Source: Clostridiales bacterium | GTDB taxonomy: Bacteria > Bacillota > Clostridia > Lachnospirales > Lachnospiraceae | Length of the DNA stretch: 64,000 nucleotides | Reading direction: 5' to 3' | Assembly (NCBI GenBank): GCA_018376135.1 | Contig: JAHABX010000008.1 | Location: 29,793 to 93,792, forward strand | Shown here: positions 1 through 64,000 of the stretch, one piece after another | Layout: each line of letters starts with the position of its first letter | How positions within the stretch are numbered: position 1 is the stretch's first letter | Program-made: the position numbers and the translations under genes | Notes under the pieces: generated by a model | Seen by the model: the letters and a program-made list of their open reading frames with translations, nothing else | What the model was told of the DNA's origin: nothing | The model's database searches: none

Positions 1-1
1 C

Positions 2-268
2 TATCTGATCCATGACCATTACCTGATCCGGTATCTGGTATGGGACACTTTCAGGGCAAGCAAGGTGGCGCGTACCCATTGGGCTGTGATCTATACCGTG
101 GGGATCGGGATCGTCGTGTACCTGATCTGTACCTGCCTGGAGCTGATTCGGCAGAAGCTGTTTGTCTTACTGGAAAAACCGTATAAAACGACACTATTAT
201 ATAAGAAGGAACAGCAATTTTGCGATTACTTGAATCAGATATTCAAAGATTCAGAAAAGTCCGCTTGA
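2..268 (+). CDS. C-terminal fragment of a hydrophobic (membrane) protein; the ORF is open from the window edge
   Basis: The reading frame is open from nt 2 to the stop at 266-268, so the tracked 65..268 ORF is only the tail. The hydrophobic stretch IYTVGIGIVVYLICTCL suggests a membrane segment. No family recognised. Confidence 0.35.
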   Translation, partial: YLIHDHYLIRYLVWDTFRASKVARTHWAVIYTVGIGIVVYLICTCLELIRQKLFVLLEKPYKTTLLYKKEQQFCDYLNQIFKDSEKSA

Positions 269-287
269 CAAAAGCGGGCTTTTTTGC
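257..287 (+). terminator. rho-independent terminator
   Basis: Hairpin CCGCTT-gacaa-AAGCGG followed by a T6 run, overlapping the stop codon. Confidence 0.6.
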
Positions 288-304
288 TATTATTTTTATC
301 AATG

Positions 305-600
305 AAATAAGTAAATGCGTTGAAGAGGAATAGTACATTCAGACTTGAATTCAGAGAGCTGTCGGGTGGTGTGAGACAGCAGAGAGGATGTCTGGAACTC
401 GCCTCCGAGCGGCTGTCCCAAATCTTCCCTGAGGGAGGAGAGTAGACACAGACGGGGTTCCTGCCGTTACCAAGGGAAGGATATAAGAATCGTATCCGTA
501 AGGTGTGTGAAGTCATTCATGAATTAGAGTGGTACCGCGTAAGGCAGTAGTCTTTCGTCTCTAAAGCTGAGAAGCTGTTAGGAGATGAAGGGCTTTTTTT
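305..600 (+). promoter_or_regulatory. T-box leader (likely Leu-specific) controlling leuA
   Basis: Conserved T-box sequence AATTAGAGTGGTACCGCG at ~522-539. An upstream stem-I region contains GAA-CUC-G, a candidate Leu CUC specifier at ~404. A terminator hairpin plus T8 run lies at ~565-598, 70 nt before leuA. Confidence 0.75.
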
Positions 601-670
601 TCGTTATTTCATAAGGCTGTGCAGACATGAAGGCACAGCGCGGAAAAGCAGAAAAGGAGAGATTGGAATT

Positions 671-2329
671 ATGATGAATTACAGAAAGTATACCAGACAG
701 TATTTTATGCCGCCTGAAAAATGTATGGACTGGGCATCCAGGGAGTATGTGGACCATGCACCGGTATGGTGCAGTGTGGATCTCAGGGACGGTAATCAGG
801 CATTGGTGGTGCCCATGACTCTTCAGCAGAAGCTGGATTTCTTCGAGCTGTTGGTGAAGATCGGTTTTAAGGAGATCGAGGTTGGATTTCCGGCAGCTTC
901 TGATACGGAATATGAGTTTCTGAGAGCTCTGATCGAGAGAAACCTGATTCCGGATGATGTGACGGTTCAGGTATTGACTCAGGCAAGAGAGCATATCATC
1001 CGCAAGACCTTTGAAGCACTGAAGGGCGTGAAAAATGCCATCGTGCATGTATATAATTCCACCTCTCTTTCTCAGAGAGAGCAGGTATTCCGCAAATCCA
1101 AAGAGGAGATCCTGGAGATTGCTGTCGAAGGAGCAAAGCTTTTAAAGGAGCTGACCGAGGAGGCAGGAGCGGATTATCGTTTTGAATACAGTCCGGAAAG
1201 CTTTACCGGAACAGAACCGGAATATGCACTGGAAGTATGCAATGCAGTGCTGGATGTGTGGAAGCCCACAGCGGACCGCAAGGCGATCATCAACCTTCCG
1301 GTAACGGTACAGCATTCTATGCCGCATGTATATGCACAGCAGATCGAGTATGTCAGCAAACACTTAAAATACAGAGAAAACGTATTGGTTTCCCTTCATC
1401 CGCACAATGACCGCGGGTGTGGGGTTGCTGATACGGAGATGGGACTTCTGGCAGGTGCGGACCGTGTGGAAGGGACGCTCTTCGGGAACGGCGAGCGTAC
1501 CGGTAATGTGGATGTTGTCACAGTGGCAATGAATATGTATGCGCAGGGCGTCGATCCGGAGCTTGATTTTTCCGATATGGTCGATATCTGCGAAAAATAT
1601 GAAGCCTATACCGGAATGAAAGTAGATGAGCGGAATCCGTACAGCGGAGCGCTTGTATTCGCCGCATTCTCCGGTTCCCATCAGGATGCCATCGCCAAGG
1701 GAATGAAGTGGATCGAGGAGAAGGCTCCGGAACACTGGACGGTTCCGTATCTTCCGATCGACCCGACTGATGTGGGAAGAAATTATGATGCAGATGTGAT
1801 CCGCATCAACAGCCAGTCCGGCAAGGGCGGAGTCGGATATATTCTGGAGAGAAACTACGGAATTGTCATGCCGGCGCCTATGAGAGAGGCTATGGGATAC
1901 GCGGCAAAAGCCGTTTCCGACAGACAGAACAAGGAGCTTCAGCCGGCAGAGATCTATCAGGTATTCAAAGAAAAATTTGTCGGAATCAGTCAGCCATATT
2001 ATGCGGTAGAGGTGCATTTCAAGCAGGAGAACGGTATAATTGCAGAGCTTACCACGACCTTTAACGGAGTGAAAAAGGTCTCTGTCGGAAGGGGTAACGG
2101 ACGTCTGGATGCAGCCAGCAATGCACTGAAGCAGGGGTATGGATTTAACTACAAACTGATCACCTATCAGGAGCATGCATTGGAGCAGGGAACCAGCTCC
2201 AGCGCCATCGCATATGTGGGAATTGAGACTCCGGACGGCAAAAAGCACTGGGGAGCAGCCATCAATCCGGATATTATCCATGCTTCTATTGATGCATTAG
2301 TAACAGCGATTAACCATTCGGTGAAATAA
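671..2329 (+). CDS. leuA: 2-isopropylmalate synthase (long form)
   Basis: N-terminal DRE-TIM motifs DLRDGNQA and HPHNDRG, plus a C-terminal LeuA dimerisation/regulatory domain. RBS AAAAGGAGAG. 552 aa. Confidence 0.9.
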   Translation: MMNYRKYTRQYFMPPEKCMDWASREYVDHAPVWCSVDLRDGNQALVVPMTLQQKLDFFELLVKIGFKEIEVGFPAASDTEYEFLRALIERNLIPDDVTVQVLTQAREHIIRKTFEALKGVKNAIVHVYNSTSLSQREQVFRKSKEEILEIAVEGAKLLKELTEEAGADYRFEYSPESFTGTEPEYALEVCNAVLDVWKPTADRKAIINLPVTVQHSMPHVYAQQIEYVSKHLKYRENVLVSLHPHNDRGCGVADTEMGLLAGADRVEGTLFGNGERTGNVDVVTVAMNMYAQGVDPELDFSDMVDICEKYEAYTGMKVDERNPYSGALVFAAFSGSHQDAIAKGMKWIEEKAPEHWTVPYLPIDPTDVGRNYDADVIRINSQSGKGGVGYILERNYGIVMPAPMREAMGYAAKAVSDRQNKELQPAEIYQVFKEKFVGISQPYYAVEVHFKQENGIIAELTTTFNGVKKVSVGRGNGRLDAASNALKQGYGFNYKLITYQEHALEQGTSSSAIAYVGIETPDGKKHWGAAINPDIIHASIDALVTAINHSVK

Positions 2330-2339
2330 GTAATATACA

Positions 2340-2392
2340 AAAAAGAAGAACGTTTTTCACAAATTTTTGTGAGAAGCGTTCTTTTTTTTGGT
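2340..2392 (+). terminator. rho-independent terminator after leuA
   Basis: Inverted repeat AAGAACG...CGTTCTT followed by T8. Confidence 0.6.
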
Positions 2393-2568
2393 TTTTGTCA
2401 TAAAAACGAAAAAAGTTGTTCATAATAGTTAACAAAATTGTAATATTTGTATTGACTTTTGGATTTGTCCGGAGCTATAATGCCAAACTGTAGGCGGGCA
2501 CGGCAGCAATTCATCCGTGCTCACGAAATGGCAGAGATGCCGCAATTGAATAGAAAAGGAGTGTATGT

Positions 2569-3246
2569 ATGCGTAGATGCTACCGGGGTGCGGCACTTGT
2601 ACTTGGGGGAATCCTCATGACAGGTATCACATCCTTCAACTCCTGCAGTATCGGTTCCTTGACCGTATATGCTGCAGAGGACATACCGGCTGAAGAACTG
2701 GAGACAGCATTTCAGGAGGAAGTCCAGACAGGGGAAGAAAACGTCGAAACAGAAATACAGGCAGAAGAAATGCCGGCACCTGAGGAAGTGACGGAAGAAC
2801 CGGTTCAGGCGGTGGAGGAACCAGTTCCGACGGCAGAGGAACCGACGCAGGCAGTTGGCACAAGTTTTAGTTTGGAGGAACAGGAGTATCAGGTACTCCT
2901 CAAAATAGTAGAAGCAGAAGCCGGGTGTGAGGACACCGCAGGTAAGATGCTGGTGGCGAATGTGGTTATGAACCGCGTCCGGAGCGCCCATTTTCCGAAT
3001 TCAGTTTATGAAGTGGTCTACCAGAGACATGAAGGAAGAGCACAGTTTTCCCCGATTGATGACGGAAGAATCGACACGGTCAGTGTGTCTGCGGACACCG
3101 TAGAGGCTGTTGCCAGGGTAATGAACGGAGAAGACAGCTCCGCAGGGGCGTTGTTCTTCCGGGCTGCAAGCTGTAACAGCAGATGGTTTGATCAGGCGCT
3201 GACGCGGGTGATCGAGCACGGCAATCACATTTTTTATACCATGTAG
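2569..3246 (+). CDS. secreted cell-wall hydrolase (SleB-like, Hydrolase_2 family) with an acidic E/P-rich linker
   Basis: Signal peptide, an EE/PE-rich low-complexity linker, and a C-terminal domain with VANVVMNRV...FPNSVYEVV...QFSP typical of SleB-like spore cortex/cell-wall hydrolases. Confidence 0.7.
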   Translation: MRRCYRGAALVLGGILMTGITSFNSCSIGSLTVYAAEDIPAEELETAFQEEVQTGEENVETEIQAEEMPAPEEVTEEPVQAVEEPVPTAEEPTQAVGTSFSLEEQEYQVLLKIVEAEAGCEDTAGKMLVANVVMNRVRSAHFPNSVYEVVYQRHEGRAQFSPIDDGRIDTVSVSADTVEAVARVMNGEDSSAGALFFRAASCNSRWFDQALTRVIEHGNHIFYTM

Positions 3247-3249
3247 GAA

Positions 3250-3287
3250 AAGAAAGAGGCAGATGCCTCTTTCTTTTTTTTAGTACC
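3250..3287 (+). terminator. rho-independent terminator
   Basis: AAAGAAAGAGGCAGATGCCTCTTTCTTTTTTTT. Confidence 0.7.
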
Positions 3288-3381
3288 TATGGTAGAATGG
3301 CGATAGAAATTCGGCAAACTGACCGGAGGCGGTATGACACAGACCGTCATACCGGAATATTTGGAAAAGGAATGAGAGAAG

Positions 3382-4875
3382 ATGGAATTGTTATATAAGA
3401 GTACAAGAGGCGGCGAGGAAGCAGTCACTGCATCCAGAGCGATTCTTCAGGGACTTGCCCACGATGGCGGACTGTTTGTGCCGGACAGGATTCCAGAACT
3501 GGATCTGTCCATGGAGCAGCTTTCCGGTATGTCTTATCAGGAAACTGCATACGAAGTGATGAAGCTGTTCCTGACAGATTTTACAGAAGAGGAGCTGAAG
3601 AACTGTATCAGCCGCGCATATGATGAGAAGTTTGATACGGAAGTGATCGCACCGCTGGCAAAGGCAGACGGTGCTTACTATCTGGAGCTTTTTCACGGAG
3701 CTACCATTGCGTTTAAGGATATGGCGCTTTCCATCCTGCCGCATCTGATGACGACCGCAGCGAAGAAGAATCAGATCAGCAATGAGATCGTGATCCTGAC
3801 AGCTACTTCGGGAGATACGGGCAAGGCTGCCCTTGCCGGTTTTGCAGATGTGCCCGGAACCAGGATCATTGTATTCTATCCGAAGAACGGTGTCAGCCCG
3901 GTACAGGAGAAGCAGATGGTGACCCAGAAGGGTGACAATACGTTTGTTGTGGGTATTAAGGGAAATTTTGATGACGCACAGAGTGGTGTGAAGGCAATTT
4001 TCGGAGATCAGATTCTGGAGCGCGATCTTGCGGAGGCAGGCTTCCAGTTTTCCAGCGCCAATTCCATTAATATCGGGCGTCTGGTTCCTCAGATTGTATA
4101 TTATGTATATGCCTGTGCAAAGCTTCTGGAGAGCGGTGAGCTCTCAGAGGGCGAGAAGATGAATGTGGTAGTGCCTACCGGAAACTTCGGAAATATTCTG
4201 GCGGCATATTACGCAAAGCAGATGGGAGTACCGATTGCAAAGCTGATCTGTGCATCCAATGACAATAAAGTATTGTATGATTTCTTCCAGACCGGAACCT
4301 ATGACCGGAACCGTCCGTTCATTCTGACGACTTCTCCGTCCATGGATATTCTGATCTCCAGCAATCTGGAGCGTCTTCTTTACCGTATTGCAGGAGGAGA
4401 TGCAGGCAAGGATGTGGAGCTGATGGACGCGCTGTCCAGGGAGGGCAGCTACCGGATCACTCCGGAGATGAAGGAACAGCTTCAGGATTTCTGCGGCTAT
4501 TATGCAACCGAGGCAGAAGCGGCAGAAGCGATCCGGAAGGTATATGAGGATACCGGCTACGTGCTGGATACTCATACGGCAGTTGCAGCCTGTGCTTATA
4601 AGAAGTATGTGGCAGAGACAGGCGATGAGGCGAAGACGGTGATCGCCTCTACAGCAAGCCCGTATAAGTTCACCAGAAGTGTTATGGATGCCATTGACAG
4701 TGAGAAATATGACAGTATGACAGATTTTGAACTGATCGATGAGCTGTCCAGAATCTCCGGTGTGGAAGTGCCGAAGGCGATCGAGGAGATCCGTACGGCT
4801 CCTGTACGTCACAGAAATATCTGTGAGGTGAAGGATATGAAGAAGACGGTCAGAGAGTTTCTCGGTGTAGAATAG
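3382..4875 (+). CDS. thrC: threonine synthase
   Basis: N-terminal ELLYKSTRG...GGLFVPD hallmark and PLP-fold motifs. 497 aa. Confidence 0.9.
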   Translation: MELLYKSTRGGEEAVTASRAILQGLAHDGGLFVPDRIPELDLSMEQLSGMSYQETAYEVMKLFLTDFTEEELKNCISRAYDEKFDTEVIAPLAKADGAYYLELFHGATIAFKDMALSILPHLMTTAAKKNQISNEIVILTATSGDTGKAALAGFADVPGTRIIVFYPKNGVSPVQEKQMVTQKGDNTFVVGIKGNFDDAQSGVKAIFGDQILERDLAEAGFQFSSANSINIGRLVPQIVYYVYACAKLLESGELSEGEKMNVVVPTGNFGNILAAYYAKQMGVPIAKLICASNDNKVLYDFFQTGTYDRNRPFILTTSPSMDILISSNLERLLYRIAGGDAGKDVELMDALSREGSYRITPEMKEQLQDFCGYYATEAEAAEAIRKVYEDTGYVLDTHTAVAACAYKKYVAETGDEAKTVIASTASPYKFTRSVMDAIDSEKYDSMTDFELIDELSRISGVEVPKAIEEIRTAPVRHRNICEVKDMKKTVREFLGVE

Positions 4876-4885
4876 GAGAGAGCAG

Positions 4886-5236
4886 ATGGCATTTGACGGA
4901 ATATTTAATCTGATCGATCTGATCGTACTGGGCTTTGGATTCTATGCGCTGTATGGGGCATATGTCCTTCAGCGGGAAGGAAAGATCGTGCGGACCTTTC
5001 TCGTATTCAAGGATACGGACATTGAGCAGTGCAGGGATCTGCAGGGGTATGCCAACTGTATGGCGCCAAAGCTGTGGGCACTGGGCGGCATCATGGTGGT
5101 ATACGGAATCATTTCTCTGCTGAATACATATGTGGTCGAGATCTCTTCACTTTTTATGGCAATGATGGCAGTATTTCTGCTGGCTCTTTTCTGGTATGGG
5201 ATGGAAGTCAGGAAAGCCATGAAAAAATACTTTTAA
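4886..5236 (+). CDS. small integral membrane protein, unknown function
   Basis: 116 aa, about 3 TM segments, RBS GGAGAGAG. No recognisable family. Confidence 0.45.
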   Translation: MAFDGIFNLIDLIVLGFGFYALYGAYVLQREGKIVRTFLVFKDTDIEQCRDLQGYANCMAPKLWALGGIMVVYGIISLLNTYVVEISSLFMAMMAVFLLALFWYGMEVRKAMKKYF

Positions 5237-5237
5237 C

Positions 5238-5267
5238 TTGACTTTTTTTTCACAAGATGTAATAATA
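5238..5267 (+). promoter_or_regulatory. sigma-A-like promoter for pckA
   Basis: TTGACT, a ~16-17-nt spacer, then TAATAAT. Confidence 0.4.
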
Positions 5268-5328
5268 CTTTCGACAGGTAAAACAAAAATAGAAGCTATT
5301 AATGAAGCAATATAAGGAGGACAAAGTC

Positions 5329-7035
5329 ATGTCAACAAAAGCGTACTATCCGCTGAGCGAAATCGGCAAGGGTAAGCCTGGTTTTTCCAAAACCCGTTCT
5401 ATTATTGAAGCTGCATTCTATGGCAACAATGTAGTAAAGGTTAACACCTTGAAAGAAGCTTACGAATTAGCAAAGAACTCTCCGGGAACGATCGTAACTG
5501 ATATGCCTGTATACAGAGGCGAAGAGTTCGGTCTTGAGAAAGATGCAAAAGTTCTTCTGTTCAACGACGGTGCAGTAACCGGACGTTACGCAGCAGCTCG
5601 CCGTATCAAGGGCGAACCGGGTGTGGATGAAGTTAAGCTTGATAAAATTGTTATGGATGCTGTATACGAGGCTCGTTGGAAAACCATGTATCATGCAACC
5701 TGTTTCGTAGGTCTTGATCCTGAATTTATGGTAAAAGCTCACCTTCTGATTCCGGAAGGAGAGGAAAATCTTCTTTACAACTGGATGATCAACTTCCAGT
5801 ATATGTCTGACGAATATGTAAAGATGTACAAGAATTCCCAGCCGATCGGTGATGGCAAGGAAGCAGATATCTACATCTTCTCCGATCCGCAGTGGGCTCC
5901 GCATGATGCTCCGGACCTGGATTACAGCTGCCTGAGCGATCCGCTGACTCTGTGCTACTTCGATACCAACGAGAACTGCGCAGCAATTCTTGGTATGAAA
6001 TATTTTGGTGAGCACAAGAAGGGTACTCTGACCATGGCGTGGGCACTGGCTAACAGAAATGGTTATGCAAGCTGCCACGGCGGACAGAAAGAGTATACTT
6101 TAGCAGATGGAAGCAAATACGTTGCATCCGTATTCGGTCTGTCCGGATCCGGTAAGTCTACTCTGACCCATGCAAAGCACGGCGGAAAATATCCGATCAC
6201 CGTACTTCATGATGATGCATTTATTATCAATACTGAGACCTGTTCTTCTGTAGCTCTTGAGCCGACTTACTTTGACAAGACTGCAGATTATCCAACCGGA
6301 TGCCCGGACAACCAGTATCTGTTATCTGCACAGAACTGCTCCGCTACTCTGGATGAGAACGGACATATTCAGCTTGTAACTGAGGATATCAGAAATGGTA
6401 ACGGTCGTGCGATCAAATCCAAACTGTGGTCCCCGAACCGCGTAGATAAGATTGACGCTCCTGTAAACGCAATCTTCTGGATCATGAAAGACCCGACCAT
6501 TCCGCCGGTAGTAAAACTGAAAGGTGCTGCACTTGCATCTGTTATGGGTGCAACTCTGGCTACCAAGACCTCTACTGCAGAGCGTGTTGCAGCCGGTACC
6601 GACCTGAATGCACTTCGTATCGTACCTTACGCTAACCCGTTCAGAACCTATCCGCTGGTTCATGACTATGATAAGTTCAAGAAGCTGGTTGATGAGAAGA
6701 ACGTAGACTGCTATATTGTTAATACTGGTGACTTCATGGGTCAGAAGGTTAAACCTGCTGATACACTTGGAATCCTTGAGACCATCGTTGAAGGCAAAGC
6801 TTCCTTCGAAAAATGGGGTCCGTTTGAGGATATCGAGATCATGAACGACTGGTCCGGCAAGACTGCAGACTTTACTCCGAACCTGCAGGACGCTGATTAT
6901 GTTGCAGCTCTGAAGAGCGCTATGCAGAACCGTGTAGATGCAGTTGCTAAATTCGCTACCGCTAAAGATGGTTATGACAAACTTCCGGATGAGGCTCTTG
7001 CAGCTCTCCAGAAACTGGTTGACGAATTAGCCTAA
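5329..7035 (+). CDS. pckA: phosphoenolpyruvate carboxykinase (ATP)
   Basis: Kinase-1a loop GLSGSGKSTL and PckA-family conservation throughout. The start at M10 of the tracked ORF is preferred because TAAGGAGGA sits 8 nt upstream. Confidence 0.9.
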   Translation: MSTKAYYPLSEIGKGKPGFSKTRSIIEAAFYGNNVVKVNTLKEAYELAKNSPGTIVTDMPVYRGEEFGLEKDAKVLLFNDGAVTGRYAAARRIKGEPGVDEVKLDKIVMDAVYEARWKTMYHATCFVGLDPEFMVKAHLLIPEGEENLLYNWMINFQYMSDEYVKMYKNSQPIGDGKEADIYIFSDPQWAPHDAPDLDYSCLSDPLTLCYFDTNENCAAILGMKYFGEHKKGTLTMAWALANRNGYASCHGGQKEYTLADGSKYVASVFGLSGSGKSTLTHAKHGGKYPITVLHDDAFIINTETCSSVALEPTYFDKTADYPTGCPDNQYLLSAQNCSATLDENGHIQLVTEDIRNGNGRAIKSKLWSPNRVDKIDAPVNAIFWIMKDPTIPPVVKLKGAALASVMGATLATKTSTAERVAAGTDLNALRIVPYANPFRTYPLVHDYDKFKKLVDEKNVDCYIVNTGDFMGQKVKPADTLGILETIVEGKASFEKWGPFEDIEIMNDWSGKTADFTPNLQDADYVAALKSAMQNRVDAVAKFATAKDGYDKLPDEALAALQKLVDELA

Positions 7036-7054
7036 TTCTGAGACATTATAAGGG

Positions 7055-7082
7055 CATCGCATATTGCGATGCCCTTTTACTG
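7055..7082 (+). terminator. rho-independent terminator after pckA
   Basis: GGGCATCGCA-tatt-GCGATGCCC followed by TTTTAC. Confidence 0.65.
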
Positions 7083-7156
7083 TAAAAAAACCTCTGTTTT
7101 CTGATGGGGTAAATCTTAAAGTATGTGGGGAATATATGTATAAGGAGGGGCATACA

Positions 7157-7918
7157 ATGAAACATGGAAAATTTGTACTGGAAACTTGTGCGGACAGCCC
7201 GGAATCTGCAATCGCAGCAGAAAAGGGAGGCGCAGATCGTCTGGAGATGTGCGGTCATCTGATCATTGGCGGTGTTACACCGGATGAGTGGCTGTACAGA
7301 GAGATACGCCGGGTGTGCAGCCTTCCGGTCCGTGTACTGATTCGTCCCAGATTCGGAGATTTCTGTTACAGCCGGCATGAATTTGAGATAATCCAGAATC
7401 AGGTGAAGCATTTCCGTGAATTGGGTGCGGATGCGGTGGTGATCGGCTGCCTTACTCCTGAGGGAAATCTGGATATGGATAAGATGGGACGGCTGACGGA
7501 GCTTGCCGGTGGTATGGAGATCACACTTCACCGTGCCTTTGATGTATGCAGGGATCCTTTTGAAGCTATGGAACAGGCGATTTCTCTGGGGATCGGAACA
7601 ATCCTCACTTCCGGTCAGGAAAGCAGCAGTCTGAAGGGACAGGAATGTCTGAAGAAGCTTCAGGAGCAGGCAGAAGGCAGGATCACCATTATGGCAGGAG
7701 CCGGCGTGAATGCGGAGGCAATCGAGAAGCTGTATCCGCTTACGGGAATTTGTGCTTATCATATGTCCGGCAAGAAGGTAGAGCCGTCCGTTATGCAGTA
7801 TCGAAAGGAAGGCGTGCCTATGGGACTTCCCGGGATCAGTGAGTTCGAGATCTGGAGAACAGAGGAGGAGGCAGTTAAGAAAGCTTCTGAAGTATTAGAA
7901 AGATTTTCAGGTACTTGA
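7157..7918 (+). CDS. cutC: copper homeostasis protein CutC family
   Basis: MKHGKFVLETCADSPESAIAAEKGGADRLEMC and the ~250-aa length match CutC. RBS AAGGAGGGG precedes M32 of the tracked ORF. Confidence 0.75.
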   Translation: MKHGKFVLETCADSPESAIAAEKGGADRLEMCGHLIIGGVTPDEWLYREIRRVCSLPVRVLIRPRFGDFCYSRHEFEIIQNQVKHFRELGADAVVIGCLTPEGNLDMDKMGRLTELAGGMEITLHRAFDVCRDPFEAMEQAISLGIGTILTSGQESSSLKGQECLKKLQEQAEGRITIMAGAGVNAEAIEKLYPLTGICAYHMSGKKVEPSVMQYRKEGVPMGLPGISEFEIWRTEEEAVKKASEVLERFSGT

Positions 7919-7959
7919 AAATATTAGAAGAAGTTTTTGAGCGCTGCAGTTGTCAAAAT

Positions 7960-8222
7960 CGATAAAATAGGTTATACTATGGTTACAGATTTCCTGGGGT
8001 GTTCGAGAGCCCTGTTATTTTGAACCTACATTTACGTTTATGGGATTCCAATATTTCAGGCGGGATGTCATGCCTCCATCCGTAAGGATGTCAGTGGAAG
8101 GCTGAAAGCCTGTTGAGGTTACCCACCTAGCTCTGGCTAGGCGTCAAAATACAGGGAACGGCACTTTGGGAAAGAGAAAGATACCGGGTATTGCATAAGC
8201 TGCAATGCCCGTTTTTTTTCGC
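7960..8222 (+). ncRNA. unclassified structured leader / ncRNA candidate ending in an intrinsic terminator, upstream of spoIID
   Basis: No coding potential. Several short GNRA-capped hairpins (CATCC-GTAA-GGATG, GGCT-GAAA-GCC, CCTAGC-TCTG-GCTAGG) and a T-loop-like GGGGT-GTTCGAG-AGCCC. It ends with the terminator at 8181-8222, only ~32 nt before the spoIID start codon. Confidence 0.3.
8181..8222 (+). terminator. rho-independent terminator
   Basis: GGGTATTGCA-taagc-TGCAATGCCC followed by T8. Confidence 0.65.
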
Positions 8223-8253
8223 AGGCAGCAGAGGTGACAGGGAGGGGGAAAGG

Positions 8254-9564
8254 ATGTATCAGAGAAGACTGAAGCATAAGGCGGTTCTTTTGCTGTGCAT
8301 GATGATATTTCTGGGGATACTGATTACCAAAGGAAAGCTTGAGGAATCTGGTGACGGCGAGGAAGGTGAGCGGCTTGTGATCCCGGAGACGGAAATACCG
8401 TCGGACGGTCCCAGGGAGGTCTGGCAGCTTCCGGGGGAGGATGCAGATATTCGGGTGCTGATCCTGAATGATCAGGGAAGTATGTATCATGAGGATAAGG
8501 AGCTTAAGAAGGAATATCCGGGAGAACTCCATTATTATGAGGAAGAGCAGGGATGGGTCATCATTAATGAACTTCCGCTGGAGGAATATCTGTGCCGGGT
8601 CGTGCCCAGTGAGATGCCGTCAGCTTATGCGGAAGAGGCATTGAAAGCGCAGGCGGTATGTGCGAGGACCTATGCAGTATGGCAGATGCGGGAATATGCG
8701 TATCCGGAGTATGAAGCGCATGTGGATGACAGTGTGTCGTTTCAGGTATACAATCATATCGAAAGCCAGGAGTCTACGGATAAAGCGGTGGAAGCCACAA
8801 GAGGACAGATTATGCTGTATGAGGACCTGCCGGTGAAGGCATATTATTTTGCAACCTCCTGTGGAAGCACTACGAATGAACAGATATGGGAAGAAGGCGA
8901 TGCAGCCCGGACTCCGTATATTGCATATCGGAGTGTAAATACTTCAGACACATCCAGGGACCTGACAGATGAGGAGACATTCTCTGCTTACATAAAGAAG
9001 AAGCATGCCGGTGATCTGGAGATCGGGGAGCCATGGTATCGCTGGAGCTGCTATGTTTCATTGGAGCAGATCCGGAAGAATGTGGAGAAATGGGCAGATA
9101 TCCGGGCGGAGAAGAGTGAAGACGGGATCCTTATGCAGGATGGAGAGGACTACATAAAGGAGCTTCAGGATATCGGTGAGGTAAAGGGCGCACAGATCAT
9201 AAATCGTAATGCAGGGGGCGCGGTACAGGAGCTTCTGATCCATGGAGAGGACGGCTGCATGAAAGTGAAGTATGAATATAATATTCGCCTGATGCTGGGG
9301 ATTCCCGGCGGAGAGATCCAAAAAAATGACGGGACTCTGGGAGAGGGAGGCAGTCTTCTGCCAAGCGGGTATTTTGTGCTGGAGCCGGTAGAAGAGAAAG
9401 GGGAGCTGGCAGGCTATCAGGTAACTGGCGGCGGACTGGGGCATGGCGCAGGTATGAGCCAGAACGGAGCAAGACTTCTTGCAGAGCAGGGCTGTGGTTA
9501 TGAGGAGATTCTTCAATATTTTTATAAAGGGATACGGCTTGCAAGATTGGGAGAAAAAGAGTAA
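8254..9564 (+). CDS. spoIID: stage II sporulation protein D (SpoIID/LytB domain)
   Basis: Signal/TM segment, then SpoIID/LytB-domain motifs (EEYLCRVVPSEMP...AQAVCARTYA, C-terminal GHGAGMSQNGA). RBS GGGAGGGGG. Confidence 0.8.
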   Translation: MYQRRLKHKAVLLLCMMIFLGILITKGKLEESGDGEEGERLVIPETEIPSDGPREVWQLPGEDADIRVLILNDQGSMYHEDKELKKEYPGELHYYEEEQGWVIINELPLEEYLCRVVPSEMPSAYAEEALKAQAVCARTYAVWQMREYAYPEYEAHVDDSVSFQVYNHIESQESTDKAVEATRGQIMLYEDLPVKAYYFATSCGSTTNEQIWEEGDAARTPYIAYRSVNTSDTSRDLTDEETFSAYIKKKHAGDLEIGEPWYRWSCYVSLEQIRKNVEKWADIRAEKSEDGILMQDGEDYIKELQDIGEVKGAQIINRNAGGAVQELLIHGEDGCMKVKYEYNIRLMLGIPGGEIQKNDGTLGEGGSLLPSGYFVLEPVEEKGELAGYQVTGGGLGHGAGMSQNGARLLAEQGCGYEEILQYFYKGIRLARLGEKE

Positions 9565-9601
9565 GATATTACATTAGCAGATACGAGGGATGGTTAAGAA
9601 T

Positions 9602-10417
9602 ATGATTCGATGGATCGCGGCAGGGATTGATATGAAACGGGATATGGAAAAGAGCCATGTGGGAGCTTTCGCTGCCCAGTCGGCTTATTTTATCATGCTT
9701 TCTTTCCTGCCGCTTACCATCATGCTCCTGACGCTGATTCAGTATACGGGTATCGGGAAGGCAGATCTGTACGGGCTGATTCAGAATCTTGTGCCCCTTG
9801 GATTCCAGAGCTGGCTGATCGGGATCATCAATGAGATGTACAGCCGTACGGCTGCCACCATATCTGTTTCGGCGCTGGTAACGGCATGGTCGGCAGGAAA
9901 GAGCTTTATGGCGCTGAATAAGGGGATGAATGCGATCTGCGGGGTGGAGAAGAACCCTAATTATATACTGATGCGTCTGAGGGGAGCTTTTTTTGCACTG
10001 ATATTTGTAGTGCTGCTTCTCATATCACTGGTATTGATCGTGTTCGGACATTCCATCCATGAACTGATCACCAGATATTTTCCGCTCATTGCGATCTTCA
10101 CAAGGGTGATCCTGTCCTTCCGGCTGGTACTGATGCTGGCATTGTTCATTCTGTTTTTTGCGGTTCTTTATCTGGTGCTTCCCAATAGAAAGGCAGGATT
10201 TGCAGAACAGCTTCCGGGTGCAGTATTTGCGGCAGTAGGATGGTATTTGTTTTCCTATGGTTTTTCCATCTATATTGAGTACAGCAATGCATTCAATATG
10301 TATGGAAGCCTGACTACATTGGTCCTGCTTATGTTCTGGCTGTATTTTGTCATGTACATTGTGCTGATCGGTATGGAGATCAATGAGTGGCTGTCCATGT
10401 ACGGAAAATTGGCTTGA
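9602..10417 (+). CDS. YihY/BrkB (virulence factor BrkB) family membrane protein
   Basis: Family-typical N-terminus (AFAAQSAYFIMLSFLPL), 6 TM segments, RBS GAGGGATGG. Confidence 0.7.
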   Translation: MIRWIAAGIDMKRDMEKSHVGAFAAQSAYFIMLSFLPLTIMLLTLIQYTGIGKADLYGLIQNLVPLGFQSWLIGIINEMYSRTAATISVSALVTAWSAGKSFMALNKGMNAICGVEKNPNYILMRLRGAFFALIFVVLLLISLVLIVFGHSIHELITRYFPLIAIFTRVILSFRLVLMLALFILFFAVLYLVLPNRKAGFAEQLPGAVFAAVGWYLFSYGFSIYIEYSNAFNMYGSLTTLVLLMFWLYFVMYIVLIGMEINEWLSMYGKLA

Positions 10418-10472
10418 CATTCCCGGAGCGTATGATATCATGAGCGTTAATAAGATGGAGTAGGGTACAGGC

Positions 10473-12236
10473 ATGATGATGAAAAAGAGAAGCAGAGTCC
10501 TGCTTTTACTGGCAGCTTCCCTGATGCTTTTGCTGGTGGCATTAGAAAGTCCTGAAAGGGCAGAGGCTATGGAGCAGATGGATGATATTATCCCTTCCCT
10601 GGAGGAAGCCTTCTGTGAGGGGGACCTGGAGCTGGAGCTGTCCAGCAGAGGGGAATATCCAATTTATTATACACTGGATGGGAGTATTCCCACCTTGGAC
10701 AGTATATTCTATGAAGGGGCAGTCACCCTGCCGGCTTCCGGGGAGGTTCAGTCCTGTGTCGTAAGGGCGCGTACTTATGATGAAAATACAGGAGTGTGGG
10801 GAGATCTGTTTACCCGCACTTATTTCTATGCCCGGGAGATGGAGACGATCCTGGATCGGTTCAATACCTATATTGTCTGCCTGACCAGCGATCCTTATAA
10901 TCTGTATGATTATGAGTATGGCATTATGGTGGAGGGAAAGATTCGGGATGAATACCGCGCCAGTGAGGAGTACATATCCGGCAAGCTGACCCAGCCTGCG
11001 AACTTTACCCAGGAAGGGCGTGAATGGGAGCGGGACGTATTTGTGGAGATCCTGTCCCCCAAGGGAGAGACCCTGGTTGCCCAGAATGCGGGGATGCGCA
11101 TATTCGGACATGCCAGCCGCCAGTATTATTACAAATCCTTCAAGCTGTATGCGAGAGAGGAATATGGACCGGAGAGCTTTGCCTATCCCTTCTTCCCGGA
11201 TAATATGCCCGGAGACGGGAACGAGGTACAGGAATCCTATGAACGTCTGGTGGTGCGTGCCCATGGTTTTGATAAAAGTGTGACCATGTTCCGGGAGGAG
11301 CTGTTCCAGCGTCTGTGCAGTCAGATTGAGGGGATCGATACCAAATCGGTTGCGCCGGCATCTGTCTGGCTGAATGGAGCTTATTACAATTTTGAATGGC
11401 TTCAGGAGGTGTATGATGACCGCTATATGGAGGAAAATTATGGTCTGCAGCAGATGAACGATTCCTATCGGACCGTGACGCTCAGGGCAGATCGGCCGAC
11501 GACCAGTGTACCGCCGGGATCAGAAGAGGAAGTGATCAAATTTACCGGGACAGGAGGAGAAGAGGCAGAGGTTCAGATCTCGGATCCGGAGGATGTACAG
11601 GCAGCCAGTGATTATGAACGGGTGGCAGCGTATGCCGAGAAGAATCTGACGGATGACAGAGTATTTGAAGAACTGTGCGGGCTGGTGGATTTGGAAAACA
11701 TGCTGCAGTATTTTGCGGTGGAGACTTATATCGGCAACTGGGACTGGCCGCTGAATAATGTAAAGCTGTACCGTTATTATTCATCGTCGAATACATATGG
11801 GGAAGACCGGCAGGACGGAAGGTGGAGATATCTCTATTATGATATGGAGGCCGGTTTTAATATCTTTAACGAACCGGAGGAAGAATGGCTGTCCATTGAG
11901 CAGGTTATGGAAGAAAGTTCTTTGTTTGGCGCGGTCATGAAGCGAGAGGATATGCAGAAGCGGTTTGTCTATTATCTCAGCCTGTGTGCCAATGAGTATT
12001 TTACAGAAGAGAAGGTCCGGGCAGCCGTAGAACAGCTCCGGTCCGAACGGGATCAGGAGTTATCCGCCAGCCTTTCATATAAACAGAGTATTGACGAGAC
12101 CTATACCCTGAATATGGATGAGGTGAATGAAAATATCCTGAGGATCTATGAATTTGTGGAGAAGCGTCCACAGATCATAAAGGATGAAGTACAGGCGCTG
12201 TTCGGAATGGATATGGCGCTGACAGAAGACAGATGA
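10473..12236 (+). CDS. secreted CotH family protein with an N-terminal chitobiase/hexosaminidase C-terminal-like (Fn3-like) domain
   Basis: Signal peptide. [11 protein letters not shown] motif of the CHB_HEX_C domain. The rest resembles CotH kinase-like spore coat proteins (GNWDWPLNN). Confidence 0.6.
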
Positions 12237-12256
12237 CAGGAGAATCGAGGAATTAC

Positions 12257-13285
12257 ATGAATTTACATGATTTTTATTATGAACTGCCCCAGGGGCTGAT
12301 CGCGCAGGATCCGCTGGAGGATCGTTCCAGTTCCAGACTTTTGCTTTTGAATAAAGAGACCGGGGAAGTAGAACACCATATATTTAAGGAAATTATCAAT
12401 TATCTTCAGCCGGGAGACTGCCTTGTGGTGAATAATACGAAGGTCATTCCGGCGCGCCTGATCGGAAGTAAGGTGGGAACGGATGCGAAGATAGAGGTGC
12501 TGCTTCTGAAGCGGAAGGAAGATCAGGTATGGGAGACGCTGGTGAAGCCGGGTAAGAAAGCAAAGCCGGGAACAAAGATCAGCTTTGGTGATGGTCTGCT
12601 GACAGGTGAGGTTCTGGATGTGGTGGAGGAGGGCAACCGTCTGATCCGATTCAGCTATGAAGGGATCTTTGAGGAGATCCTGGACCAGCTGGGACAGATG
12701 CCGCTGCCGCCGTATATTACCCATCAGCTGCAGGATAAGAACCGCTATCAGACCGTGTACGCAAAGCATGACGGCTCTGCAGCGGCACCGACCGCAGGTC
12801 TGCATTTTACGCCGGAGCTTTTGCAGGAGATCCGTGATAAGGGAGTGAAGATCGCCCATGTGACTCTTCATGTGGGACTTGGAACCTTCCGTCCGGTGAA
12901 GGTGGAAAATATCATGGAGCATCATATGCACTCGGAGTTTTATGTGGTGGAAGAGGATCAGGCAGAACTGATCAACGCCACGAAGGCTCAGGGGGGACGG
13001 GTGATCGCGGTGGGCACCACCAGCTGCCGTACGCTGGAATCCGCATCCGGAGAGGATGGTATTTTAAGAGCCGGAAGCGGCTGGACAGATATCTTTATCT
13101 ATCCTGGCTATGATTTTAAGCTGATCGACTGTCTGATCACCAATTTCCATCTGCCGGAATCCACACTTATGATGCTGGTATCCGCACTGGCAGGAAGAGA
13201 CCGGATTATGGCTGCCTATGAGGAGGCTGTGAAGGAACGGTACCGGTTCTTCAGTTTTGGAGATGCCATGTTTATTTTTAAATAA
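12257..13285 (+). CDS. queA: S-adenosylmethionine:tRNA ribosyltransferase-isomerase
   Basis: [29 protein letters not shown] is a QueA hallmark. The start at M9 of the tracked ORF has RBS GAGGAA. Confidence 0.9.
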
Positions 13286-13309
13286 ATATACCGGTTATCG
13301 GAAGGAAAA

Positions 13310-13352
13310 AAGGACTGTCTTACCCGACGGGGTATGGGACGGTCCTTTCTTT
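13310..13352. terminator. bidirectional terminator between the convergent queA and udk genes
   Basis: GGACTGTC...GACGGTCC imperfect inverted repeat flanked by A/T runs. Confidence 0.45.
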
Positions 13353-13368
13353 CTTCTGATATGAAGTT

Positions 13369-13980
13369 CTATGATTCAAGCAAAAGCCGTATCTTAGACT
13401 GCACAACATCGAAGGCAACATCATTCATACCGCTGTTGATGACAATATCTGCCATAGCACGGGTCGGCTCTACATAGAGATAGTGCATGGGCTTTACGGT
13501 GGTAAGATACTGCTCCATAATGTTATCCAGATCGCGTCCCCGTTCCTTTACGTCTCTGACGATCCTTCGCAGGATACGTTCGTCCGCATCGGCTTCCACG
13601 TAGATTTTAATGTCGATCAGATTCCGTACGCGGGGGTCGGACAGAAGGAGGATCCCTTCTGCCAGAATGATCCTTTTGGGCTCAATGTGGAGTGTCCGGT
13701 CGGAGCGGTTATGCTCGGTGTAGTCATAGACCGGGCAGTCGATGGGGCTTCCTTCTTTCAGAAGCTTCAGGTGCCGGAGCATCAGATCTGTCTCCAGAGA
13801 ATCCGGGTGGTCATAATTGACCTTTTTCCGCTCCTCGAAGGGAACGGTATCCTGTCTGCGATAATAGTTGTCGTGATAGATAACGGCCACATCATCCTTA
13901 AACTGTTCTTTCAGCCGGTTGGTAAAGGTGGATTTGCCGGAACCGGTTCCGCCGGCAATCCCAATAATGATACAATTCAT
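13369..13980 (-). CDS. udk: uridine kinase
   Basis: P-loop IIGIAGGTGSGKST and Udk-family conservation. 203 aa. Confidence 0.9.
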   Translation of the reverse strand: MNCIIIGIAGGTGSGKSTFTNRLKEQFKDDVAVIYHDNYYRRQDTVPFEERKKVNYDHPDSLETDLMLRHLKLLKEGSPIDCPVYDYTEHNRSDRTLHIEPKRIILAEGILLLSDPRVRNLIDIKIYVEADADERILRRIVRDVKERGRDLDNIMEQYLTTVKPMHYLYVEPTRAMADIVINSGMNDVAFDVVQSKIRLLLES

Positions 13981-14164
13981 ATCCAGTCCTTTCCGTTCAG
14001 TTTTTTATATGTATTTGTTATTATTTTACACTGTTTTTACATGGATTTCCAGAAAAAACTGCAGTTCTCTGATCATGAAAAATTTTCCCGCAACGCTCAT
14101 ATTCAGACTTTGTTGAGATATCTGCCGGACTGCTAAGGCACCGCAAAGAAAGCTTTTGCGGCAT

Positions 14165-14191
14165 TGACTTCTGATGAAAAAAATTTATAAT
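14165..14191 (+). promoter_or_regulatory. sigma-A-like promoter
   Basis: TTGACT, a 15-16-nt spacer, then TATAAT, upstream of the HPr-like gene. Confidence 0.45.
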
Positions 14192-14241
14192 ATGGATCAG
14201 AAATATGATAAAAAATGTCAGAGAAAGGGAGAGTTTTGGAT

Positions 14242-14463
14242 ATGATGGAAGTACAGATCAAGCTGCCGCCCCATTATGTAGGTGAATTTGTAAAGAAAAC
14301 ACAGAAGTGTGATTTTCACATTGACGTGGTCTACAATCGTCTGGAGATCGACGGAAAGTCTCTGCTTGGCATGCTGAGTCTGGATCTGAATAAGATCCTG
14401 AATGTAAAGCTGGGAGGACATGATCAGGAGCTGGAAGAGTTTCTGAGCGGTCTGGCGGTATAG
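14242..14463 (+). CDS. HPr-family phosphocarrier-like small protein
   Basis: GKSLLGMLSL aligns with the HPr KSIMGVMSL (Ser46 region). A His aligns with His15, but Arg17 is replaced. 73 aa. Confidence 0.45.
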   Translation: MMEVQIKLPPHYVGEFVKKTQKCDFHIDVVYNRLEIDGKSLLGMLSLDLNKILNVKLGGHDQELEEFLSGLAV

Positions 14464-14487
14464 ATAAGAAAAGAGATAAAGCGAATG

Positions 14488-14532
14488 CCCCTAAAACAGA
14501 TGATCGTCCGTGTTTTAGGGGCATCTTTGTGT
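14488..14532. terminator. bidirectional terminator
   Basis: GCCCCTAAAACA...TGTTTTAGGGGC perfect inverted repeat. Confidence 0.65.
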
Positions 14533-14540
14533 GTATTCCG

Positions 14541-15845
14541 TTACATTAACTGCTGCAGATCCTCGTAGAAACGCGGATAGCTGATCTGTACACAGTCGGC
14601 ATCTGTAATCTCTGTCCGTCCATCAGCGGCAAGAGCGGTCACGGCAAAGGTCATGGCGATGCGGTGATCCAGCCGGCTGTCAATGACAGCACCATGAAGT
14701 GGATGTCCTCCTTCGATGATCATTCCGTCGCTGGCAGCAGTGATGTGTGCACCCATGGCACTCAGATTCCGGACCATTACGTCAATGCGGTTGGATTCCT
14801 TTACCTTCAGCTCCTGTGCGTCCTTTATGACAGTGGTTCCTTCTGCGAAGCAGGCGAGGGCAGCCACCACCGGCAGCTCATCGATGAGAGTTGGGATGAT
14901 CGCACCGCCTACGGAAGTTCCGTGCAGACTGCTGTGTCTGACCAGAAGATCCGCAGTCGGTTCTCCATTTTCCCTGTTTTCGTTCAGCATGGTAATATCA
15001 GCGCCCATGGCATGACATACTCGAAGAAGTCCGTCACGGGTGGGGTTGATCCCTACATTCCGAATCAGGATCTCAGAGCCGGGAACAATCAGTCCGGCAG
15101 CGATGAAGTAAGCAGCGGAAGAAATGTCTCCGGGAACACAGATCTCCTGGGCGTGAAGAGTCGGATCGGGCAGGATCGTGGCGGTCGTTCCCTTACTGGT
15201 TACCTGAGCGCCGAAATGCTCCAGCAGGATCTCGGAATGATTCCGGGACAGACAGGGCTCCGTCACGCTGGTGGGGCTGTCTGCATAGAGTCCCGCCAGA
15301 AGGAGGCAGGATTTGACCTGCGCGGAGGCTACCTTGGATGTATAGTGGATCCCGTGAAGGGGTGCCCCCTGGATACGCAGAGGTGCACAGCCGTTATTTT
15401 GGAGGCTCTCGATCTGTGCGCCCATAAGAGCGAGGGGATCCATGATCCGTTTCATAGGACGGGACTGGATGGAGGCATCTCCATTCAACTCTGTGGTGAA
15501 CGCCTGTCCGGCAAGAATACCACAGATCAGCCGGGTCGTTGTTCCGCTGTTCCCTACATCCAGGCAGGAGTGGGGAGCTTTAAGTCCGTGCAGACCCTTT
15601 CCGTGGATCAGGATCTCGTCCGGATGGTTCTCAATCTCAATTCCCAGGTTCCTGAAACAGTTTATGGTGGACAGGCAGTCTGCTCCCTGAAGAAAATTAG
15701 TGACCCGTGTAGTGCCCTCTGCCAGGGCTCCAAACATAATGGACCGGTGGGAGATGCTCTTGTCACCCGGAACCGTGACCGTTCCTTTTAATGCATTTGC
15801 TCTTGTAAATTCCATATGTAGACTCCTATCGTTCATAGATAACAT
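14541..15845 (-). CDS. aroA: 3-phosphoshikimate 1-carboxyvinyltransferase (EPSP synthase)
   Basis: LKGTVTVPGDKSISHRS and the EPSPS fold motifs. 434 aa. Confidence 0.9.
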   Translation of the reverse strand: MLSMNDRSLHMEFTRANALKGTVTVPGDKSISHRSIMFGALAEGTTRVTNFLQGADCLSTINCFRNLGIEIENHPDEILIHGKGLHGLKAPHSCLDVGNSGTTTRLICGILAGQAFTTELNGDASIQSRPMKRIMDPLALMGAQIESLQNNGCAPLRIQGAPLHGIHYTSKVASAQVKSCLLLAGLYADSPTSVTEPCLSRNHSEILLEHFGAQVTSKGTTATILPDPTLHAQEICVPGDISSAAYFIAAGLIVPGSEILIRNVGINPTRDGLLRVCHAMGADITMLNENRENGEPTADLLVRHSSLHGTSVGGAIIPTLIDELPVVAALACFAEGTTVIKDAQELKVKESNRIDVMVRNLSAMGAHITAASDGMIIEGGHPLHGAVIDSRLDHRIAMTFAVTALAADGRTEITDADCVQISYPRFYEDLQQLM

Positions 15846-16914
15846 AGCGGTATCTTCTCAGCAGCTCACATGCCTGCTTTAAGGACTGTTCATCGTAAAA
15901 CTCGATGCGCAGTACCGCTTCGATAAATTCACGGCTGTGTACAATGCCGATATTCTTCAGGCTGATCTGGTTGCTTGCCAGGATCGTGGCAAGGGTAGCG
16001 ATTCCTCCGACCTCATCCACCATATCACAGTAAATCTCAAATACTCTCTGAATGGGACCGCTTCCTTTGACCGGAAGACTGTTCCGGTAATCCCGGGAGG
16101 TCTCGAATAACTGATGGATCGCTCCTGCCTGGGCAGCATCCAGCTGCTGTCTGATGGCGGTCAGAGAGCGGATGTAATCCTTCAGGATCGAAGAGATGTT
16201 TTCTCTGTTTGTCATGCAGATCTGTTCCCACATTTCCGGAGACGAGGAGGCGATCCTTGTAATATCCTTGAAACCTCCTGCGGCAACCATTTTCATAATA
16301 CCGTCCTCCGTATCAGAATCCCGCACCAGATTCACAAGAGAAGAAGCAATGATATGGGGCAGATGACTGATTCCTGCGGTCACATAGTCGTGAATGCGGT
16401 AATCAAGGACCAGCGGCAGCGCTTTTAAGCTTTTCACGAAATCCCGGTAGCGTTCCACCTCTTCTTTTGGAACCTTTTCTGTAGGAGTGATGACGTAATA
16501 AGCATTCTCAATAAGGATCCGCTTGGAATTGGCGTATCCGGTCTTCTCGGAACCTGCCATGGGGTGTCCGCCGATGAAATGTTCCTCCATATCCAGCTCT
16601 CTGACTTTTGCATGGATGTCACACTTGGTACTGCCCACATCCGTAATGATGCAGGAGGAGTGGATCAGGGGCTTGAGCTGTGCCAGATATTCTGCATTGC
16701 TGGCGACAGGGGCGCACAGGAAAATGTAGTCGCAGTCTGCGAAATTATCATCCACCTGTTCGACCGCCCGGTCTACGATCCGGTCCAGAACTGCCTGTTC
16801 CACAGTGGCGCGGGTGCGGGAATAAGCGATGATCTCGGTGTCAGAATAAAAATAACGGATTGCTCTGGCAATGGAACCGCCGATCAGACCCAATCCGATA
16901 AAGCCAATCTTCAT
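15826..16914 (-). CDS. tyrA: prephenate dehydrogenase with a C-terminal ACT domain
   Basis: N-terminal Rossmann motif MKIGFIGLGLIGGS, then PDH-family conservation. Overlaps aroA by 20 nt, suggesting an operon. Confidence 0.85.
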   Translation of the reverse strand: MKIGFIGLGLIGGSIARAIRYFYSDTEIIAYSRTRATVEQAVLDRIVDRAVEQVDDNFADCDYIFLCAPVASNAEYLAQLKPLIHSSCIITDVGSTKCDIHAKVRELDMEEHFIGGHPMAGSEKTGYANSKRILIENAYYVITPTEKVPKEEVERYRDFVKSLKALPLVLDYRIHDYVTAGISHLPHIIASSLVNLVRDSDTEDGIMKMVAAGGFKDITRIASSSPEMWEQICMTNRENISSILKDYIRSLTAIRQQLDAAQAGAIHQLFETSRDYRNSLPVKGSGPIQRVFEIYCDMVDEVGGIATLATILASNQISLKNIGIVHSREFIEAVLRIEFYDEQSLKQACELLRRYRYVIYER

Positions 16915-17072
16915 GAATGTTCTCCTTTAGCACGTTAATGTTGTAAGTATATCACATCCTGATGAAAATGGAAAGTGTGTATGAAATCTTTACAAATGTG
17001 CGCCGGGATAGTAAAATATATGGAAAACGTTCAGAATCATGTAAAATATTGAAGACAGAAGAGGGAAAAGAC

Positions 17073-17495
17073 ATGCTAAAACAAGTATCCATATTTACCC
17101 AGAACAACAGAGGCGCTATGCAGAGAATTACGGAACTGCTGCAGAGAGAGCAGATCAATATCCTTGGCTCCGTTACCAATGACAGCCCGGAGTACGGCAT
17201 TGTCCGTATGGTGGTATCCCATCCGGTGAAGGCGGCGGCAATGCTTAAAGAGGAAGGCTATCAGTGCAGTCTGACGGATGTCATCGGCGCAGAGGTGGCA
17301 GATGAGGTGGGAAACCTGAATCGGCTCCTGCTGGCGCTGTCAGAGAGCAACATCAATGTCAGCTATCTCTATCTGTCCTTTAACCGTGTGTCCGGGAAGC
17401 CGATCATGGTGTTCCACTGCGAGGATATTGAGGAAGTAGAGGAATGTCTGAAGGCAAAGGGATTTCAGGTGACCGATACAGAAGAGACGGTATAA
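17073..17495 (+). CDS. ACT domain-containing protein
   Basis: The two ACT-like halves are QVSIFTQNNRGAMQRITELL and GIVRMVV. The start at M38 of the tracked ORF follows GAAGAGGGAAAAG. Confidence 0.55.
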   Translation: MLKQVSIFTQNNRGAMQRITELLQREQINILGSVTNDSPEYGIVRMVVSHPVKAAAMLKEEGYQCSLTDVIGAEVADEVGNLNRLLLALSESNINVSYLYLSFNRVSGKPIMVFHCEDIEEVEECLKAKGFQVTDTEETV

Positions 17496-17505
17496 TTGAC
17501 AAACC

Positions 17506-17535
17506 CTGTCTATTATATTACAATGAAATAATTGT
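17506..17535 (+). promoter_or_regulatory. sigma-A-like promoter for leuS (no T-box)
   Basis: TTGACA, a 17-nt spacer, then TACAAT. The leader is only ~50 nt long. Confidence 0.45.
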
Positions 17536-17584
17536 GAAGATTTCCGTTATATTACGATAAGTCACCAACAGGAGGAATTATGAA

Positions 17585-19987
17585 ATGAAACACAATTTCC
17601 GGAAAATAGAAGGAAAGTGGCAGCAGAAATGGGAAGATGCCAGAATCTTCAATGCTGTTGACGGAAGTGAGAAGCCGAAGTTCTACGGACTGGTTGAGTT
17701 CCCGTATCCAAGCGGAGCCGGCATGCACGTAGGTCATATTAAGGCTTACTCCAGTCTGGAGGTTATTTCCAGAAAGAGAAGGATGGAGGGATACAACGTA
17801 CTGTTCCCCATCGGATTCGATGCGTTCGGACTGCCGACGGAGAATTATGCGATCAAGACAGGAACCCATCCGCGTAAGATCACAGACGACAATATTGAAA
17901 AATTTACAAATCAGCTGAAGAAGGTCGGATTTTCCTTTGACTGGGATCGTGTCATTGATACGACAGATGAAGATTATTATAAATGGACCCAGTGGATTTT
18001 CCTGAAGCTGTTTGAAAAGGGACTGGTATTCCGCAACAAGGCACTGGTCAACTACTGTCCGTCCTGTAAGGTTGTATTGTCCAATGAGGACAGTCAGGGC
18101 GGAAAGTGTGATATCTGCCACAGCGATGTGATTCAGAAGTCCAAGGACGTATGGTATCTGAAGATCACGGAGTATGCAGATAAGCTTCTGGAGGGTCTGG
18201 ATCACGTGGATTATCCTGCCAATGTAAAGCAGCAGCAGGTAAACTGGATCGGCAAATCCACCGGTGCCTTTGTGAATTTCACACTGGATGGCATTGAGGA
18301 GAAGCTGGAGATCTATACCACCAGACCGGATACGCTGTTTGGAGTGACCTTTATGGTCATGGCTCCGGAGCATCCGCTGATTGATCAGTATGCGGACCGC
18401 ATCGGAAATATGGATGCGATCAGAGACTATCGTACGGAATGTGCAAAGAAGACAGAGTTCGAGCGTACCCAGCTTGTAAAGGATAAGACAGGTGTCCGGA
18501 TCGAGGGGATCGAAGCGGTCAATCCGGTGAACGGCAAGAAGATTCCGATCTTTATTGCAGATTACGTTATGATGGGATATGGTACCGGTGCGATCATGGC
18601 AGTACCGGCACATGATGAGCGTGATTATGATTTTGCCAGAAAATTCGGTATTGATATCATAGAGGTCATCAAGGGCGGCAACATCGAAGAAGCTGCCTAT
18701 GCAGGAGACGGTGAGATGGTGAATTCCGATTTCCTGAACGGCTATACCAACAAAAAAGAATCTATTCAGCGTATGCTGGAGGAGATCGAGAAGATGGGCA
18801 TCGGACATGCCGGTGTACAGTTCAAGATGAAGGACTGGGCTTTCAATCGTCAGAGATACTGGGGAGAGCCGATTCCGATCGTACATTGTCCGCATTGCGG
18901 CGTAGTTCCGCTTCCTTATGAGGATCTGCCGCTTCGCCTTCCGAAGGTGGAGAATTTTGAGCCGGGTGAGGAGGGAGAATCCCCGCTGGCAAAGATCGAG
19001 TCCTTTGTGAACTGTACCTGCCCCAAGTGCGGTGCCAAAGCAAGACGTGAGACGGATACCATGCCTCAGTGGGCAGGCTCCTCCTGGTACTTTTTAAGAT
19101 ATGTGGATCCGCACAATGACAAAGCGCTGGCTGATCCGGAGAAGCTTAATTACTGGATGCCGGTGGACTGGTACAACGGAGGTATGGAGCATGTGACCAG
19201 ACATGTGATCTATTCCCGTTTCTGGCATCATTTCCTCTATGACCAGGGAATTGTCAATACGCCGGAGCCTTATGCAAAACGTTCCATTCAGGGACTGATC
19301 CTTGGACCGGACGGAGACAAGATGAGCAAATCCAAAGGAAATGTAGTTGACCCGCTGGATATCGTGGAGGCATATGGTGCAGATACTCTTCGTACTTATG
19401 TGCTGTTCATGGGCGATTATGGCGCAGCAACTCCGTGGAGCGATAATTCCGTGAAGGGCTGCAAGCGTTTCCTGGAGAGAGTATCCGGCTTTACGGATAT
19501 GATTTCCGAGTCTGAAGAGACCTCCAAACTGGAGACGCCTCTTCATAAGACGATCAAGAAGGTAAGCTCTGACATTGAGGATATGAAGTTCAACACTGCT
19601 ATCGCATGCCTGATGTCCTTTACTAATGAGGTTTATGCTGTGGGCAGTATCAGTAAGGAACAGCTTCAGATCTTTGCAAAGCTGCTCTGCCCCTTCGCAC
19701 CGCATCTGTGTGAGGAGATCTGGGAGATGACCGGAGGAGAGGGATTCCTTTCTCTGGCGGCATGGCCCAAATACGACGAGAGCAAGACGGTTGATGCACA
19801 GACGGAGATTGGCGTGCAGATCAACGGAAAGCTCCGCGGAACCGTTGTGATCCCGACCGGAGCCGAGAAGGAGGAAGTGTTCGCCATTGCGAAGGCAGAT
19901 TCCAGAATTGCTTCTCTGGTAGAGGGCAAGACCTTTGTAAAAGAGATCTATGTTCCGAACAGGGTGATCAACTTTGTTGTAAAATAA
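17585..19987 (+). CDS. leuS: leucine--tRNA ligase
   Basis: HIGH motif (PYPSGAGMHVGH), KMSKS motif, 800 aa. Confidence 0.95.
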   Translation: MKHNFRKIEGKWQQKWEDARIFNAVDGSEKPKFYGLVEFPYPSGAGMHVGHIKAYSSLEVISRKRRMEGYNVLFPIGFDAFGLPTENYAIKTGTHPRKITDDNIEKFTNQLKKVGFSFDWDRVIDTTDEDYYKWTQWIFLKLFEKGLVFRNKALVNYCPSCKVVLSNEDSQGGKCDICHSDVIQKSKDVWYLKITEYADKLLEGLDHVDYPANVKQQQVNWIGKSTGAFVNFTLDGIEEKLEIYTTRPDTLFGVTFMVMAPEHPLIDQYADRIGNMDAIRDYRTECAKKTEFERTQLVKDKTGVRIEGIEAVNPVNGKKIPIFIADYVMMGYGTGAIMAVPAHDERDYDFARKFGIDIIEVIKGGNIEEAAYAGDGEMVNSDFLNGYTNKKESIQRMLEEIEKMGIGHAGVQFKMKDWAFNRQRYWGEPIPIVHCPHCGVVPLPYEDLPLRLPKVENFEPGEEGESPLAKIESFVNCTCPKCGAKARRETDTMPQWAGSSWYFLRYVDPHNDKALADPEKLNYWMPVDWYNGGMEHVTRHVIYSRFWHHFLYDQGIVNTPEPYAKRSIQGLILGPDGDKMSKSKGNVVDPLDIVEAYGADTLRTYVLFMGDYGAATPWSDNSVKGCKRFLERVSGFTDMISESEETSKLETPLHKTIKKVSSDIEDMKFNTAIACLMSFTNEVYAVGSISKEQLQIFAKLLCPFAPHLCEEIWEMTGGEGFLSLAAWPKYDESKTVDAQTEIGVQINGKLRGTVVIPTGAEKEEVFAIAKADSRIASLVEGKTFVKEIYVPNRVINFVVK

Positions 19988-19989
19988 GA

Positions 19990-20040
19990 GGTTTTAGAAG
20001 AGATACGAGTCTTTCAAAGACTTGTATCTCTTTTTTTTCG
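19990..20040 (+). terminator. rho-independent terminator
   Basis: GAGATACGAGTCTTTCAAAGACTTGTATCTC followed by T8. Confidence 0.7.
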
Positions 20041-20201
20041 TGCAGGTGAGAAAAATTATGCAAATTCTCTAAAAACCTTGCTATTTTCTGATTGTTTTAG
20101 TATAATTCTGACATAAGGGTGATTTGGAAGGTTTCACCCCCATGTAAACGTGCTGCAGCCTGGGAACTGCAGGATGACTAAATATATTGGAGGAGATTAC
20201 T

Positions 20202-22274
20202 ATGAACGTTTACACAACCGACAGTATCCGTAATGTGGTCCTTTTAGGACATGGTGGAAGCGGTAAGACCAGCCTGGTGGAGGCAATGGCATATGTTGCC
20301 GGTCTGACAGGACGTATGGGGAAGGTTACCGATGGAACGACCATCAGCGACTATGACAAGGAAGAGGTTAAGCGTAAGTTTTCCATCAATACTTCTGTTG
20401 TGCCGATTGTATGGAAAGATACAAAGATTAATATTTTAGATACTCCGGGATATTTTGACTTTGTGGGTGAAGTGGAAGAAGCGGTAGCGGCAGCAGATGC
20501 GGCAATCATCGTAGTATCCGGCAAGGCAGGAGTGGAGGTCGGAACAGAGAAGGCATGGGAGCTGTGCGAGAAGTATAAGCTGCCCCGCATGTTCTTTGTA
20601 TCCGAGATGGATGTGGATCATGCTTCCTTCCGTGAAGTAGTGGAGACGCTGACAGATATGTACGGCAAGAAGATCGCGCCGTTCTATCAGCCGATCCGTG
20701 AGAACGAGAAGTTCGTGGGCTATATCAATGTTATGAAGATGGCAGGACGCCGCTTCACCGGTATCGGAGAGAGAGAGGAATGTGAGATTCCTGATTACAG
20801 CCGGGCGAACCTGGACATTTACAGAGAAGCCATGATGGATGCGGTTGCAGAGACCAGTGAGGAGTTCATGGAGCGCTATTTTGCGGGAGATGAGTTCTCT
20901 GTAGGCGAGATCCGTGCAGCCATGAAGACCAACGTGGATGACGGAAGCATTATTCCGGTATCCATGGGTTCCAGTATAGAGCTTCGGAATATCCACAATC
21001 TTCTGAACGATATGGTTGAGCTGTTCCCGTCACCGGACAAGACAGAGTGTGCGGGCATCAACATGAAGACCAATGAGATCTTCCAGGCAGACTACAATTT
21101 TGCAAAAGCAAAATCCGCATATGTATTCAAGACCATTGCCGATCCGTTCATCGGAAAATATTCTCTGATCAAGGTATGTTCCGGTGTTATCAAATCGGAT
21201 GATGTGCTCTATAATGCTTCCTCCGAGACGGAAGAGAAGCTGAATAAGCTCTATATGATCAGAGGCAATAAGCCCATCGAAGTCTCCGAGCTTCATGCAG
21301 GAGATATCGGCGCCATCGGAAAAGCAGGCTGTAAGACCGGTGATACCCTGTCCACCAAGGCAGTTCCGGTACTGTTCGGAAGAACAGAGATCTCCAAACC
21401 ATATACATATATGGCATATAAGGCGAAGAATAAGGGTGATGAGGATAAGATCTCTCAGGCACTGTCCAAGATGATGGATGAAGATCTGACGATCAAGGCA
21501 GTCAATGACAGCGAGAACCGTCAGTCTCTGCTCTACGGTATGGGCGATCAGCATCTGTCGGTTGTTGTCAGCATCCTTGCGGAAAAATATAAAGTAGATG
21601 TGGAGCTTGCGAAGCCGAAGGTGGCATTCCGCGAGACTCTCCGTAAGAAATCCGATGTGGAATACAAATACAAAAAGCAGTCCGGCGGACATGGACAGTA
21701 TGGTCATGTGAAGATGACCTTTGAGCCATCCGGTGATCTGGAGAGTGCTTATGTATTTGATCAGATGGTAGTAGGCGGCGCGGTTCCGAAGAACTATTTC
21801 CCGGCAGTGGAAAAGGGTATTCAGGATTCCGTTGGCAAAGGTCCTCTGGCTGGATATCCGGTCGTAGGTGTGAAAGCGGTTCTCTATGATGGTTCCTATC
21901 ATCCGGTAGATTCCTCAGAGATGGCATTCAAGACAGCGGCTGTGCAGGCATTCAAGAAGGGCTTTATGGAGGCTTCTCCGGTACTTTTGGAGCCCATCGT
22001 GACCATGACGGTTCTGGTTCCGGACAAATACACGGGAGACGTGATGGGTGACTTGAACAAGAGAAGAGGTCGTGTGCTTGGCATGAATCCGGCAGGCTCA
22101 GGTAAGACGGAAGTGGTTGCGGATGTTCCGATGATGGAGATCTTCGGATACAATACCGATCTTCGTTCCATGACCGGAGGAAGCGGTGTATATTCCTATG
22201 AGTTCGCACGTTATGAGCAGGCTCCGTCGGATGTACAGGAAAAAGAGGTTGCAGCGAGAGCGGCAGAAGCGTAA
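20202..22274 (+). CDS. fusA: elongation factor G family GTPase (EF-G paralog)
   Basis: G1 motif GHGGSGKTS, G3 motif DTPGYFDF, and EF-G domains II-V. RBS GGAGGAG precedes MNVYTT. Confidence 0.8.
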   Translation: MNVYTTDSIRNVVLLGHGGSGKTSLVEAMAYVAGLTGRMGKVTDGTTISDYDKEEVKRKFSINTSVVPIVWKDTKINILDTPGYFDFVGEVEEAVAAADAAIIVVSGKAGVEVGTEKAWELCEKYKLPRMFFVSEMDVDHASFREVVETLTDMYGKKIAPFYQPIRENEKFVGYINVMKMAGRRFTGIGEREECEIPDYSRANLDIYREAMMDAVAETSEEFMERYFAGDEFSVGEIRAAMKTNVDDGSIIPVSMGSSIELRNIHNLLNDMVELFPSPDKTECAGINMKTNEIFQADYNFAKAKSAYVFKTIADPFIGKYSLIKVCSGVIKSDDVLYNASSETEEKLNKLYMIRGNKPIEVSELHAGDIGAIGKAGCKTGDTLSTKAVPVLFGRTEISKPYTYMAYKAKNKGDEDKISQALSKMMDEDLTIKAVNDSENRQSLLYGMGDQHLSVVVSILAEKYKVDVELAKPKVAFRETLRKKSDVEYKYKKQSGGHGQYGHVKMTFEPSGDLESAYVFDQMVVGGAVPKNYFPAVEKGIQDSVGKGPLAGYPVVGVKAVLYDGSYHPVDSSEMAFKTAAVQAFKKGFMEASPVLLEPIVTMTVLVPDKYTGDVMGDLNKRRGRVLGMNPAGSGKTEVVADVPMMEIFGYNTDLRSMTGGSGVYSYEFARYEQAPSDVQEKEVAARAAEA

Positions 22275-22282
22275 TATATGAT

Positions 22283-22320
22283 ATGCAAAAAGACATTGTC
22301 TCAGGGCAGTGTCTTTTTTC
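22283..22320 (+). terminator. rho-independent terminator
   Basis: Inverted repeat followed by T6. Confidence 0.55.
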
Positions 22321-22385
22321 TGATTGATTTTTAATGAAAATATGTTAAAATTCCGTTAAGATATATTGCGAAACGAGGGTGAAAT

Positions 22386-23633
22386 ATGATGAAAAAATAC
22401 GCAGAGATCTGTATGGAAAGGATGTACATACTGCTCAGATGGCTGCTGACTGCCGGGGCTGCGGGAGTGGTCATTGGACTGATCGCAGGTGTGTTTGGCA
22501 GAAGTATTACTGAGGTGACTGCCTTCAGGAACAGTCATCCATGGATGCTGTATCTGCTTCCGCTGGCGGGACTGGTAATTGTGGGGCTGTATAAGCTGGA
22601 TCCTTACAAGACGGGGACGAACCGGGTGCTGGAAGGAATCCAGTCCGGCACTTATGTGCCTCTTCGGATGGCGCCATTGATCATTGCTTCCACTATCCTG
22701 ACCCATGCCTTCGGAGGTTCCGCGGGCAGAGAGGGAGCGGCGCTTCAGCTTGGGGGAAGTATCGGAGGAACACTTGGCAAGTGGATGAAGATGGATGAGT
22801 ATGACCATAAGATCATGATCATGTGTGGTATGAGCGCTGCATTTTCAGCCCTGTTTGGTACACCTCTGACGGCAACGGTATTCGCCATGGAGGTGATCAG
22901 TGTGGGCATCATGCAGTATGCGGCGCTTGTCCCCTGTGCAGTGGCTGCACTGGTGGCAAAGTATATGGCAGAGCTTGTGGGAGCCAGAGGAGAGCATTTT
23001 GTGATCCGGACAGTGGTCAGCTTTGAATGGAAAAGCGCCCTGATCATCATAGTTATGGCAGTCCTGTGTGCAGCGGTGAGTATCCTTTTCTGCAAGGTGC
23101 TCCATGTGGCAGAACAGCTTTATGAGAAATGGATGCCCAATGAATGGATACGGATTCTGTATGGATCCCTGCTGTTGATTCTTATGACCAGAATGATCGG
23201 GACAACGGATTATCTGGGAGCGGGGATGCAGGTTATAGAGCGGGCTGTAGAAGGAGAAGTGGTGGCAGCCGCGTTCCTTTTGAAGATGATCTTCACAGCC
23301 GTGACGCTGGGGAGCGGATTCAAGGGAGGAGAAATCGTCCCGACACTTTTTGTAGGAGCCACCTTTGGATGTCTGTTCGGGCAAGTGACAGGATTTTCAC
23401 CGTCTCTGGCAGCGGCATGCGGGATGGCAGCGGTATTCTGCGGAGTGACCAACTGCCCGTTATCCTCTCTGTTTTTGAGTTTTGAGCTGTTTGGATTTGA
23501 ATGTATGCCATTTTTCCTGCTGGCGGTAGGGATCAGCTATCTGGAGTCCGGATATTTTGGACTGTACCACAGCCAGAAGATCCTGTATTCCAAGACGAAG
23601 CTTCAGTTTATTAACAGACATACCAAAGAATAG
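22386..23633 (+). CDS. voltage-gated chloride channel (ClC family)
   Basis: Polytopic membrane protein with ClC selectivity-filter-like motifs GSAGREG and GxFGTPL. 415 aa. Confidence 0.8.
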   Translation: MMKKYAEICMERMYILLRWLLTAGAAGVVIGLIAGVFGRSITEVTAFRNSHPWMLYLLPLAGLVIVGLYKLDPYKTGTNRVLEGIQSGTYVPLRMAPLIIASTILTHAFGGSAGREGAALQLGGSIGGTLGKWMKMDEYDHKIMIMCGMSAAFSALFGTPLTATVFAMEVISVGIMQYAALVPCAVAALVAKYMAELVGARGEHFVIRTVVSFEWKSALIIIVMAVLCAAVSILFCKVLHVAEQLYEKWMPNEWIRILYGSLLLILMTRMIGTTDYLGAGMQVIERAVEGEVVAAAFLLKMIFTAVTLGSGFKGGEIVPTLFVGATFGCLFGQVTGFSPSLAAACGMAAVFCGVTNCPLSSLFLSFELFGFECMPFFLLAVGISYLESGYFGLYHSQKILYSKTKLQFINRHTKE

Positions 23634-23657
23634 AGCAGGATAAGGGAAAAAGCGCGC

Positions 23658-23951
23658 CTATTTTGTGTTGGCGCGCTTCATAAATCCTTCTGCTCTTTTG
23701 AGTGCTGCATCCATCTTTTTTTTCTCTTCGTCTGTCTTTCCTTCTTTCATGATCTCAAAGATCAGGTTAAATTCATCTCCGGAAAACTGCAGATTCTGCC
23801 GGTTGGCAGAGGCGATGGCGCCTAAGAGGATCGGCATCATTTCCCGCTGATTTTTACCCTCCACCTGCTCCGCCAGCTTTAAGAGAAGCGAAAGTTTCGC
23901 CGGGTCAATGCCGCTGATCCGCGGATCCTGGAACCATTCAGGGATGTTCAT
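23658..23951 (-). CDS. hypothetical small cytoplasmic protein (third gene of the minus-strand operon)
   Basis: 97 aa, charged, no TM. Separated from the upstream gene by 6 nt. Confidence 0.4.
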   Translation of the reverse strand: MNIPEWFQDPRISGIDPAKLSLLLKLAEQVEGKNQREMMPILLGAIASANRQNLQFSGDEFNLIFEIMKEGKTDEEKKKMDAALKRAEGFMKRANTK

Positions 23952-23957
23952 AGATCA

Positions 23958-24338
23958 TCACTCCTTCTGTTCGGGGGTGAAGGCAGAGGAGAAGCCTTCA
24001 AACATGTCCCGATACATATCCATATTTTCAAAAATATCAGCAAATTGCTCAATCTGAGCCTGTTCTTCTTTGGGCAGGATCCCCTTCATGCACTGCATCA
24101 GAGCGGAGGGCTCCGGAGTCTTTTGGGAAGGGGGATTCCGGTTAAAATATTCGATGGTATAGTTCAGCTCTGTCCATTTAATGTAGATTGCCATCATTTT
24201 CTGCAGGTTGGCAGGAAGAAAGGGCAGGAAGACTTTTAAGATCTGCAGTTCTTTTGGAAGAAATGCTTCGTCAAATGGTGTCATGGCAGATTGCTCCCTG
24301 CTTCTTTCTTCAATATATGAACGGATACCGGAAATCAT
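23958..24338 (-). CDS. hypothetical protein (second gene of the minus-strand operon)
   Basis: 126 aa. No recognisable family. Confidence 0.4.
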   Translation of the reverse strand: MISGIRSYIEERSREQSAMTPFDEAFLPKELQILKVFLPFLPANLQKMMAIYIKWTELNYTIEYFNRNPPSQKTPEPSALMQCMKGILPKEEQAQIEQFADIFENMDMYRDMFEGFSSAFTPEQKE

Positions 24339-24403
24339 GCAGTTCCGGCAGCCGGAAGTTTAGGAAAAGGGCTGTCAGTTGTGCTGACAGCCCGGGCAGA
24401 TCA

Positions 24404-24685
24404 CTAGCATCCGCAGGAGTTGCATCCGCATCCGCTTCCGTTGCCGTTACAGCAGAAAAGCAGGATCAGGATGATGAACAGACAGCTGTCGTTGCCGCCT
24501 GAGATGCCGTTGCCGCAGCCATTGTCACATCCGCCGCCTAAGATACCGTTGCCGTTTCCGCAGATACAGGAAATGAGCAGGATCAGGAAGAGGATACCAC
24601 AGCTTCCGTTGCCGCCTAAGATGCCGTTGCCGCAGCCGTTGTCACAGCCACATCCACATCTGTCTCTTGAACTTAAATCACCCAT
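24404..24685 (-). CDS. Cys/Gly/Asn-rich, internally duplicated small membrane peptide (93 aa)
   Basis: ATG (MGDLSS) preceded by GGAGGT at -7. The tracked ORF extends to an upstream TTG. Two copies of CDNGCGNGI(L/S)GGN(G/D)SC + hydrophobic LILL(I/F) segment, flanked by CGCG/CGNG runs. 22 Cys in 93 aa. Confidence 0.5.
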   Translation of the reverse strand: MGDLSSRDRCGCGCDNGCGNGILGGNGSCGILFLILLISCICGNGNGILGGGCDNGCGNGISGGNDSCLFIILILLFCCNGNGSGCGCNSCGC

Positions 24686-24775
24686 GAAGATTACCTCCAA
24701 AAACTATTTACACTTCATCATATGCAGGAACTGGTGATTGTGCTATACTAAAACAAAAACCAGGAGGAAATAAAA

Positions 24776-25573
24776 ATGCCGGCTGCTTATGCACATTATG
24801 TGTTTGGGAAAAAAGTCTTTGCAGAGCTTCCCCGGAAGGAGAAGCAGATCATCCGCAGGGGCAGGGATGCATTCTTATTAGGGCTTCACGGACCTGATCT
24901 GCTGTTTTATTTTTATCCATTGAAAAAGAACAGAGTCAATCAGCTGGGAAGTCGGATGCATGAAGAAATTGCCGCTGATTTTTTCAATAAAGGAAAGGAA
25001 AACTATCAGAAGAAGAAGGATCCGGTCCTGCGTGCATATTTGTACGGATTTCTCTGTCACTATATACTGGACAGTGAATGTCATCCTTATGTGGCTTATT
25101 ATATGGAGGAACGGGGGCTGGGACATCTGGCAGTCGAAACGGAGCTGGACCGCTATCTGATGGAGGTGGACGGACTGGATCCGCTGGACTATGTCCCGGT
25201 GCATCATCTGATCAGCAGGGCGCATACCCGCAGTCAGATCGCCTCCATGTTTGAGGATGTGACAAAAGAGCAGATCGATATCAGTATCCGTATGTTTCGC
25301 CGGATTATTACTTTTCTTGTATGCAGATCTCCGCTCAAAAGAAGGCTTTTGACCTTCATCTGCCGGGTCACCGGTCAGAAGAATCATTTCGGGGAGCTGA
25401 TCATGGACGGAAGGGTACATCCGTCCTGTGAAGAGAGTGACTGGTTTCTGGAGGAGCGCCTGAATCATGGGGTACAGATCGCAGTACAGGAGATAGAGAA
25501 TTACAGCAGGGTTCTGGAGTCGGATGCGGCATTATCAGAACGTCTGTATCAAAATTATGAGGGAATGTTATGA
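24776..25573 (+). CDS. putative zinc-dependent phospholipase C-like family protein
   Basis: N-terminal AYAHYVFG, then spaced His/Asp residues (GLHGPD, CHYILDSECHPY) reminiscent of Zn-PLC/P1-nuclease-like metal sites. RBS CAGGAGGAAA. The family assignment is tentative. Confidence 0.4.
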   Translation: MPAAYAHYVFGKKVFAELPRKEKQIIRRGRDAFLLGLHGPDLLFYFYPLKKNRVNQLGSRMHEEIAADFFNKGKENYQKKKDPVLRAYLYGFLCHYILDSECHPYVAYYMEERGLGHLAVETELDRYLMEVDGLDPLDYVPVHHLISRAHTRSQIASMFEDVTKEQIDISIRMFRRIITFLVCRSPLKRRLLTFICRVTGQKNHFGELIMDGRVHPSCEESDWFLEERLNHGVQIAVQEIENYSRVLESDAALSERLYQNYEGML

Positions 25574-25792
25574 AGAGTCTGACAGGACAGGAGAGAAACT
25601 GGGTGCTGTATGAAGCTCCCGTACAGGCGATGGGCTTCTTGCGGTATTGTTCCTTCTCGGATACCTCATGTTCCAAAAAGCAGACCGATGTCCGCGTCAG
25701 TGACATAATTATAAAATTTTTGAAAAAAAACAAAAAAGTATTGAATTTTCTGACGAATCAGTCATAATAAAGGTATCCCAAACAGAAAGCGA

Positions 25793-26302
25793 GTGATTCC
25801 GATGGAGATTCAAATGTCCGAGGAGGTCTCCCCAGACTATCTGGCAGAGGTGCAGCATATTTTTGCAGACAGAGAGTTCCTCTCCCTTGGTCAGTTCGTC
25901 CATCATCAGTGGACGAATCGTCTGATGCATAGTATCAATGTTTCCTATCTGTCCTGGCTGATGGCAAGAAAGCTTGGCTGCGATGAAAAGGCAGCGGCAA
26001 GAGCAGGGCTTCTGCATGATTTTTGTCCGTATGATTTCAAAGAAAAGACTCCCACAGGAGAGTTTCAGGCATTCTTTCATCCAAAGGCGGCAGCAGAGAA
26101 CAGTCTTCAGAGCTTTGCGATTAATAAAAGGGAGATGGATGCGATCCTGTCTCATATGTTCCCTCTTGGACCTGTCCCGAAGAACAAAGAAGCGTGGATC
26201 ATTACCGTTGCAGATAAGGTCTGTGCAGTTATGGAGGTCTGCCATGTGGCAATCGCCCTCGCCAGACGCAACCGTGTGGTTATTATGCCGGTAGCCGCGT
26301 AA
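25793..26302 (+). CDS. HD-domain phosphohydrolase
   Basis: H...HD motif (MHSINVSY...GLLHDF). 169 aa. The exact start is uncertain. Confidence 0.65.
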   Translation: MIPMEIQMSEEVSPDYLAEVQHIFADREFLSLGQFVHHQWTNRLMHSINVSYLSWLMARKLGCDEKAAARAGLLHDFCPYDFKEKTPTGEFQAFFHPKAAAENSLQSFAINKREMDAILSHMFPLGPVPKNKEAWIITVADKVCAVMEVCHVAIALARRNRVVIMPVAA

Positions 26303-26467
26303 GCAGTCAATAGAATACACAAAAGAAGCGATCAACCGGAAAGAACCATCCGGCTGACCGCTTCTTTTATTATAAGAACCCTCCGTGTGTAAGAGGACAT
26401 ATGCCCCTTGTACACGGAGGGTAAATTCATTCCTGTGATCTTGGCAGGACAGCGGTTTTCCATGAAA

Positions 26468-27877
26468 TTACAGGAATCTTCGGAAGGGTATGATCAGTAT
26501 CCGGAGGATGGAATAGAACAGGTTCTTGACCGGGCTTTCCTTTCCGGGTGTATAGTTCTCGCCGAAGGTATAGCTGCCATTGGCATCTGCAGTTTTACTG
26601 TAGGTCTTATCTCGTTCTGCCCGGGTGCGCAGTGTAAGATTCAGCTCTTCACTGTCTACCACCAGCATAAGCTCTGTATCCTGATAGGTGCTGCGCATAT
26701 CCAGGTTGTAAGAACCGATGATACTGATGGAATCATCGATCAGTACGGTTTTGGTATGGCTGGAATATATATCCATATATTCATAGACCTGTACACCGGT
26801 ATTCCGGATACGCCTGCGCTGATTCAGATAATCTGTACAGCCCCATGGATTTGCGCCGCTTGCCACATCATTGGTGATGATCTCTGTCTGAATGCCCTGA
26901 GCAGTGAGGGAGGTCAGATCCTCATACATCTCATCACCGCAGATAATATAAGGGGTATAGATGGTGACCTGACTTCCCTGCTGCATGAGCTGATGAAGGG
27001 AGTACCACATCCATGGTTCCTTATTTTCTGCATAGATGGGATTGGAGAGCAGTGTGATCCGGTCAGCCGGGAAGGTCAGGGCTTCATAGTCCCAGGGCTC
27101 CCAGGCTTTTGGATATATGGTCTTTAACTGTTCGTACTGTTTCCGAAGTGCTGTATCACATTCCTGTATCCGGTCTGTCTTTCTTCTGCACAGGTAGTCC
27201 CGGCTGTCAGGAAGAGACCAGATGGATTCAAAATATGTCTGAAGCTGAACGAGAGAGGAGTCTGCCAGATCCGCAGTCTCATATACAAACAGTTCCTGGT
27301 CAAGATTCTGTTTGTCTGTGTAATCTCCCAGGAACAGGTCGGTGGTATTGCGGCCGCCCAGCAGATACATCTGTTGGTCAATGATCAGATATTTGTCATG
27401 AAGCCGTGCCTGAAGCTTCCAGGGCTTTAACAGATGGATGGGATTATATATTTTGACGGAAATATTCTCATGGGAGGCAAGTGCCTGAAACCAGGGGCGT
27501 CCCATAAGCTGCATATCGATCAATCCGCTGGCACCGTCTACAATGACCCGAACCTTTACCCCTCTGTCCGCTGCTTGAAGGAGAGCGGACATGATCTCCT
27601 TTCCGCCCCGGTCTGCATTAAAGTCAAAGGTAGACAGGATGATCTCCTCCTGGGCATCTTCCAGCATACGCAGCCGATACAGGAGGGCATCTGTGTTGTC
27701 ATTGATGTATGCGATCCGCTCTGTGCCGGGAGCCGATGCCTGAAAGGTCCGGCTGTGAAAGCTTTCCCGGAAAGAGGGGGAGACTTTTTTGTGTGGAATG
27801 TAAGGGACAGTCAGCATACCGATATACAGAATAAAAAAGAACAGGATCAGGTATCGAAGAGGAATTTTCCGACGCAT
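26468..27877 (-). CDS. cls: cardiolipin synthase (PLD superfamily)
   Basis: Two HKD motifs (RLHDKYLIID and HTKTVLIDD) and an N-terminal TM. The start is placed at MRRKIP with AAGGAGT at -7; the tracked ORF extends 37 codons upstream without an RBS. Confidence 0.85.
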   Translation of the reverse strand: MRRKIPLRYLILFFFILYIGMLTVPYIPHKKVSPSFRESFHSRTFQASAPGTERIAYINDNTDALLYRLRMLEDAQEEIILSTFDFNADRGGKEIMSALLQAADRGVKVRVIVDGASGLIDMQLMGRPWFQALASHENISVKIYNPIHLLKPWKLQARLHDKYLIIDQQMYLLGGRNTTDLFLGDYTDKQNLDQELFVYETADLADSSLVQLQTYFESIWSLPDSRDYLCRRKTDRIQECDTALRKQYEQLKTIYPKAWEPWDYEALTFPADRITLLSNPIYAENKEPWMWYSLHQLMQQGSQVTIYTPYIICGDEMYEDLTSLTAQGIQTEIITNDVASGANPWGCTDYLNQRRRIRNTGVQVYEYMDIYSSHTKTVLIDDSISIIGSYNLDMRSTYQDTELMLVVDSEELNLTLRTRAERDKTYSKTADANGSYTFGENYTPGKESPVKNLFYSILRILIIPFRRFL

Positions 27878-28043
27878 ATATATACTCCTTATCATTGGTA
27901 TCATGTATTCCAACATTATACCATGACCGCAGGAAAGGTCACCGGACATTTGCACAGAATTGTCCGAATGCAGGGAAAGCAGAAGCACAATTCCTTTTTT
28001 ATGCCATATTTATACAAAGAATGCATATGCAAGGAGTCTGCCT

Positions 28044-29765
28044 GTGAATTGTCGGGAAGCAATTATGTCGGAAAATTATATGGATTTTATATGGAAGATC
28101 GATGTGACACCGGGACTTCCGGAGGAGCTGCCGCTGGATGCCTGCGTTCAGTATGTGAACCGGAATTTCAGTGCGTTTTATCTGAGACGGGATGAGGTCT
28201 TCTCCTCGATGGAACGGATTCCCATCGGGGATTATGCGATTCCATTCTGCCATACCCAGATGGATACAGAAAGTCTGGAGGCGACAAGGATCCTTCCGAT
28301 CCAGAATCAGCCAGCCCTGAGTCTGAAAGGGAAAGGGGTGCTCCTTGGTTTTCTGGATTCCGGTATCTCATTGGAGAACGCTGTATTTCGGGATGGGAAC
28401 GGAAGGACAAGAGTGATAGGGCTGTGGGATCAGACGGATCAGAGCGGGACGCCGCCCAGAGGAATGCTGTATGGAAGTGCATATACAAAGGTTCAGATCG
28501 ATGCATGGCTGACTGAGGGCAGACAGGATCTGCCGGGGGCAGATGAGAATGGACATGGAACAAAGGTGGCGTCTATTGCGGCGGGATCTGCTATGCAGGA
28601 TGAAAATTTTATCGGGGCAGCTCCGGAAGCATCCATTGCTGTTGTGAAGCTGAAACAGGCAAAGTCCTTTATGCGCAGACTCCAGCAGATTCCACAGAAC
28701 AGCATCGCTTATCAGGAGAATGATATGATGCTTGCCATACGATATCTGGATATGCTGGCAGTAGAAGCGGATATGCCGCTTGTCATCTGCATTGCTCTTG
28801 GCAGTAACTCCGGCGGGCATACAGGATCAACGCCTCTGGGGCTGTATTTGGAGGATTTCACCAGAAGAGCCGGGAGAGCAATTGTAGTGGCAGGCGGAAA
28901 TGAAGGAAATCAGGCGCATCATTTCTTTGGTGTTGTTCCGGAGGAGCCGGGTTATCTGGATGTGGAGCTGCGGGTTGGTGAAGGCGAACCGGGATTTCAG
29001 CTCAATTTGTGGGGCAATGCACCAGGTACCTTTTCCGCGGAGATCACTTCTCCTGCCGGGGAGCGGATTCCCAGGATCTTTCCCCGGATACTGGAGCGGC
29101 AGAGATTTGACTTTGTCTTTGAAGATACGGTGCTGGATATTCAGTATGAGCTTACAGAGGTCATCTCCGGAGATGAACGGCTGCTCATTTCTTTTCGGAA
29201 TCCTACGCCGGGTATCTGGCGGCTGAGAATCTACTCTGCCGGAAATCTGGAAAACAGCTTTCATATCTGGCTTCCGGTGACAGGTTTTATAAATGAGGGG
29301 ACCTATTTCCTGCGTCCGGATCCGGATACGACGATCACAGAACCGGGAAATGTACAAAGAGTAATTACGGTTGCCGGATATGATGAAAAAACAGAAAGTA
29401 TCTGGATGGATTCCGGAAGAGGGTATACAAGAAATGACCATTTAAAACCGGATCTGGCAGCGCCTGCAGTGGAGGTATCCGCTATCGACCGTTTCGGAAG
29501 AAGCAGTACGCTGACCGGAACAAGTGCAGCTGCGGCATTGGGAGCAGGAGCCTGTACGCTGTTGATGGAATGGGGAATCGTGGAGGGGAATGTTCCGACA
29601 ATGGATTGTGTGACCATTCAGCGCTTTTTGATCCGCGGAGCCAGACGTCCGGCGGCATTTGAATTTCCCAACCGCTTTTGGGGGGCTTATGGAATTATAG
29701 TGTCATGTAAAAGCGGATGCTGTGGAGTTTCGGATGACAAGGAGTCTAAAAATAAATGCATATAA
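28044..29765 (+). CDS. S8 family (subtilisin-like) serine peptidase
   Basis: Catalytic Asp (GFLDSG), His (HGTKVAS) and Ser (GTSAAAALGAGA). A GTG start follows AAGGAGT. An alternative ATG lies 21 nt downstream. Confidence 0.75.
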   Translation: MNCREAIMSENYMDFIWKIDVTPGLPEELPLDACVQYVNRNFSAFYLRRDEVFSSMERIPIGDYAIPFCHTQMDTESLEATRILPIQNQPALSLKGKGVLLGFLDSGISLENAVFRDGNGRTRVIGLWDQTDQSGTPPRGMLYGSAYTKVQIDAWLTEGRQDLPGADENGHGTKVASIAAGSAMQDENFIGAAPEASIAVVKLKQAKSFMRRLQQIPQNSIAYQENDMMLAIRYLDMLAVEADMPLVICIALGSNSGGHTGSTPLGLYLEDFTRRAGRAIVVAGGNEGNQAHHFFGVVPEEPGYLDVELRVGEGEPGFQLNLWGNAPGTFSAEITSPAGERIPRIFPRILERQRFDFVFEDTVLDIQYELTEVISGDERLLISFRNPTPGIWRLRIYSAGNLENSFHIWLPVTGFINEGTYFLRPDPDTTITEPGNVQRVITVAGYDEKTESIWMDSGRGYTRNDHLKPDLAAPAVEVSAIDRFGRSSTLTGTSAAAALGAGACTLLMEWGIVEGNVPTMDCVTIQRFLIRGARRPAAFEFPNRFWGAYGIIVSCKSGCCGVSDDKESKNKCI

Positions 29766-29876
29766 AGAAAAAGGAATATAATGGATAAAGATTTTATTGT
29801 ACAGATACTTGTCAAGGGTTCAGGGCTTATGTTAGAATTATACAGAATATGAAGAAAATGGGGGGAGGAAACGCAA

Positions 29877-30671
29877 ATGTGCGGTGAATGGACACTGTAT
29901 GTCTGCGGAGCCAGAGGCTCTATGCCGGTACATGGAAGGGAATTTCAGGAATTTGGCGGAGCTACCAGCTGCTTTGTGGTGAAGAAGGGGACCTATGCGT
30001 TGATGGTGGACTGCGGAAGCGGTTTTTATCGGGCACGCGAGATTCTTGCGGAGTGTGTACAGGTAGATATTGTATTGACGCACCTTCATTACGATCACAT
30101 GATCGGACTTCTTGGCTATGGAGTGCTTCCAAAGCGGGCGAAAGTGAATTTCTACAGTACCTTTGACAGATGGTTTGGTTCAGAGACAATAAAGGAATTT
30201 TTCAGGGAGCCGTTCTGGCCGGTTGTGCCGGATATCGGGTCCTGTATTTCGGTGGAGTCGCCGGGAAGCATACAGCTGTCCGGCGGTATTGTGCTGTCTT
30301 TTTTTCCATCGGCACATCCGAATCAGGCAAATGTATGCAGACTTGAGATGGAAAACTTTGTACTCTGCATATCCTTTGACTATGAACATCTTGAAGAGCC
30401 TTCGGCGGCATTTCTGGAAGGCTGTGATCTGCTGATCTATGATGGCATGTATACAAAGGAAGAATATGAGCTTTATAAGGGATGGGGTCATTCCTGCTGG
30501 CAGGAGGGCTGCCGTCTTGCAAGGAAGTATAAGATCAGAAGGCTTCTGATCACGCATCACGGAACGACGCGTACGGACATGCAGCTAAGAGCCATGGAGG
30601 AGGAGGCGCGCCAGCATTTTCCCGGAGCAGCCTTTGCCCGTATGGGTGACCGGCTTGAACTTGTAAGGTGA
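29877..30671 (+). CDS. MBL-fold metallo-hydrolase
   Basis: LTHLHYDH metal-binding motif. RBS GGGGGGAGGAAA. Confidence 0.75.
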   Translation: MCGEWTLYVCGARGSMPVHGREFQEFGGATSCFVVKKGTYALMVDCGSGFYRAREILAECVQVDIVLTHLHYDHMIGLLGYGVLPKRAKVNFYSTFDRWFGSETIKEFFREPFWPVVPDIGSCISVESPGSIQLSGGIVLSFFPSAHPNQANVCRLEMENFVLCISFDYEHLEEPSAAFLEGCDLLIYDGMYTKEEYELYKGWGHSCWQEGCRLARKYKIRRLLITHHGTTRTDMQLRAMEEEARQHFPGAAFARMGDRLELVR

Positions 30672-30734
30672 AAAGAATCATACAGAAGATAAAAGAGAAC
30701 ATTGATACGAGAAAAGATGACGAGGAGAATGAAG

Positions 30735-33365
30735 ATGGGGGCTAAGATGAGAAAACGATGTTTTTCTGCTGCACTGGCGGTGATTTTTGCAGCCGGTGTT
30801 CTGTCTCCGCTGCCTTCCCGGGCTGCGGAGGTTCAGGTATCCGGACAGGAGGATACAGAAGTGGATCCGGAGAAGAATCCGGAGGAAGAGGTAATCCCGG
30901 AACCGGAGAAGAATCCGGAGGAAGAAGTAATCCCGGAACCGGAGAAGGAGCCGGAGGAAGAGGTAATCCCGGAGCCGGAGAAGAATCCGGAGGAAGAAGT
31001 GATCCCGATCCCGGAGAAAATCCCGGAGAAAGAAATAATTCCGGCTCCGGAAAATATTCTGGCAGAGGGAGACATGGAACCGTATATAATAGTTCCGGGC
31101 GGAGTAATCCGCACTCCGGAAGAGCTGCTGGCGTGGGTTGAATTTTTAGAAAGTGATCTGCCGTCGGACTGGACGATTCCGGCGATTACATTGGAAGCGG
31201 ATATTGATATGGCAGACTATTGTAATAAGAATCCGGAAACAGAGTGGAAGGGACTTGGTACAAAGGCTAATAAATTAAAAGGCTCTTTTGACGGAAAGGG
31301 GCATGTGGTGACGCTTCCGGGCAAAGGACCGGGACTGATCAACTATGCGTCGAATCTTGCACTTTCAAATGTAACAGTAAAGTCCGCAGCGCCCATCGAG
31401 TCATCCAATGAATATGGAGCAGCGGCAGGTATTGCCGCAAATGCAGAATACAGCACCATATCCAATTGTGTCAATCAGGCGGCAGTACAGAATTCCAGCG
31501 GAACGAGCCGTGAAAATATCTATGTGGGAGGTATTGTGGGCTATGCCAGCGATACGAAGATCGCTCATTGCTGGAACAGCGGCGTGATTACCGGAAGTCA
31601 GATTAATGGGAGTGAAAATGCCTATGCCGGTGGAATTGCAGGCGGTCTGTCCGCAGGGCAGGCGGCAGTGTCAGAATGCTTTAATATAGGAACCGTAAAG
31701 GGCAGTACTGCGGGCGGTATTGTTGGAAATATGAAAGACAGCAGCCTTAAAAACTGTTACAACAGCGGCTATGTTACAGGAGAAAATGCAGCAGGACTGG
31801 CAGGAGAGATGGAAGGAAGCTCTGTCATCACATCTATAAATACAGGAAGCGTGACTGCGGAGATAACTTCTAATCCGGTTGCAATTGCGTCTGGCGGCAC
31901 AGTCAAAAACTGTTATTATGACAATATCATCTGTAAGGGAACAGGTTCTGCCGGTTCAGAGGGAAAAACTACCTATGAGTTGTTGACCACAGGAAAGAGT
32001 CTGTGGACAGAGACGAATGACAGCTGGAATTATGAAGGCGGCTATTATCCGATGCTGAAGTTTTCTGCCGGTGATTCCGCCGCAGCAGCAAAGGTGGCTT
32101 CAGCCGCAGCCTATGTTCCTTCTGATGGATATGTAAGCCTCAGTGCGGGAAGCTGGTCTGCAGAAGGAGATGCGATTGATTTTGGCAGCAGTCTTAAACT
32201 GCCGTCTGTATTGACCTATGAGAATGGCGGATTTTCAAAGAATGTGGAGCTGCCGGATCCAGGATCCTGGTCAGGCGATTATTATGTGGTAACCGGTACG
32301 AAGCTGACTAAGTGGGATATTCCGATAAAAGTGCAGATTACTCTGGACGGGAAAGAGATACCGGCTCAGGGCGGAATTTATCAGCTGCCTTACAACAGCA
32401 GACCGGATATAAAGCTGACGGCTTCCGGAAGCGTTTCATTGGATAATCTGAAGTGGCTGGCACAGATCCCGGACGAAACGGGACTTACCTTATCCCCGGA
32501 TGCGGCGGGGACAGAGACCAGAATCACGGGAGCCGTTTCTCCGAAGCCGGGACAGGAAAGCTTCCGGATTCTGCTTTGTGCGGGAGTACCCGATCATTAT
32601 TACAATACATATGAATTTTACATTCAGGTAAAAGAGGGAGCGCCGGAGTTTGCAGTTACACTTCCGGAGGCAGAGCCGGATCCGGTCTATGATGGCAGAC
32701 CGGTAGAAGTTCTGTGCAGTCTGCCGGACGCCTCCGAGCAGCCCAATCTGGATAAATCTCAGATTGCCGTATCCTATTACTGCAAGGAGGGTTCTTCGGG
32801 CTGGATCCTTACGACTCCGGAAAACAGCGGAGCTTCGGCAGAAGGAAAGGAGCCTGTCCGGGCCGGGAGCTATAAGGCGGTGGTAAACTGTGCTGCAAAC
32901 GAATATTACCAGAGCGCACAAAAGGAGCTGGAATATACGATCCGCCAAAGAAGCCTGACAGACGCCATGCTCACGGATACAGACTGGTCAGTTCCGGAGT
33001 CTCTGAACAGTGCCGAGGCAAGAAAGCATGTGATCGTCCGGGAGACCGATACCGACATTGTGGAAGCCACAGGCAGAGAGCTTTTGAGGGAAGGAAAAGA
33101 GTATACGCTGACCTATGCAGGAACGACGGAATTGGGAACAGCATCAGTTACCGTCACCGGAATCGGAAATTATACAGGTACACTGGGGCGCAGCTATGAG
33201 ATACGGATCGGTTCCTGGCCCAATCGTTTGAAACCGGGAAATCCTTCTGTGCTGGGAGAGGGAAGCTGGTATCTGAAAGAACAGCCGGATGTGATCTATT
33301 ACGGCGGCAGCACATTTTGCGTGCCGAGTGAGGGAGAATATGTATTTCTTCCCGTATGGAGGTAA
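30735..33365 (+). CDS. large secreted/surface protein with a PEPEKNPEEEVI tandem repeat, GLUG-like Gly-rich repeats and Ig-like C-terminal domains
   Basis: Signal peptide. 4.5 copies of a 12-aa acidic repeat. Central repeats (AGGIAG / GGIVGY / AGGIVGN) resemble the GLUG motif. C-terminal beta-rich domains. Confidence 0.55.
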   Translation: MGAKMRKRCFSAALAVIFAAGVLSPLPSRAAEVQVSGQEDTEVDPEKNPEEEVIPEPEKNPEEEVIPEPEKEPEEEVIPEPEKNPEEEVIPIPEKIPEKEIIPAPENILAEGDMEPYIIVPGGVIRTPEELLAWVEFLESDLPSDWTIPAITLEADIDMADYCNKNPETEWKGLGTKANKLKGSFDGKGHVVTLPGKGPGLINYASNLALSNVTVKSAAPIESSNEYGAAAGIAANAEYSTISNCVNQAAVQNSSGTSRENIYVGGIVGYASDTKIAHCWNSGVITGSQINGSENAYAGGIAGGLSAGQAAVSECFNIGTVKGSTAGGIVGNMKDSSLKNCYNSGYVTGENAAGLAGEMEGSSVITSINTGSVTAEITSNPVAIASGGTVKNCYYDNIICKGTGSAGSEGKTTYELLTTGKSLWTETNDSWNYEGGYYPMLKFSAGDSAAAAKVASAAAYVPSDGYVSLSAGSWSAEGDAIDFGSSLKLPSVLTYENGGFSKNVELPDPGSWSGDYYVVTGTKLTKWDIPIKVQITLDGKEIPAQGGIYQLPYNSRPDIKLTASGSVSLDNLKWLAQIPDETGLTLSPDAAGTETRITGAVSPKPGQESFRILLCAGVPDHYYNTYEFYIQVKEGAPEFAVTLPEAEPDPVYDGRPVEVLCSLPDASEQPNLDKSQIAVSYYCKEGSSGWILTTPENSGASAEGKEPVRAGSYKAVVNCAANEYYQSAQKELEYTIRQRSLTDAMLTDTDWSVPESLNSAEARKHVIVRETDTDIVEATGRELLREGKEYTLTYAGTTELGTASVTVTGIGNYTGTLGRSYEIRIGSWPNRLKPGNPSVLGEGSWYLKEQPDVIYYGGSTFCVPSEGEYVFLPVWR
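30867..31052 (+). repeat. 36-nt tandem repeat (4 copies plus a degenerate one) encoding PEKNPEEEVIPE
   Basis: Directly visible near-identical 36-mers CCGGAGAAGAATCCGGAGGAAGA(G/A)GTAATCCCGGAA. Confidence 0.85.
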
Positions 33366-33376
33366 GGAAGAAGAGG

Positions 33377-34936
33377 ATGAAAGATATAAAAAAGATACTG
33401 GCAGCACTGGGCCTTCTGATGCTTGCTGCACTCATTCCGGCAGAAGCAAAGGCGGCTCCGGAAGCAAAGCAGGAAACTTCGGAGGTGAAGCAGACTGCCG
33501 GAGATGAGACCGAATGGGATATGACAGCAGACAAAATGAGCCTGGAACGGACAGAGGGCGATGTGATCGTCAAGAATGCAAAGGGAAAAGAGGTAACCCT
33601 TCGTGAGGGTGCAAAGCTTTTCAACGGCTATCAGATCACTACGGGAGAAGGCTACGCCTGGCTGAGCCTTGACGATACAAAGCTTATCAAGCTGGACTGG
33701 AATTCCAGAGTGACCATAAAGAAAAACGACAAAAAGCTGGATGTTATGCTGGAGAGCGGAAGTCTGTTCTTCAATATCAGCGAGCCGCTGGCAGAGGAAG
33801 AGAGCCTGGATATCCGGTCTGCTACCATGTCGACCGGAATTCGGGGGACCCTTGGACTTTTGTTCACCCAGAAGAGTGATGATTATCTGGACATGAAGGC
33901 AGTTTCTCATGCGGAGCTCTACGAAGGAAAGCTGGCTGTTTCCTATCACGGAAAGGATGGAAAGGTCATATTGACGGAGATGGAATCCGGCAGCCGGGAG
34001 ACCGTACGGACGATCCGCGAAAACTGTGATGGGGCGGCGTCTGCTCCCCTTTCAACAGGTATGCTCGACGGCATGTCTGTAAAGGATGCGCTGATGGAAT
34101 GTGGTTTTATAGCCATAGAGGTGAAAAATGATCCGGGACTGCAGGAGCGTCTGCTTCAGGGAGACAATGATATTGACGAAAAGGGACTGCAGGAGATCAT
34201 AGACCATGCCGAGGAACAGCTGGAAATGGATCAGAAGGAGCATCGGCTTCGTACAGCGGAGATAGAAAAAGAGCTGGAAAAGATAAAGGAACAGTTTGTG
34301 TCTCAGGGAGAGGGACCCGTGATGGATCAGGTATTTGGCGAAAAGACAGATCTGCCGGAGCTTCAGGAAGAGCCGGATCCTTTCGAGGAGCCGGACATTC
34401 TGGATGAACCGAAGATTCCGGAAGAGATCATGGAAGAAATAATGGAAGAAACGCAGACAGAAGGCGGACAGGAACCGGAGACGGAAGCCGGAACCACAAC
34501 GGAAGATCCGGGACAGGGAGAGGATGAGTCGGAATCCGAAGGCAGCTCAGAGGACAGAGATGAGACGGATCCCGGAGAGGAAGAGGGACCTGCAGAAGAA
34601 CCCGTGCTGCCGACTGACCCGGATCCCGACCCGACGCCGGATCCAACACCGGAACCGGACCCTGACCCGACACCGGATCCCGACCCCGATCCGACACCGG
34701 ACCCTGACCCGACACCGGAGCCGGAAGAAAAGACATTTACGATCCGCTTTGAAAGTGCAGACGGAAAACCTTTTGCAATACAGGCGGTAAAAGAGGGAAG
34801 TAAAGCAAAGAAACCGATCCTGATGCCGGAGGCATCCGGAGCATGGCAGGCGGATGGACAGGATTATGATTTTAGTGCGGAAGTGACAAAGGACCTGACG
34901 CTCAGATGGAAGAACACTGGCGGAGCCGGAGCATGA
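33377..34936 (+). CDS. secreted FecR-domain protein with a (D/T)P-rich linker
   Basis: Signal peptide. A FecR-like beta domain (VTLREGAKLFNGYQITTGEGYAWLSLDD...VTIKKNDKKLDVMLESGSLFFNI). A PDPDPTPDPTPEP low-complexity linker. RBS GGAGGTAAGGAAG. Confidence 0.55.
   Translation: MKDIKKILAALGLLMLAALIPAEAKAAPEAKQETSEVKQTAGDETEWDMTADKMSLERTEGDVIVKNAKGKEVTLREGAKLFNGYQITTGEGYAWLSLDDTKLIKLDWNSRVTIKKNDKKLDVMLESGSLFFNISEPLAEEESLDIRSATMSTGIRGTLGLLFTQKSDDYLDMKAVSHAELYEGKLAVSYHGKDGKVILTEMESGSRETVRTIRENCDGAASAPLSTGMLDGMSVKDALMECGFIAIEVKNDPGLQERLLQGDNDIDEKGLQEIIDHAEEQLEMDQKEHRLRTAEIEKELEKIKEQFVSQGEGPVMDQVFGEKTDLPELQEEPDPFEEPDILDEPKIPEEIMEEIMEETQTEGGQEPETEAGTTTEDPGQGEDESESEGSSEDRDETDPGEEEGPAEEPVLPTDPDPDPTPDPTPEPDPDPTPDPDPDPTPDPDPTPEPEEKTFTIRFESADGKPFAIQAVKEGSKAKKPILMPEASGAWQADGQDYDFSAEVTKDLTLRWKNTGGAGA
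34610..34725 (+). repeat. low-complexity CCGGA(T/C)CC(C/G)GAC repeats encoding (P-D/T/E)n
   Basis: Visible in sequence; it lies inside the FecR-domain gene. Confidence 0.6.
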
Positions 34937-36741
34937 AAGTAATATTTCAGAGAGAGACCGATTTTAGAAAGCTCAGAGCAGTATTGATCTCCGCGGCTGT
35001 TCTTCTGGTGGCTGGAAGCGGTCTTCTCTATACGCTGGACAGGCAGTTCGGAGACTGGCTGTATGAGAGAGAAAGCAGTCCGGATGAGCGTATTTTTGTA
35101 ATCGGTATTGATACCTATGCCATGGAGCAGATAGGGGCATGGCCCTGGGACAGGGCAGTCATGGCAGAGATTCTTGAGACCTTAAATGCAGATCCCGGGA
35201 GCAGACCTGCAGCCATTGGGCTGGATGTGGTATATGCCGGGGAGACCAGTGAGGAATCTGACAGGCGGCTGGTGGAAGCTGCTTCGGCAGGGAACGTGGC
35301 AGTGGCGTGTACCGTAAATTTTGAGAACAGCCTGATCCTGGAGGCAGACGGAAGTGCATATATGGATGCATTTGTTTCCACCGGAGCTTCCATGCCCTTC
35401 GAAACGCTGACGGCAGAGGTACGGACAGGACATATCAATGCTATGTATGACAAGGACGGGGTGCTCAGGAGACATCTCTGGTCTGTAGAAACGGCGGAAG
35501 GGGAGACCCTGTATTCTCTGCCGGAGGTGCTGGTGGATCTGTACTGCGAAGCAAACGGTATGGATACAGATTATAAGCCCCGGACGGATCAGAGAGGCTT
35601 CTGGTGGGTGGATTTCAGCGCCCAGCCGGGAGATTACTATTACTGTTCGGCTGCGGACATTCTGGACGGAGCCTATGACCCGGATATGCTGGAGGGAGCC
35701 ATAGTTCTGATTGGTCCTTACGAAGCGTCCATGTCTGATGATTTTGTGACACCGGCGGACCGGGCAAAGCGCATGTATGGTGTGGAGTATATGGCGAATG
35801 TGACCGCCAATATCCTGCAGCAGAATGAGAAGACAGAGCTTCCTCATGAGCTTCAGCTTATGCTTTTGTTCGCAGCCTGTATGGGGTGTGCCATGATTTT
35901 CCGTGAAATGAAAATGAGATGGATTTTTGTGGTATATGCAGGGATTCTGATCCTGTGTACCGCAGGCTTTTACGGATTTTACAGACAGGGATATATCATG
36001 CATCCGCTCTGGTTTTTGGCAGGGCTCAGTATTCTGTTCCTCAGTTCGCTGGTAGAGCAGTATACGCTGGCGGTCAGGGAAAGGCATCATGTAAGAAAGA
36101 CCTTTGAACGCTATGTAGACCCGGCGATCATCCGTGAGCTTTTGAAGGATGACGAGGCTTCGCAGGCACTCACGGGAAGAACGAAGAATATTGCGGTGCT
36201 GTTCGTGGATATTCGTGGATTTACGACCATGTCAGAGGAGCTTCCACCAGAGGAGGTCGTCCAGATCCTCAATGAATATCTGACGCTTACCAGCCGATGT
36301 GTGAAAAAGAGGAAAGGGACGCTGGACAAATTTATCGGGGACTGTACCATGGCATTCTGGGGAGCGCCCTTGAAGTGCATGGATCCGATCTATCAGGCGT
36401 GCAAGGCGGCTATGGATATGGTGGAGGGAGCCAGACCTTTGGAGGAAAAGCTTCTGAAACGCTTTGGCAGAGCGGTAAGCTTTGGTGTAGGAGTTCACTA
36501 CGGACCTGCCGTCGTGGGAAATATCGGAGCCCCGGACAGAATGGACTATACCGCGATCGGAGACACCGTCAATACGGCGTCCCGTCTGGAGTCCAAGGCA
36601 CCGCCGGGAACCATTTATATCAGCCGGATTGTGGCGGATATGCTGGGAGAGCGGGCAGTGACAGAGTCTCTGGAGAAGAAATTATTACTGAAGGGAAAGA
36701 CGGAAGGCATGGAAGTGCTGATATTGAAGGAGCTTAAGTAG
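34933..36741 (+). CDS. CHASE2-domain class III adenylate cyclase
   Basis: N-terminal TM and extracytoplasmic CHASE2-like region, C-terminal TM cluster, then a class III cyclase domain. Metal Asp residues FVDIRGFT and FIGDCTMAFWG. Substrate-specifying Lys (DKFIGD) and Asp (MDYTAIGDTVNTASR) indicate ATP. The ATG overlaps the upstream stop (ATGA). Confidence 0.8.
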   Translation: MKVIFQRETDFRKLRAVLISAAVLLVAGSGLLYTLDRQFGDWLYERESSPDERIFVIGIDTYAMEQIGAWPWDRAVMAEILETLNADPGSRPAAIGLDVVYAGETSEESDRRLVEAASAGNVAVACTVNFENSLILEADGSAYMDAFVSTGASMPFETLTAEVRTGHINAMYDKDGVLRRHLWSVETAEGETLYSLPEVLVDLYCEANGMDTDYKPRTDQRGFWWVDFSAQPGDYYYCSAADILDGAYDPDMLEGAIVLIGPYEASMSDDFVTPADRAKRMYGVEYMANVTANILQQNEKTELPHELQLMLLFAACMGCAMIFREMKMRWIFVVYAGILILCTAGFYGFYRQGYIMHPLWFLAGLSILFLSSLVEQYTLAVRERHHVRKTFERYVDPAIIRELLKDDEASQALTGRTKNIAVLFVDIRGFTTMSEELPPEEVVQILNEYLTLTSRCVKKRKGTLDKFIGDCTMAFWGAPLKCMDPIYQACKAAMDMVEGARPLEEKLLKRFGRAVSFGVGVHYGPAVVGNIGAPDRMDYTAIGDTVNTASRLESKAPPGTIYISRIVADMLGERAVTESLEKKLLLKGKTEGMEVLILKELK

Positions 36742-37800
36742 ATGGAAAAAGAGATACAGGAGTTGGACGGACAAAAGAAAAAGTATGTACTGGCAGGGCT
36801 TGTTGCGGTGATTCTTATAGCGGCAGTCGTTATTGCGGTTCTGCTGACGGGGAATGACAGAAGAGATGCGGTTCTTCGGTCACCTACGGGGATTCTGTAC
36901 GGAAGCGACGGGAATCTGTATCTGACGGATCAGGGGGGAAACAGCATCCTGCGCATGGATGAAGGGAACGTGAAACTGATCGCCGGTTATATGCTTCCGG
37001 CGGATATTTATGGAGATGCCATAGGCAGCTACGGGGATGGTACCTGGGATAAAGCGTTTTTTAATGCTCCCTTTGATCTGGAGGAATGGGGCGGAGGTCT
37101 TGCGGTCAGTGATACGGGAAATAACTGTATCCGGCTGGCAGCTTCGGACGGGATTGTCCGCACGCTTGCCGGCACGACAGTACAGGGCTGTCAGAACGGT
37201 ATGGCATATGAGGCAACCTTCTATGAGCCGAAAGGGATAGCGGCAGGTCCGGACGGAAGTCTTTATATTGCGGACAGCGGCAACGGAGTTATCCGCAGAC
37301 TGAGCGAGGACGGGCAGGTAGAGACGGTGGTTGGAGATATGGATACGCCTGTGGGGCTGAGCTGGGATGGCGACGTGCTTTATATTACGGATGCAGGAAC
37401 CAGTCAGATCCTGAAATATGAAAATGGAGAGCTGTCAGTGGTTGCAGGAGCCGCATATACCGATGAAGAGAGATCGCTTTTGGACGGAGATGCACAGAAC
37501 GCAGTCTTCTCGGCACCTCAGGGAATTCTGGCACAGGATGGCATGATCTATGTGGCGGATACCGGATTTTCTGCCATCCGCAGAATAAAGGACGGACAGG
37601 TGGACACCATTTCCATTTTTGAGGGGACAGGCAGCAATCTCTGGCCGGCAGGTCCTACGGGCATGGAAATGAAGGCCGGAAATCTCCTGATCGCAGATCC
37701 TTATTCGGGTGTAATATTTGAGGTTAAGGATCCGGATGAAACGCAGGCTGACGAAAATTATCATGAATTTCAATTAAATTTTTATAAAAAAATATATTGA
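36742..37800 (+). CDS. membrane-anchored NHL-repeat (beta-propeller) protein
   Basis: N-terminal TM, then repeated blades (GNLYLTDQGGNSILRM; LYIADSGNGVIRRL; LYITDAGTSQILKY; IYVADTGFSAIRRI). It starts 1 nt after the cyclase stop. Confidence 0.65.
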   Translation: MEKEIQELDGQKKKYVLAGLVAVILIAAVVIAVLLTGNDRRDAVLRSPTGILYGSDGNLYLTDQGGNSILRMDEGNVKLIAGYMLPADIYGDAIGSYGDGTWDKAFFNAPFDLEEWGGGLAVSDTGNNCIRLAASDGIVRTLAGTTVQGCQNGMAYEATFYEPKGIAAGPDGSLYIADSGNGVIRRLSEDGQVETVVGDMDTPVGLSWDGDVLYITDAGTSQILKYENGELSVVAGAAYTDEERSLLDGDAQNAVFSAPQGILAQDGMIYVADTGFSAIRRIKDGQVDTISIFEGTGSNLWPAGPTGMEMKAGNLLIADPYSGVIFEVKDPDETQADENYHEFQLNFYKKIY

Positions 37801-37835
37801 CAATCAATTCTGTTGGGTGTATGCTTTACGGCGTA

Positions 37836-37985
37836 AAGGCAATGGGGTCTTTAAGAAATCATTCTTAGAGCTTCATTGCCTTTCGTTATACCGGGAAATC
37901 TGATCATCAGGAGCAGAAAATCTTCCCTCGAAGAAGGCAATGGCGTCTTTAATGTTTTTAAACATTAAGGGCGCTTTTATTTTAT
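37836..37985 (+). promoter_or_regulatory. repeat-containing leader / putative transcription attenuator upstream of the amt-glnK fusion
   Basis: Two copies of AAGGCAATGG(G/C)GTCTTTAA at 37837 and 37934. A 10-bp inverted repeat AAAGGCAATG...CATTGCCTTT. A terminator-like hairpin GCGTCTTTAATGTTT...AAACATTAAGGGCGC plus TTTTATTTTAT ends ~30 nt before the RBS. Confidence 0.35.
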
Positions 37986-38017
37986 AGATATTTATGGAAA
38001 TCAAGGAGGAAATTTAT

Positions 38018-39748
38018 ATGGCAGTAGAAATGGTAATCGACACAGTCTGGGTATTTCTTGCAGCAATTCTGGTGTTTTTTATGAATCTGGGTTTTGCTTC
38101 TGTAGAAGCGGGTATGGCCAGATCAAAGAATACGGTAAACATTTTGTCAAAGAACTTTATTGTATTTGCAGTATCTTCTTTGGGATTTATATTACTGGGA
38201 TGGGGCCTGATGTTTGGCGGTGACAATCCGTTCATAGGAACACAGAACTTATTTATTCTCGGAACAGAGGACCATTCTTTTTATGATAATACATTGACTT
38301 CAAATGTACCGTTTTGGGGTAAATTCTTCTTCCAGCTGGTGTTCTGCGGAACGGCTGCAACGATTGTTTCCGGGGCTGTTGCGGAAAGAGTAAAGTATAT
38401 ATCGTTTATTCTTTTTTCCTTTGTACTTACCCTGTTCATTTACCCGATCGTAGGACACTGGGTATGGGGAGGAGGCTGGCTTGCGGATCTTGGATTTGTG
38501 GATTTTGCAGGAGATACCGTAGTACATTCCCTGGGTGGATGGTCAGCCCTGTCCGGAGCAATGATTTTAGGACCCCGTATCGGCAAGTATGGTAAGGACG
38601 GAAAGCCTCGTGCAATTCCGGGACATAATATGTCATTGGCAGTGATTGGTTTATTTGTACTGTGGCTTGGATGGTTCGGCTTTAACCCGGGTTCTACTAT
38701 GAGTTTTCAGAATCCGGCAGATGTGATGTACATTTTGATGACAACCAATACTTCTGCTGTCGCAGCAGTTATTACCTCAACGGCAGCTGCATGGATTTTC
38801 CTCGGGAAACCGGATTTGGGCATGACGATCAACGGATGTCTGGCAGGTCTGGTAGGTATTACCGGAAGCTGTGCATATGTTACGGTAGAAGCCTCTCTTA
38901 TTATAGGTGCTGCTGCAGGTGTTATTGTAGTATTTGCAGTTATGTTTTTTGACCGTATCAAAATCGATGATCCGGTTGGTGCAACAAGTGTACATCTGTG
39001 CTGTGGTGTTTTTGGTACGATTTGTGTCGGGTTGTTTGCAAAAGAAGGTGTTACAACACTTTCAGCAAGAAATGGTCTGTTCTACGGCGGAGGCTTTGAA
39101 CTTCTTGGAGTAGAGCTGATCGGTATTGCAGCTGTTGGTGCTTTTGCATTTATTACGTCTTCTCTTGTATGGCTTGCACTCAAGGCTACGGTTGGAATCA
39201 GAGTATCCGCAGAAGAAGAAATTGCAGGTTTGGATATTGGTGAACATGGAAACATGGCTTATCCTGATTTTGTAATCTCTATGGAGAAATATACAGAGGA
39301 TGCGGAAGCGGTTGTTGCTGATCAGATGGCGGAAGATATGATATCAGAGGCGGCTCCTGTGAAGAGCGAATCTGAAAGAGCAGAAAGTGCTCATAAGTTC
39401 AGCAAAGTACAGATTATCTGTAAGGAAGCCAGACTGGAAGCCTTAAAGAAATCTATGAATGAGCTTGGAATTACAGGTATGACGGTATCTCATGTGGTTG
39501 GCTGCGGAGTGCAGAAGGGTAAACCGGAATATTATCGCGGTGCACCTGTAGAGACCAATCTCCTTCCGAAGGTACAGGTTGATATGGTTGTAAGTAAGGT
39601 GCCTGTAAGGAAGGTGATCGAAACTGCCAAGAAGGTACTTTATACCGGACACATCGGAGACGGTAAGATATTCGTGTATGATGTGGAAAATGTCATAAAG
39701 GTGCGTACCGGTGAAGAGGGATATGACGCCCTGCAGGATGTGGAATAA
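38018..39748 (+). CDS. amt: ammonium transporter (Amt) fused to a C-terminal PII nitrogen-regulatory (GlnK/GlnB) domain
   Basis: Amt/MEP 11-TM core (FMNLGFASVEAG..., C-terminal EEEIAGLDIGEHGNMAYPDF). A ~45-aa acidic linker. A complete PII domain (GITGMTV, T-loop GVQKGKPEYYRGAP, GDGKIFV, KVRTGEEG). It is a single uninterrupted 576-aa frame. Confidence 0.85.
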   Translation: MAVEMVIDTVWVFLAAILVFFMNLGFASVEAGMARSKNTVNILSKNFIVFAVSSLGFILLGWGLMFGGDNPFIGTQNLFILGTEDHSFYDNTLTSNVPFWGKFFFQLVFCGTAATIVSGAVAERVKYISFILFSFVLTLFIYPIVGHWVWGGGWLADLGFVDFAGDTVVHSLGGWSALSGAMILGPRIGKYGKDGKPRAIPGHNMSLAVIGLFVLWLGWFGFNPGSTMSFQNPADVMYILMTTNTSAVAAVITSTAAAWIFLGKPDLGMTINGCLAGLVGITGSCAYVTVEASLIIGAAAGVIVVFAVMFFDRIKIDDPVGATSVHLCCGVFGTICVGLFAKEGVTTLSARNGLFYGGGFELLGVELIGIAAVGAFAFITSSLVWLALKATVGIRVSAEEEIAGLDIGEHGNMAYPDFVISMEKYTEDAEAVVADQMAEDMISEAAPVKSESERAESAHKFSKVQIICKEARLEALKKSMNELGITGMTVSHVVGCGVQKGKPEYYRGAPVETNLLPKVQVDMVVSKVPVRKVIETAKKVLYTGHIGDGKIFVYDVENVIKVRTGEEGYDALQDVE

Positions 39749-39799
39749 TGAAACGGGCATGTCTGCTGATGCAGACATCACCTCCGTGTATAATAACCC

Positions 39800-39836
39800 T
39801 GAGAGGATTTTTCAGTCCTCTTGGGGCTGTTTTTTT
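39800..39836 (+). terminator. rho-independent terminator after the amt-glnK fusion
   Basis: GAGGATTTTTCAGTCCTC followed by TTGGGGCTGTTTTTTT. A second hairpin lies at 39757-39780. Confidence 0.55.
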
Positions 39837-39899
39837 GCCGGTCATAGGACAATCTGCCCGGATAATAGATATATAAGGAAGAAATCCGGGGAGCAGGAC

Positions 39900-40172
39900 A
39901 TGACAGAGCTGACAAAGGAAATACTTGATGAAATGGCTGCGGTGGATATCCGGGATGTGGATATGAACAGGCTGACTGATTTCAGGGATATTGTGATCGA
40001 TACCAAAAAGCCTGTTCCGGAAAAGCTCCGGTCTTTTGCGGAGCAGTCGGGCAATGTCTATATACACCGGATGGGGGATTATATTGTCAAGGTACGTTTT
40101 CAGGAGAACGGTCCCGGTATTGATGACAAGATGGAGGAATATTTAAGACGGCTTGCAGAAATTCATATTTAG
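39900..40172 (+). CDS. small hypothetical protein at the element's left end (90 aa)
   Basis: M64 of the tracked ORF follows GGGGAGCAGG. Charged and soluble. It lies immediately upstream of the first recombinase. Confidence 0.4.
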   Translation: MTELTKEILDEMAAVDIRDVDMNRLTDFRDIVIDTKKPVPEKLRSFAEQSGNVYIHRMGDYIVKVRFQENGPGIDDKMEEYLRRLAEIHI

Positions 40173-40192
40173 AAAGGTCAGGAGTGATACAC

Positions 40193-41875
40193 ATGAAAGA
40201 TACACATTTTCTGGCTGCCATGTACCTCCGTCTTTCAAGGGATGACAAGGATATGGGGAATATGGCGGGCAGGGACGGTCCCATGAAAACCGAGAGCAGC
40301 AGCATCGGAAGTCAGAGAGAACTCATCAGAACCTTCATCAGGGAGCAGCCGGACATAGAGCTTTACGACATCTATGTGGATGACGGTTTTTCAGGGAGCA
40401 ATTTCGACAGACCAGAATTTAAGAGAATGATTAGTGACATTGAAGCAGGCAGGGTAAACTGCGTGATCGTAAAAGATCTGTCCCGCTTCGGACGCGATTA
40501 TATTGAAGCCGGGAGGTACCTTCAAAAAATCTTCCCGGACTTGGGTGTGCGTTTTATTGCACTTACGGACCACTATGACAGCATCCGTGCAGATACAGGA
40601 GAAAGCTCCATTGTTCTTCCTGTTAAAAATTTTATCAACGATTCCTATTGTCGGGATATTTCAACAAAGGTAAAGAGCCAGCTTGAGGTAAAACGAAAAA
40701 ACGGAGAGTGTATTGCTCCGTTTGCTGTGTACGGATACCGGAAAAGCGGGGCGGATCACAACAGGCTTGTCGTTGACGAATACGCAGCGGAAAATGTGCG
40801 GAAGATTTTTGCATGGAAGATAGAGGGCGTTGCAGTCTCGGAGATTGCAGATACCTTAAACCGTCTGGGAATTCTGTCGCCAAAGGAGTATAAAAAATCA
40901 CTGGGACTTCATTACAACGGAGGATTTTCCGGTACGGGGACAGCTCTCTGGAGCAGTGCCTCTGTCAGGAGAATTCTGACCAATGAAGTATATCTGGGAC
41001 ATCTGGTGCAGGGCAAAACGGAAAAGGTAAATTATAAGGTAAGGAAAAATACAGAGAAACCAAAAGAGGAATGGATAAAGGTTGAAAATACCCATGAACC
41101 GGTTGTACCGGAGGATGATTTCCTGATCGTACAGAATCTTTTGAAAGCAGACGGACGTAAAAGCCCGGAAACGGGAACTGTCAGTCCGTTTGCGGGACTT
41201 TTGTTCTGCGGGGATTGTGGGGAGCAGATGGTAAGGAGGAGAAACCGTTATAAGGATACGGTGAAGGTCTACTATATCTGTTCCACAAAAAACCGGGGAG
41301 ACGGCTGCAGCAGACACAGTATTGAGGAACAGACATTAAAGGGTATTGTGACGGAAAGTGTGAGGCATTATGTAAATACCTTCTTGGAAGAAAAACAGTT
41401 TTTTGAGAGATCCGTGCAGCTTAAAACAAATTTTAAGTCGGTATTTCTCTATGAGCAGGAAATCAAAAGGCTGAAAAAGGAACAGGAAAAATATGAAAAG
41501 CTCTGCTCCGGGCTGTATAAGGATCTGAGCAGAGGCATTATTTCCAATGAGGAATTTGAACGCCTGCACGGCGGCTTTTGGCAGAAGGCAGAGAAACTGG
41601 AAGAAGCACTGAAAAAGCAGAAGCAGTTTATTCAGGAAATGTGCAGAAAAGGAGTGCTTTCCGCCGGGCGGCTGAAGATATTTCAGGACTGTGCGGAGGT
41701 CAGAGACATAGACCGCCGTTCCCTGTGCAGTCTGGTAAAGAGGATAGAGATCTATGAAGACCGGCAGATAGAGATAGAATTTTACTTTTCAGACAGTTAC
41801 CGGGCAATGCAGGCTGGAAATCAGAGAATCAGGATGGACAGATCCAGACTGTGTGCAGTGGAGAGGAGTGCATAA
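40193..41875 (+). CDS. large serine recombinase (resolvase/invertase N-domain + recombinase + zinc-ribbon/coiled-coil)
   Basis: Catalytic-Ser region AAMYLRLSRDD, VIVKDLSRFGRDY. C-terminal Cys cluster (CGDCGEQ...C..C) and coiled coil. 560 aa. Confidence 0.85.
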   Translation: MKDTHFLAAMYLRLSRDDKDMGNMAGRDGPMKTESSSIGSQRELIRTFIREQPDIELYDIYVDDGFSGSNFDRPEFKRMISDIEAGRVNCVIVKDLSRFGRDYIEAGRYLQKIFPDLGVRFIALTDHYDSIRADTGESSIVLPVKNFINDSYCRDISTKVKSQLEVKRKNGECIAPFAVYGYRKSGADHNRLVVDEYAAENVRKIFAWKIEGVAVSEIADTLNRLGILSPKEYKKSLGLHYNGGFSGTGTALWSSASVRRILTNEVYLGHLVQGKTEKVNYKVRKNTEKPKEEWIKVENTHEPVVPEDDFLIVQNLLKADGRKSPETGTVSPFAGLLFCGDCGEQMVRRRNRYKDTVKVYYICSTKNRGDGCSRHSIEEQTLKGIVTESVRHYVNTFLEEKQFFERSVQLKTNFKSVFLYEQEIKRLKKEQEKYEKLCSGLYKDLSRGIISNEEFERLHGGFWQKAEKLEEALKKQKQFIQEMCRKGVLSAGRLKIFQDCAEVRDIDRRSLCSLVKRIEIYEDRQIEIEFYFSDSYRAMQAGNQRIRMDRSRLCAVERSA

Positions 41876-41876
41876 G

Positions 41877-42881
41877 GTGGCAAGAATATCCAAGCGGTTG
41901 GCGGCACAGAAGAATGTGCAGAAAACCGTGCAGAAGATACGGTACAAAGCAGGCATTTATGCGAGGCTTTCCTCCGATCAGGACACAGAAAAAAATGAAT
42001 CTGTGAATGTGCAGACTGCCATTGCAGAAAAATATGTGGAGGACTGGAACCGGAAACATACAGAACAGATCACGGTAGCGGACCGTTATATAGATTTGGG
42101 AAAGACCGGCAGCAATTTTAACCGTGACGAATTTCAGAGGCTGATGCAGGATATCCGGCTTGGAATCATCAACTGTGTCATAGTCAAGGATCTTTCCCGT
42201 TTTGGCAGGAATTATCTGGAGGTCGGGAATTATATAGAGAAAATTTTCCCGTTCTTAGGTGTGCGTTTCATAGCGGTAACGGACGGACTGGACACCGGAG
42301 ACAGAGGAGGCGGCACAGAGCAGCGGTCAGCCGCTATGGCAATGGAGATCAAAAATCTTGTCAATGATATGTATGCAAAGGACTTTTCCGTAAAAGCGAA
42401 GCAGAATCTGAAACAGAGGAGAGAGGCAGGCTCTTATGTGGGCGGACCGCCGCCGTATGGCTATCTTACAGGCCGGGAGGGAAAAATACGGGTACTGCTG
42501 CCCGATGAAAATACTGCAGAGCTGGTAAGGTATATGTTTGAGCGTTTTATTCAGTCAGAAAGCTTTGCCGCTGTTGCCGATGATCTGAACAGCAGGAAGA
42601 TCAATCCACCTGCTGTTTATAAGAAAACAGGCGAAGTATTCTGGAGCGCTGATATGGGATTGTACAGGGGATGGGATAAGGGTGCCGTAGAACGGATCAT
42701 AAAAAGCAGGACGTATACCGGAATGCTGGTTCAGGGAAAGACCTCCGTCACGGCGAGAGACGAAAGCAATCGTATCCATAATCCGGAAGAAGACTGGGTG
42801 ATAACAGAAAATGCACATGAGCCTCTTATTGGGATGGAAGTTTTCAGGCAGGCAGAGCAGATATACAGGAAGGAGCGGTAG
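41877..42881 (+). CDS. serine recombinase (shorter; lacks the long C-terminal extension)
   Basis: AGIYARLSSDQD, VIVKDLSRFGRNY. A GTG start follows GGAGAGGAG. 334 aa. Confidence 0.75.
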   Translation: MARISKRLAAQKNVQKTVQKIRYKAGIYARLSSDQDTEKNESVNVQTAIAEKYVEDWNRKHTEQITVADRYIDLGKTGSNFNRDEFQRLMQDIRLGIINCVIVKDLSRFGRNYLEVGNYIEKIFPFLGVRFIAVTDGLDTGDRGGGTEQRSAAMAMEIKNLVNDMYAKDFSVKAKQNLKQRREAGSYVGGPPPYGYLTGREGKIRVLLPDENTAELVRYMFERFIQSESFAAVADDLNSRKINPPAVYKKTGEVFWSADMGLYRGWDKGAVERIIKSRTYTGMLVQGKTSVTARDESNRIHNPEEDWVITENAHEPLIGMEVFRQAEQIYRKER

Positions 42882-42884
42882 GGC

Positions 42885-44456
42885 ATGGATAAGATTGCCA
42901 TATATCTCCGTCTTTCCTCAGAGGATTCGGAGGATAAGGATGAGAGCGGCAGTATCAGCAGCCAGCGTGATTTGATTATGGACTACATACAGCAGGATTC
43001 CGGGCTTTTGGCAATGGAGATTGCAGAGTTTTGTGATGACGGCTGTTCAGGAACCAGTATGGACAGACCGGGTATGGAGAAGCTTTTAAAGGAGGTGAAA
43101 GAAAACCGGATCAAGTGTGTGATCGTCAAGGATATGTCCCGCTTTTCCAGAGATTATATTGAACTTGGAACTTATATGAACCGGATATTCCCTTTTATGG
43201 GTATTCGTTTCATCGCCATTAATGACCATTATGACAGTAAAGAGCAAAAGGGCAGTACCATAGAGATTGATACTGCATTTCAGACCTTATTGTATGATCT
43301 GTACAGCAAGGATGTGTCTGTTAAGGTAAAAGCTGCTTTTGAAAATAAGTGTGTAAATGGGGAGTATGTATGCGGACAGGTTCCTTTTGGCTATGAGAAA
43401 AGCCGGGAGAAGAAAAATGCAGTAGTAGTCAGTGAAAAAGAAGCAGAGGTTGTCCGTTACATTTTTGCCCTTGCCCTTGAGGGAAACGGAAGTACGCAGA
43501 TAGCGAGGATCCTGAACGGAAAACAGATTCCAACCAGAATGCAGATGCGTTTCCCGGGGAGAGCAGAAAAGAGCGGGCGGATACCGGCGTGGAGCAGTAC
43601 TTCCGTCAGGGATATTCTGAATAACCGTTTTTATCTTGGGGAAATGGCATACGGCAAGAGCAGAAGGCGGCATGTGGGCAGCAAAAACGGCATTGCGATC
43701 CCAAAGGATCAGTGGAAGGTGATAGAGAATCATCACGAACCGCTGATCACGCCGGAGGTTTATAAAAAGGTGTGCAGCTTTGGCGCAGAGCGTTCCACGA
43801 AACGAAAGAGAGAAAAGAATGCGTTGGTGGGAAAGCTCTTCTGCGGCGGCTGCGGGTATTCCATGAGTTATAAGCCTCTTCGGGAAAAGAATAAGTACCG
43901 CAGGTTTGAATGCCGGAAACACGCTGTATTGCAGATATCCGGGTGCTGTACCTGTTTTTCTGCCGATCTGTTGGAGGAAATGGTGACTGCCATGCTGCAC
44001 ATAGAGCTGCTGCTGCGCGGCAGTGCCGTAAGGCAGAAGGAAGGTCTTGTATCCTTTCGGAAGTCCTGCATGAAGAGACTGGAAAGGAAAGCGGCAGACT
44101 GCCGGTACAGACAGAAACAGCTGCAGGCAGAAAAGGATGACCTGTATGAGCGCTATGCACTGGGTGAGGTAAGCCTGATCGCATACAAAGCACAGGCAGA
44201 CAGCCTGACAGAGCAGATTTCGCGCTTTTCGGCTGATGAGGATGGATTTCGGTCAGAGCTTGCGGCTGTTCAGGAGGAATACCGTAAAACAGAAGAAGAT
44301 ATGAAGCAGATCATACGATATGCCCATCTGGAGACACTGACGCAGGAGATGGTTGATACATTTGTCAAAAAGATTCATGTTTATAAGAACAGGAAAGTGG
44401 AAATTGAATGGAGCTTCAGCGATGACAGGGGGCAGAGTCCGGCTGATCTGACCTGA
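42885..44456 (+). CDS. large serine recombinase
   Basis: IAIYLRLSSEDSED, VIVKDMSRFSRDY. C-terminal Cys-rich zinc ribbon (CGGCGY...C..C) and coiled coil. RBS GGAAGGAG. Confidence 0.85.
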   Translation: MDKIAIYLRLSSEDSEDKDESGSISSQRDLIMDYIQQDSGLLAMEIAEFCDDGCSGTSMDRPGMEKLLKEVKENRIKCVIVKDMSRFSRDYIELGTYMNRIFPFMGIRFIAINDHYDSKEQKGSTIEIDTAFQTLLYDLYSKDVSVKVKAAFENKCVNGEYVCGQVPFGYEKSREKKNAVVVSEKEAEVVRYIFALALEGNGSTQIARILNGKQIPTRMQMRFPGRAEKSGRIPAWSSTSVRDILNNRFYLGEMAYGKSRRRHVGSKNGIAIPKDQWKVIENHHEPLITPEVYKKVCSFGAERSTKRKREKNALVGKLFCGGCGYSMSYKPLREKNKYRRFECRKHAVLQISGCCTCFSADLLEEMVTAMLHIELLLRGSAVRQKEGLVSFRKSCMKRLERKAADCRYRQKQLQAEKDDLYERYALGEVSLIAYKAQADSLTEQISRFSADEDGFRSELAAVQEEYRKTEEDMKQIIRYAHLETLTQEMVDTFVKKIHVYKNRKVEIEWSFSDDRGQSPADLT

Positions 44457-44660
44457 CACTAACTTGCCATAAGCGGGGTATGGTCTTTTGGATCTGTATG
44501 GCAGCTTTCAGGCAATGAGAGGATTTCCCGGTGCCCGATAAAGAATTCACATTTTTTTCAAACATTTTCTAAAGTTCATTTTAGGTTTCCTGTGTATGCT
44601 GTAAAAGCAGAGAGGGAGAGTCCCGTATCTGAAAAATGACAGAGAAGCCGGAGGAAAGAT

Positions 44661-46220
44661 GTGAAGAAAATAGTGAACAGGAAAATCATGCTGCCGATAG
44701 CGGCAGTTCTTACTCTGCTGACAGGCTGCCTTGCATTCTATGTGCACAGCCGCCAGCAGGCGAGAGCGGTTATGCAGGAAAATATGAATCAGGTGGAGAC
44801 TGTACAGGTTACGAAACAGAATCTGATCGATTCCATCAGTGTGACCGGAACGATCAAGAGTGCGGACGAGAGAGAGGTCCAGTCCATAGCGAAGGATGTG
44901 GAAGTGCTGGAGGTCCGCTATAAAGTGGGCGATTACGTCAACGAAGGAGATGTGGTCGTGGTGTTGGATTCCAGCGAACTGGAGCGCAGTCTGACGGAGG
45001 CGCAGAACAGCCAGGCGCTGAGCCAGTACAAGGAGAACAAGTCCATCGAGACAGCGACAGAGGATTATAATGAGGCGGTTGAGGACGGAACCGATGAGTA
45101 CCAGTCGGCACAGGAAAAGGCTGCCGATGCAAAGGAAGCATTACAGGAGGCGGAGGATGAGCTGGCCGGAGCGGCTTCCCGTCTGAAACGGCGTGAGGAA
45201 AGCCTGAATGAAGCAAACAGTGCCCAGGAGGCGGCTGCGGCGGTTCTGAACGGACTGGCGGAAACAGATGAAGGCTATAAGGATGCCAAAGACGCTTATG
45301 AGGCAGCAGCTATTGCCGCACAGGAAGCACAGAGTTCTTATACAGAAGCACATCAGGCATATAACACGGCTGCAGAAGCGGAAGAAAAGGCAGTGGAAAC
45401 CTATGAAAGTGCAGTAGACCAGCTGGAGACGGCAGAGAAGAACAATGACCGGAATATTTCCAGTGCAGAGGATAATCTGGAGCAGGTACAAAAAGAGCAT
45501 GAGTATTCCAACGACAGCGGAGAGCAGACCATCGAGAATTATCAGGATCAGATTGAAAGCTGTACGGTGACAGCTCCTGTTTCTGGTATTATCACAGCCA
45601 TGAATGTGGATGCGGGGGATACCTATATGGGAGAAGGCAATGTGCTGTTCAGTGTTGCGGATGAGAAAAACTTTATTGTGTCGGCAAGTGTGGATGAGTA
45701 CGATATCAGCAGCATTGACAAAGACATGGAGGCAGCAGTGATCGTGGAAGCCCTGGGTGATGAGGAGCTTCCGGCTACCGTATCCTTCGTGTCACCATCC
45801 GCTGATGAGTCCAATATGGGAAGCTCTTCTTATTCCATAGAGATTGCTCTGGATGATGAGAATACGGATCTGCGTATCGGCATGACTGCAAAAGCCAGCA
45901 TTATCCTGAACGCAGTCTATGACGTACTGACCGTACCCTATGACTGCGTGGAGACCGATGAGGACGGTAATTCTGTGCTCTATATAGACAAGGATGGGGA
46001 GAAGACTCCGGTCCAGGTAGAAGTAGGTATGGAGAGCGATTATTATGTGGAGGTATCAGGAGAAGGACTGGATGAAACTACCATGATCTATTATACGAAT
46101 CCTATGACCCAAAGCAATGGTACGTCAGGGAATGATGAAAGCACTATGACGGTGACAATGCCTGGTATGATGGGCGGAGGAGCTCCCTCCGGCGGCGGAC
46201 GTCCCGGCGGTGGATTCTAG
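44661..46220 (+). CDS. HlyD/MacA-family membrane-fusion (periplasmic adaptor) protein
   Basis: GTG start after GGAGGAAAG. N-terminal TM. A very long Ala/Glu-rich coiled coil. A beta-barrel/lipoyl-like C-terminal region. Gly-rich tail. Confidence 0.7.
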   Translation: MKKIVNRKIMLPIAAVLTLLTGCLAFYVHSRQQARAVMQENMNQVETVQVTKQNLIDSISVTGTIKSADEREVQSIAKDVEVLEVRYKVGDYVNEGDVVVVLDSSELERSLTEAQNSQALSQYKENKSIETATEDYNEAVEDGTDEYQSAQEKAADAKEALQEAEDELAGAASRLKRREESLNEANSAQEAAAAVLNGLAETDEGYKDAKDAYEAAAIAAQEAQSSYTEAHQAYNTAAEAEEKAVETYESAVDQLETAEKNNDRNISSAEDNLEQVQKEHEYSNDSGEQTIENYQDQIESCTVTAPVSGIITAMNVDAGDTYMGEGNVLFSVADEKNFIVSASVDEYDISSIDKDMEAAVIVEALGDEELPATVSFVSPSADESNMGSSSYSIEIALDDENTDLRIGMTAKASIILNAVYDVLTVPYDCVETDEDGNSVLYIDKDGEKTPVQVEVGMESDYYVEVSGEGLDETTMIYYTNPMTQSNGTSGNDESTMTVTMPGMMGGGAPSGGGRPGGGF

Positions 46221-46229
46221 GAGGCGTAT

Positions 46230-46943
46230 ATGAAGACAGAAACAGGTAAAACGATCATTGACCTTAACGGGATTATAAAACGCTTCTATATTGGAGAACC
46301 CAATGAGCTGGAGATTCTGCATGGGATCGATCTTCGGGTGCAGGAAGGGGAATTTGTCTCCATTGTAGGAGAATCCGGTTCGGGAAAGACAACCATGATG
46401 AATATCATCGGAATTCTGGACCGTCCCACTGAAGGAGGATATATTCTTGACGGTGTGGATGTGGCCAGGGCAAAGGATAAGGAGCTGTCACAGATCCGAA
46501 ATCAGAAGATCGGCTTTGTATTTCAGACCTACAATCTGATCAGCCGCACCAGTGCGCTGAAAAATGTGGAGCTTCCCATGCTCTACAGTGGAATTGGAAA
46601 AAGAGAACGACAGGAAAGAGCCAGAGAGCTTCTGGAAATGGTAGGGATGGGAGGACGCATCAGCCACAATCCGGATGAGCTGTCGGGAGGTCAGAAGCAG
46701 AGGGTGGCAATTGCACGTGCCATGGCAAATGACCCCTCCATCATTCTCGCGGATGAACCTACCGGAGCGCTGGACTCCAAAACCGGGCGGAAGATCATGG
46801 ATATCTTTCACAGACTGAATCATGAGCAGGGAAAGACGATCGTACTGATCACTCACTCCCAGGAGCTTGCGGAGGAGACGGAGCGGATCGTGACACTGAA
46901 GGATGGTCAGATCATCGGAGAAAGGAGCGGAAGCGGATGCTGA
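46230..46943 (+). CDS. ABC transporter ATP-binding protein (MacB/LolD-like)
   Basis: Walker A (GESGSGKTT), ABC signature (LSGGQKQR), Walker B (ILADEPTGALD). Confidence 0.9.
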   Translation: MKTETGKTIIDLNGIIKRFYIGEPNELEILHGIDLRVQEGEFVSIVGESGSGKTTMMNIIGILDRPTEGGYILDGVDVARAKDKELSQIRNQKIGFVFQTYNLISRTSALKNVELPMLYSGIGKRERQERARELLEMVGMGGRISHNPDELSGGQKQRVAIARAMANDPSIILADEPTGALDSKTGRKIMDIFHRLNHEQGKTIVLITHSQELAEETERIVTLKDGQIIGERSGSGC

Positions 46944-48229
46944 TTATGGAAAATATTCTGCTGGCGCTGAACGGGCTGCGTGCCAATAAGATGCGTTCCC
47001 TTTTGACCATGCTTGGAATCATCATCGGCATTGCGTCTGTGATCGCCATAATGACCCTGGGAGATTCGATCAGCAGCTCAGTGACTACGACGATGTCTTC
47101 CATGGGAGCCAATAATGTGACGGTCGGTCTTCAGCAGAAAAGCACCACAGAGGAGACGACGCAGAGCGGCATGACCTTCTCCATGGGTCCCCGTATGACC
47201 CAGATGTCAGAAGAGGATTATGTGACGGAGGACATGATCGCGGATCTTGGAGAGCGCTATGAGGACCGTATTCTTGGTTTTTCTCTTGCGGAAAGCATCG
47301 GAAGCGGAACTGCCCAGAAGGGGGATCTGTATGCCTATGTGAATGCAGTGGGCGGGAATACAGACAATATTGAGAATGAAGAGCTTACGATCCTTGCGGG
47401 AAGGACGTTCAGTGACCGGGATCAGAGTGAGGGCAGGAAGGTAGTTCTGGTATCTGATCTTCTGGTTGATAATATGTTTGAAGGAGACAACATGCAGGCG
47501 ATAGGCCAGACCATAGATGTGTTGTTTTCGGACCGGTATTATACGTATACCATTGTAGGTGTTTACGAATATGAAGAGTCTGCAGGTTCGTTTTCCAGCA
47601 GTTCTTCTGAGGATACAGAGACGACTCTTTATATGCCGCTTCTGGCAGCCCGGAATCAGACCCATAATACTTCCGGATACAGTCAGTTCACGATCCTGAG
47701 CGCAAGTGGTGTGGATGCAGAGGAGTTCTGTACAGAAATAGAGAACTATATGAACGCCCGTTATTACGGGAATAATGAAAGCTTTGAGATCGGAGCCATG
47801 AGTATGTCCTCCGTAATTGAAAGCATGACGGAAATGCTGTCCACCATATCGCTGGCGATTGCGGCAATTGCAGCCATATCTCTTCTGGTAGGCGGAATTG
47901 GCGTCATGAATATTATGCTGGTATCCATTACGGAACGGACCAGAGAGATCGGTACGAGAAAGGCACTGGGAGCTACCAACGGTTCCATCCGGCTGCAGTT
48001 CATTATGGAAGCGATCGTACTGTGCGTACTGGGCGGTGTGATCGGAATCCTGCTGGGCATCGGCATAGCGGCGGTGGCAACGGATATGATGGGATATTCT
48101 GTCAGCCCGTCGGTTACCGGAATCGTGCTCTCTGTCAGCTTTTCTGTTTTCATCGGAGTGTTCTTCGGATATTACCCGGCAAACAAAGCGGCAAAGCTGA
48201 ATCCTATAGAGGCGCTCCGGTATGAATAA
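46937..48229 (+). CDS. ABC transporter permease, FtsX/MacB-like (4 TM plus a large extracytoplasmic domain)
   Basis: N-terminal TM, ~250-aa external domain, three C-terminal TM segments with an FtsX-like motif. Overlaps the ATPase gene by 7 nt. Confidence 0.85.
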   Translation: MLIMENILLALNGLRANKMRSLLTMLGIIIGIASVIAIMTLGDSISSSVTTTMSSMGANNVTVGLQQKSTTEETTQSGMTFSMGPRMTQMSEEDYVTEDMIADLGERYEDRILGFSLAESIGSGTAQKGDLYAYVNAVGGNTDNIENEELTILAGRTFSDRDQSEGRKVVLVSDLLVDNMFEGDNMQAIGQTIDVLFSDRYYTYTIVGVYEYEESAGSFSSSSSEDTETTLYMPLLAARNQTHNTSGYSQFTILSASGVDAEEFCTEIENYMNARYYGNNESFEIGAMSMSSVIESMTEMLSTISLAIAAIAAISLLVGGIGVMNIMLVSITERTREIGTRKALGATNGSIRLQFIMEAIVLCVLGGVIGILLGIGIAAVATDMMGYSVSPSVTGIVLSVSFSVFIGVFFGYYPANKAAKLNPIEALRYE

Positions 48230-48299
48230 AAAATAGAGATACCATACGGGATGAAAATCTGTTAATATAGAGAACAGAAAAGGACAGGAGGAAGCAGGT

Positions 48300-48971
48300 A
48301 TGAAGCTGTTGCTGGCAGAGGATGAAAGATCCCTTTCAAGGGCACTGACTGCAATTCTGGAGAAGAATCATTATTCCGTGGATGCGGTATATGACGGACA
48401 GACAGCGCTGGAGTATCTGACGCTGGGAGGATATGACGGTGCGGTGCTGGATATTATGATGCCGAAGATGGACGGGATCACGGTCCTTAAAAAGGTGCGG
48501 AGTATGGGGAATTATATCCCCATACTGATGCTTACGGCAAAGTCGGAGGTCGATGATAAGGTGGAGGGGCTGGACAGCGGTGCAAATGACTATCTGACCA
48601 AGCCTTTTCATACAAGCGAGCTGCTTGCCAGGATACGTGCCATGACACGTGTACAGACTCAGCCGGATACCCGTCTGAGAATGGGCAATCTTGTGCTGGA
48701 TCAGGCAAGCTTTGAGCTTTCTTCTGAGACGGGCAGCTTCCGTCTGGCCAAAAAAGAGTTCCTGATGATGGAGATTTTGATGTCCAATCCCAACCGCCTG
48801 ATTTCCACAGAGCAGTTTATGGAGAAAATATGGAGCTTTGAGAGCGATGTGGGGATTCAGGTAGTCTGGGTCTATATTTCTTATCTGAGGAAAAAGCTGG
48901 CGGCGCTTCATGCAGATGTGCAGATCGTGGTTGCGAGAAATGCAGGATATATGCTGAAGGAGGCCAGATGA
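48300..48971 (+). CDS. OmpR-family response regulator
   Basis: Receiver domain (Asp in LLAEDE and DIMMPKMDG) and a winged-helix DNA-binding domain. Confidence 0.9.
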   Translation: MKLLLAEDERSLSRALTAILEKNHYSVDAVYDGQTALEYLTLGGYDGAVLDIMMPKMDGITVLKKVRSMGNYIPILMLTAKSEVDDKVEGLDSGANDYLTKPFHTSELLARIRAMTRVQTQPDTRLRMGNLVLDQASFELSSETGSFRLAKKEFLMMEILMSNPNRLISTEQFMEKIWSFESDVGIQVVWVYISYLRKKLAALHADVQIVVARNAGYMLKEAR

Positions 48972-50212
48972 TACGAAAGCTTCGTAAAAGATTTATTTTG
49001 CTGACAGTCGGCTCTCTTTTTCTGGTGCTGGCGGTGACGATGGGAATCGCCAATCTGCTGAATTATAAAAATATAGTCAGCAGGGCAGATGCCCTGCTTT
49101 CCGTGCTGACGGAAAATAACGGCTCCTTCCCTGCGATAGTGCTGCCTGCAGTTCCTGTGGAGGGGGAAGCAGAGGAAGAATTTGACCATCGGAGATTTTC
49201 TCCGGAGACGCCGTTTGAGTCCCGGTTCTTCTATGCTTTTCTCAATGAAGACGGGGAACTGACCACCAGCAATACCGGAAGGATCGCCGCCATTGATACA
49301 GACACGGCGATGGAGTATGCAAGACAGGTATGGGAAGGGGAAAGCTCCCGTGGTTTTATGAAGCAGTACCGCTATATGAAAGCTCCTTCAGAGGAGGGAA
49401 CGCTGATCGTATTTCTGGACTGCAGCAGGGATCTTCAGGCAGTGCACAATTTTATGAGAAATGGATTTGGAGTGGCTGTTCTGATTCTTCTGGCAGTATT
49501 TCTGCTGGTCTATCTCCTGTCCGGCCGTATGGTGAAGCCGGTCCTGGAGGGATATGAGAAGCAGAAGCAGTTCATCACCGATGCAGGTCATGAGCTGAAA
49601 ACGCCCCTTGCGATCATTGATGCGGACACGGATGTGCTGGAAATGGAGATCGGGGAGAATGAATGGCTGGAGGATATCCGCAGACAGACCGGGAGACTGG
49701 CAGTTCTGACCCGGGATCTGATCTATCTTGCAAGGATGGAAGAGGAGGATTCGCATCTTCAGATGGTGGATCTGCCCTTTTCGGATATTGTGGAGGAGAC
49801 GGCGCAGTCCTTTCAGTCGCTTGCGGTTGCCCAGCAGAAGAGCTTTATAGTTCAGATCCAGCCCATGCTCATGGTGCACGGAGATGAAAAGGCGCTGCGG
49901 CAGCTGATATCTATTCTGCTGGACAATGCGCTGAAATATTCCGGAGACAGCGGAAATATTCGCCTGAGGCTGGAAAAGCAGGGGAAGAGCGTGAAGCTGT
50001 CGGTATCTAATACAACGGAAGAACCGATAGAAAAGGAAAGTCTGTCTCATCTTTTTGACCGGTTTTACAGGGGGGACAAGTCCCGTAATTCCGACAAGAG
50101 CGGATACGGAATCGGACTTTCCATCGCAAAAGCGGTGGTGGAATCCCACAAAGGAGAGATCTGTGCATCCACAGCAGACGGGCATTCTCTGATGATCACA
50201 GCAGTTCTGTAA
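48968..50212 (+). CDS. sensor histidine kinase
   Basis: Two TM segments flanking an extracytoplasmic loop. H-box (AGHELKTPLA). N, G1 and G2 boxes (LLDNALKYS, GYGIGLSIAK). Overlaps the response-regulator gene by 4 nt. Confidence 0.85.
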   Translation: MIRKLRKRFILLTVGSLFLVLAVTMGIANLLNYKNIVSRADALLSVLTENNGSFPAIVLPAVPVEGEAEEEFDHRRFSPETPFESRFFYAFLNEDGELTTSNTGRIAAIDTDTAMEYARQVWEGESSRGFMKQYRYMKAPSEEGTLIVFLDCSRDLQAVHNFMRNGFGVAVLILLAVFLLVYLLSGRMVKPVLEGYEKQKQFITDAGHELKTPLAIIDADTDVLEMEIGENEWLEDIRRQTGRLAVLTRDLIYLARMEEEDSHLQMVDLPFSDIVEETAQSFQSLAVAQQKSFIVQIQPMLMVHGDEKALRQLISILLDNALKYSGDSGNIRLRLEKQGKSVKLSVSNTTEEPIEKESLSHLFDRFYRGDKSRNSDKSGYGIGLSIAKAVVESHKGEICASTADGHSLMITAVL

Positions 50213-50221
50213 CAGAGGAGG

Positions 50222-50270
50222 CAGTCGGTATGAACCGGCTGCCTCCCCTGTTATATGCGCCTTTTTTCAT
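50222..50270 (+). terminator. rho-independent terminator after the histidine kinase (right element boundary region)
   Basis: GGAGGCAGTCGG-tatgaa-CCGGCTGCCTCC followed by CCTTTTTT. Confidence 0.55.
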
Positions 50271-50293
50271 GTGTGCGCCGTCTAAAGATATCA

Positions 50294-50321
50294 TTGACAT
50301 CCATAAGAAACGTGCTAAAAT
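50294..50321 (+). promoter_or_regulatory. near-consensus sigma-A promoter
   Basis: TTGACA, a 16-nt spacer, then TAAAAT. It drives the Re-citrate-synthase-like gene. Confidence 0.55.
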
Positions 50322-50367
50322 GTATACAAAATGGATTGTATACGATGATACAAATGAGGAGAGCATT

Positions 50368-51771
50368 ATGGATAAAAACAGAGCGGTTCATTTTGACCGG
50401 CATACCAACCTGCTGCAGCTGGAAGAGCATATGTATCCCCTGGTAGATGTGGAGCATCCGAATACGTTCAGGAATCTGTTTCCTTATACAGAGGTTCCGA
50501 AGATCGCATTCAACGACCGGATCGTACCCCATCATATGCCGGAGGAGATATGGATCACAGATACGACCTTCCGGGACGGGCAGCAGTCCAGAGCACCCTA
50601 TTCCACAGAGCAGATCGTGAAGATCTATGATTATTTCCATAAGCTGGGCGGGCATAAGGGACTGATCCGTCAGTCTGAATTTTTCCTGTACAGCAAGAAG
50701 GACAGGGATGCAGTATATAAGTGTATGGAGAAGGGCTATAAGTTCCCGGAGGTGACCAGCTGGATCCGTGCCAACAAGGATGATTTCCAGCTTGTCAAGG
50801 AACTGGGCATGAAGGAGACCGGGATACTGGTAAGCTGTTCTGATTACCATATTTTCTATAAGATGAAGATGAGCAGACGGGAAGCCATGCAGCACTATCT
50901 GAATATTGTGCGCGAGTGTCTGGAGATCGGGATCAGCCCCAGATGCCATCTGGAGGATATTACCAGAGCCGATATTTACGGCTATGTGATTCCGTTCTGT
51001 CTGGAACTGAAGAACATGATGGATTATTACAATATTCCCATTAAGGTGCGCTGCTGCGATACCATGGGTTATGGTGTAAACTATCCGGGTGCAGTGATTC
51101 CCCGGTCTGTGCCGGGCATCATCTACGGTATTCAGGTGCATGCGGGCTTTTCCTCTGATCTGATCGAGTGGCACGGGCACAATGATTTCTATAAAGCAGT
51201 CAGCAATTCCACGACTGCATGGCTGTACGGGGCTTCCGGTGTGAACTGTTCTCTGTTCGGAATCGGAGAGCGTACCGGCAATACGCCGCTGGAGGCGATG
51301 GTATTTGAGTATGCACAGCTCAGGGGAACGCTGGACGGCATGGACACGACCGTTATCACAGAGCTGGCAGAATATTATGAGAAGGAGATCGGCTATCATA
51401 TTCCTTCCAGAACTCCTTTTGTGGGCAGGAATTTCAATGTGACCAGAGCAGGCATCCATGCGGACGGTCTTTTGAAGAATGAAGAGATCTATAATATTTT
51501 TGATACAGGCAAATTCCTGAATCGTCCGGCACTGGTGTCTGTATCCAATACGTCCGGACTGGCGGGGATCGCACACTGGATCAATACGTATTTCCAGCTG
51601 AAGGATCATCATATGGTGGACAAGAACTCAGAGCTGGTGCATATGGTGAAGGCATGGGTGGATCAGGAGTATGAGAGCGGACGGGTGACTGTTCTGACGG
51701 ACGAGGAGCTTCTGAAGGTGATTCATGAGGCATGTGAGAAGACAGGAGTACAGATCGTACAGGAGGCATAG
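50368..51771 (+). CDS. LeuA/NifV-family (DRE-TIM) acyltransferase, likely Re-citrate synthase
   Basis: ITDTTFRDGQQ, HGHNDF, and the LeuA/homocitrate-synthase-family GIGERTGNTPLE motif. The start at M47 of the tracked ORF has RBS GAGGAGAG. It is clustered with a GntR regulator and icd, as in Clostridium kluyveri Re-citrate synthase. Confidence 0.55.
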   Translation: MDKNRAVHFDRHTNLLQLEEHMYPLVDVEHPNTFRNLFPYTEVPKIAFNDRIVPHHMPEEIWITDTTFRDGQQSRAPYSTEQIVKIYDYFHKLGGHKGLIRQSEFFLYSKKDRDAVYKCMEKGYKFPEVTSWIRANKDDFQLVKELGMKETGILVSCSDYHIFYKMKMSRREAMQHYLNIVRECLEIGISPRCHLEDITRADIYGYVIPFCLELKNMMDYYNIPIKVRCCDTMGYGVNYPGAVIPRSVPGIIYGIQVHAGFSSDLIEWHGHNDFYKAVSNSTTAWLYGASGVNCSLFGIGERTGNTPLEAMVFEYAQLRGTLDGMDTTVITELAEYYEKEIGYHIPSRTPFVGRNFNVTRAGIHADGLLKNEEIYNIFDTGKFLNRPALVSVSNTSGLAGIAHWINTYFQLKDHHMVDKNSELVHMVKAWVDQEYESGRVTVLTDEELLKVIHEACEKTGVQIVQEA

Positions 51772-51777
51772 AAGAAA

Positions 51778-52476
51778 ATGAGTGACAGGCAGGGTCAGAG
51801 TGAGACCCGTGACAGATACTCCCTGAGAGGGCGGGTATATGAGTCCATCAGGGAGGATATACTGGGTGGACGCTACCATCAGAATACAGAGCTGAAAGAG
51901 GCTGCAATAGGAGCAGAGCTGGGTGTGAGCAGGACTCCTGTGCGGGAGGCGCTGCGTCAGCTGGAGCTGGAGGGACTGGTAAAGATCATTCCCAACCGGG
52001 GAGCCTATGTGAATATGATTACGGCAAAGGATGTGCAGGATATTTATGTGATCCGTTCCATGCTGGAGGGACTCTGTGCCAGATGGGCGACAGAATATAT
52101 TACAAAGGAACAGCTGGAGGACCTGGAGGAGACCCTGTGTCTCTCGGAATACCATACCCACAAGGAGAATTATGAGAAGCTCTATGAACTGGACAGCCTG
52201 TTTCATGAGCAGTTGTACAGCGCTTCCAACAGCCGGATACTGAATCATGTGCTGTCAGATTTTCATGATTATGTGAAAAAGGTCAGAAAGGCTACCATAG
52301 CATCCGAGGGGAGGTCTGTCAGATCCACAGAGGAGCACAGAGCGATCTTTGAGGCAGTTAAGACAAAGGACGCTGCTCTGGCGGAGGAACTGGCAAAGCA
52401 GCATGTGAAGAGGACGATTGAGAGCATCCAGGTATATGGACTGGAAAAAATATATGATCAGGAGGAACTTTCTTAA
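51778..52476 (+). CDS. GntR-family (FadR/FCD subfamily) transcriptional regulator
   Basis: wHTH motif ([20 protein letters not shown]) plus a C-terminal FCD-like helical domain. Confidence 0.8.
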
Positions 52477-53684
52477 TGAATAAGATTCAGATGACAACGC
52501 CGCTGGTAGAGATGGACGGGGACGAGATGACCCGGATTCTCTGGCATATGATCAAGGAAGAGCTTTTGCTTCCTTTTGTAGAGCTGAAGACGGAGTATTA
52601 TGATCTGGGACTGGAGCATCGGAACCAGACGGACGATCAGGTGACGGTTGATGCGGCGGAAGCGACGAAAAAGTACGGAGTAGCAGTAAAGTGTGCCACG
52701 ATTACGCCCAATGCTGCCCGTATGGAGGAATATCAGTTAAAAGAGATGTGGAAGAGCCCAAACGGAACCATCCGTGCACTTCTGGATGGTACCGTTTTCC
52801 GTGCGCCCATTATCGTAAAGGGGATCGAGCCTTATGTGAAGACCTGGAAAAAGCCCATTACACTTGCCCGCCATGCCTACGGAGATGTCTACAAGGCATC
52901 AGAGATGCGGATTCCGGGACCGGGAAAGGTGGAGCTGGTCTATACGGCAGAGGATGGAACGGTGAACAGGGAGCTTGTGCATCAGTTCAAAGGAGCCGGT
53001 ATCGTACAGGGTATGCACAATCTGGATCATTCCATCGAAAGCTTTGCGAAGAGCTGCTTCCAGTATGCACTTGACACCAGGCAGGATGTGTGGTTTGCGT
53101 CCAAGGATACCATTTCCAAGAAGTATGACCACCGGTTCAAGGATATTTTCCAGGAGATCTATGACGGGGAATATAAGGAAGCGTTCGAGGCTGCCGGACT
53201 GACCTATTTCTATACATTGATTGACGATGCAGTTGCCCGCGTGGTAAAATCAGAAGGAGGCTTTATCTGGGCATGTAAGAACTATGACGGCGACGTGATG
53301 AGTGATCTGGTGGCGACGGCATTCGGTTCCCTTGCCATGATGACCTCTGTTCTGGTATCTCCCCATGGATACTATGAGTACGAAGCGGCACACGGCACTG
53401 TTCAGAGACATTATTACAAACATTTAAAAGGAGAAGAGACATCCACCAATTCTATCGCGACGATCTTTGCATGGAGCGGAGCTCTTCGGAAACGCGGAGA
53501 GCTGGACGGACTGGCAGAGCTGGTGCATTTTGCAGATGTTCTGGAGCAGGCATCTGTCCGGACCATTGAATCCGGAAAAATGACAAAGGATCTTGCACTT
53601 ATTACCGAGCTGGAGAATGCAGAGGTTTTAAGCTCCGGAGATTTCATCCGTGCGATTCGTAAGACGATGGAAGGGATGTTGTAA
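52476..53684 (+). CDS. icd: NADP-dependent isocitrate dehydrogenase (eukaryote-like ~400-aa type)
   Basis: The N-terminus ([13 protein letters not shown]-like), length and conservation match IDH1-type enzymes. Confidence 0.85.
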
Positions 53685-53689
53685 AAACT

Positions 53690-54445
53690 ATGGCGTTAAA
53701 ATTTCAGAAACTGAACCAAATGATGAAGTATTTTGTGATGGTGATCTTCCTTGCCACGGCGATGACGCTGGTGGGAATCGGTATCCATGTTTTTGTAGCG
53801 ATTCTGGGAGGCTTCGTGGTGATCGTACTGGGTTATATGCTTTGTGTACTGGTCATCCGTTCAGAGACGGGCAGGATGCGGAAGCTGAATGAGCATATGA
53901 ATGCATCCAAGGATATGGACGGCTATATAGAATCGATGGAGAAGATCGGAAAGCGCACGGTCTGGGCGAATGTATACCATCAGACTCTGCTGAACCGGGG
54001 AACCGGATACATCAATATGGGTGAATACAAAAAAGCGCTGGAAGTCATGGATGAGCTTGAGAAATTCCATGTATCGGTGGAGGTGCGTTTCCTGGAGATA
54101 TGGAACCGTCTGTTTGCCCTGATCGAGCTTCGCAATTATGGTCAGGCAGAGAAGCTGATGAAGAAATATCAGAAGCTTCTGACTCCTTATGCAGAGGCTT
54201 CCGAGAGTATTGCGGACCGTCTGGAGATCTACAGGTATCTGACGGCAGGAGACAATGCCATGGCGCTGGAGGTCATCCGTGCATGCCGTGACAAATGCGG
54301 AGAAGGAGAGCAGGATGTGATGGACCAGCTGGACTTCTACGAGATCCGGCTCTGCCAGCTGACCGGGGACCATGAGCGTGCGGATGTATTGAAAAAGCAG
54401 CTCAGAAGCCATAAGACCTTCCCCTGTATTGCAAAAAGTTTATAG
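53690..54445 (+). CDS. hypothetical membrane protein with cytoplasmic TPR-like helices
   Basis: Two N-terminal TM segments. The helical remainder has TPR-like YKKALE / YGQAEK periodicity. Confidence 0.4.
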   Translation: MALKFQKLNQMMKYFVMVIFLATAMTLVGIGIHVFVAILGGFVVIVLGYMLCVLVIRSETGRMRKLNEHMNASKDMDGYIESMEKIGKRTVWANVYHQTLLNRGTGYINMGEYKKALEVMDELEKFHVSVEVRFLEIWNRLFALIELRNYGQAEKLMKKYQKLLTPYAEASESIADRLEIYRYLTAGDNAMALEVIRACRDKCGEGEQDVMDQLDFYEIRLCQLTGDHERADVLKKQLRSHKTFPCIAKSL

Positions 54446-54509
54446 GAAAAGGATACATAATAAGACACCCCTTCCCATATATTAGAACAAACATGGGAGG
54501 GGTATTTTT

Positions 54510-56000
54510 ATGGAAACAATTCAGAATCAGAAGGAATTTCATCTATACAATGACATCAAAGAACGAACGGGAGGAGAGATCTACATAGGAGTGGTGGGAC
54601 CGGTCCGCACCGGAAAATCCACATTTATCAAACGATTCATGGATCTTCTTGTACTGCCCAATATCAGCGACGCCCATGAGCGCGGGAGGGCGACGGACGA
54701 ACTGCCCCAGTCTGCAGCGGGAAAGACCATTATGACTACAGAGCCTAAATTTGTACCCAAAGAAGCGGTATCCATTCAGGTGGGCGGTGAGATCCCCGTA
54801 AAGATCCGTCTGATCGACTGTGTGGGATATATGGTGGAGGGAGCCGCCGGACATCTGGAAAATGACACAGAACGTATGGTAAAAACCCCCTGGTTCGATG
54901 AGGTGGTTCCTTTTACAAAGGCGGCAGAGCTTGGGACCCACAAGGTCATCCACGACCATTCCACCATTGGAATCGTGGTGACCTGTGACGGAAGCTTCGG
55001 GGATATTCCGGCGGCAAATTACCGTCCGGCGGAGGAACGGACCATCGAGGAGCTGAAGAAGCTGGGAAAACCCTTTGTCATTCTGCTCAACACCACGAAG
55101 CCTTACAGTGACGGAGTCCGAAAGCAGGCGGAGGAGATGTATCACAAGTATCAGATTCCGGTTCTGCCGGTGAATTGTGAACAGCTCAAGAAAGAGGATA
55201 TCGCCATGATCCTGGAGCAGGTTCTGCTGGAATTTCCTCTGACTGAGGTGGAGTATCACATGCCTCGCTGGGTGGAGATGCTTCCTGTGGCGCATCCGGT
55301 AAAGCAGGAGGTGATTCAGAAGGCGCGGGAGATGATGGAGGAATTCCATGTGCTCCGGGATATCGGTCTGGCACAGACCGCGTGTGAGGGACCGTCAATC
55401 AGCCGGATGAAGCTGGACCGGGTGGCGTTGGATACGGGAACTGCAGTCTATTCCATTGATATGGAAGAGAGCTGTTATTATCATATGCTCAGTGAGCTGA
55501 CCGGGATGGAGCTTCAGGATGAATATGATCTGATGGAGCAGCTGCGGGATCTGTCTTCCATGAAAAAGGAGTATGGAAAGGTCATTAAGGCAATGGGAAC
55601 CGTGCGGCAGAAGGGATACGGAATGGTGCTTCCGGAGAGAGATGAGATCACCATGGAGGATCCGGTACTGATCCATCAGGGCAATAAGTATGGTGTGAAG
55701 CTTCGTTCCTTCTCCCCGTCCGTTCATATGATCCGTGCGGATATTGAGACGGAGATCGCTCCGATCGTGGGCAGTGAGGAACAGGCAAAGGATCTGATCC
55801 AGTATATTCAGGACGGAAGAAAAGAGGTGGACGGTATCTGGCAGATCAACATTTTCGGGAAGACCATTGAAGAGCTGGTGGAGGACGGTATCCGCAGCAA
55901 GCTGTATCAGATCGGCGAGGAAAGCCAGGTGAAGCTCCAGGATACCATGAAGAAAATTGTCAATGACTCCAACGGCGGACTGGTGTGTATTATCATCTGA
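54510..56000 (+). CDS. spoIVA: stage IV sporulation protein A (spore coat morphogenetic ATPase)
   Basis: The N-terminal Walker A (GPVRTGKSTFIKRFM) and ~490-aa length are SpoIVA hallmarks. Confidence 0.9.
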   Translation: METIQNQKEFHLYNDIKERTGGEIYIGVVGPVRTGKSTFIKRFMDLLVLPNISDAHERGRATDELPQSAAGKTIMTTEPKFVPKEAVSIQVGGEIPVKIRLIDCVGYMVEGAAGHLENDTERMVKTPWFDEVVPFTKAAELGTHKVIHDHSTIGIVVTCDGSFGDIPAANYRPAEERTIEELKKLGKPFVILLNTTKPYSDGVRKQAEEMYHKYQIPVLPVNCEQLKKEDIAMILEQVLLEFPLTEVEYHMPRWVEMLPVAHPVKQEVIQKAREMMEEFHVLRDIGLAQTACEGPSISRMKLDRVALDTGTAVYSIDMEESCYYHMLSELTGMELQDEYDLMEQLRDLSSMKKEYGKVIKAMGTVRQKGYGMVLPERDEITMEDPVLIHQGNKYGVKLRSFSPSVHMIRADIETEIAPIVGSEEQAKDLIQYIQDGRKEVDGIWQINIFGKTIEELVEDGIRSKLYQIGEESQVKLQDTMKKIVNDSNGGLVCIII

Positions 56001-56065
56001 GGGATTCCGGTCTGTACAGGACAGCAGGTACTGTGGTATGATGTGGAGGACGAAAAGAGGTACGT

Positions 56066-56761
56066 ATGAAGATCACATTTATTTTTCACAGCAGCTTCAT
56101 GGTGGAGCTTAACCGGCAGGTGCTGGTATTTGATTATTATGGAGAAGGTGCACTTCCGGCGGTTCCCGAAGGGAAGAAGCTTTATTTTCTGAACAGTCAC
56201 AGTCATCAGGATCATTTTAACAGAGAGATATGGAAGCTGAAGGAAAGATATCCGGATGCGGAATACATTCAGTCCCGGGATATCCGCGTTCGCCCGGAAG
56301 AGCGCCGGGACTGGATACACAGCATAAGACCGGGAGAGGAGGCTGCCTTTGACGAGCTGAAGGTGCGTGCTCTCCGGTCTACGGATGTGGGCTGTGCCTT
56401 TGTTGTGGAAGCGGAGGGAAAGCGCATCTACCATGCAGGCGACCTGAACTGGTGGCACTGGGAGGGGGAAGAAAAGGCATGGAATAACAACATGGCTGCC
56501 AATTATAAGCGGGAGATTGACCGACTGGAGGGACAGTCCTTTGATGCGGCATTCGTGCCGCTGGATCCAAGGCTGGGAGAGGCATATTACTGGGGAATGA
56601 AGTATTTTCTGGAGAAAACGGATGTGAAGGCGGTATTCCCCATGCACTGCTGGGAAGCATATCAGGTGTGTGAAAGAGTACAGAGACAAAAGGAGATGCA
56701 GGGACTGCTGGAGCACTTTCATGCAGTGTCGCATCCCGGACAGGAGTGGAAGATATGTTAG
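56066..56761 (+). CDS. MBL-fold hydrolase-like protein
   Basis: HxHxDH-like NSHSHQDH motif. 231 aa. Confidence 0.5.
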
Positions 56762-57228
56762 TGAAAATATATACAGACGGCTCTGCAAGAGGGAACCCGG
56801 ACGGACCGGGCGGTTACGGAACGATCCTGTCCTATACGGATCCAAAGGGAGAGGAGCATATCCGGGAATATTCCCAGGGCTATAAAAGGACGACCAATAA
56901 CCGCATGGAGCTGATGGCGGCGATTGTGGGACTGGAGGCTCTGAACCGACCCTGTGAGGTGGAGCTTTATTCGGATTCCAGGTATCTGGTGGATGCCTTT
57001 AATCAGCGCTGGATCGATTCCTGGCTTGCGAAGAACTGGGTGAACAGCCAGAAGAAGCCGGTGAAGAACCCGGATCTGTGGAAGCGTCTTCTGAAAGCCA
57101 AGGAACCTCACCAGGTGACCTTTATCTGGGTGAAAGGGCATGATGGACATGCCCAAAATGAGCGCTGCGATGAGCTGGCGACCAGTGCGGCGGACGGAGA
57201 CCAGCTCATCGAGGATACGTTACTTTAA
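56755..57228 (+). CDS. rnhA: ribonuclease HI
   Basis: [18 protein letters not shown] and the catalytic DEDD context. RBS GGAGTGGAAG. Confidence 0.85.
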
Positions 57229-58506
57229 TTCCGGTCTGTCTGCATCCAGCACCTTCGACACATCGAACAGGTCTGCGATCGCCTGAGGGCGGGTCTTCAT
57301 GGTGAAGCCGTCCAGATTGCAGCGGGACTGGCGTACATAAGTATCCTTTACGGAGACGAATGCCTTGGACCAGACACCGCAGAAATACCGGTAGCCTTCC
57401 GACTGGAGATAGGAGAGCTTGTCGCCGGGATACTCTACCTCTTCCCCATAGGGATAGATGTAGATATCCGTATCCCCCACAAGGCTTCCGACCTCTTCTT
57501 TCCACCGATTGGTGTCGGAGACGAGAGCGTTATAGGAGATCTGTGCCGTATGCCGGTGACCGTAGCCGTGGACGGCAAACTGCCAGCCGGTCTCCTTCAT
57601 CCGATCTGCCACAGCGCGGGCGGCTTCCTTGTCTGCCTCCAGCGCCGGGTTTTCCGGGTCATTTGTCCGGTAGCCAAGGACTCCTTCGTATCCGGTCTCG
57701 GCAATGATGCCCTTTGCGCCCCGGAGGGAAAAGTCCGGGTGTTCCTTTACAAAGGCATCCAGGATCGGAACCACATCATAGTCTCCGATACTTTCCTGAC
57801 CGTTCTGGTCCACATAGAGATTCTTCACTTCTCCGTTTTCATCCAGCAAAAGCTTTCTGGCAAAGCCGTCATTTTTCATATATTCATAATAGTTCACGTC
57901 GTCCACAGACAGGACAAGGGGTATCTTTCCTTCCGGGACAAGGGGCTGTCCGGGGACGAGCTTTACATTGCCGTTTTCATCCGTCTGCTCTTCGCACAGG
58001 TCGTGGATATCGATCAGTATATACTGATTGGCATACAGCTCATCCAGCATGGCACGGAATTCATCTGCGGTGGTCATCCAGTAGTTGTAGCCGTTCTCCA
58101 TATAGTCGCCGTCAAAGGCAAGAGAAGTGTCCACGATCAGAGAATGGAAGAAGATATGGCGTACCGGCTGATTATAAGGAACAAAGGCATCTTTGGCGGC
58201 AGTGCAGTCTGCAATGGCAGCGAGGACTTCTTCATCCTGGGAAAATTCCTCCGGCACATGGGAAAGACAGTCAAGGGCTTCCTCATAATAATAGCCAAGT
58301 GCAAGCTGCCTGGCCTCTTCCAGCAGAGGAACTACTTCTTCCTCCCGTCTGAGCGCAGTCAGTTCTTCTTCCGTGAGCCTGGGTTCACGCTCTTCCTCCG
58401 GCAGAATGTGTACGGCTGCCGGAACCTCTGTCGGCAGGATGCCGGAGCAGCCACCCAGAGCAATACCGGCAAGCAGAATGTATGGTATGCACAATAAATG
58501 TTTCAT
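57220..58506 (-). CDS. polysaccharide deacetylase family lipoprotein
   Basis: Lipoprotein signal ([12 protein letters not shown]). Secreted NodB-like / polysaccharide deacetylase-like domain. This family is often linked to spore cortex modification. Confidence 0.65.
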
Positions 58507-58715
58507 GTTTTAATCCTCCCTTTTTTCCATGGTATCATAAGAAATACAGAAAAGGATTACATTTCTATTAAGATTTGCGAAGGAAATCATAAGAAAATCC
58601 TTGTGGAAAAATTTATTAGAAGATATTGCGGTGTGTGTGATGGTGTGTTATGATAAACTGCATATGATTAGGCGAATACGCAGGTTTCTGCGGTTTGTGA
58701 CAGGAGGATAAGAAA

Positions 58716-61355
58716 GTGAAAGAATACGGCGTTAATGAGCTTCGTAAGATGTTTCTTGAATTTTTTGAGAGTAAGGAACATCTGAAGATGAACAGTTTTT
58801 CTCTCGTTCCGCACAATGATAAGAGCTTGTTGTTGATCAATTCAGGAATGGCTCCTTTAAAACCATATTTTACAGGGGCGGAGATTCCACCGAGAAAGAG
58901 AGTGACTACCTGCCAGAAGTGTATCCGTACCGGAGACATTGAGAATGTGGGCAAGACTGCCCGCCACGGTACTTTTTTTGAGATGCTTGGCAACTTTTCT
59001 TTTGGTGATTATTTTAAAAGGGAAGCGATCCGCTGGTCCTGGGAATTCCTGACGGAGGTGGTGGGGCTTGACCCGCAGCGTCTGTATCCTTCCGTATATC
59101 TGGAGGATGATGAGGCATTTGAGATCTGGAATAAGGAGATCGGAATTCCGGCAGACCGCATCTTCCGTTTCGGCAAGGAGGATAATTTCTGGGAGCATGG
59201 CGCAGGTCCGTGCGGTCCCTGCTCTGAGATCTATTATGACCGTGGTGAGAAATACGGCTGCGGCAGACCGGACTGTACGGTGGGCTGTGAGTGCGACCGT
59301 TACATGGAGATCTGGAATAACGTATTTACGCAGTTTGACAATGACGGACATAACAACTACAGCGAGCTGCAGCAGAAAAATATCGATACAGGTATGGGAC
59401 TGGAGCGTCTTGCATCTGTGGTGCAGGATGTGGATTCTATCTTTGATGTGGATACGGTACGTGCGCTGCGTGACAGAGTATGTGAGTTTGCACACTGCGA
59501 ATACAGGAAGGATGACAGCAAGGATGTGTCCATCCGTCTGATCACGGACCATATCCGTTCCGCTACCTTTATGATCTCTGACGGTATCATGCCGACCAAT
59601 GAGGGACGAGGTTATGTACTCCGCCGTCTGATCCGCCGTGCGGCACGTCATGGCCGTCTGCTCGGTATTGAGGGCAAGTTCCTTGCAAAGCTGTCAGAGA
59701 CCGTTATTGCAGGTTCCAAGGACGGATATCCGGAGCTGGAGGACAAGAAGGAGTTTATCTTCAAGGTGCTGACGCAGGAAGAGGATAAGTTCAATAAGAC
59801 CATCGACCAGGGTCTGAGCATTCTGGCTGAGATGGAAGACGCCATGAAGGCAGCAGGGGAGAAGACTCTGAGCGGTCCGGATGCCTTTAAGCTGTACGAT
59901 ACCTATGGATTCCCGCTGGATCTGACGAAGGAGATTCTGGAGGAGAAGGGCTACGGCATCGATGAAGAGGGCTTCAAAGCCTGCATGGAAGAGCAGAGAG
60001 TCAAGGCGCGTTCCGCACGTGAAGTGACCAACTATATGGGAGCGGATGCAACCGTATATGATGAGATCGATGCTTCTGTTACCACGGAATTTACAGGCTA
60101 TGACTGTCTGGAAGACCAGTCGGTGATTACGGTTCTGACCACGGATACGGAGATCGCGGAAGCACTGACGGACGGACAGGTAGGAACTGTGTTCACAGAA
60201 AAGACGCCGTTCTATGCGACCATGGGCGGTCAGCAGGGCGATAAGGGTGTGATCACTCTTGGAGATGCAGAGTTCCTTGTTGAGGATACCATCAAGCTGC
60301 TGGGCGGCAAAGTGGGTCATGTGGGAAGAATGACGAAGGGTATGCTGAAGACCGGAGATCTGGTTATCCTGCATGTGGATGAAGCAGGACGTGCGGCTAC
60401 AGGTAAGAACCACAGCGCGACCCATCTGCTCCAGAAGGCGCTGAAGACCGTTCTGGGCAATCATGTAGAGCAGAAGGGGTCTCTGGTGACTCCGGACCGT
60501 CTGCGTTTTGACTTTGCACACTTCCAGCCGATGACGGCAGAAGAGATTGCAAAGGCAGAGAAGATGGTGAATGAAGCCATTCAGGCATCTCTTCCGGTCA
60601 CCACGCAGGTCATGAATATTGAAGAGGCAAAGAAGAGCGGCGCTATGGCGTTGTTTGACGAGAAATATGCAGAGAATGTGCGCGTGGTATCCATGGGTGA
60701 TTTCTCAAAAGAGCTCTGCGGCGGTACTCATGTGGCGAATACAGGAGTGATCACTGCTTTCAAGATCGTGTCCGAATCCGGTATTGCAGCCGGTGTGCGC
60801 CGTATCGAAGCGCTGACCGGAGAAGGTGTTTTTGCATACTACCGGGAGCAGGAAGAGAAGCTTATGGAGGCTGCAAAGCTTCTGAAGACGGTTCCGGCAT
60901 CTGTATCCGAGAAGATCGAGCATCTTCTTGCCGAGGTAAAGGCACTCCAGAGTGAGAACGAGGCACTGAAGAGCAAGGCTGCAAAGGATGCCCTGGGCGA
61001 TGTGATGAATCAGGTAAAAGAGATAAAGGGTGTGAAGCTTCTTGCTGCAAAGGTAGACGGCGTGGATATGAACGGACTCCGGGATCTGGGCGATCAGCTG
61101 AAGGAGAAGCTGGGAGAAGGTGTTGTGCTCCTTGCATCCGTTGCGGAAGGAAAGGTCAGCCTGATGGCGACCGCCACTGACGGAGCCATGAAGGCAGGCG
61201 CTCACGCAGGCAACTTGATCAAGGCAATTGCATCTATCGTAGGCGGAGGCGGCGGCGGACGTCCGAATATGGCGCAGGCAGGAGGCAAGAATCCGGCAGG
61301 CGTGGACGAGGCGATCGCAAAGGCTTCTGAAGTTGTTGAAAATCAGATCAAATAA
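58716..61355 (+). CDS. alaS: alanine--tRNA ligase
   Basis: GTG start after CAGGAGGA. Class II motifs. An editing domain (HSATHLL). A C-terminal DHHA1 domain. 879 aa. Confidence 0.95.
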   Translation: MKEYGVNELRKMFLEFFESKEHLKMNSFSLVPHNDKSLLLINSGMAPLKPYFTGAEIPPRKRVTTCQKCIRTGDIENVGKTARHGTFFEMLGNFSFGDYFKREAIRWSWEFLTEVVGLDPQRLYPSVYLEDDEAFEIWNKEIGIPADRIFRFGKEDNFWEHGAGPCGPCSEIYYDRGEKYGCGRPDCTVGCECDRYMEIWNNVFTQFDNDGHNNYSELQQKNIDTGMGLERLASVVQDVDSIFDVDTVRALRDRVCEFAHCEYRKDDSKDVSIRLITDHIRSATFMISDGIMPTNEGRGYVLRRLIRRAARHGRLLGIEGKFLAKLSETVIAGSKDGYPELEDKKEFIFKVLTQEEDKFNKTIDQGLSILAEMEDAMKAAGEKTLSGPDAFKLYDTYGFPLDLTKEILEEKGYGIDEEGFKACMEEQRVKARSAREVTNYMGADATVYDEIDASVTTEFTGYDCLEDQSVITVLTTDTEIAEALTDGQVGTVFTEKTPFYATMGGQQGDKGVITLGDAEFLVEDTIKLLGGKVGHVGRMTKGMLKTGDLVILHVDEAGRAATGKNHSATHLLQKALKTVLGNHVEQKGSLVTPDRLRFDFAHFQPMTAEEIAKAEKMVNEAIQASLPVTTQVMNIEEAKKSGAMALFDEKYAENVRVVSMGDFSKELCGGTHVANTGVITAFKIVSESGIAAGVRRIEALTGEGVFAYYREQEEKLMEAAKLLKTVPASVSEKIEHLLAEVKALQSENEALKSKAAKDALGDVMNQVKEIKGVKLLAAKVDGVDMNGLRDLGDQLKEKLGEGVVLLASVAEGKVSLMATATDGAMKAGAHAGNLIKAIASIVGGGGGGRPNMAQAGGKNPAGVDEAIAKASEVVENQIK

Positions 61356-61370
61356 AATGTAAAAAAGCTG

Positions 61371-61399
61371 TTGACAAATGGGGTATTAGCTCATATAAT
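61371..61399 (+). promoter_or_regulatory. consensus sigma-A promoter for rpsU
   Basis: TTGACA, a 17-nt spacer, then TATAAT. Confidence 0.65.
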
Positions 61400-61475
61400 A
61401 GTAGCAGTGCAATAAAATACCCAGACAGTTGTATTTGGCACAATACACAACTGGAGGGAGGTTAGGTGTGATACT

Positions 61476-61652
61476 ATGTCAAATGTAATCGTTAAAGAAA
61501 ACGAAACTTTGGATAGCGCATTACGTCGTTTCAAGAGAAACTGCGCGAAGGCTGGAATTCAGCAGGAAATCCGTAAGAGAGAACATTACGAGAAACCAAG
61601 CGTAAAGCGTAAGAAAAAATCCGAAGCAGCTAGAAAGCGTAAATATAATTAA
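61476..61652 (+). CDS. rpsU: 30S ribosomal protein S21
   Basis: 58-aa [45 protein letters not shown]... preceded by GGAGGGAGG. It falls below the ORF-track length cutoff. Confidence 0.85.
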
Positions 61653-61662
61653 GATTGTGCAG

Positions 61663-61698
61663 TGATGCCTTGACTGTAAAGTCAAGGCATTTCTTATA
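61663..61698 (+). terminator. rho-independent terminator after rpsU
   Basis: GATGCCTTGACT-gtaaa-GTCAAGGCATTTCTTAT. Confidence 0.6.
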
Positions 61699-61753
61699 GG
61701 ATGAACTTCCTGTCTGTACAATCATGAAATCAGGTATACGTGGGGACAGAAAA

Positions 61754-62239
61754 ATGGGTGGCTTTATAACAGCGCTTTTAAGTAACAAGGTACTGGTCTG
61801 CGGTGCTTCCGGCTGGGCGGTGGCGCAGGTGTTGAAGACGATCATCTATGCATTGATCCATCAGGAGATCCGGTGGGAGCGAATGGTGGGCGACGGAGGG
61901 ATGCCAAGCGGACACTCGGCAACCGTCAGCGCGATGGCGGCTGCTTCCGGGCTGATCTATGGTTTCGAGACCTTTGAGTTTGCCATAGCCTGTATGCTGG
62001 CGATCATTGTTATGCACGATGCCATGGGTGTGCGTATGGAGACCGGCAGGCAGGGAAAGGTATTGAATGAGATGATTGAATTTTTCCGCACAGAGGGATT
62101 TGTGGAAGCGTTCAGGAAAAATGATCGGATGTACGAATTCTGGGAGGCAAGTCTGAAGGAATTTGTAGGTCATACACCGCTTCAGGTGGTGGCAGGCTGC
62201 GGACTGGGAATCGTGATCGCCTGCCTTATGATCTTGTAA
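61754..62239 (+). CDS. divergent PAP2 family (YuiD-like) membrane protein
   Basis: GMPSGHSA...MHDAMGVR are characteristic motifs. It commonly follows rpsU in Firmicutes. Confidence 0.75.
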   Translation: MGGFITALLSNKVLVCGASGWAVAQVLKTIIYALIHQEIRWERMVGDGGMPSGHSATVSAMAAASGLIYGFETFEFAIACMLAIIVMHDAMGVRMETGRQGKVLNEMIEFFRTEGFVEAFRKNDRMYEFWEASLKEFVGHTPLQVVAGCGLGIVIACLMIL

Positions 62240-62277
62240 TAAGGAGCCTGGGGCTCTGAGATAGAGAGGGTTATGAT

Positions 62278-63489
62278 ATGAATACACAAAAGAAAAAACT
62301 GAGCATTACGACGAAGATTTTCCTTGGTCTGATCGTTGGTGTACTGATCGGTATCTTTGCACCGGGACGGGCAGACTGGATGCTGAACGTGACGGATCTG
62401 TTCGGCAGTATCTATATGCATGCACTGAATATGGTCATCTATCCCATGGTGTTCTGCTCCATCGTGGATGGAATCTGCAGTGTGGGCAGTATAGGCGTTA
62501 CCGGTAAGATCAGCGGACGGACAATGATCTTCTTTACCGGAACGACGCTTCTGGCGTCCTTTGTGGGACTGGTCGTTCCAAGATTGATCGGACTTGGAAA
62601 AGGTGTTACGATTGAGATGGCAGAGGCAGAGGTGGAAGCAGTTCAGTTTGTCAGCATGCTGGATACAGTGAAGAATCTGATCCCTTCTAATCCGGTTGCG
62701 GCATTTGCAGAGGGGAATATGCTTCAGGTGCTTGTGTTTGCTGTGATCGTGGGTATTACAGCCCTGGCGATCGGAGAAAAGGCTAAGCCTGCCGTTACGC
62801 TGATCGTTTCTCTGAATGAGATTTTCATGAAGATTATCACGGTAGTCATGTTATTTACTCCGCTGGGTGTTCTGTGTACCATCGCTCCGGTGGTGGCGGC
62901 AAACGGAATTGATACGGTCATCTCCCTGATCCAGGCTCTGGCAGCGCTGTATATTGCATTCTTTGCATTTGCGTTTATCGTGTATGGAGGCCTCATCAAA
63001 TCCAAGGGAGGAAAGCCGATCCATTTCTTCAAGGCAATTATGCCTGCGGCGCTGAATGCATTCGGAACCTGCTCCAGCTCTGCGACGATCCCGATCAGTA
63101 AGAAGTGTGCAGAGGAGGGACTGGGAGTATCCAATAAGATTACTTCTCTGGTGCTTCCCCTTGGAGCGACCATCAATATGGATGCGGTGTCGATCCTTAT
63201 GTCCTTTATGATCACGTTTTTCGCCAATGCCTGCGGTGTGGAGGTCAGCATCGGACTTATGGTGATCGTGCTTCTGTCCAACGTGCTTCTTTCCATGGGA
63301 ACCCCGGGTGTGCCGGGAGCAGCGATCGCTTCCTTTGCGGCACTTGCATCGATTGCAGGACTTCCGGCGGGTGTTATGGGCATCTATATCAGCATCAATA
63401 CACTCTGCGACATGGGTGCGACCTGTGTGAATGTGCTGGGTGACCTTGCCTGTGCAGAGTATCTGAACAGAACCATGCATCTGGATTGA
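62278..63489 (+). CDS. dicarboxylate/amino acid:cation symporter (DAACS/GltP family)
   Basis: Family topology and motifs (the NMDA-like ATINMDAVS region). 403 aa. Confidence 0.85.
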   Translation: MNTQKKKLSITTKIFLGLIVGVLIGIFAPGRADWMLNVTDLFGSIYMHALNMVIYPMVFCSIVDGICSVGSIGVTGKISGRTMIFFTGTTLLASFVGLVVPRLIGLGKGVTIEMAEAEVEAVQFVSMLDTVKNLIPSNPVAAFAEGNMLQVLVFAVIVGITALAIGEKAKPAVTLIVSLNEIFMKIITVVMLFTPLGVLCTIAPVVAANGIDTVISLIQALAALYIAFFAFAFIVYGGLIKSKGGKPIHFFKAIMPAALNAFGTCSSSATIPISKKCAEEGLGVSNKITSLVLPLGATINMDAVSILMSFMITFFANACGVEVSIGLMVIVLLSNVLLSMGTPGVPGAAIASFAALASIAGLPAGVMGIYISINTLCDMGATCVNVLGDLACAEYLNRTMHLD

Positions 63490-63508
63490 GAAAAGGATAT
63501 AAAGAAAA

Positions 63509-63548
63509 GAGAGGCTGGAAAATCCGCAGTGATTTTCCGGCCTTTTAT
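63509..63548 (+). terminator. rho-independent terminator
   Basis: GGCTGGAAAATC...GATTTTCCGGCC followed by TTTTAT. Confidence 0.6.
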
Positions 63549-63626
63549 GCATATTTAAGACCTTTTGCGCTACACATATAGCAAAGGGGATTATGAGGTG
63601 GTATTCTGAAGAAAATATGCATACTG

Positions 63627-64000
63627 ATGCTTGTGTTCCTGCTGGCTGCGCGGCCGGTCATATCTGTGGCTGCGGCAGAGGGCGGAGAGGTAACCGTTGA
63701 GACGGGAAGCGGGGAGAACCCTGCAGAGGAAAATCAGGTGGCTGCACAGGTAGCGGCTCCGCACGCGCTTTTAATGGAGGTATCTACCGGAACGGTTCTG
63801 ATGGGAAAGGCAGCGGATGAGAAGGTGCATCCTGCCAGTGTGACCAAGATCATGACCATGCTGCTGATTCTGGAGGCGTTGGAGGAGGGGAAGATCGCCC
63901 TGAATGATACGGTGACGGTATCGGAGCATGCGGCATCCATGGGAGGCTCTCAGGTCTATCTGGAGCCGTTTGAACAGCAGACGGTGGAGACCATGCTGAA
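63627..64000 (+). CDS. D-alanyl-D-alanine carboxypeptidase (PBP5/DacB-like), N-terminal part; runs off the window
   Basis: Signal peptide, then the active-site SVTK (SxxK) in PASVTKIMT. There is no stop before the window end. Confidence 0.7.
   Translation, partial: MLVFLLAARPVISVAAAEGGEVTVETGSGENPAEENQVAAQVAAPHALLMEVSTGTVLMGKAADEKVHPASVTKIMTMLLILEALEEGKIALNDTVTVSEHAASMGGSQVYLEPFEQQTVETML

Follow-up and report, generated by a model that had tools for sequence, protein, structure and literature searches.

We analyzed a 64-kb window of an uncultured Lachnospiraceae genome (the window being the whole stretch of DNA under analysis), in which cutC and a gene for a SpoIID/LytB-domain protein lie on the same strand, 335 nt apart. 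As an initial annotation had noted, this gap of about 335 nt lacks coding potential, and no open reading frame of ≥30 amino acids lies wholly inside it. That annotation placed an unassigned structured RNA of ~260 nt at 7960–8253 and interpreted it as a cis-acting leader of the downstream gene, either a riboswitch or an attenuator, rather than an independent small RNA. What the gap holds is a 6S RNA gene with a promoter of the sigma-A/sigma-70 type and an intrinsic terminator, followed by a short spacer and then by the SpoIID/LytB-domain gene and yihY (Table 1). The RNA is smaller than proposed, with a core of 189 nt and a primary transcript of ~232 nt; the interval 7960–8253 also includes the −10 box of the 6S promoter at one end and, at the other, the ribosome-binding site that precedes the SpoIID/LytB-domain gene.

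The gene downstream of the gap had been labelled spoIID. Its product passes the model for the SpoIID/LytB domain (TIGR02669, 181 bits versus 83.3), and its best solved relatives are the SpoIID structures 4RWR and 5I1T, but with the spore_II_D equivalog model TIGR02870 it reaches 127.1 bits, below the cutoff of 234.75. An NCBI entry from a Clostridiales MAG, named 'SpoIID/LytB domain-containing protein', has the identical sequence. The label spoIID is not secured, and 'SpoIID-like' is the defensible name for the product of 8254–9564. Near the locus lie genes for a SleB-type cell-wall hydrolase (Pfam Hydrolase_2; 2569–3246, +) and a CotH kinase (10473–12236, +), which points to a spore-forming organism with a loose cluster of sporulation genes in this region. 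Together with the sigma-E-type promoters found in relatives, these neighboring SleB-like and CotH genes support a putative sporulation role of the SpoIID-like gene.

Other features of the window include a T-box leader (RF00230, 111.9 bits; 311–565, +) directly upstream of an open reading frame (671–2329, +) for a 2-isopropylmalate synthase of the LeuA type with HMGL-like, IPMS_D2 and LeuA_dimer domains; the T-box is presumably leucine-specific. Upstream of cutC, behind a PEPCK-like gene that ends at 7035, a perfect 10-bp hairpin (GGGCATCGCA-TAT-TGCGATGCCC) followed by TTTT lies at 7050–7078 (+). It is probably the terminator of the PEPCK-like gene, though it was not flagged by the terminator scan. 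No sigma-70-like promoter was found between this hairpin and cutC.

Table 1 Features of the 6S RNA locus and their positions in the window
Feature	Position	Strand	Details
Sigma-E-type promoter-like motif	7130–7158	+	GAATATA-N14-CATACAAT; −10 overlaps cutC start codon (ATG 7157)
cutC (copper homeostasis, CutC family)	7157–7918	+	Pfam CutC, 3.9e-67; ATG 7157, ribosome-binding site AAGGAGG 7142–7148
Sigma-A/sigma-70-type 6S promoter	7950–7978	+	−35 TTGTCA 7950–7955, 17-nt spacer, −10 TATACT 7973–7978
6S RNA (SsrS) core	7988–8176	+	189 nt, Rfam RF00013
6S closing stem, 5′ strand	7993–8005 and 8010–8023	+	Includes the 'T-arm-like' GGGGTGTTCGAGAGCCC; pairs with 8144–8170
Invariant block AUUUUGAACCUACA	8017–8030	+	Top of closing stem into 5′ side of central bulge; 44/44 sequences
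Apical hairpin	8077–8090	+	CAUCC-GUAA-GGAUG (GNRA tetraloop); compensatory changes in close clade
3′-side bulge hairpin	8126–8141	+	CCUAGC-UCU-GGCUAGG; RNAalifold helix, 7 pairs, 98% paired
6S closing stem, 3′ strand	8144–8170	+	Alignment consensus
Intrinsic terminator	8185–8219	+	11-bp stem 8185–8211, ~−16.7 kcal/mol; T8 8212–8219; A-rich tract before
Spacer with ribosome-binding site GGGAGGGGG (8240–8248)	8220–8253	+	34 nt, T-run to ATG 8254; no promoter motif
SpoIID/LytB-domain protein ('SpoIID-like')	8254–9564	+	436 aa; Pfam SpoIID, 4e-29
YihY/BrkB-family membrane protein	9590–10417	+	Next gene after SpoIID-like in most relatives

The structured element is a 6S RNA

Scanning the whole window with Rfam at the gathering threshold returned two matches, the T-box at 311–565 and 6S RNA (RF00013, SsrS) at 7988–8176 (+). 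The 6S match reached 63.8 bits, where the gathering score is 46.4 (E = 2.8e-10), and was full length, covering model positions 1–187 of 187. At 189 nt, the RNA falls within the 180–192 nt seen in relatives and the ~180–200 nt expected of the family. A permissive Rfam scan (E ≤ 1) of 7850–8350 revealed no family besides 6S, including no riboswitch or other cis-regulatory family; the genuine T-box was readily picked up by the same Rfam scan that gave no leader family here. Furthermore, the segment 7980–8220 folds with a minimum free energy of −88.2 kcal/mol (z = −4.84), and 0 of 200 shuffled sequences were as stable. 6S RNA acts in trans and is abundant; it imitates an open promoter, associates with the housekeeping holoenzyme of RNA polymerase and is the template from which short product RNAs (pRNAs) are made. 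Both RNA polymerase binding and pRNA templating by the RNA from 7988–8176 are predicted from its membership in the 6S family.

The structure was derived from 44 aligned 6S sequences of the Lachnospiraceae loci described below, with the consensus computed by RNAalifold. This consensus shows the textbook 6S architecture: a closing stem, a largely unpaired central region, a 3′-side hairpin and an apical stem. The closing stem comprises 24 pairs that are ~99% paired in the 44 sequences, with compensatory changes at five of them (for example, A-U replacing G-C in 16 sequences and U-A replacing C-G in 17); sliding the partner columns as a control left just 34–55% of cells paired. Over all helices, including the apical hairpin, 97.7% of cells in the 44 sequences were paired versus 34–54% with slid partner columns. 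Double-sided changes occurred at eight pairs (61 cells), and the observed values were reached by at most 3 of 500 shuffles. The central bulge is almost wholly unpaired (alignment columns 38–80), and a hairpin equivalent to the one on its 3′ side has been described in Bacillus subtilis 6S-1 and in lactic acid bacteria (PMC8414754). The apical hairpin, a GNRA-type hairpin of the kind that the initial annotation had pointed out, changes from CG to UA and from GC to AU within the close clade; 81% of its cells pair overall, the alignment to the distant clade being poor there.

A further element had been likened to a tRNA T-arm. Its string, GGGGTGTTCGAGAGCCC, is present at 7996–8012, but the tRNA-like interpretation was rejected: ARAGORN finds no gene in 7800–8400, and covariation shows that the two halves of the string each pair with the 3′ end of the RNA and not with each other. 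In the model alignment, the GUGUUCG within it corresponds to the conserved 5′ closing-stem motif of 6S RNAs. The invariant block that follows, AUUUUGAACCUACA, is by analogy the likely template region for pRNA, a template role for product RNA being known of 6S RNAs (PMC3753640, PMC10117727).

Model score, length, covarying closing stem, central bulge with a 3′ hairpin and apical stem-loop are all those of a 6S RNA. The Rfam scan and the covariation check of related loci that had been suggested as follow-up both give 6S RNA, not a leader, and the full-length match assigns the formerly unassigned RNA to an already known family that a standard tool detects, which makes this a routine annotation. 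Its value lies in taking away a false riboswitch candidate, a question that an Rfam scan would have settled.

Promoter and terminator of the 6S RNA gene

In the promoter upstream of the 6S core, 10 of 12 positions agree with the consensus; its end lies 9 nt short of position 1 of the RF00013 model, so that transcription is expected to start at ~7985–7988. Its boxes (gTTGTCAAA ... AAATAGGTTATACT) are identical in the window and all 32 close relatives, and most of the distant relatives have TTGTAA/TATAAT. At the other end, the strong intrinsic terminator recognized earlier is borne out by an 11-bp stem and a run of eight T, with 34 nt to the ATG where ~32 had been given. A terminator occupies the equivalent position behind the 6S gene in 50/50 loci analyzed. 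Promoter and terminator together delimit a stand-alone unit from the expected start to the T-run, and discrete transcription of 6S RNA from its own promoter is predicted from these conserved motifs. Thus, 7988–8176 (+) encodes 6S RNA as a normal stand-alone gene, not a riboswitch or attenuator, a reading to which we assign a probability of about 0.9. No observation speaks against the assignment to 6S RNA.

A highly structured RNA that ends in a terminator 34 nt before an ATG, with no promoter in between, does resemble a cis-acting leader of the SpoIID-like gene, that is, a riboswitch or attenuator whose terminator would be switched by a ligand or an alternative fold. We regard such a leader as highly improbable. 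The full-length 6S match covers the whole structured part, no leader family appears there at E ≤ 1, and a conserved sigma-A-type promoter belonging to the element lies immediately upstream. The terminator has a stem distinct from the covarying closing stem of 6S, and its hairpin is predicted to form with a probability of 0.84–1.00 in all tested transcripts, long and short. No leader-dependent antiterminator or other alternative pairing was predicted, including in transcripts from the sigma-E-type motif upstream of the 6S gene. The earlier preference for a leader over an independent small RNA is therefore reversed by a full-length 6S RNA with its own conserved promoter and terminator.

Conservation of the locus across Lachnospiraceae

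An alignment-based search of species-representative genomes yielded 65 Lachnospiraceae loci. In 58 of the 65, Rfam detects a full-length 6S RNA immediately ahead of the SpoIID-family gene and on its strand, and in these loci promoter, 6S and terminator recur together. Seven loci lack a 6S match, six of which have <800 nt of upstream sequence. Locus L035 (3462 nt) has 1.5 kb upstream and no 6S at the gathering threshold, reflecting either a divergent 6S or broken linkage. The pairing of 6S RNA with a gene related to sporulation is thus conserved across Lachnospiraceae, and the two are possibly co-transcribed. A literature search on 6S RNA with spoIID returned nothing relevant, and Barrick et al. 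2005 might cover 6S synteny in Clostridia.

The upstream neighbor of the 6S gene varies among these loci, and the SpoIID-like gene and yihY follow downstream in most. cutC precedes the 6S gene in just eight close relatives, and the others keep an in-frame deletion remnant of it. This remnant lies ~60–230 nt upstream of 6S (L001–L009, L011–L013, L015–L025, L030 and L032) and fuses the first codons of cutC (MKHGK) to the last (LSDFPEI*); its ribosome-binding site has decayed, and sigma-E-type boxes at the old start are retained. A small conserved open reading frame behind a CATACAATG motif in relatives was rejected as a gene, being this in-frame remnant with the ATG lost in two loci.

Further downstream, most relatives carry a T-box leader after yihY, ~900 nt downstream of the SpoIID-like gene (L001–L065). 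In the window, this T-box is absent and the CotH-family (spore-coat kinase) gene takes its position, so synteny breaks just after yihY. Two relatives hold additional RNA elements near the locus. In L010, Clostridiales-1 RNA (RF01699, 118 bits), which we take to be a small RNA without known function, lies just after a T-box, at 4615–4773 (+). In L027 (Clostridiaceae bacterium Marseille-Q4145), group II intron domains (RF02001, 131 bits; RF01998, 55 bits) are found at 32–335 (+), ~2.4 kb upstream of the 6S gene.

Sigma-E-type promoter motifs on either side of the 6S RNA gene

In Clostridioides difficile, spoIID is sigma-E-dependent, and sigma-E promoters combine an ATA −35 box with a CATA-type −10 box (PMC3789822). 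We scanned the loci for an ATA-type −35 box, a 14-nt spacer and a CATACAnT −10 box, a consensus from Bacillus and C. difficile that may not be this organism's own. In nine distant relatives (Dorea, Faecalicatena and related genera), near-perfect matches to this sigma-E-type promoter lie between the terminator and the SpoIID-like gene, as in TCATAGA-14-CATACATT; the −10 box stops 30–35 nt short of the start codon in eight of these relatives and 60 nt short of it in L060. A promoter that intervenes at this point uncouples the element from the gene, which again argues against a cis-acting leader. The initial annotation had named, as the observations that would speak against its leader, an Rfam match to a housekeeping small RNA with its own promoter together with a separate promoter downstream; the former is present here as 6S RNA, and the latter occurs only in distant relatives, where both observations come together, and not in the window.

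The spacer between the T-run and the SpoIID-like gene had been judged too short for a promoter. This holds for the window, whose 34-nt spacer contains no promoter motif, and for its close relatives. A search for sigma-70-like promoters from the terminator to the ATG of the SpoIID-like gene gave none, the spacer is not conserved in relatives beyond the ribosome-binding site, and it measures ≤45 nt in 21/50 loci and merely 19 nt in some. From the 3′ end of 6S to the ATG, the best sigma-E-type score in the window was 8.25 of 12.25; over the same stretch, the window and 31 of 32 close relatives gave best scores of 7.25–9.25 of 12.25, versus 8.85 ± 0.63 for shuffled sequence. Most of these background-level scores use the terminator hairpin, variable loop included, or the A-rich linker just before it. 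Boxes resembling those of sigma-K, sigma-F or sigma-G, placed by eye at the terminator region, did not fit.

These scores bear on whether 6S and the SpoIID-like gene are separate units, the gene having an unrecognized promoter in the 6S 3′ end or terminator and its transcripts starting in or after the hairpin. Such an arrangement has some appeal, in that the terminator seems too strong for easy read-through and the linker and the stem of the terminator (AAGATACCGGGTAT...) show more sequence conservation than a hairpin would require. Promoter and terminator do overlap in two distant relatives: in L060 (~744–780) and L051 (~2434–2470), the loop of the 6S terminator holds a sigma-E-type −35 box (TCGTATA), and the T-run is immediately followed by the −10 box (CATACATT or CATATAAT), so that promoter and terminator would share the same DNA. 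Nevertheless, we consider separate units unlikely, because neither visual inspection nor scanning placed a box pair resembling those of sigma-A, -E, -K, -F or -G there in the window or its clade; the site with the best sigma-E-type score draws on the variable loop; the stretch from the T-run to the ribosome-binding site is not conserved; and a conserved sigma-E-type promoter motif lies upstream instead.

This upstream motif, at 7130–7158, is the sole perfect match to [GT][AC]ATA[AT][AT]-N14-CATACA[ACT]T on both strands of the window (128 kb of strand); shuffled 400-nt stretches score ≥11 in 0.3% of trials. A second sigma-E-type match (minus strand, 20433) lacks an ATA box, lies inside a plus-strand open reading frame, is probably due to chance and was rejected. 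In the close clade, the upstream motif is perfect or near-perfect and on the same strand as 6S. It sits at the cutC start where cutC is present and 63–229 nt before 6S in 24 loci without cutC. Of 31 close relatives, 29 retain the two boxes with their 14-nt spacing, and the spacer and upstream sequence have diverged. Because boxes and exact spacing are kept over a randomized spacer, the conservation pattern is promoter-like, and we infer from it that 7130–7158 may act as a sigma-E-type promoter.

The conservation might instead reflect nothing but a cutC translation start or its remnant, with 7130–7158 not a promoter and the SpoIID-like gene served by leakage from the 6S promoter or poorly expressed. 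In loci with cutC, the 14-nt 'spacer' is indeed the ribosome-binding site of cutC, whose ATG falls within the '−10' box, and partial conservation extends to the 15 nt downstream (GAAGCATGGAAAAGC), as would be expected of a recent remnant. We judge this explanation quite unlikely. In the 24 loci without cutC, the ATA and CATAcAAT boxes persist with a spacing of exactly 14 nt, in spite of a decayed ribosome-binding site, an ATG lost in two loci, and randomized spacer and upstream sequence. Against it also stand the uniqueness of this perfect match to the consensus in the 128 kb of strand that was scanned and the presence of such a motif directly upstream of the orthologous gene in distant relatives.

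Predicted read-through into the SpoIID-like gene

With a spacer free of promoter motifs and, in the window's clade, a sigma-E-type motif only upstream of 6S, we lean slightly toward the view that the SpoIID-like gene of this clade has no promoter of its own and is expressed by read-through of the 6S terminator. The locus would then comprise, in order, the sigma-E-type promoter, cutC or its remnant, the sigma-A promoter, 6S, the terminator, the SpoIID-like gene and yihY. Polymerase from the 6S promoter, from the sigma-E-type motif at 7130–7158 or from both would pass the 6S terminator into the downstream genes, and the 6S gene would form part of the 5′ leader of a sporulation transcript made in the mother cell, much as ssrS is part of the ygfA leader. 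Transcription of the SpoIID-like gene through the element, as the initial annotation had proposed, thus remains the most likely layout given a spacer without promoter motifs, whereas the leader or attenuator role attached to it does not hold.

Several observations weigh against read-through. The terminator is canonical and strong, with an 11-bp stem, T8 and −16.7 kcal/mol, and is not weaker than those of the clade with a downstream promoter; across the clade that would need read-through, weaker terminators were not seen in this comparison, except for a TTTC-type tract in the L017–L025 subclade. In addition, the modeled hairpin probability of ≥0.84 in long and short transcripts gives no sign of an antiterminator. 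In the window, moreover, the −10 box of the upstream motif overlaps the cutC ATG, so that a transcript from it would carry a ~1.1-kb leader that includes an untranslated cutC.

A more specific proposal is that the 6S gene is nested in a sigma-E-driven sporulation unit that starts at the CATACAAT promoter, with the terminator passed to express the SpoIID-like engulfment hydrolase; we hold this nesting to be possible but on the doubtful side. If true, the production of 6S RNA, an RNA that sequesters the sigma-A polymerase, would be tied to gene expression in the mother cell. The 6S terminator would become a set-point for a sporulation gene, and the relatives with a sigma-E-type promoter downstream would represent the uncoupled state.

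The locus also has comparative value, as the linkage of 6S RNA to a SpoIID-family gene and yihY is tight and directional across Lachnospiraceae, with the sigma-E-type motif upstream of 6S in one clade and downstream in another. To our knowledge, a link between 6S RNA and sporulation is so far known solely from phenotypes in Bacillus. If real, read-through would provide a testable link of this kind.

Comparison with known systems

The 6S RNA described here is like 6S-1 (bsrA) of Bacillus subtilis and the 6S RNA of C. difficile in its full-length model match, its length of ~190 nt and its structure (PMC8414754, PMC10117727). It shares with them a housekeeping-type promoter, an intrinsic terminator and an invariant 5′-bulge sequence at the expected pRNA start. 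Nothing structural sets it apart from known 6S RNAs, its source being an uncultured Lachnospiraceae genome. For the C. difficile RNA, also from Clostridia, both RNA polymerase binding and pRNA synthesis have been shown (PMC10117727). The neighborhood differs: rarA and upsA are the neighbors in lactic acid bacteria and B. subtilis (PMC8414754), whereas a SpoIID-family gene and yihY are found here.

Terminator riboswitches and T-box leaders resemble the locus in combining a structured RNA with an intrinsic terminator shortly before a start codon. They differ from it in that the element here matches none of their families, has no predicted antiterminator, carries its own promoter and is a member of a trans-acting family.

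A closer parallel exists in gamma-proteobacteria, where ssrS lies in the 5′ UTR of ygfA (PMC4064990). As in E. coli ssrS-ygfA, 6S is located directly upstream, on the same strand, of a gene without an obvious promoter, and the linkage is family-wide (58/65 loci here). The two systems may also share tandem promoters, a proximal housekeeping promoter and a distal one for an alternative sigma factor. However, the downstream gene here encodes a SpoIID/LytB-domain cell-wall hydrolase instead of a folate enzyme, a strong canonical terminator separates the two genes, the distal motif is of the sigma-E (mother-cell) type, and co-transcription is inferred. A Firmicutes precedent for a 6S RNA cut from a longer transcript is provided by ssrSA-ssrSB of Bacillus thuringiensis, two 6S RNAs that are co-transcribed and processed from a precursor, and 6S has been linked to sporulation efficiency in that organism (PMC7726162); the partner there is a second 6S RNA, whereas here it would be an mRNA. 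Should read-through be real, the Lachnospiraceae locus would constitute a Gram-positive, sporulation-linked counterpart of E. coli ssrS-ygfA.

Follow-up and report, generated by a model that had tools for sequence, protein, structure and literature searches.

Several described systems bring FecR-domain proteins together with CHASE2 sensors. [quoted passage not shown] 2022; PMC9239204), and clusters of this type have been dispersed across phyla by horizontal transfer (PMC9239204). The only CHASE2 cyclases with genetics are CyaD1, CyaD2 and CyaK of S. meliloti, which answer an external signal from the plant, believed to be proteinaceous, in a pathway that includes FecR-domain and TPR proteins (PMC5498481, PMC13001267). 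This system has no known NHL partner, and differs from the locus described below in that its receptor is the Crp-like Clr and its FecR-domain protein SMc02177, regulated by the CHASE2-cyclase pathway as a downstream Clr target, is dispensable for signal perception (PMC5498481). In Burkholderia the BiofilmReg operon codes for a response regulator, a periplasmic LysM-FecR protein and a CHASE2 histidine kinase (PMC5192318). Thus, FecR-domain proteins partner CHASE2 whatever its output domain, kinase or cyclase, which ties them to the sensor domain itself.

The locus presented here lies in a gut clostridial genome, in a stretch of 64,000 nucleotides that was analysed as a whole (the window). Its forward strand carries, from 29877 to 37800, what we regard as a single operon of five genes, encoding a metallo-β-lactamase-fold (MBL) hydrolase, a GLUG-repeat protein, a FecR-domain protein, a CHASE2 cyclase and an NHL propeller (Table 1); together with the mechanism proposed below, this is the explanation that we favor, at somewhat better than even confidence. 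The last three reading frames are placed as in the first-pass annotation, which had treated them as a unit of three genes. The unit is larger: the GLUG stop codon is 11 nt from the FecR start, and, upstream again, 75 nt separate the MBL gene from the GLUG gene. The translational coupling proposed earlier holds for the FecR and cyclase genes, which overlap by 4 nt (ATGA), but there is no 1-nt junction between the cyclase and NHL genes; these abut with neither gap nor overlap (0 nt), as the cyclase stop codon TAG (36739–36741) is directly followed by the NHL ATG. The gene overlaps of the cassette are seen again in relatives. These spacings suggest that the five genes are transcribed together. 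The promoter-like site upstream of the MBL gene, where a Shine-Dalgarno sequence (GGAGG) precedes the ATG at 29877, is a candidate operon promoter, and the hairpin that follows the NHL gene may mark the end of the operon and/or be part of the leader of the Amt-PII gene that follows. The surrounding genes are housekeeping genes.

Table 1. Features of the CHASE2 cyclase locus, in window coordinates
Feature	Position	Strand	Basis
Promoter-like site (TTGTCA, 18-nt spacer, TAGAAT, with TG)	29809..29838	+	Consensus scan, 10/12 matches; consensus match only
Cytoplasmic MBL-fold hydrolase, 264 aa	29877..30671	+	Pfam Lactamase_B_2, AF2, Foldseek
Secreted GLUG-repeat surface protein, 872 aa	30747..33365	+	Pfam Glug; signal-like N-terminus
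Secreted FecR-domain protein, 519 aa	33377..34936	+	Pfam FecR; signal peptide
CHASE2 class IIIb adenylate cyclase, 602 aa	34933..36741	+	Pfam, hydropathy, catalytic residues, CyaC alignment
CHASE2 domain, extracytoplasmic, residues ~21-315	34993-35877	+	PF05226
Cyclase catalytic domain, residues 416-593	36178-36711	+	Pfam Guanylate_cyc
Membrane-anchored NHL six-bladed β-propeller, 352 aa	36742..37800	+	Pfam NHL, AF2, Foldseek
Terminator-like hairpin with T-run, 15-bp stem	37942..37985	+	Consensus scan; 142 nt 3' of NHL stop

The locus shares with the Campylobacterota cluster the association of a cyclase, an extracytoplasmic FecR protein and a candidate phosphodiesterase (29877–36741 here). It differs in being Gram-positive and in lacking TPR or β-barrel proteins: no Pfam match to a TPR protein was found in the operon, and the accessory places are held by the membrane-anchored NHL protein and the GLUG protein. 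The first-pass description of the system as under-described accordingly applies mainly to these two partners and to the Firmicutes version, as the core cluster has been published for Campylobacterota (PMC9239204). The NHL and GLUG partners of the CHASE2 cyclase appear to be undescribed, and the operon can be seen as the Gram-positive version of a cluster known from other bacteria, one in which a propeller-shaped protein appears as a new partner.

The assignment of the central protein as a CHASE2 class III cyclase is borne out by matches to the CHASE2 domain (PF05226; 149.1 bits against a cut-off of 26.3, residues 21–315) and to Guanylate_cyc (98.7 bits), the same architecture as in the S. meliloti enzymes (PMC5498481, PMC13001267). 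By hydropathy, one TM segment (residues 17–35) precedes CHASE2 and a cluster of three (residues 305–373) follows it, as in CHASE2 sensor proteins. Among solved structures, the closest relative of the catalytic domain is Spirulina platensis CyaC (PDB 1wc0/1wc1, E 7e-28), in which 'RSDFTAIGPSVNIAARL' aligns with 'RMDYTAIGDTVNTASRL' of the cyclase. Common to the two proteins are both metal-binding Asp residues, the Lys and Thr that specify the substrate, and the Asn and Arg of the transition state; their sensor modules differ, CyaC being without CHASE2. No variation occurs at any of the six canonical catalytic positions (D426, D470, K466, T540, N547 and R551) among 20 homologues of 45–100% identity. 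These include the metal-binding aspartates D426 (in FVDIRGFT) and D470 (in KFIGDCTMA), which align with the matching CyaC region and whose retention argues against a pseudo-cyclase, and the transition-state residues N547 and R551 (the N..R of TVNTASR). As to the specificity residues proposed in the first-pass annotation, the Lys of DKFIGD (K466) stands, but the Asp of MDYTAIGD (Asp538) does not; the adenine-specifying position is Thr540, which aligns with the Thr in DFTAIG of CyaC (1wc0). Replacement of Asp by Thr at this position defines class IIIb (PMC2613629), and the K466–T540 pair therefore places the cyclase in this class. The earlier prediction of ATP as the substrate, and hence of cAMP as the product, is retained despite the corrected residue. 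A response to CO2/bicarbonate has been seen in the class IIIb enzymes examined to date (PMC2613629), and the signature predicts a like sensitivity for this cyclase, which would be relevant in the gut.

The catalytic domain also matches the PADLOC models for PycC (best 100.6 bits), and some homologues of the MBL protein give faint Pfam matches to Apyc1, which raises the alternative of a Pycsar-like antiphage enzyme making cCMP or cUMP with an Apyc1-like MBL as its regulator. PycC and class III cyclases, however, belong to a common superfamily, and the Guanylate_cyc score is equivalent. PADLOC matches only the cyclase, and neither the operon nor the window encodes a cNMP-binding TM or TIR effector (PycTM, PycTIR). 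The CHASE2 ectodomain, the class IIIb Lys-Thr pair, the extracytoplasmic partners and the position of the cassette amid housekeeping genes likewise speak against an antiphage role, which we consider very improbable.

The FecR protein comprises a signal peptide, a FecR domain (residues ~50–190), an acidic Pro/Glu/Asp linker and a C-terminal domain of ~60 aa. Its FecR match (PF04773; 27.6 bits against a cut-off of 24, and 31.4 bits in the orthologue from the nearest relative, L085) and its signal-peptide-like N-terminal hydrophobic segment agree with the earlier reading of a secreted FecR-like protein. The FecR domain is 43% identical (E 1e-30) to that of a protein from locus L088 that combines FecR with eight Flg_new repeats. 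The C-terminus aligns weakly (E 0.003) with those repeats and resembles the Listeria-Bacteroides (Flg_new) repeat; no Pfam match to Flg_new was obtained there. The secreted form, the acidic linker and the Flg_new-like end distinguish this protein from its Campylobacterota counterpart. With BiofilmReg the window shares the adjacency of genes for a FecR-domain protein and a CHASE2 sensor, whereas the histidine kinase output, the LysM domain on the FecR protein and the lack of an NHL protein or phosphodiesterase are peculiar to the Burkholderia operon (PMC5192318). The Pfam FecR domain, along with a weak NCBIfam match to a Leptospira anti-sigma family, could also indicate a FecR-type anti-sigma factor that serves an ECF sigma factor independently of the cyclase. 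This we find scarcely credible, given that the FecR domain directly follows a cleavable-type signal peptide with no cytoplasmic anti-sigma N-terminal domain, that no ECF sigma gene (sigma-70 r2/r4) or TonB-dependent receptor occurs in the operon or window, and that the FecR and cyclase genes have 4 nt in common.

The NHL protein (PF01436, 65.1 bits) has a single N-terminal TM helix (residues 16–34), and its AF2 model (pLDDT 90) shows a helix at residues 2–37 followed by 24 strands that form a confident six-bladed propeller, in line with its earlier description as a membrane-tethered NHL-repeat protein. The propeller of the model is predicted to face outward. Foldseek searches with the model recovered the NHL domains of SOQ1 and NHLRC2, a teneurin-like protein and the sensor domain of PknD (1rwi), NHL domains being matched at E 5e-18. 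In PknD, a Ser/Thr kinase of M. tuberculosis, the sensor module is likewise a six-bladed NHL propeller, held outside the membrane by one TM anchor. It is fused to its own kinase, whereas the NHL protein of the window is separate, with a cytoplasmic stub of ~15 residues, and is encoded next to the cyclase. Of its 12 best metagenomic relatives, seven adjoin a CHASE2 cyclase and three more adjoin, or are fused to, FecR; generic, weaker NHL matches are without such linkage to CHASE2 or FecR. One of the loci (L090) encodes a single 2319-aa protein with an N-terminal FecR and a C-terminal NHL region. NHL and CHASE2 are thus linked in both directions, and the linkage is particular to one NHL subfamily.

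The GLUG protein consists of a signal peptide, a Pro/Glu-rich repeat, GLUG repeats (PF07581, 30.2 bits against a cut-off of 20.5) and β-rich C-terminal domains; its reading frame opens at TTG 30702, the ATG given in Table 1 being the likely start. The first-pass annotation had mentioned its gene as directly upstream of the cassette. Full-length homology to the genes at the same position in two relatives (L001 and L003; E 3e-43 and 3e-20) raises it to a member of the operon that is, as judged by this homology, orthologous and conserved. In the close clade, taken as loci with a cyclase at least 54% identical and enough flank to be counted, the genes run GLUG-like, FecR, cyclase, NHL in eight of eight cases (L001, L003, L085, L086 and L168–L171), and an MBL gene and a gene for a 260-aa GAF protein lie upstream in seven. 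The locus is real and conserved, and the linkage of the partners that the first-pass annotation had put forward for checking extends to all eight close relatives. Only L085, whose cyclase is 80% identical, has neither MBL nor GAF beside the cassette, which indicates that the phosphodiesterase and the receptor are dispensable neighbors. In relatives the three surface proteins (GLUG, FecR and NHL) bear adhesin-like modules (Flg_new, LRR_5, SLH, cadherin-like and Cu_amine_oxidN1), and giant proteins of 3.7–4.3k aa are encoded just upstream of the cassette in some of them.

A wider survey covered 48 species-level Firmicutes loci around CHASE2 cyclases. FecR proteins adjoin the cyclase in 36 of them, and a hydrolase does so in 36 as well, being of the MBL family in 18 and of the TIM-barrel type in the other 18, with no locus having both. 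GAF proteins are present in 31 (GAF-HD-GYP in 20, GAF-GGDEF in 11), and the NHL protein forms a minority, with six loci, always in the company of FecR.

These associations suggest a mechanism in which the cyclase, as a class IIIb homodimer with CHASE2 outside the membrane, would convert ATP into cAMP through its catalytic domain, while the FecR, NHL and GLUG proteins would act outside the membrane as accessory or co-sensors for CHASE2. They might bind an external cue, probably macromolecular or surface-borne, and present it to CHASE2, or gate its response. More specifically, we tentatively propose, at well below even confidence, that the three come together on the CHASE2 ectodomain and there make up a surface co-receptor. 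Its cue would be macromolecular or carried on particles, for instance host glycan, plant fibre or a neighboring cell. The complex would form the input of a widespread pathway from cAMP to c-di-GMP in gut and rumen Clostridia, reset by a dedicated MBL or, in other lineages, TIM-barrel hydrolases. Alternatively, the surface proteins could be outputs or cargo, adhesion or cell-wall components co-expressed with or controlled by the cyclase, with CHASE2 alone sensing an unrelated small ligand. The retention of all three at the surface, the adhesin-like modules and directly adjoining giant proteins of the relatives, and the fact that the FecR and TPR proteins of S. meliloti are targets of the cAMP regulator and unneeded for perception (PMC5498481) would fit such a role. 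It is nonetheless unlikely, because FecR tracks CHASE2 regardless of the output domain, the linkage is reciprocal and confined to one NHL subfamily, and genes translationally coupled to a sensor gene typically code for subunits of one complex. To our knowledge, CHASE2 domains have no known ligand or activation mechanism; three conserved, coupled extracytoplasmic partners, together with the FecR-NHL fusion of one relative, are concrete candidates for binding them. If true, the co-receptor proposal would provide a first handle on CHASE2 sensing.

In the proposed mechanism the signal would be reset by the cytoplasmic MBL protein through breakdown of cAMP. This protein (Lactamase_B_2, PF12706, 45.5 bits; AF2 pLDDT 94) has no TM segment or signal peptide by hydropathy, and its metal ligands, H69, H71, D73 and H74 (HxHxDH), H147, D168 and H205, are invariant. 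Its top Foldseek matches are B. subtilis YhfI (6kns, E 1e-15, TM 0.74–0.80) and BA1088 (1zkp), and YhfI is also first in a sequence search of the PDB, at an identity of only 20–23%. YhfI prefers cAMP/cGMP (PMC9117128) and has been grouped with the cAMP phosphodiesterases Rv1339 and CpdA (PMC9293780). This group, which is related to phage Apyc1 (PMC9293780, PMC9117128), has the HxHxDH motif and other metal ligands in common with the window protein, which at ~260 aa likewise lacks an RNase Z-type insertion. With these features it is a candidate for the "atypical class II" PF12706 group, as a phosphodiesterase acting on cAMP. The phosphodiesterase for which a search of the genome had been suggested is probably encoded by the opening gene of this very operon. 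Against the curated NCBIfam models the protein remains below all cut-offs, with 34.8 bits for "cyclic nucleotide-degrading phosphodiesterase" (cut-off 400). RNase Z models score higher there, though far below cut-off, whereas YhfI and BA1088 lead by structure and by PDB sequence. Together with the 75-nt gap and the lack of an MBL gene beside the cassette in L085, the nearest relative, this ranking might point to an unrelated housekeeping RNase Z/ElaC-like nuclease, which would leave only GLUG, FecR, cyclase and NHL as the signaling unit. We hold this to be improbable, as its 264 residues make it shorter than the RNase Z chains of the same search (269–307 residues modelled), its nearest structures are YhfI and BA1088, and its family has repeated ties to signaling. 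Homologues adjoin or are fused to GAF signaling proteins, including GAF-GGDEF and GAF-HD-GYP, or are fused to PilZ or REC domains; MBL-GAF fusions occur in five of the 48 Firmicutes loci, an MBL-GAF-GGDEF fusion being verified by Pfam. The family adjoins CHASE2 cyclases in 18 of those 48 loci and in 5 of 19 from other phyla, and the MBLs beside the cyclases of L061 and L082, caught by the same HMM, exceed the Pfam PDEase_II cut-off.

A search for a cAMP receptor (GAF, cNMP_binding or Crp), also suggested earlier, found none encoded within the 64 kb of the window; with the receptor gene missing from this cassette, the output must be encoded elsewhere. Unlike the Campylobacterota cluster, the window has no adjacent Crp-type receptor, and its relatives use GAF-HD-GYP or GAF-GGDEF proteins. 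The GAF domains of the related cassettes are closest to cNMP-binding GAFs (5w10, CyaB2 1ykd and PDE10A 2zmf), and the cAMP-activated GAF-GGDEF protein Lcd1 of Leptospira and GAF-HD-GYP protein Tlr0485 of Thermosynechococcus are experimental precedents for the same types (PMC8846402). Such a gene is absent from the window, and the close relatives have only the stand-alone 260-aa GAF protein. As the receptor of related cassettes is either stand-alone or fused to HD-GYP or GGDEF, the usual output is likely to be control of c-di-GMP turnover. In those genomes the cAMP-type GAF receptor would pass the signal on to c-di-GMP. The usual neighbors of Firmicutes CHASE2 cyclases, a candidate phosphodiesterase and a cAMP-type GAF fused to c-di-GMP enzymes, thus predict a relay from cAMP to c-di-GMP that possibly controls surface behavior in abundant commensals. 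The statement of the first-pass annotation that cAMP is rare in Firmicutes agrees with the literature, in which it is held to be rare or absent in most of them (PMC5217690), but not with the abundance of the cyclase family in genomes. Although cAMP is thought to be absent from most model Firmicutes, members of the family number in the thousands in gut and rumen Clostridia; there are >7000 full-length homologues, the named ones coming from Clostridia-type genomes. If the proposed pathway is correct, cAMP would count as a mainstream messenger in one of the major gut phyla. The Campylobacterota type was itself found again in an Arcobacteraceae locus (L080), which encodes a Crp-like cNMP_binding protein, the cyclase, TPR/barrel proteins and FecR-cadherin proteins.

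The predicted operon comprises five ORFs between 29877 and 37800, all in the same direction, and the module is bigger than first described, with five genes in the window and six in most close relatives. ORF calls and Pfam scans agree with the coordinates and domains that the first-pass annotation gave to the FecR, cyclase and NHL genes, which it had read as a three-gene cAMP module; its 1-nt cyclase/NHL junction is to be corrected to a 0-nt abutment, as the NHL ATG directly follows the cyclase TAG. An ATGA is shared by the end of the FecR gene and the start of the cyclase gene, the GLUG stop and the FecR ATG are separated by 11 nt containing a purine-rich Shine-Dalgarno region, and about 75 nt lie between the MBL stop and the likely GLUG start (30747). 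Hydropathy profiles show signal-peptide-like N-termini on the GLUG and FecR proteins and a single N-terminal TM anchor (residues 16-34) in the NHL protein. In the cyclase they show a TM segment at 17-35, a CHASE2 domain outside, three TM segments at 305-373 and a cytoplasmic catalytic domain. The MBL protein contains no hydrophobic segment by the same analysis and is hence predicted to be cytoplasmic. The functions discussed for these products are those that we infer for them.

Coordinates of the operon and of other features in the window
Feature	Positions	Strand	Remarks
T-box leader	311-565		over Rfam gathering threshold
Isopropylmalate-synthase-like gene	671-2329		3' of the T-box leader
6S RNA gene	7988-8176		over Rfam gathering threshold
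Zinc phospholipase C-like gene	24776-25573		
PLD-like gene	26468-27988	minus	
S8 subtilase	27960-29765		
Promoter-like site	29809-29838		
MBL-fold protein	29877-30671	+	264 aa; Pfam Lactamase_B_2, 45.5 bits
GLUG protein	30702/30747-33365	+	~872 aa; Pfam GLUG motifs, 30.2 bits (cut-off 20.5)
FecR-domain protein	33377-34936	+	519 aa; Pfam FecR, 27.6 bits (cut-off 24)
CHASE2 cyclase	34933-36741	+	602 aa; Pfam CHASE2, 149 bits; Guanylate_cyc, 98.7 bits
NHL protein	36742-37800	+	352 aa; Pfam NHL repeats, 65 bits
Promoter-like site, Amt leader	37797-37825		
Amt gene leader	37800-37994		
Strong terminator-like hairpin	37942-37975 (37942-37985 with T-run)		15-bp stem and T-run; directly 5' of the Amt-gene ATG
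Amt and P-II (GlnK-like) domain ORF	37994-39748		584 aa
DUF6870 and recombinase genes	39711-44456		
Large serine recombinase gene	40184-41875		
Large serine recombinase gene	41853-42881		
Large serine recombinase gene	42885-44456		

The first-pass annotation had left open whether the partners are conserved and linked in relatives; they are both, and the finding is real. Among loci with a cyclase of 54% identity or more (related loci bear L-numbers), L001, L003, L086 and L168-L171 share the order MBL hydrolase, 260-aa GAF protein, large surface protein, FecR protein, cyclase and NHL propeller, with recurrent overlapping or abutting gene junctions. L085, with a cyclase 80% identical, has the surface protein, FecR, cyclase, NHL and a NUDIX gene, and lacks the MBL and GAF genes; the window cassette has the MBL gene and no GAF gene. 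The GLUG protein can be aligned end to end with the same-position proteins of L001 (27% identity, E 3e-43) and of L003 (24% identity, E 3e-20); it is therefore an operon member with fast-evolving orthologues and not a chance neighbour. Immediately upstream of the MBL gene, L003, L086 and L168-L171 encode giant proteins of 3.7-4.3 thousand residues, in which Pfam scans found no matches; in the window this position is taken by the subtilase.

The cyclase is closest among solved structures to the Spirulina class IIIb adenylate cyclase CyaC (1wc0/1wc1, E 7e-28). Across an alignment of 20 homologues (45-100% identity), the metal-binding residues Asp426 and Asp470, whose loss the earlier reading had named as the mark of a pseudo-cyclase, are unchanged, and the substrate Lys466 (DKFIGD), Asn547 and Arg551 (TVNTASR) and the LKGK motif are invariant. 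With six of six catalytic positions invariant, a pseudo-cyclase is ruled out. In the CyaC alignment the window's 'RMDYTAIGDTVNTASRL' lies opposite 'RSDFTAIGPSVNIAARL', and the second specificity residue is therefore Thr540, not Asp538 as first proposed. A Thr in place of the substrate-binding Asp is a class IIIb hallmark (PMC2613629). The Lys-Thr pair and the CyaC alignment speak against a guanylate cyclase, a reading that we reject, and the original prediction from sequence that the enzyme would use ATP and give cAMP stands with this pair. Inorganic carbon has elicited a response in every prokaryotic class IIIb enzyme tested to date (PMC2613629); by analogy, the window cyclase might respond to CO2/bicarbonate. 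The catalytic domain also matches the PADLOC PycC models, as a Pycsar-type antiphage defence system would, but this match reflects the shared superfamily, and we reject this reading given that an effector is absent, a CHASE2 ectodomain is present and the gene context is housekeeping.

As a predicted adenylate cyclase, the protein belongs to a large family: a protein search gave more than 7000 matches, and all 120 of the matches listed carry CHASE2 and Guanylate_cyc over their full length, the named sources among them being Clostridia, Oscillospiraceae, Faecalibacterium, Erysipelotrichaceae and similar metagenome-assembled genomes. The first-pass annotation's view that cAMP signalling is rare in Firmicutes and Clostridia is a fair account of the literature, according to which most model Firmicutes lack adenylate cyclases and only a minority of Clostridia have them (PMC5217690). 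Its genomic abundance nevertheless shows the CHASE2-cyclase family to be anything but rare in Clostridia of the gut and rumen. The SpoIID, SpoIVA and CotH genes in the window mark the organism as a spore-forming clostridium.

In its FecR domain the window protein shares 43% identity with L088, whose protein combines FecR, an acidic linker and eight Flg_new repeats. The last ~60 residues of the window protein align weakly in BLASTP with these repeats; a Pfam scan of its C-terminal 80 aa did not recognise Flg_new. A FecI/FecR anti-sigma system is ruled out, as the protein is without the anti-sigma N-domain and without a nearby ECF sigma gene. FecR proteins accompany CHASE2 with kinase output in Burkholderia (PMC5192318) and with cyclase output in Campylobacterota (PMC9239204), which connects FecR with the sensor domain. 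Experimentally, the chief warning against reading FecR simply as a 'co-receptor' comes from S. meliloti, where a FecR protein of the pathway was dispensable for perception (PMC5498481).

The NHL proteins of 12 cyclase loci can be aligned over the entire propeller (27-74% identity), and their surface attachment varies between an N-terminal TM, SLH domains and Cu_amine_oxidN1 'stalk' domains. With the alignment of these proteins we scanned metagenomes in the reverse direction; NHL being a generic motif, most of the 80 loci found are unrelated NHL proteins and only the best-scoring are informative. Seven of the best 12 metagenomic matches adjoin a CHASE2 cyclase, and another 3 have a FecR domain either next to them or in the same protein. 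Lower in the list there are four additional loci with cyclase, FecR and NHL, and the weaker matches have a FecR neighbour only in L101 and L141 and a cyclase in none. L090 (896-7855) encodes a single 2319-aa surface protein with an N-terminal FecR domain, 8 Flg_new repeats, BspA-type LRR_5, SLH and a C-terminal NHL propeller, and is a natural fusion of two partners that are separate in the window. NHL homologues of 45-47% identity lie again within the six-gene cassette, and one of 36% identity (L172) has no adjoining cyclase. These neighbour and reverse-scan results make one particular NHL subfamily a recurring partner of FecR/CHASE2 systems in Firmicutes, with linkage seen from both sides. 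In the AF2 model (pLDDT 90) a TM helix leads into a six-bladed propeller; the nearest structures are the NHL domains of SOQ1 and NHLRC2, the extracellular PknD sensor domain and a bacterial teneurin-like protein, and enzymatic propellers such as the Vgb lyase match less well. That the surface proteins are cargo rather than input of the system is improbable. A literature search for CHASE2 and NHL together found nothing relevant.

To survey neighbours at the species level, one genome per species was scanned, giving 80 loci; ORFs were called and searched with HMMs iterated from the window, L001 and L003 partners, key cases being checked with Pfam. Counts refer to genes up to 6 kb from the cyclase in loci that have 5 kb or more of flanking sequence (48 Firmicutes, 19 other phyla). 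A FecR-domain protein is found in 36/48 Firmicutes and 10/19 other loci, and an MBL hydrolase in 18/48 and 5/19. An NHL propeller occurs in 6/48 Firmicutes loci, all with FecR (including Clostridium aestuarii, three Paenibacillus species and one Defluviitaleaceae genome), and in 0/19 others. The Arcobacteraceae locus L080, with a Crp-like gene, the cyclase, and TPR/barrel and FecR-cadherin proteins, has the same layout as the published Campylobacterota-type cluster (PMC9239204).

In the MBL protein, the HxHxDH motif and the remaining metal ligands are invariant among homologues, and its confident AF2 model (pLDDT 94) is nearest to B. subtilis YhfI (6kns/6knt) and B. anthracis BA1088 (1zkp), with PhnP-type enzymes, RNase Z and Apyc1 ranking below these. 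YhfI strongly prefers cAMP/cGMP (PMC9117128), and the cAMP phosphodiesterases Rv1339 and CpdA belong to the PF12706 'atypical class II' group (PMC9293780). The MBL neighbours in L061 and L082 exceed the Pfam class II cAMP phosphodiesterase cut-off; every NCBIfam match of the window protein is far under cut-off, the top-scoring models being those of RNase Z, and the gene is absent from the operon's closest relative. Some homologues (proteins P0172, P0179, P0190 and P0191) are fused to PilZ, which binds c-di-GMP, or to a REC receiver domain, which ties the family further to signal transduction, and those in the surveyed loci include fusions to GAF-GGDEF or GAF-HD-GYP. Taken together, the protein is likely to be a cAMP phosphodiesterase. 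A ~260-aa AP_endonuc_2 (xylose-isomerase-like) TIM-barrel protein fills the MBL position beside CHASE2 cyclase and GAF-HD-GYP genes in L023-L026, L029-L031, L034, L036-L038, L042, L043, L045, L047, L052, L058, L065, L067 and L069; it is present in 18/48 Firmicutes and 0/19 other loci. The two genes occur together in 0/48 Firmicutes loci, and therefore 36/48 have one of them. The TIM-barrel protein may be a non-orthologous displacement of the MBL hydrolase and may represent a cNMP phosphodiesterase family so far unrecognised.

Close relatives encode a 260-aa GAF protein that most resembles cNMP-binding GAF domains, with matches to 5w10 (E 8e-18), Anabaena CyaB2 (1ykd) and PDE10A (2zmf). We take 5w10 to be the GAF domain of Leptospira Lcd1 with cAMP bound, which the depositor name of the entry does not state. 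GAF-HD-GYP neighbours match PmGH (4mcw) and this same GAF set. In the survey, GAF proteins lie near the cyclase in 31/48 Firmicutes (20 HD-GYP, 11 GGDEF) and 4/19 other loci, and MBL-GAF fusions in 5/48 and 1/19, with the MBL-GAF-GGDEF fusion of L012 confirmed by Pfam. Activation by cAMP is experimentally established for the GAF-GGDEF protein Lcd1 and the GAF-HD-GYP protein Tlr0485 (PMC8846402). These precedents and the resemblance of the GAF neighbours to cNMP-binding GAF domains suggest a family-wide route in which an external cue would act through the CHASE2 cyclase, cAMP and GAF domains on c-di-GMP turnover. In the 64 kb, none of the ~50 proteins scanned with Pfam has a GAF, cNMP_binding or Crp domain. 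A core of CHASE2 cyclase, FecR and phosphodiesterase has been described previously in another phylum, Campylobacterota (PMC9239204). What is new is that Firmicutes extend this core with an NHL propeller and a GLUG surface protein, that FecR and NHL occur fused, that GAF-c-di-GMP enzymes are pervasive as neighbours and that MBL and TIM-barrel genes alternate.

Upstream of the operon (24776-29765) lies a cluster of several secreted or lipid-active enzyme genes. Rfam at gathering threshold matched only the T-box and 6S RNA across the window, with no match within the operon and no family in the Amt leader. This leader contains two related hairpins with the common 'GGCAATGG(G/C)GTCTTTAA' and may be a nitrogen-responsive attenuator; in the gene that follows, the ammonium transporter and P-II domains share one ORF. 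Beyond it, a DUF6870 gene and three consecutive large serine recombinase genes probably mark the edge of an integrated mobile element.

Follow-up and report, generated by a model that had tools for sequence, protein, structure and literature searches.

The three adjacent serine-recombinase genes in a 64,000-nucleotide stretch of a Clostridiales bacterium contig (JAHABX010000008.1; here called the window) raise the question of where the mobile DNA to which they belong begins and ends. The initial annotation placed a single inserted unit at 39,850-50,285, with the recombinases on the left and ABC transporter and two-component genes as cargo. All of the genes that it listed could be confirmed by Pfam, including a small ORF (DUF6870), and the region does harbor an integrated mobile element in which large serine recombinases form a tandem triplet. 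However, the triplet forms the right terminus of this element, which extends leftward to 29,684 rather than rightward to 50,285. The mobile island occupies 29,684-44,477 (14,794 bp) and lies inside a split spore-germination protease gene, csp (Table 1). It is very probably a non-conjugative integrative element that was put into the csp 3' end by site-specific recombination of the large-serine-recombinase type.

A germination protease gene split by the element

Reading the sequence directly placed the junctions at 29,682/83 and 44,476/77. The 5' part of csp (mechanical ORF 27,960-29,765) accounts for about 539 residues of the restored 560 and contains the catalytic D, H and S motifs; the last 21 codons are found at 44,478-44,541, 14.8 kb from the 5' part. 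The interrupted S8 ORF ends in ...FEFPNRFWG/AYGIIVSC..., and its substitute tail did not align with any intact homologue retrieved. Joining the flanks yields a 560-aa Csp that is gapless against intact homologues, for example P0362 (...WGFGLLDLYGSFQALRGIRESS). Solved structures of the CspA, CspB and CspC germination proteases match residues 79-556 of the first csp reconstruction (E about 1e-64), and the restored Csp aligns with solved Csp structures to within 6 residues of the C-terminal end. The best NCBIfam families for the csp product were CspC and CspBA, both below cut-off. When 1.84 billion representatives were searched by phmmer with the interrupted ORF, nearly all of the best 150 hits ended their alignment at query residues 540-546.

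Each end of the element carries an imperfect 24-nt inverted repeat together with a common GG core. The P and P' arms can base-pair at 18 of 24 positions, and an independent repeat search returned inverted arms at 29,685-29,708 and 44,451-44,474. The P arm of attR overlaps the stop codon of recombinase 3, with the element DNA ending about 20 nt past this gene; attL was defined from the window element alone. As reconstructed from these sequences, attP would read CCTGACACTAACTTGCCATAAGCG-GG-GGCTTATGGAATTATAGTGTCATG, two imperfect inverted arms about the GG core, and attB, within csp, would read ...CCCAACCGCTTTTGG-GG-GTATGGTCTTTTGG.... The crossover dinucleotide is most likely GG, a placement within the G-run that is based on the symmetry of the arms and on the family consensus WG[Y/F]G.

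TABLE 1 Coordinates of the split csp gene, the att sites and the genes of the element in the window
Feature	Position	Strand	Description and evidence
csp 5' part	28065..29683	+	Csp-family subtilisin-like germination protease; Pfam Peptidase_S8
attL	29658..29707	+	B arm 29,658-29,681; GG core 29,682-29,683; P' arm 29,684-29,707 (GGCTTATGGAATTATAGTGTCATG)
Element-encoded substitute csp C-terminus	29684..29765	+	Translation ...WG/AYGIIVSCKSGCCGVSDDKESKNKCI-stop
Promoter-like site	29809..29838	+	TTGTCA-18-TAGAAT with TG, before cargo cluster; consensus scan, pattern match only
MBL-fold metallo-hydrolase, 264 aa	29877..30671	+	Pfam Lactamase_B/Lactamase_B_2, precomputed for identical gene
887-aa protein	30702..33365	+	Faint Glug-repeat match; precomputed Pfam
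FecR-domain-like protein, 526 aa	33356..34936	+	Pfam FecR, E 4e-6
CHASE2 sensor-class III adenylate/guanylate cyclase fusion, 611 aa	34906..36741	+	Pfam CHASE2 2e-43, Guanylate_cyc 4e-28
NHL-repeat protein, 352 aa	36742..37800	+	Pfam NHL/TEN_NHL
Ammonium transporter-P-II regulator fusion (Amt-PII), 584 aa	37994..39748	+	Pfam Ammonium_transp 1.6e-120, P-II 1e-23
Integration-module left edge	39840..39899	+	Conserved leader (GTCATAGGACAATCTGCC...) before DUF6870; blastn limits, four-way alignment
DUF6870 protein, 90 aa	39900..40172	+	Pfam PF21757 4e-22
Recombinase 1 (internal), full-length, 560 aa	40193..41875	+	Pfam Resolvase, Recombinase, Zn ribbon
Recombinase 2 (middle), truncated, 334 aa, GTG start	41877..42881	+	Pfam Resolvase and Recombinase only
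Recombinase 3 (external, adjoins attR), full-length, 523 aa	42885..44456	+	Pfam Resolvase, Recombinase, Zn ribbon, DUF4368
attR	44452..44501	+	P arm 44,452-44,475; GG core 44,476-44,477; B' arm 44,478-44,501
csp 3' remnant	44478..44541	+	With GG core encodes G-YGLLDLYGSFQAMRGFPGAR-stop; translation, tblastn

The integration module and its relatives

In all relatives with 70-86% identical recombinases, the element ends on the right with DUF6870 and the triplet, and its body lies upstream of the triplet in every one. DNA homology to the closest of them (recombinases 83-86% identical) covers only about 39,840-44,470, with 13 nt of further homology after a repeat-bounded deletion. An approximately 110-nt segment between two P-arm-like repeats is present in relatives and missing from the window copy. 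The end motif GACAYYAACTTRNCAT-A(A/C)GCG-GG stands before ten different flanks in relatives. The right flanks, all ten distinct (one from the window, three from the 85% group, five from the 70% group and one from a viral-collection contig), each encode (A)G[Y/F]G... and reach a stop codon within 13-21 codons. This is a Csp C-terminal tail, and csp is thus the target across the family. The 70%-identical relative represents one element with an identical upstream 10 kb and then five different gene neighborhoods, its copies diverging immediately after ...TTGACATACGCGGG. Some relatives contain one extra ORF between triplet and target.

In the closest host relative, which has a 94% identical citrate-synthase-like protein and the same downstream gene order, the csp tail abuts the promoter of the citrate-synthase-like gene, and a different recombinase triplet breaks csp at a point about 40 codons closer to its 5' end. 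A same-species genome with an empty site was not found; the organism's only other assembly has the same layout.

DUF6870 lies directly 5' of the triplet in every examined relative whose contig reaches that far. No other protein of the module is as well conserved: DUF6870 is 94% identical to the copy in the relative L084 versus 83-86% for the recombinases. Recombinases 1 and 3 are 85.5% and 83% identical to their L084 copies and match PHROG integrase profiles (1e-99 at profile positions 90-574 and 5e-83, respectively). For recombinase 2, only positions 72-355 of 651 of the integrase profile are covered. The possibility that it is a naturally short protein was rejected, since its relatives comprise 565-568 aa in the protein alignment and it is a truncated copy of an ∼566-aa protein. 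A deletion of ∼720 bp (blastn gap: window 42,864/42,884 = L084 12,642/13,365) removed about 240 codons, including the zinc-ribbon, coiled-coil and C-terminal regions, and left ∼20 nt of unrelated sequence with a stop codon and the Shine-Dalgarno-like AGGAAGGAG for recombinase 3. Degeneration of the recombinases, which the initial annotation had named as evidence against a discrete mobile insertion, thus applies to the middle one of the three and not to the two full-length ones. The three paralogues share only ∼31-35% identity with one another, suggesting an old triplication; the GC content at third codon positions (GC3) of their genes is 0.51-0.54. The suggested search against serine-recombinase families did return CcrA/B/C in NCBIfam, yet these matches were weak and all far below family cut-offs (80-104 bits versus 700-900).

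Genes inside and beside the element

The element contains an MBL-fold/Glug/FecR-like/CHASE2-cyclase/NHL cluster, Amt-PII, DUF6870 and the three recombinases. In NCBIfam the MBL-fold protein weakly matches RNase Z and a cyclic-nucleotide phosphodiesterase, the 887-aa Glug-like protein returned nothing from NCBIfam or PADLOC, and the cyclase domain of the CHASE2 protein matches PADLOC PycC models (2.5e-29). Amt-PII scores above the TIGR00836 cut-off, and its gene, located between attL and attR, has the most atypical GC3 of the region (0.385, compared with 0.50-0.63 for all other genes examined). No conjugation module and no phage genes were found in the 14.8-kb element. The HTH regulators, PemK toxin and ParB gene that lie upstream of the module in relatives are all absent from its interior, and the element may therefore have been remodelled.

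Past attR and the csp 3' remnant follow genes for a HlyD/YknX-like protein, an ABC ATPase, a MacB/FtsX permease, an OmpR-type regulator and a histidine kinase, all identified by Pfam. The initial view that these are element cargo, inserted together with the recombinases between amt-PII and the citrate-synthase-like gene, appeals to genes that are all adjacent and co-directional, and the lack of the block at the corresponding position in the closest host relative does reflect a real insertion/deletion difference. Nevertheless, we regard this 10.4-kb unit as almost certainly incorrect. A conserved element end and the csp remnant separate recombinase 3 from the ABC genes, and the body lies on the opposite side of the triplet in the relatives. 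The GC3 of the block (0.55-0.59) resembles that of host housekeeping genes (0.55-0.63), amt-PII being the compositional outlier, and 81-82% identical homologues of its permease occur in ordinary chromosomal contexts without recombinases. The block was accordingly rejected as cargo, and its absence from the closest host relative is also in line with this. The terminator-like hairpins (39,797-39,826 and 50,217-50,246) and the promoter TTGACA-16-TAAAAT (50,294-50,321) exist as sequences, but the hairpins are the normal terminators of the amt-PII gene (terminator at 39,797-39,836) and the histidine-kinase gene and do not bracket the element. Nor could a conserved nitrogen locus be upheld: Amt-PII belongs to the element, whose target is csp, and none of 80 amt-PII relatives (best, 80% aa identity) carried, within 10 kb, the citrate-synthase-like gene or another of the genes at window positions 27,960-56,000.

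It might also be that only the 4.6-kb module at 39,840-44,477 is foreign, a dead remnant of a larger deleted body, with amt-PII and the genes upstream being native. Homology to the relatives begins abruptly at 39,840, 10 nt past the amt-PII terminator, typical mobile-element genes are absent upstream, and the truncation of recombinase 2 would fit as well. This is nonetheless very unlikely, given that a matching attL (P' arm plus csp 5' part) stands at 29,68x, so that the two halves of one gene bracket the interior. The relatives also part from one another at 39,840 in a four-way alignment, which marks this position as the edge of a module and not as the scar of a deletion, and the atypical GC3 of amt-PII speaks against its being native.

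Known systems and the consequences of insertion

Like ccrAB of SCCmec, the 14,794-bp element combines more than one tandem large serine recombinase with a non-conjugative, cargo-bearing chromosomal cassette, although it has three recombinase genes and not two. The insertion site of SCC is the 3' end of rlmH (orfX). In streptococci, serine-integrase triplets at an element extremity insert site-specifically inside genes and leave repeats of 2-8 bp (Ambroset et al. 2016, PMC4701971). Our element shares with these ICE modules three adjacent, co-oriented recombinases at the very extremity, low paralogue identity, a gene disrupted by site-specific insertion with a junction repeat of a few bases, and, in some relatives, the extra ORF. 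It is not an ICE, since it carries no conjugation module, and it differs further in its sporulating gut clostridial host, its conserved DUF6870, its truncated middle recombinase and its target, which is csp instead of mutT, hsdM or traG.

The host is a spore former, with SpoIVA and SpoIID in the window. The element could be an intervening element under developmental control, of the kind known from skin, SP-beta, gin and yin. It would then remain integrated in the germ line and be excised from the mother cell during sporulation, with DUF6870 or a different small protein as the directionality factor, and intact Csp would be made for the spore. In favor of this, the interrupted gene encodes a spore-germination protease, at least two unrelated triplet lineages strike csp at two positions (the first in ten independent contexts), and DUF6870 is conserved more strongly than the recombinases. 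All known sporulation-gene-intervening elements have large serine recombinases (PMC5595907), and in skin (sigK), SP-beta (spsM) and yin (yabG) the recombinase likewise adjoins one att site and precise excision restores the interrupted sporulation gene. Those three, however, are prophages or remnants of prophages that have one recombinase and a dedicated directionality factor, whereas our element has three recombinases and metabolic/signalling cargo. Closer is gin in gerE of Bacillus cereus (Abe et al. 2017, PMC5595907), a non-phage element that has three serine-recombinase genes and no conjugation genes of its own, whose att sites contain an imperfect inverted repeat and which lies within a sporulation-related coding region. 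In gin, girAB form an operon with girC apart, in contrast to a tandem triplet, only GirC and the small factor GirX are required, and excision during sporulation is experimentally proven (PMC5595907), while our element is known from sequence alone.

On balance, we consider developmental excision rather unlikely. In contrast to the mid-gene position of gin, the insertion is just 21 codons before the stop, and the substitute tail keeps a YG-hydrophobic motif, an arrangement typical of elements that spare the function of their target. The relatives resemble ordinary cargo islands with toxin-antitoxin and ParB genes, streptococcal triplet modules disrupt genes without a developmental role in non-sporulating hosts (PMC4701971), a sporulation promoter and a directionality factor would have to be postulated, and recombinase 2 is truncated.

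We thus favor a site-specific cargo element of csp, the insertion presumably being catalyzed by its own recombinases at the Trp-Gly-Tyr-Gly codons close to the csp 3' end. Csp has thereby lost its final 21 codons and received 27 element-encoded ones. Integration leaves the operon of DUF6870, which probably helps to control the recombination reaction, and the three recombinases at the right extremity, and all DNA between the junctions, including the five-gene cluster and Amt-PII, would be passenger. Whether the present copy can still move is doubtful, as the truncated middle recombinase and the missing ∼110-nt segment may have rendered it immobile. Excision by attL × attR recombination would give back exactly the native 560-aa protein.

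The interrupted csp gene and the limits of the island

The locus is best read as an integrative island that was mobilised by large serine recombinases and sits near the 3' terminus of csp, a subtilisin-like germination protease gene. In L111, the closest host relative identified in this analysis, whose citrate-synthase-like (HMGL-family) protein is 94% identical and which shares the gene order HMGL-GntR-icd-SpoIVA, a different recombinase triplet lies directly upstream of the HMGL gene. The right flank of that triplet encodes the C-terminal ∼54 residues of an S8 peptidase (...WGFGLLDLYGSFRSIRGIRESS, then a stop codon) and matches the 3' part of an S8 ORF at 27,960-29,765 in the window. This ORF is interrupted, reading ...FEFPNRFWG up to the junction and continuing as AYGIIVSCKSG... 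to a stop codon, while translation of 44,473-44,541 yields AGYGLLDLYGSFQAMRGFPGAR followed by a stop codon. The ten distinct right flanks collected from related elements each encode a Csp tail that starts at the same codons, and the right-hand junctions of several such elements fell in the same four csp codons, WG[Y/F]G (10 of 10 examined). One of these attR sites with a csp tail came from pattern scans of a viral collection; attL-pattern matches in that collection were unrelated. When the interrupted ORF was used as a phmmer query against 1.84 billion representatives, alignment broke off at residues 540 to 546 in almost all of the top 150 hits, with the subject proteins extending 10 to 20 residues further. 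Intact homologues end in ...[W/C/T]G[Y/F]GxL[D/N]....

The attL junction reads TTTTGG[GG]GGCTTATGGAATTATAGTGTCATG and the attR junction CCTGACACTAACTTGCCATAAGCG[GG]GTATGGTC; the bracketed GG (29,682-83 and 44,476-77) is common to both and lies in a G-run. With this core the element measures 14,794 bp (29,684-44,477). Recombining attL with attR in silico restores a csp gene whose product ends in ...NRFWGYGLLDLYGSFQAMRGFPGAR before the stop codon and aligns without gaps to intact homologues. Pairing the P arm with the P' arm gives 18 complementary positions out of 24. Both arms were also returned by an independent inverted-repeat search, in which, taken alone, they were no better than chance pairs of like length. 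The stop codon of recombinase 3 falls within the P arm of attR. Two other crossover positions were considered. Placing the crossover at a GC dinucleotide gives a perfect palindrome, CCATAAGCTTATGG, yet adds two residues (WGAGYG) that are absent from all intact homologues, and it makes the core palindromic; a crossover in the shared TATGG yields WGAYG. Both were rejected because residues are added to or lost from the conserved WGYG. We favour the GG in the G-run, judging from sequence, since it restores the WGYG consensus without gaps and leaves attP symmetric and the core non-palindromic.

The restored protein aligned with the solved CspA, CspB and CspC structures over residues 79 to 556 (E values of 1e-59 to 8e-65), its similarity extending over the full length of a ∼560-aa subtilase, including the central insertion. 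Pfam S8 matches the csp product in two stretches, and the D/H/S catalytic motifs are present. The best NCBIfam models were CspC and CspBA, at 255 to 264 bits and thus under the equivalog cut-offs; we therefore regard the product as a Csp family member and not as an orthologue of the C. difficile proteins. By homology, then, the restored protein is a Csp-type germination protease. The second triplet (L111 1-4,565, and also present in L112 and L113) is only distantly related, with 66 to 73% nucleotide identity in patches, and splits the orthologous csp ∼40 codons further upstream, between the codons E-W and G-I-V. Its site is again a TGGGG run, and two lineages therefore use Trp-Gly codons of csp.

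The initial annotation had drawn the element at 39,850-50,285. Its gene inventory was borne out by ORF listing and Pfam, and its hairpins and promoter were also found, but both element boundaries were misplaced. The ABC transporter and two-component genes that it took for cargo are separated from recombinase 3 by attR and the csp 3' remnant (44,452-44,541), and amt-PII, a fused ammonium transporter and P-II gene that it took for a native nitrogen gene, lies inside the island; the gene really hit is the spore-germination protease. A model of a 4.6-kb remnant was likewise contradicted, by attL and by the csp tail recognised through L111. Neither GC content nor skew gave a boundary signal, and no tRNA genes were found at the locus.

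Features of the island and its right flank (window coordinates)
Feature	Position	Strand	Details
Reconstructed attB junction			GAATTTCCCAACCGCTTTTGGGGGTATGGTCTTTTGGATCTGTATGG
Reconstructed attP junction			CTGACACTAACTTGCCATAAGCGGGGGCTTATGGAATTATAGTGTCATG
Promoter-like site	29,809-29,838
Cargo cluster, five genes, tightly packed	29,877-37,800		MBL-fold hydrolase, Glug-like 887-aa protein, FecR-like protein, CHASE2-cyclase, NHL protein
amt-PII fusion	37,994-39,748	+	ORF listing, Pfam
Hairpins	39,797-39,826 and 50,217-50,246
DUF6870 ORF, 90 aa	39,900-40,172	+	ORF listing, Pfam
Recombinase 1, 560 aa	40,193-41,875	+	ORF listing, Pfam
Recombinase 2, 334 aa	41,877-42,881	+	ORF listing, Pfam
Recombinase 3, 523 aa	42,885-44,456	+	ORF listing, Pfam
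ABC/two-component block	44,661-50,212 in total	+	HlyD/YknX-like adaptor, ABC ATPase, MacB/FtsX permease, OmpR-type regulator, histidine kinase
Promoter	50,294-50,321
HMGL-family (citrate-synthase-like) gene, then GntR, icd, SpoIVA	right of histidine kinase	+

The integration module and its relatives

The three recombinases all match the catalytic domain PF00239, and their nucleophilic serine is part of a Y-x-R-x-S motif (YLRLS, YARLS and YLRLS, respectively). Recombinases 1 and 3 also contain PF07508 (Recombinase) and PF13408 (zinc ribbon), and the family of recombinase 1 is very large. Recombinase 2 ends after the recombinase domain, without zinc ribbon, coiled coil or C-terminus, owing to a deletion of ∼720 bp; a short unrelated sequence fills the gap, and the ribosome-binding site for recombinase 3 is kept. 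A ∼110-nt segment that lies between two P-arm-motif copies in relatives is missing from the window. The truncation and the missing segment are apparent signs of decay, and the island may no longer be mobile.

The integration module begins at 39,840, where relatives diverge from one another too, and blastn of the window against relatives at 85% identity matched only 39,835-44,470. Compared with the copies in L084, the closest relative of the element, DUF6870 (the product of the small ORF upstream of the triplet) is 94% identical and the recombinases are 83 to 86% identical. The 85%-identical relatives carry, upstream, variable DNA, then HTH regulators, a sulfatase-maturase-like cluster, a PemK toxin and DUF6870, and, to the right, recombinases of 554, 565 to 568 and 523 to 529 aa followed by a LacI/sugar-ABC/GH53 locus. 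In a 70%-identical relative, one element with 10 kb of identical upstream DNA precedes five distinct gene neighbourhoods, which diverge right after ...GTGACATTAACTTGACATACGCGGG. The triplet therefore forms the right terminus, with the element body upstream of DUF6870, and its arrangement at the att site is identical in all relatives. No left ends (P' arms) were found within the 10 kb searched in the fetched relatives; the 85%-identical elements have mosaic bodies, with true left ends beyond the retrieved DNA.

Left of the 14 kb that these relatives have in common, the DNA differs (L084 1-1,139, L085 and L090 1-760, L086 1-236) and holds an ISL3 transposase, an RNA-polymerase-alpha-CTD-like ORF or a CBM-like ORF; the right flank is common to them. 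In two relatives recombinase 3 and attR are separated by additional DNA (L102 14,952-15,245 and L084 14,953-15,079) that has a copy of the P-arm motif, GACAYYAACTTRNCAT, at each end; in the window the motif occurs as one fused copy. In L102 the additional DNA contains a 97-aa ORF starting MRAAIYARVGNPDQ, which looks like a fourth resolvase's N-terminus that has decayed and in which Gly replaces the catalytic Ser.

DUF6870 had no match in PADLOC or PHROG and is, by position only, a candidate directionality factor. Its leader in the window (39,840-39,899) contains AC-N17-GATATATAA, which bears a loose likeness to the sigma-K-type -10 element, CATA---TA. Relatives have an inverted repeat, ATTGTC-N8-GACAAT, in this leader, and its left arm is absent in the window.

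Cargo and flanking genes

Every ORF from attL to attR was scanned, and none encodes conjugation or mobilisation proteins; the island contains no phage genes. The only PADLOC matches in the cargo were Pycsar PycC models to the catalytic domain of the CHASE2-cyclase (2.5e-29), and the only PHROG match was a weak one, to metal-dependent hydrolases, by the MBL-fold protein, which also weakly matches cyclic-nucleotide phosphodiesterases. The cluster could be a self-contained cyclic-nucleotide signalling unit. The amt-PII gene has a GC3 of 0.385, against 0.50 to 0.63 in every other gene examined, and was probably acquired later than the remainder of the island, from a donor of lower GC.

The initial annotation had also placed the insertion in a conserved nitrogen locus. 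Among 185,579 species genomes scanned, relatives of amt-PII reached at most 80% identity, none had a citrate-synthase-like gene or any other gene of window 27,960-56,000 within 10 kb, and no empty site was seen; the best relative (80%) lacked synteny on either side. This absence of synteny led us to drop the conserved locus. Exact-protein look-ups with amt-PII, recombinase 1 and recombinase 3 returned only one other assembly, of the same organism and with the same layout, and no empty site. Three further citrate-synthase relatives at 85 to 86% identity lie in other neighbourhoods, with csp absent upstream.

The ABC/two-component genes sit beyond the right terminus of the island and have a host-like GC3 of 0.55 to 0.59. 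Permease homologues at 81 to 82% identity lie in ordinary chromosomal surroundings that have neither recombinases nor a two-component system, and a metagenome scan with the HlyD-like protein gave only matches of 25 to 29% identity and one short 39% fragment. L111 lacks these genes upstream of HMGL. The block 44,545-50,293 is an insertion/deletion difference between the window and L111, with no recombinase or repeat at its edges: in L111 csp ends in a stop codon that shares bases with the HMGL -35 box, and homology to the window restarts exactly at 50,294. The 513-aa ORF call for that gene begins within the upstream terminator; its true start is likely the ATG at 50,368 after GAGGAG, giving 467 aa (homologues have 462 to 469 aa). 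A conserved repeat with the sequence GTATAC in it (ATGTATACAAAATGGATTGTATAC) occurs between the promoter and this start, in L111 as well, and is a possible operator of the adjacent GntR regulator.

Class and possible role of the element

Serine-recombinase triplets are already known, as are gene-targeting islands and sporulation-gene-intervening elements. Full-text literature searches turned up no account of csp as an integration target and none of DUF6870. Like the streptococcal serine-integrase-triplet modules (Ambroset 2016), the island has three adjacent co-oriented genes at its extremity, adjoining the att site, and is integrated site-specifically within a gene, with GG as the counterpart of their 2- to 8-bp repeat. 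Published triplets of streptococcal elements are also terminal (PMC4701971). An ICE, in contrast, requires a conjugation module of relaxase, coupling protein and type IV secretion genes, and the island has none of these.

The island also resembles skin, SP-beta, gin and yin in lying inside the coding sequence of a spore gene, from which precise in-silico excision restores full-length Csp. Elements of that class are further marked by excision in the mother cell at the time of sporulation, which a recombinase and a directionality factor bring about under sporulation sigma factors. A developmental excision role of the skin or gin type would fit this target and the fact that csp has been struck by two recombinase lineages, and sporulation-gene-intervening elements have published precedents, among them the yin element in yabG (PMC10747680) and, in gerE, an element that is not a phage and has three serine-recombinase genes (PMC5595907). 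We nevertheless consider such a role unlikely, as the island is inserted at the extreme 3' end of csp and provides a substitute tail for Csp. Similarly doubtful is the broader proposal that DUF6870 and the triplet represent a widespread family in gut Clostridia, with csp as a dedicated landing site, acting as a gene-intervening switch whose excision in the mother cell during sporulation restores Csp. If this were true, the germination competence of commensal spores would hinge on a mobile element whose three recombinases and DUF6870 would share out integration, excision and directionality.

The shift in boundaries changes the biology of the locus, in that the ammonium transporter becomes horizontally acquired cargo and the ABC/two-component module is not element-borne. 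The att sites, with their GG core in a G-run, are precise enough to test why some elements have three serine recombinases, and likewise whether excision of the element modulates germination in gut spore-formers.
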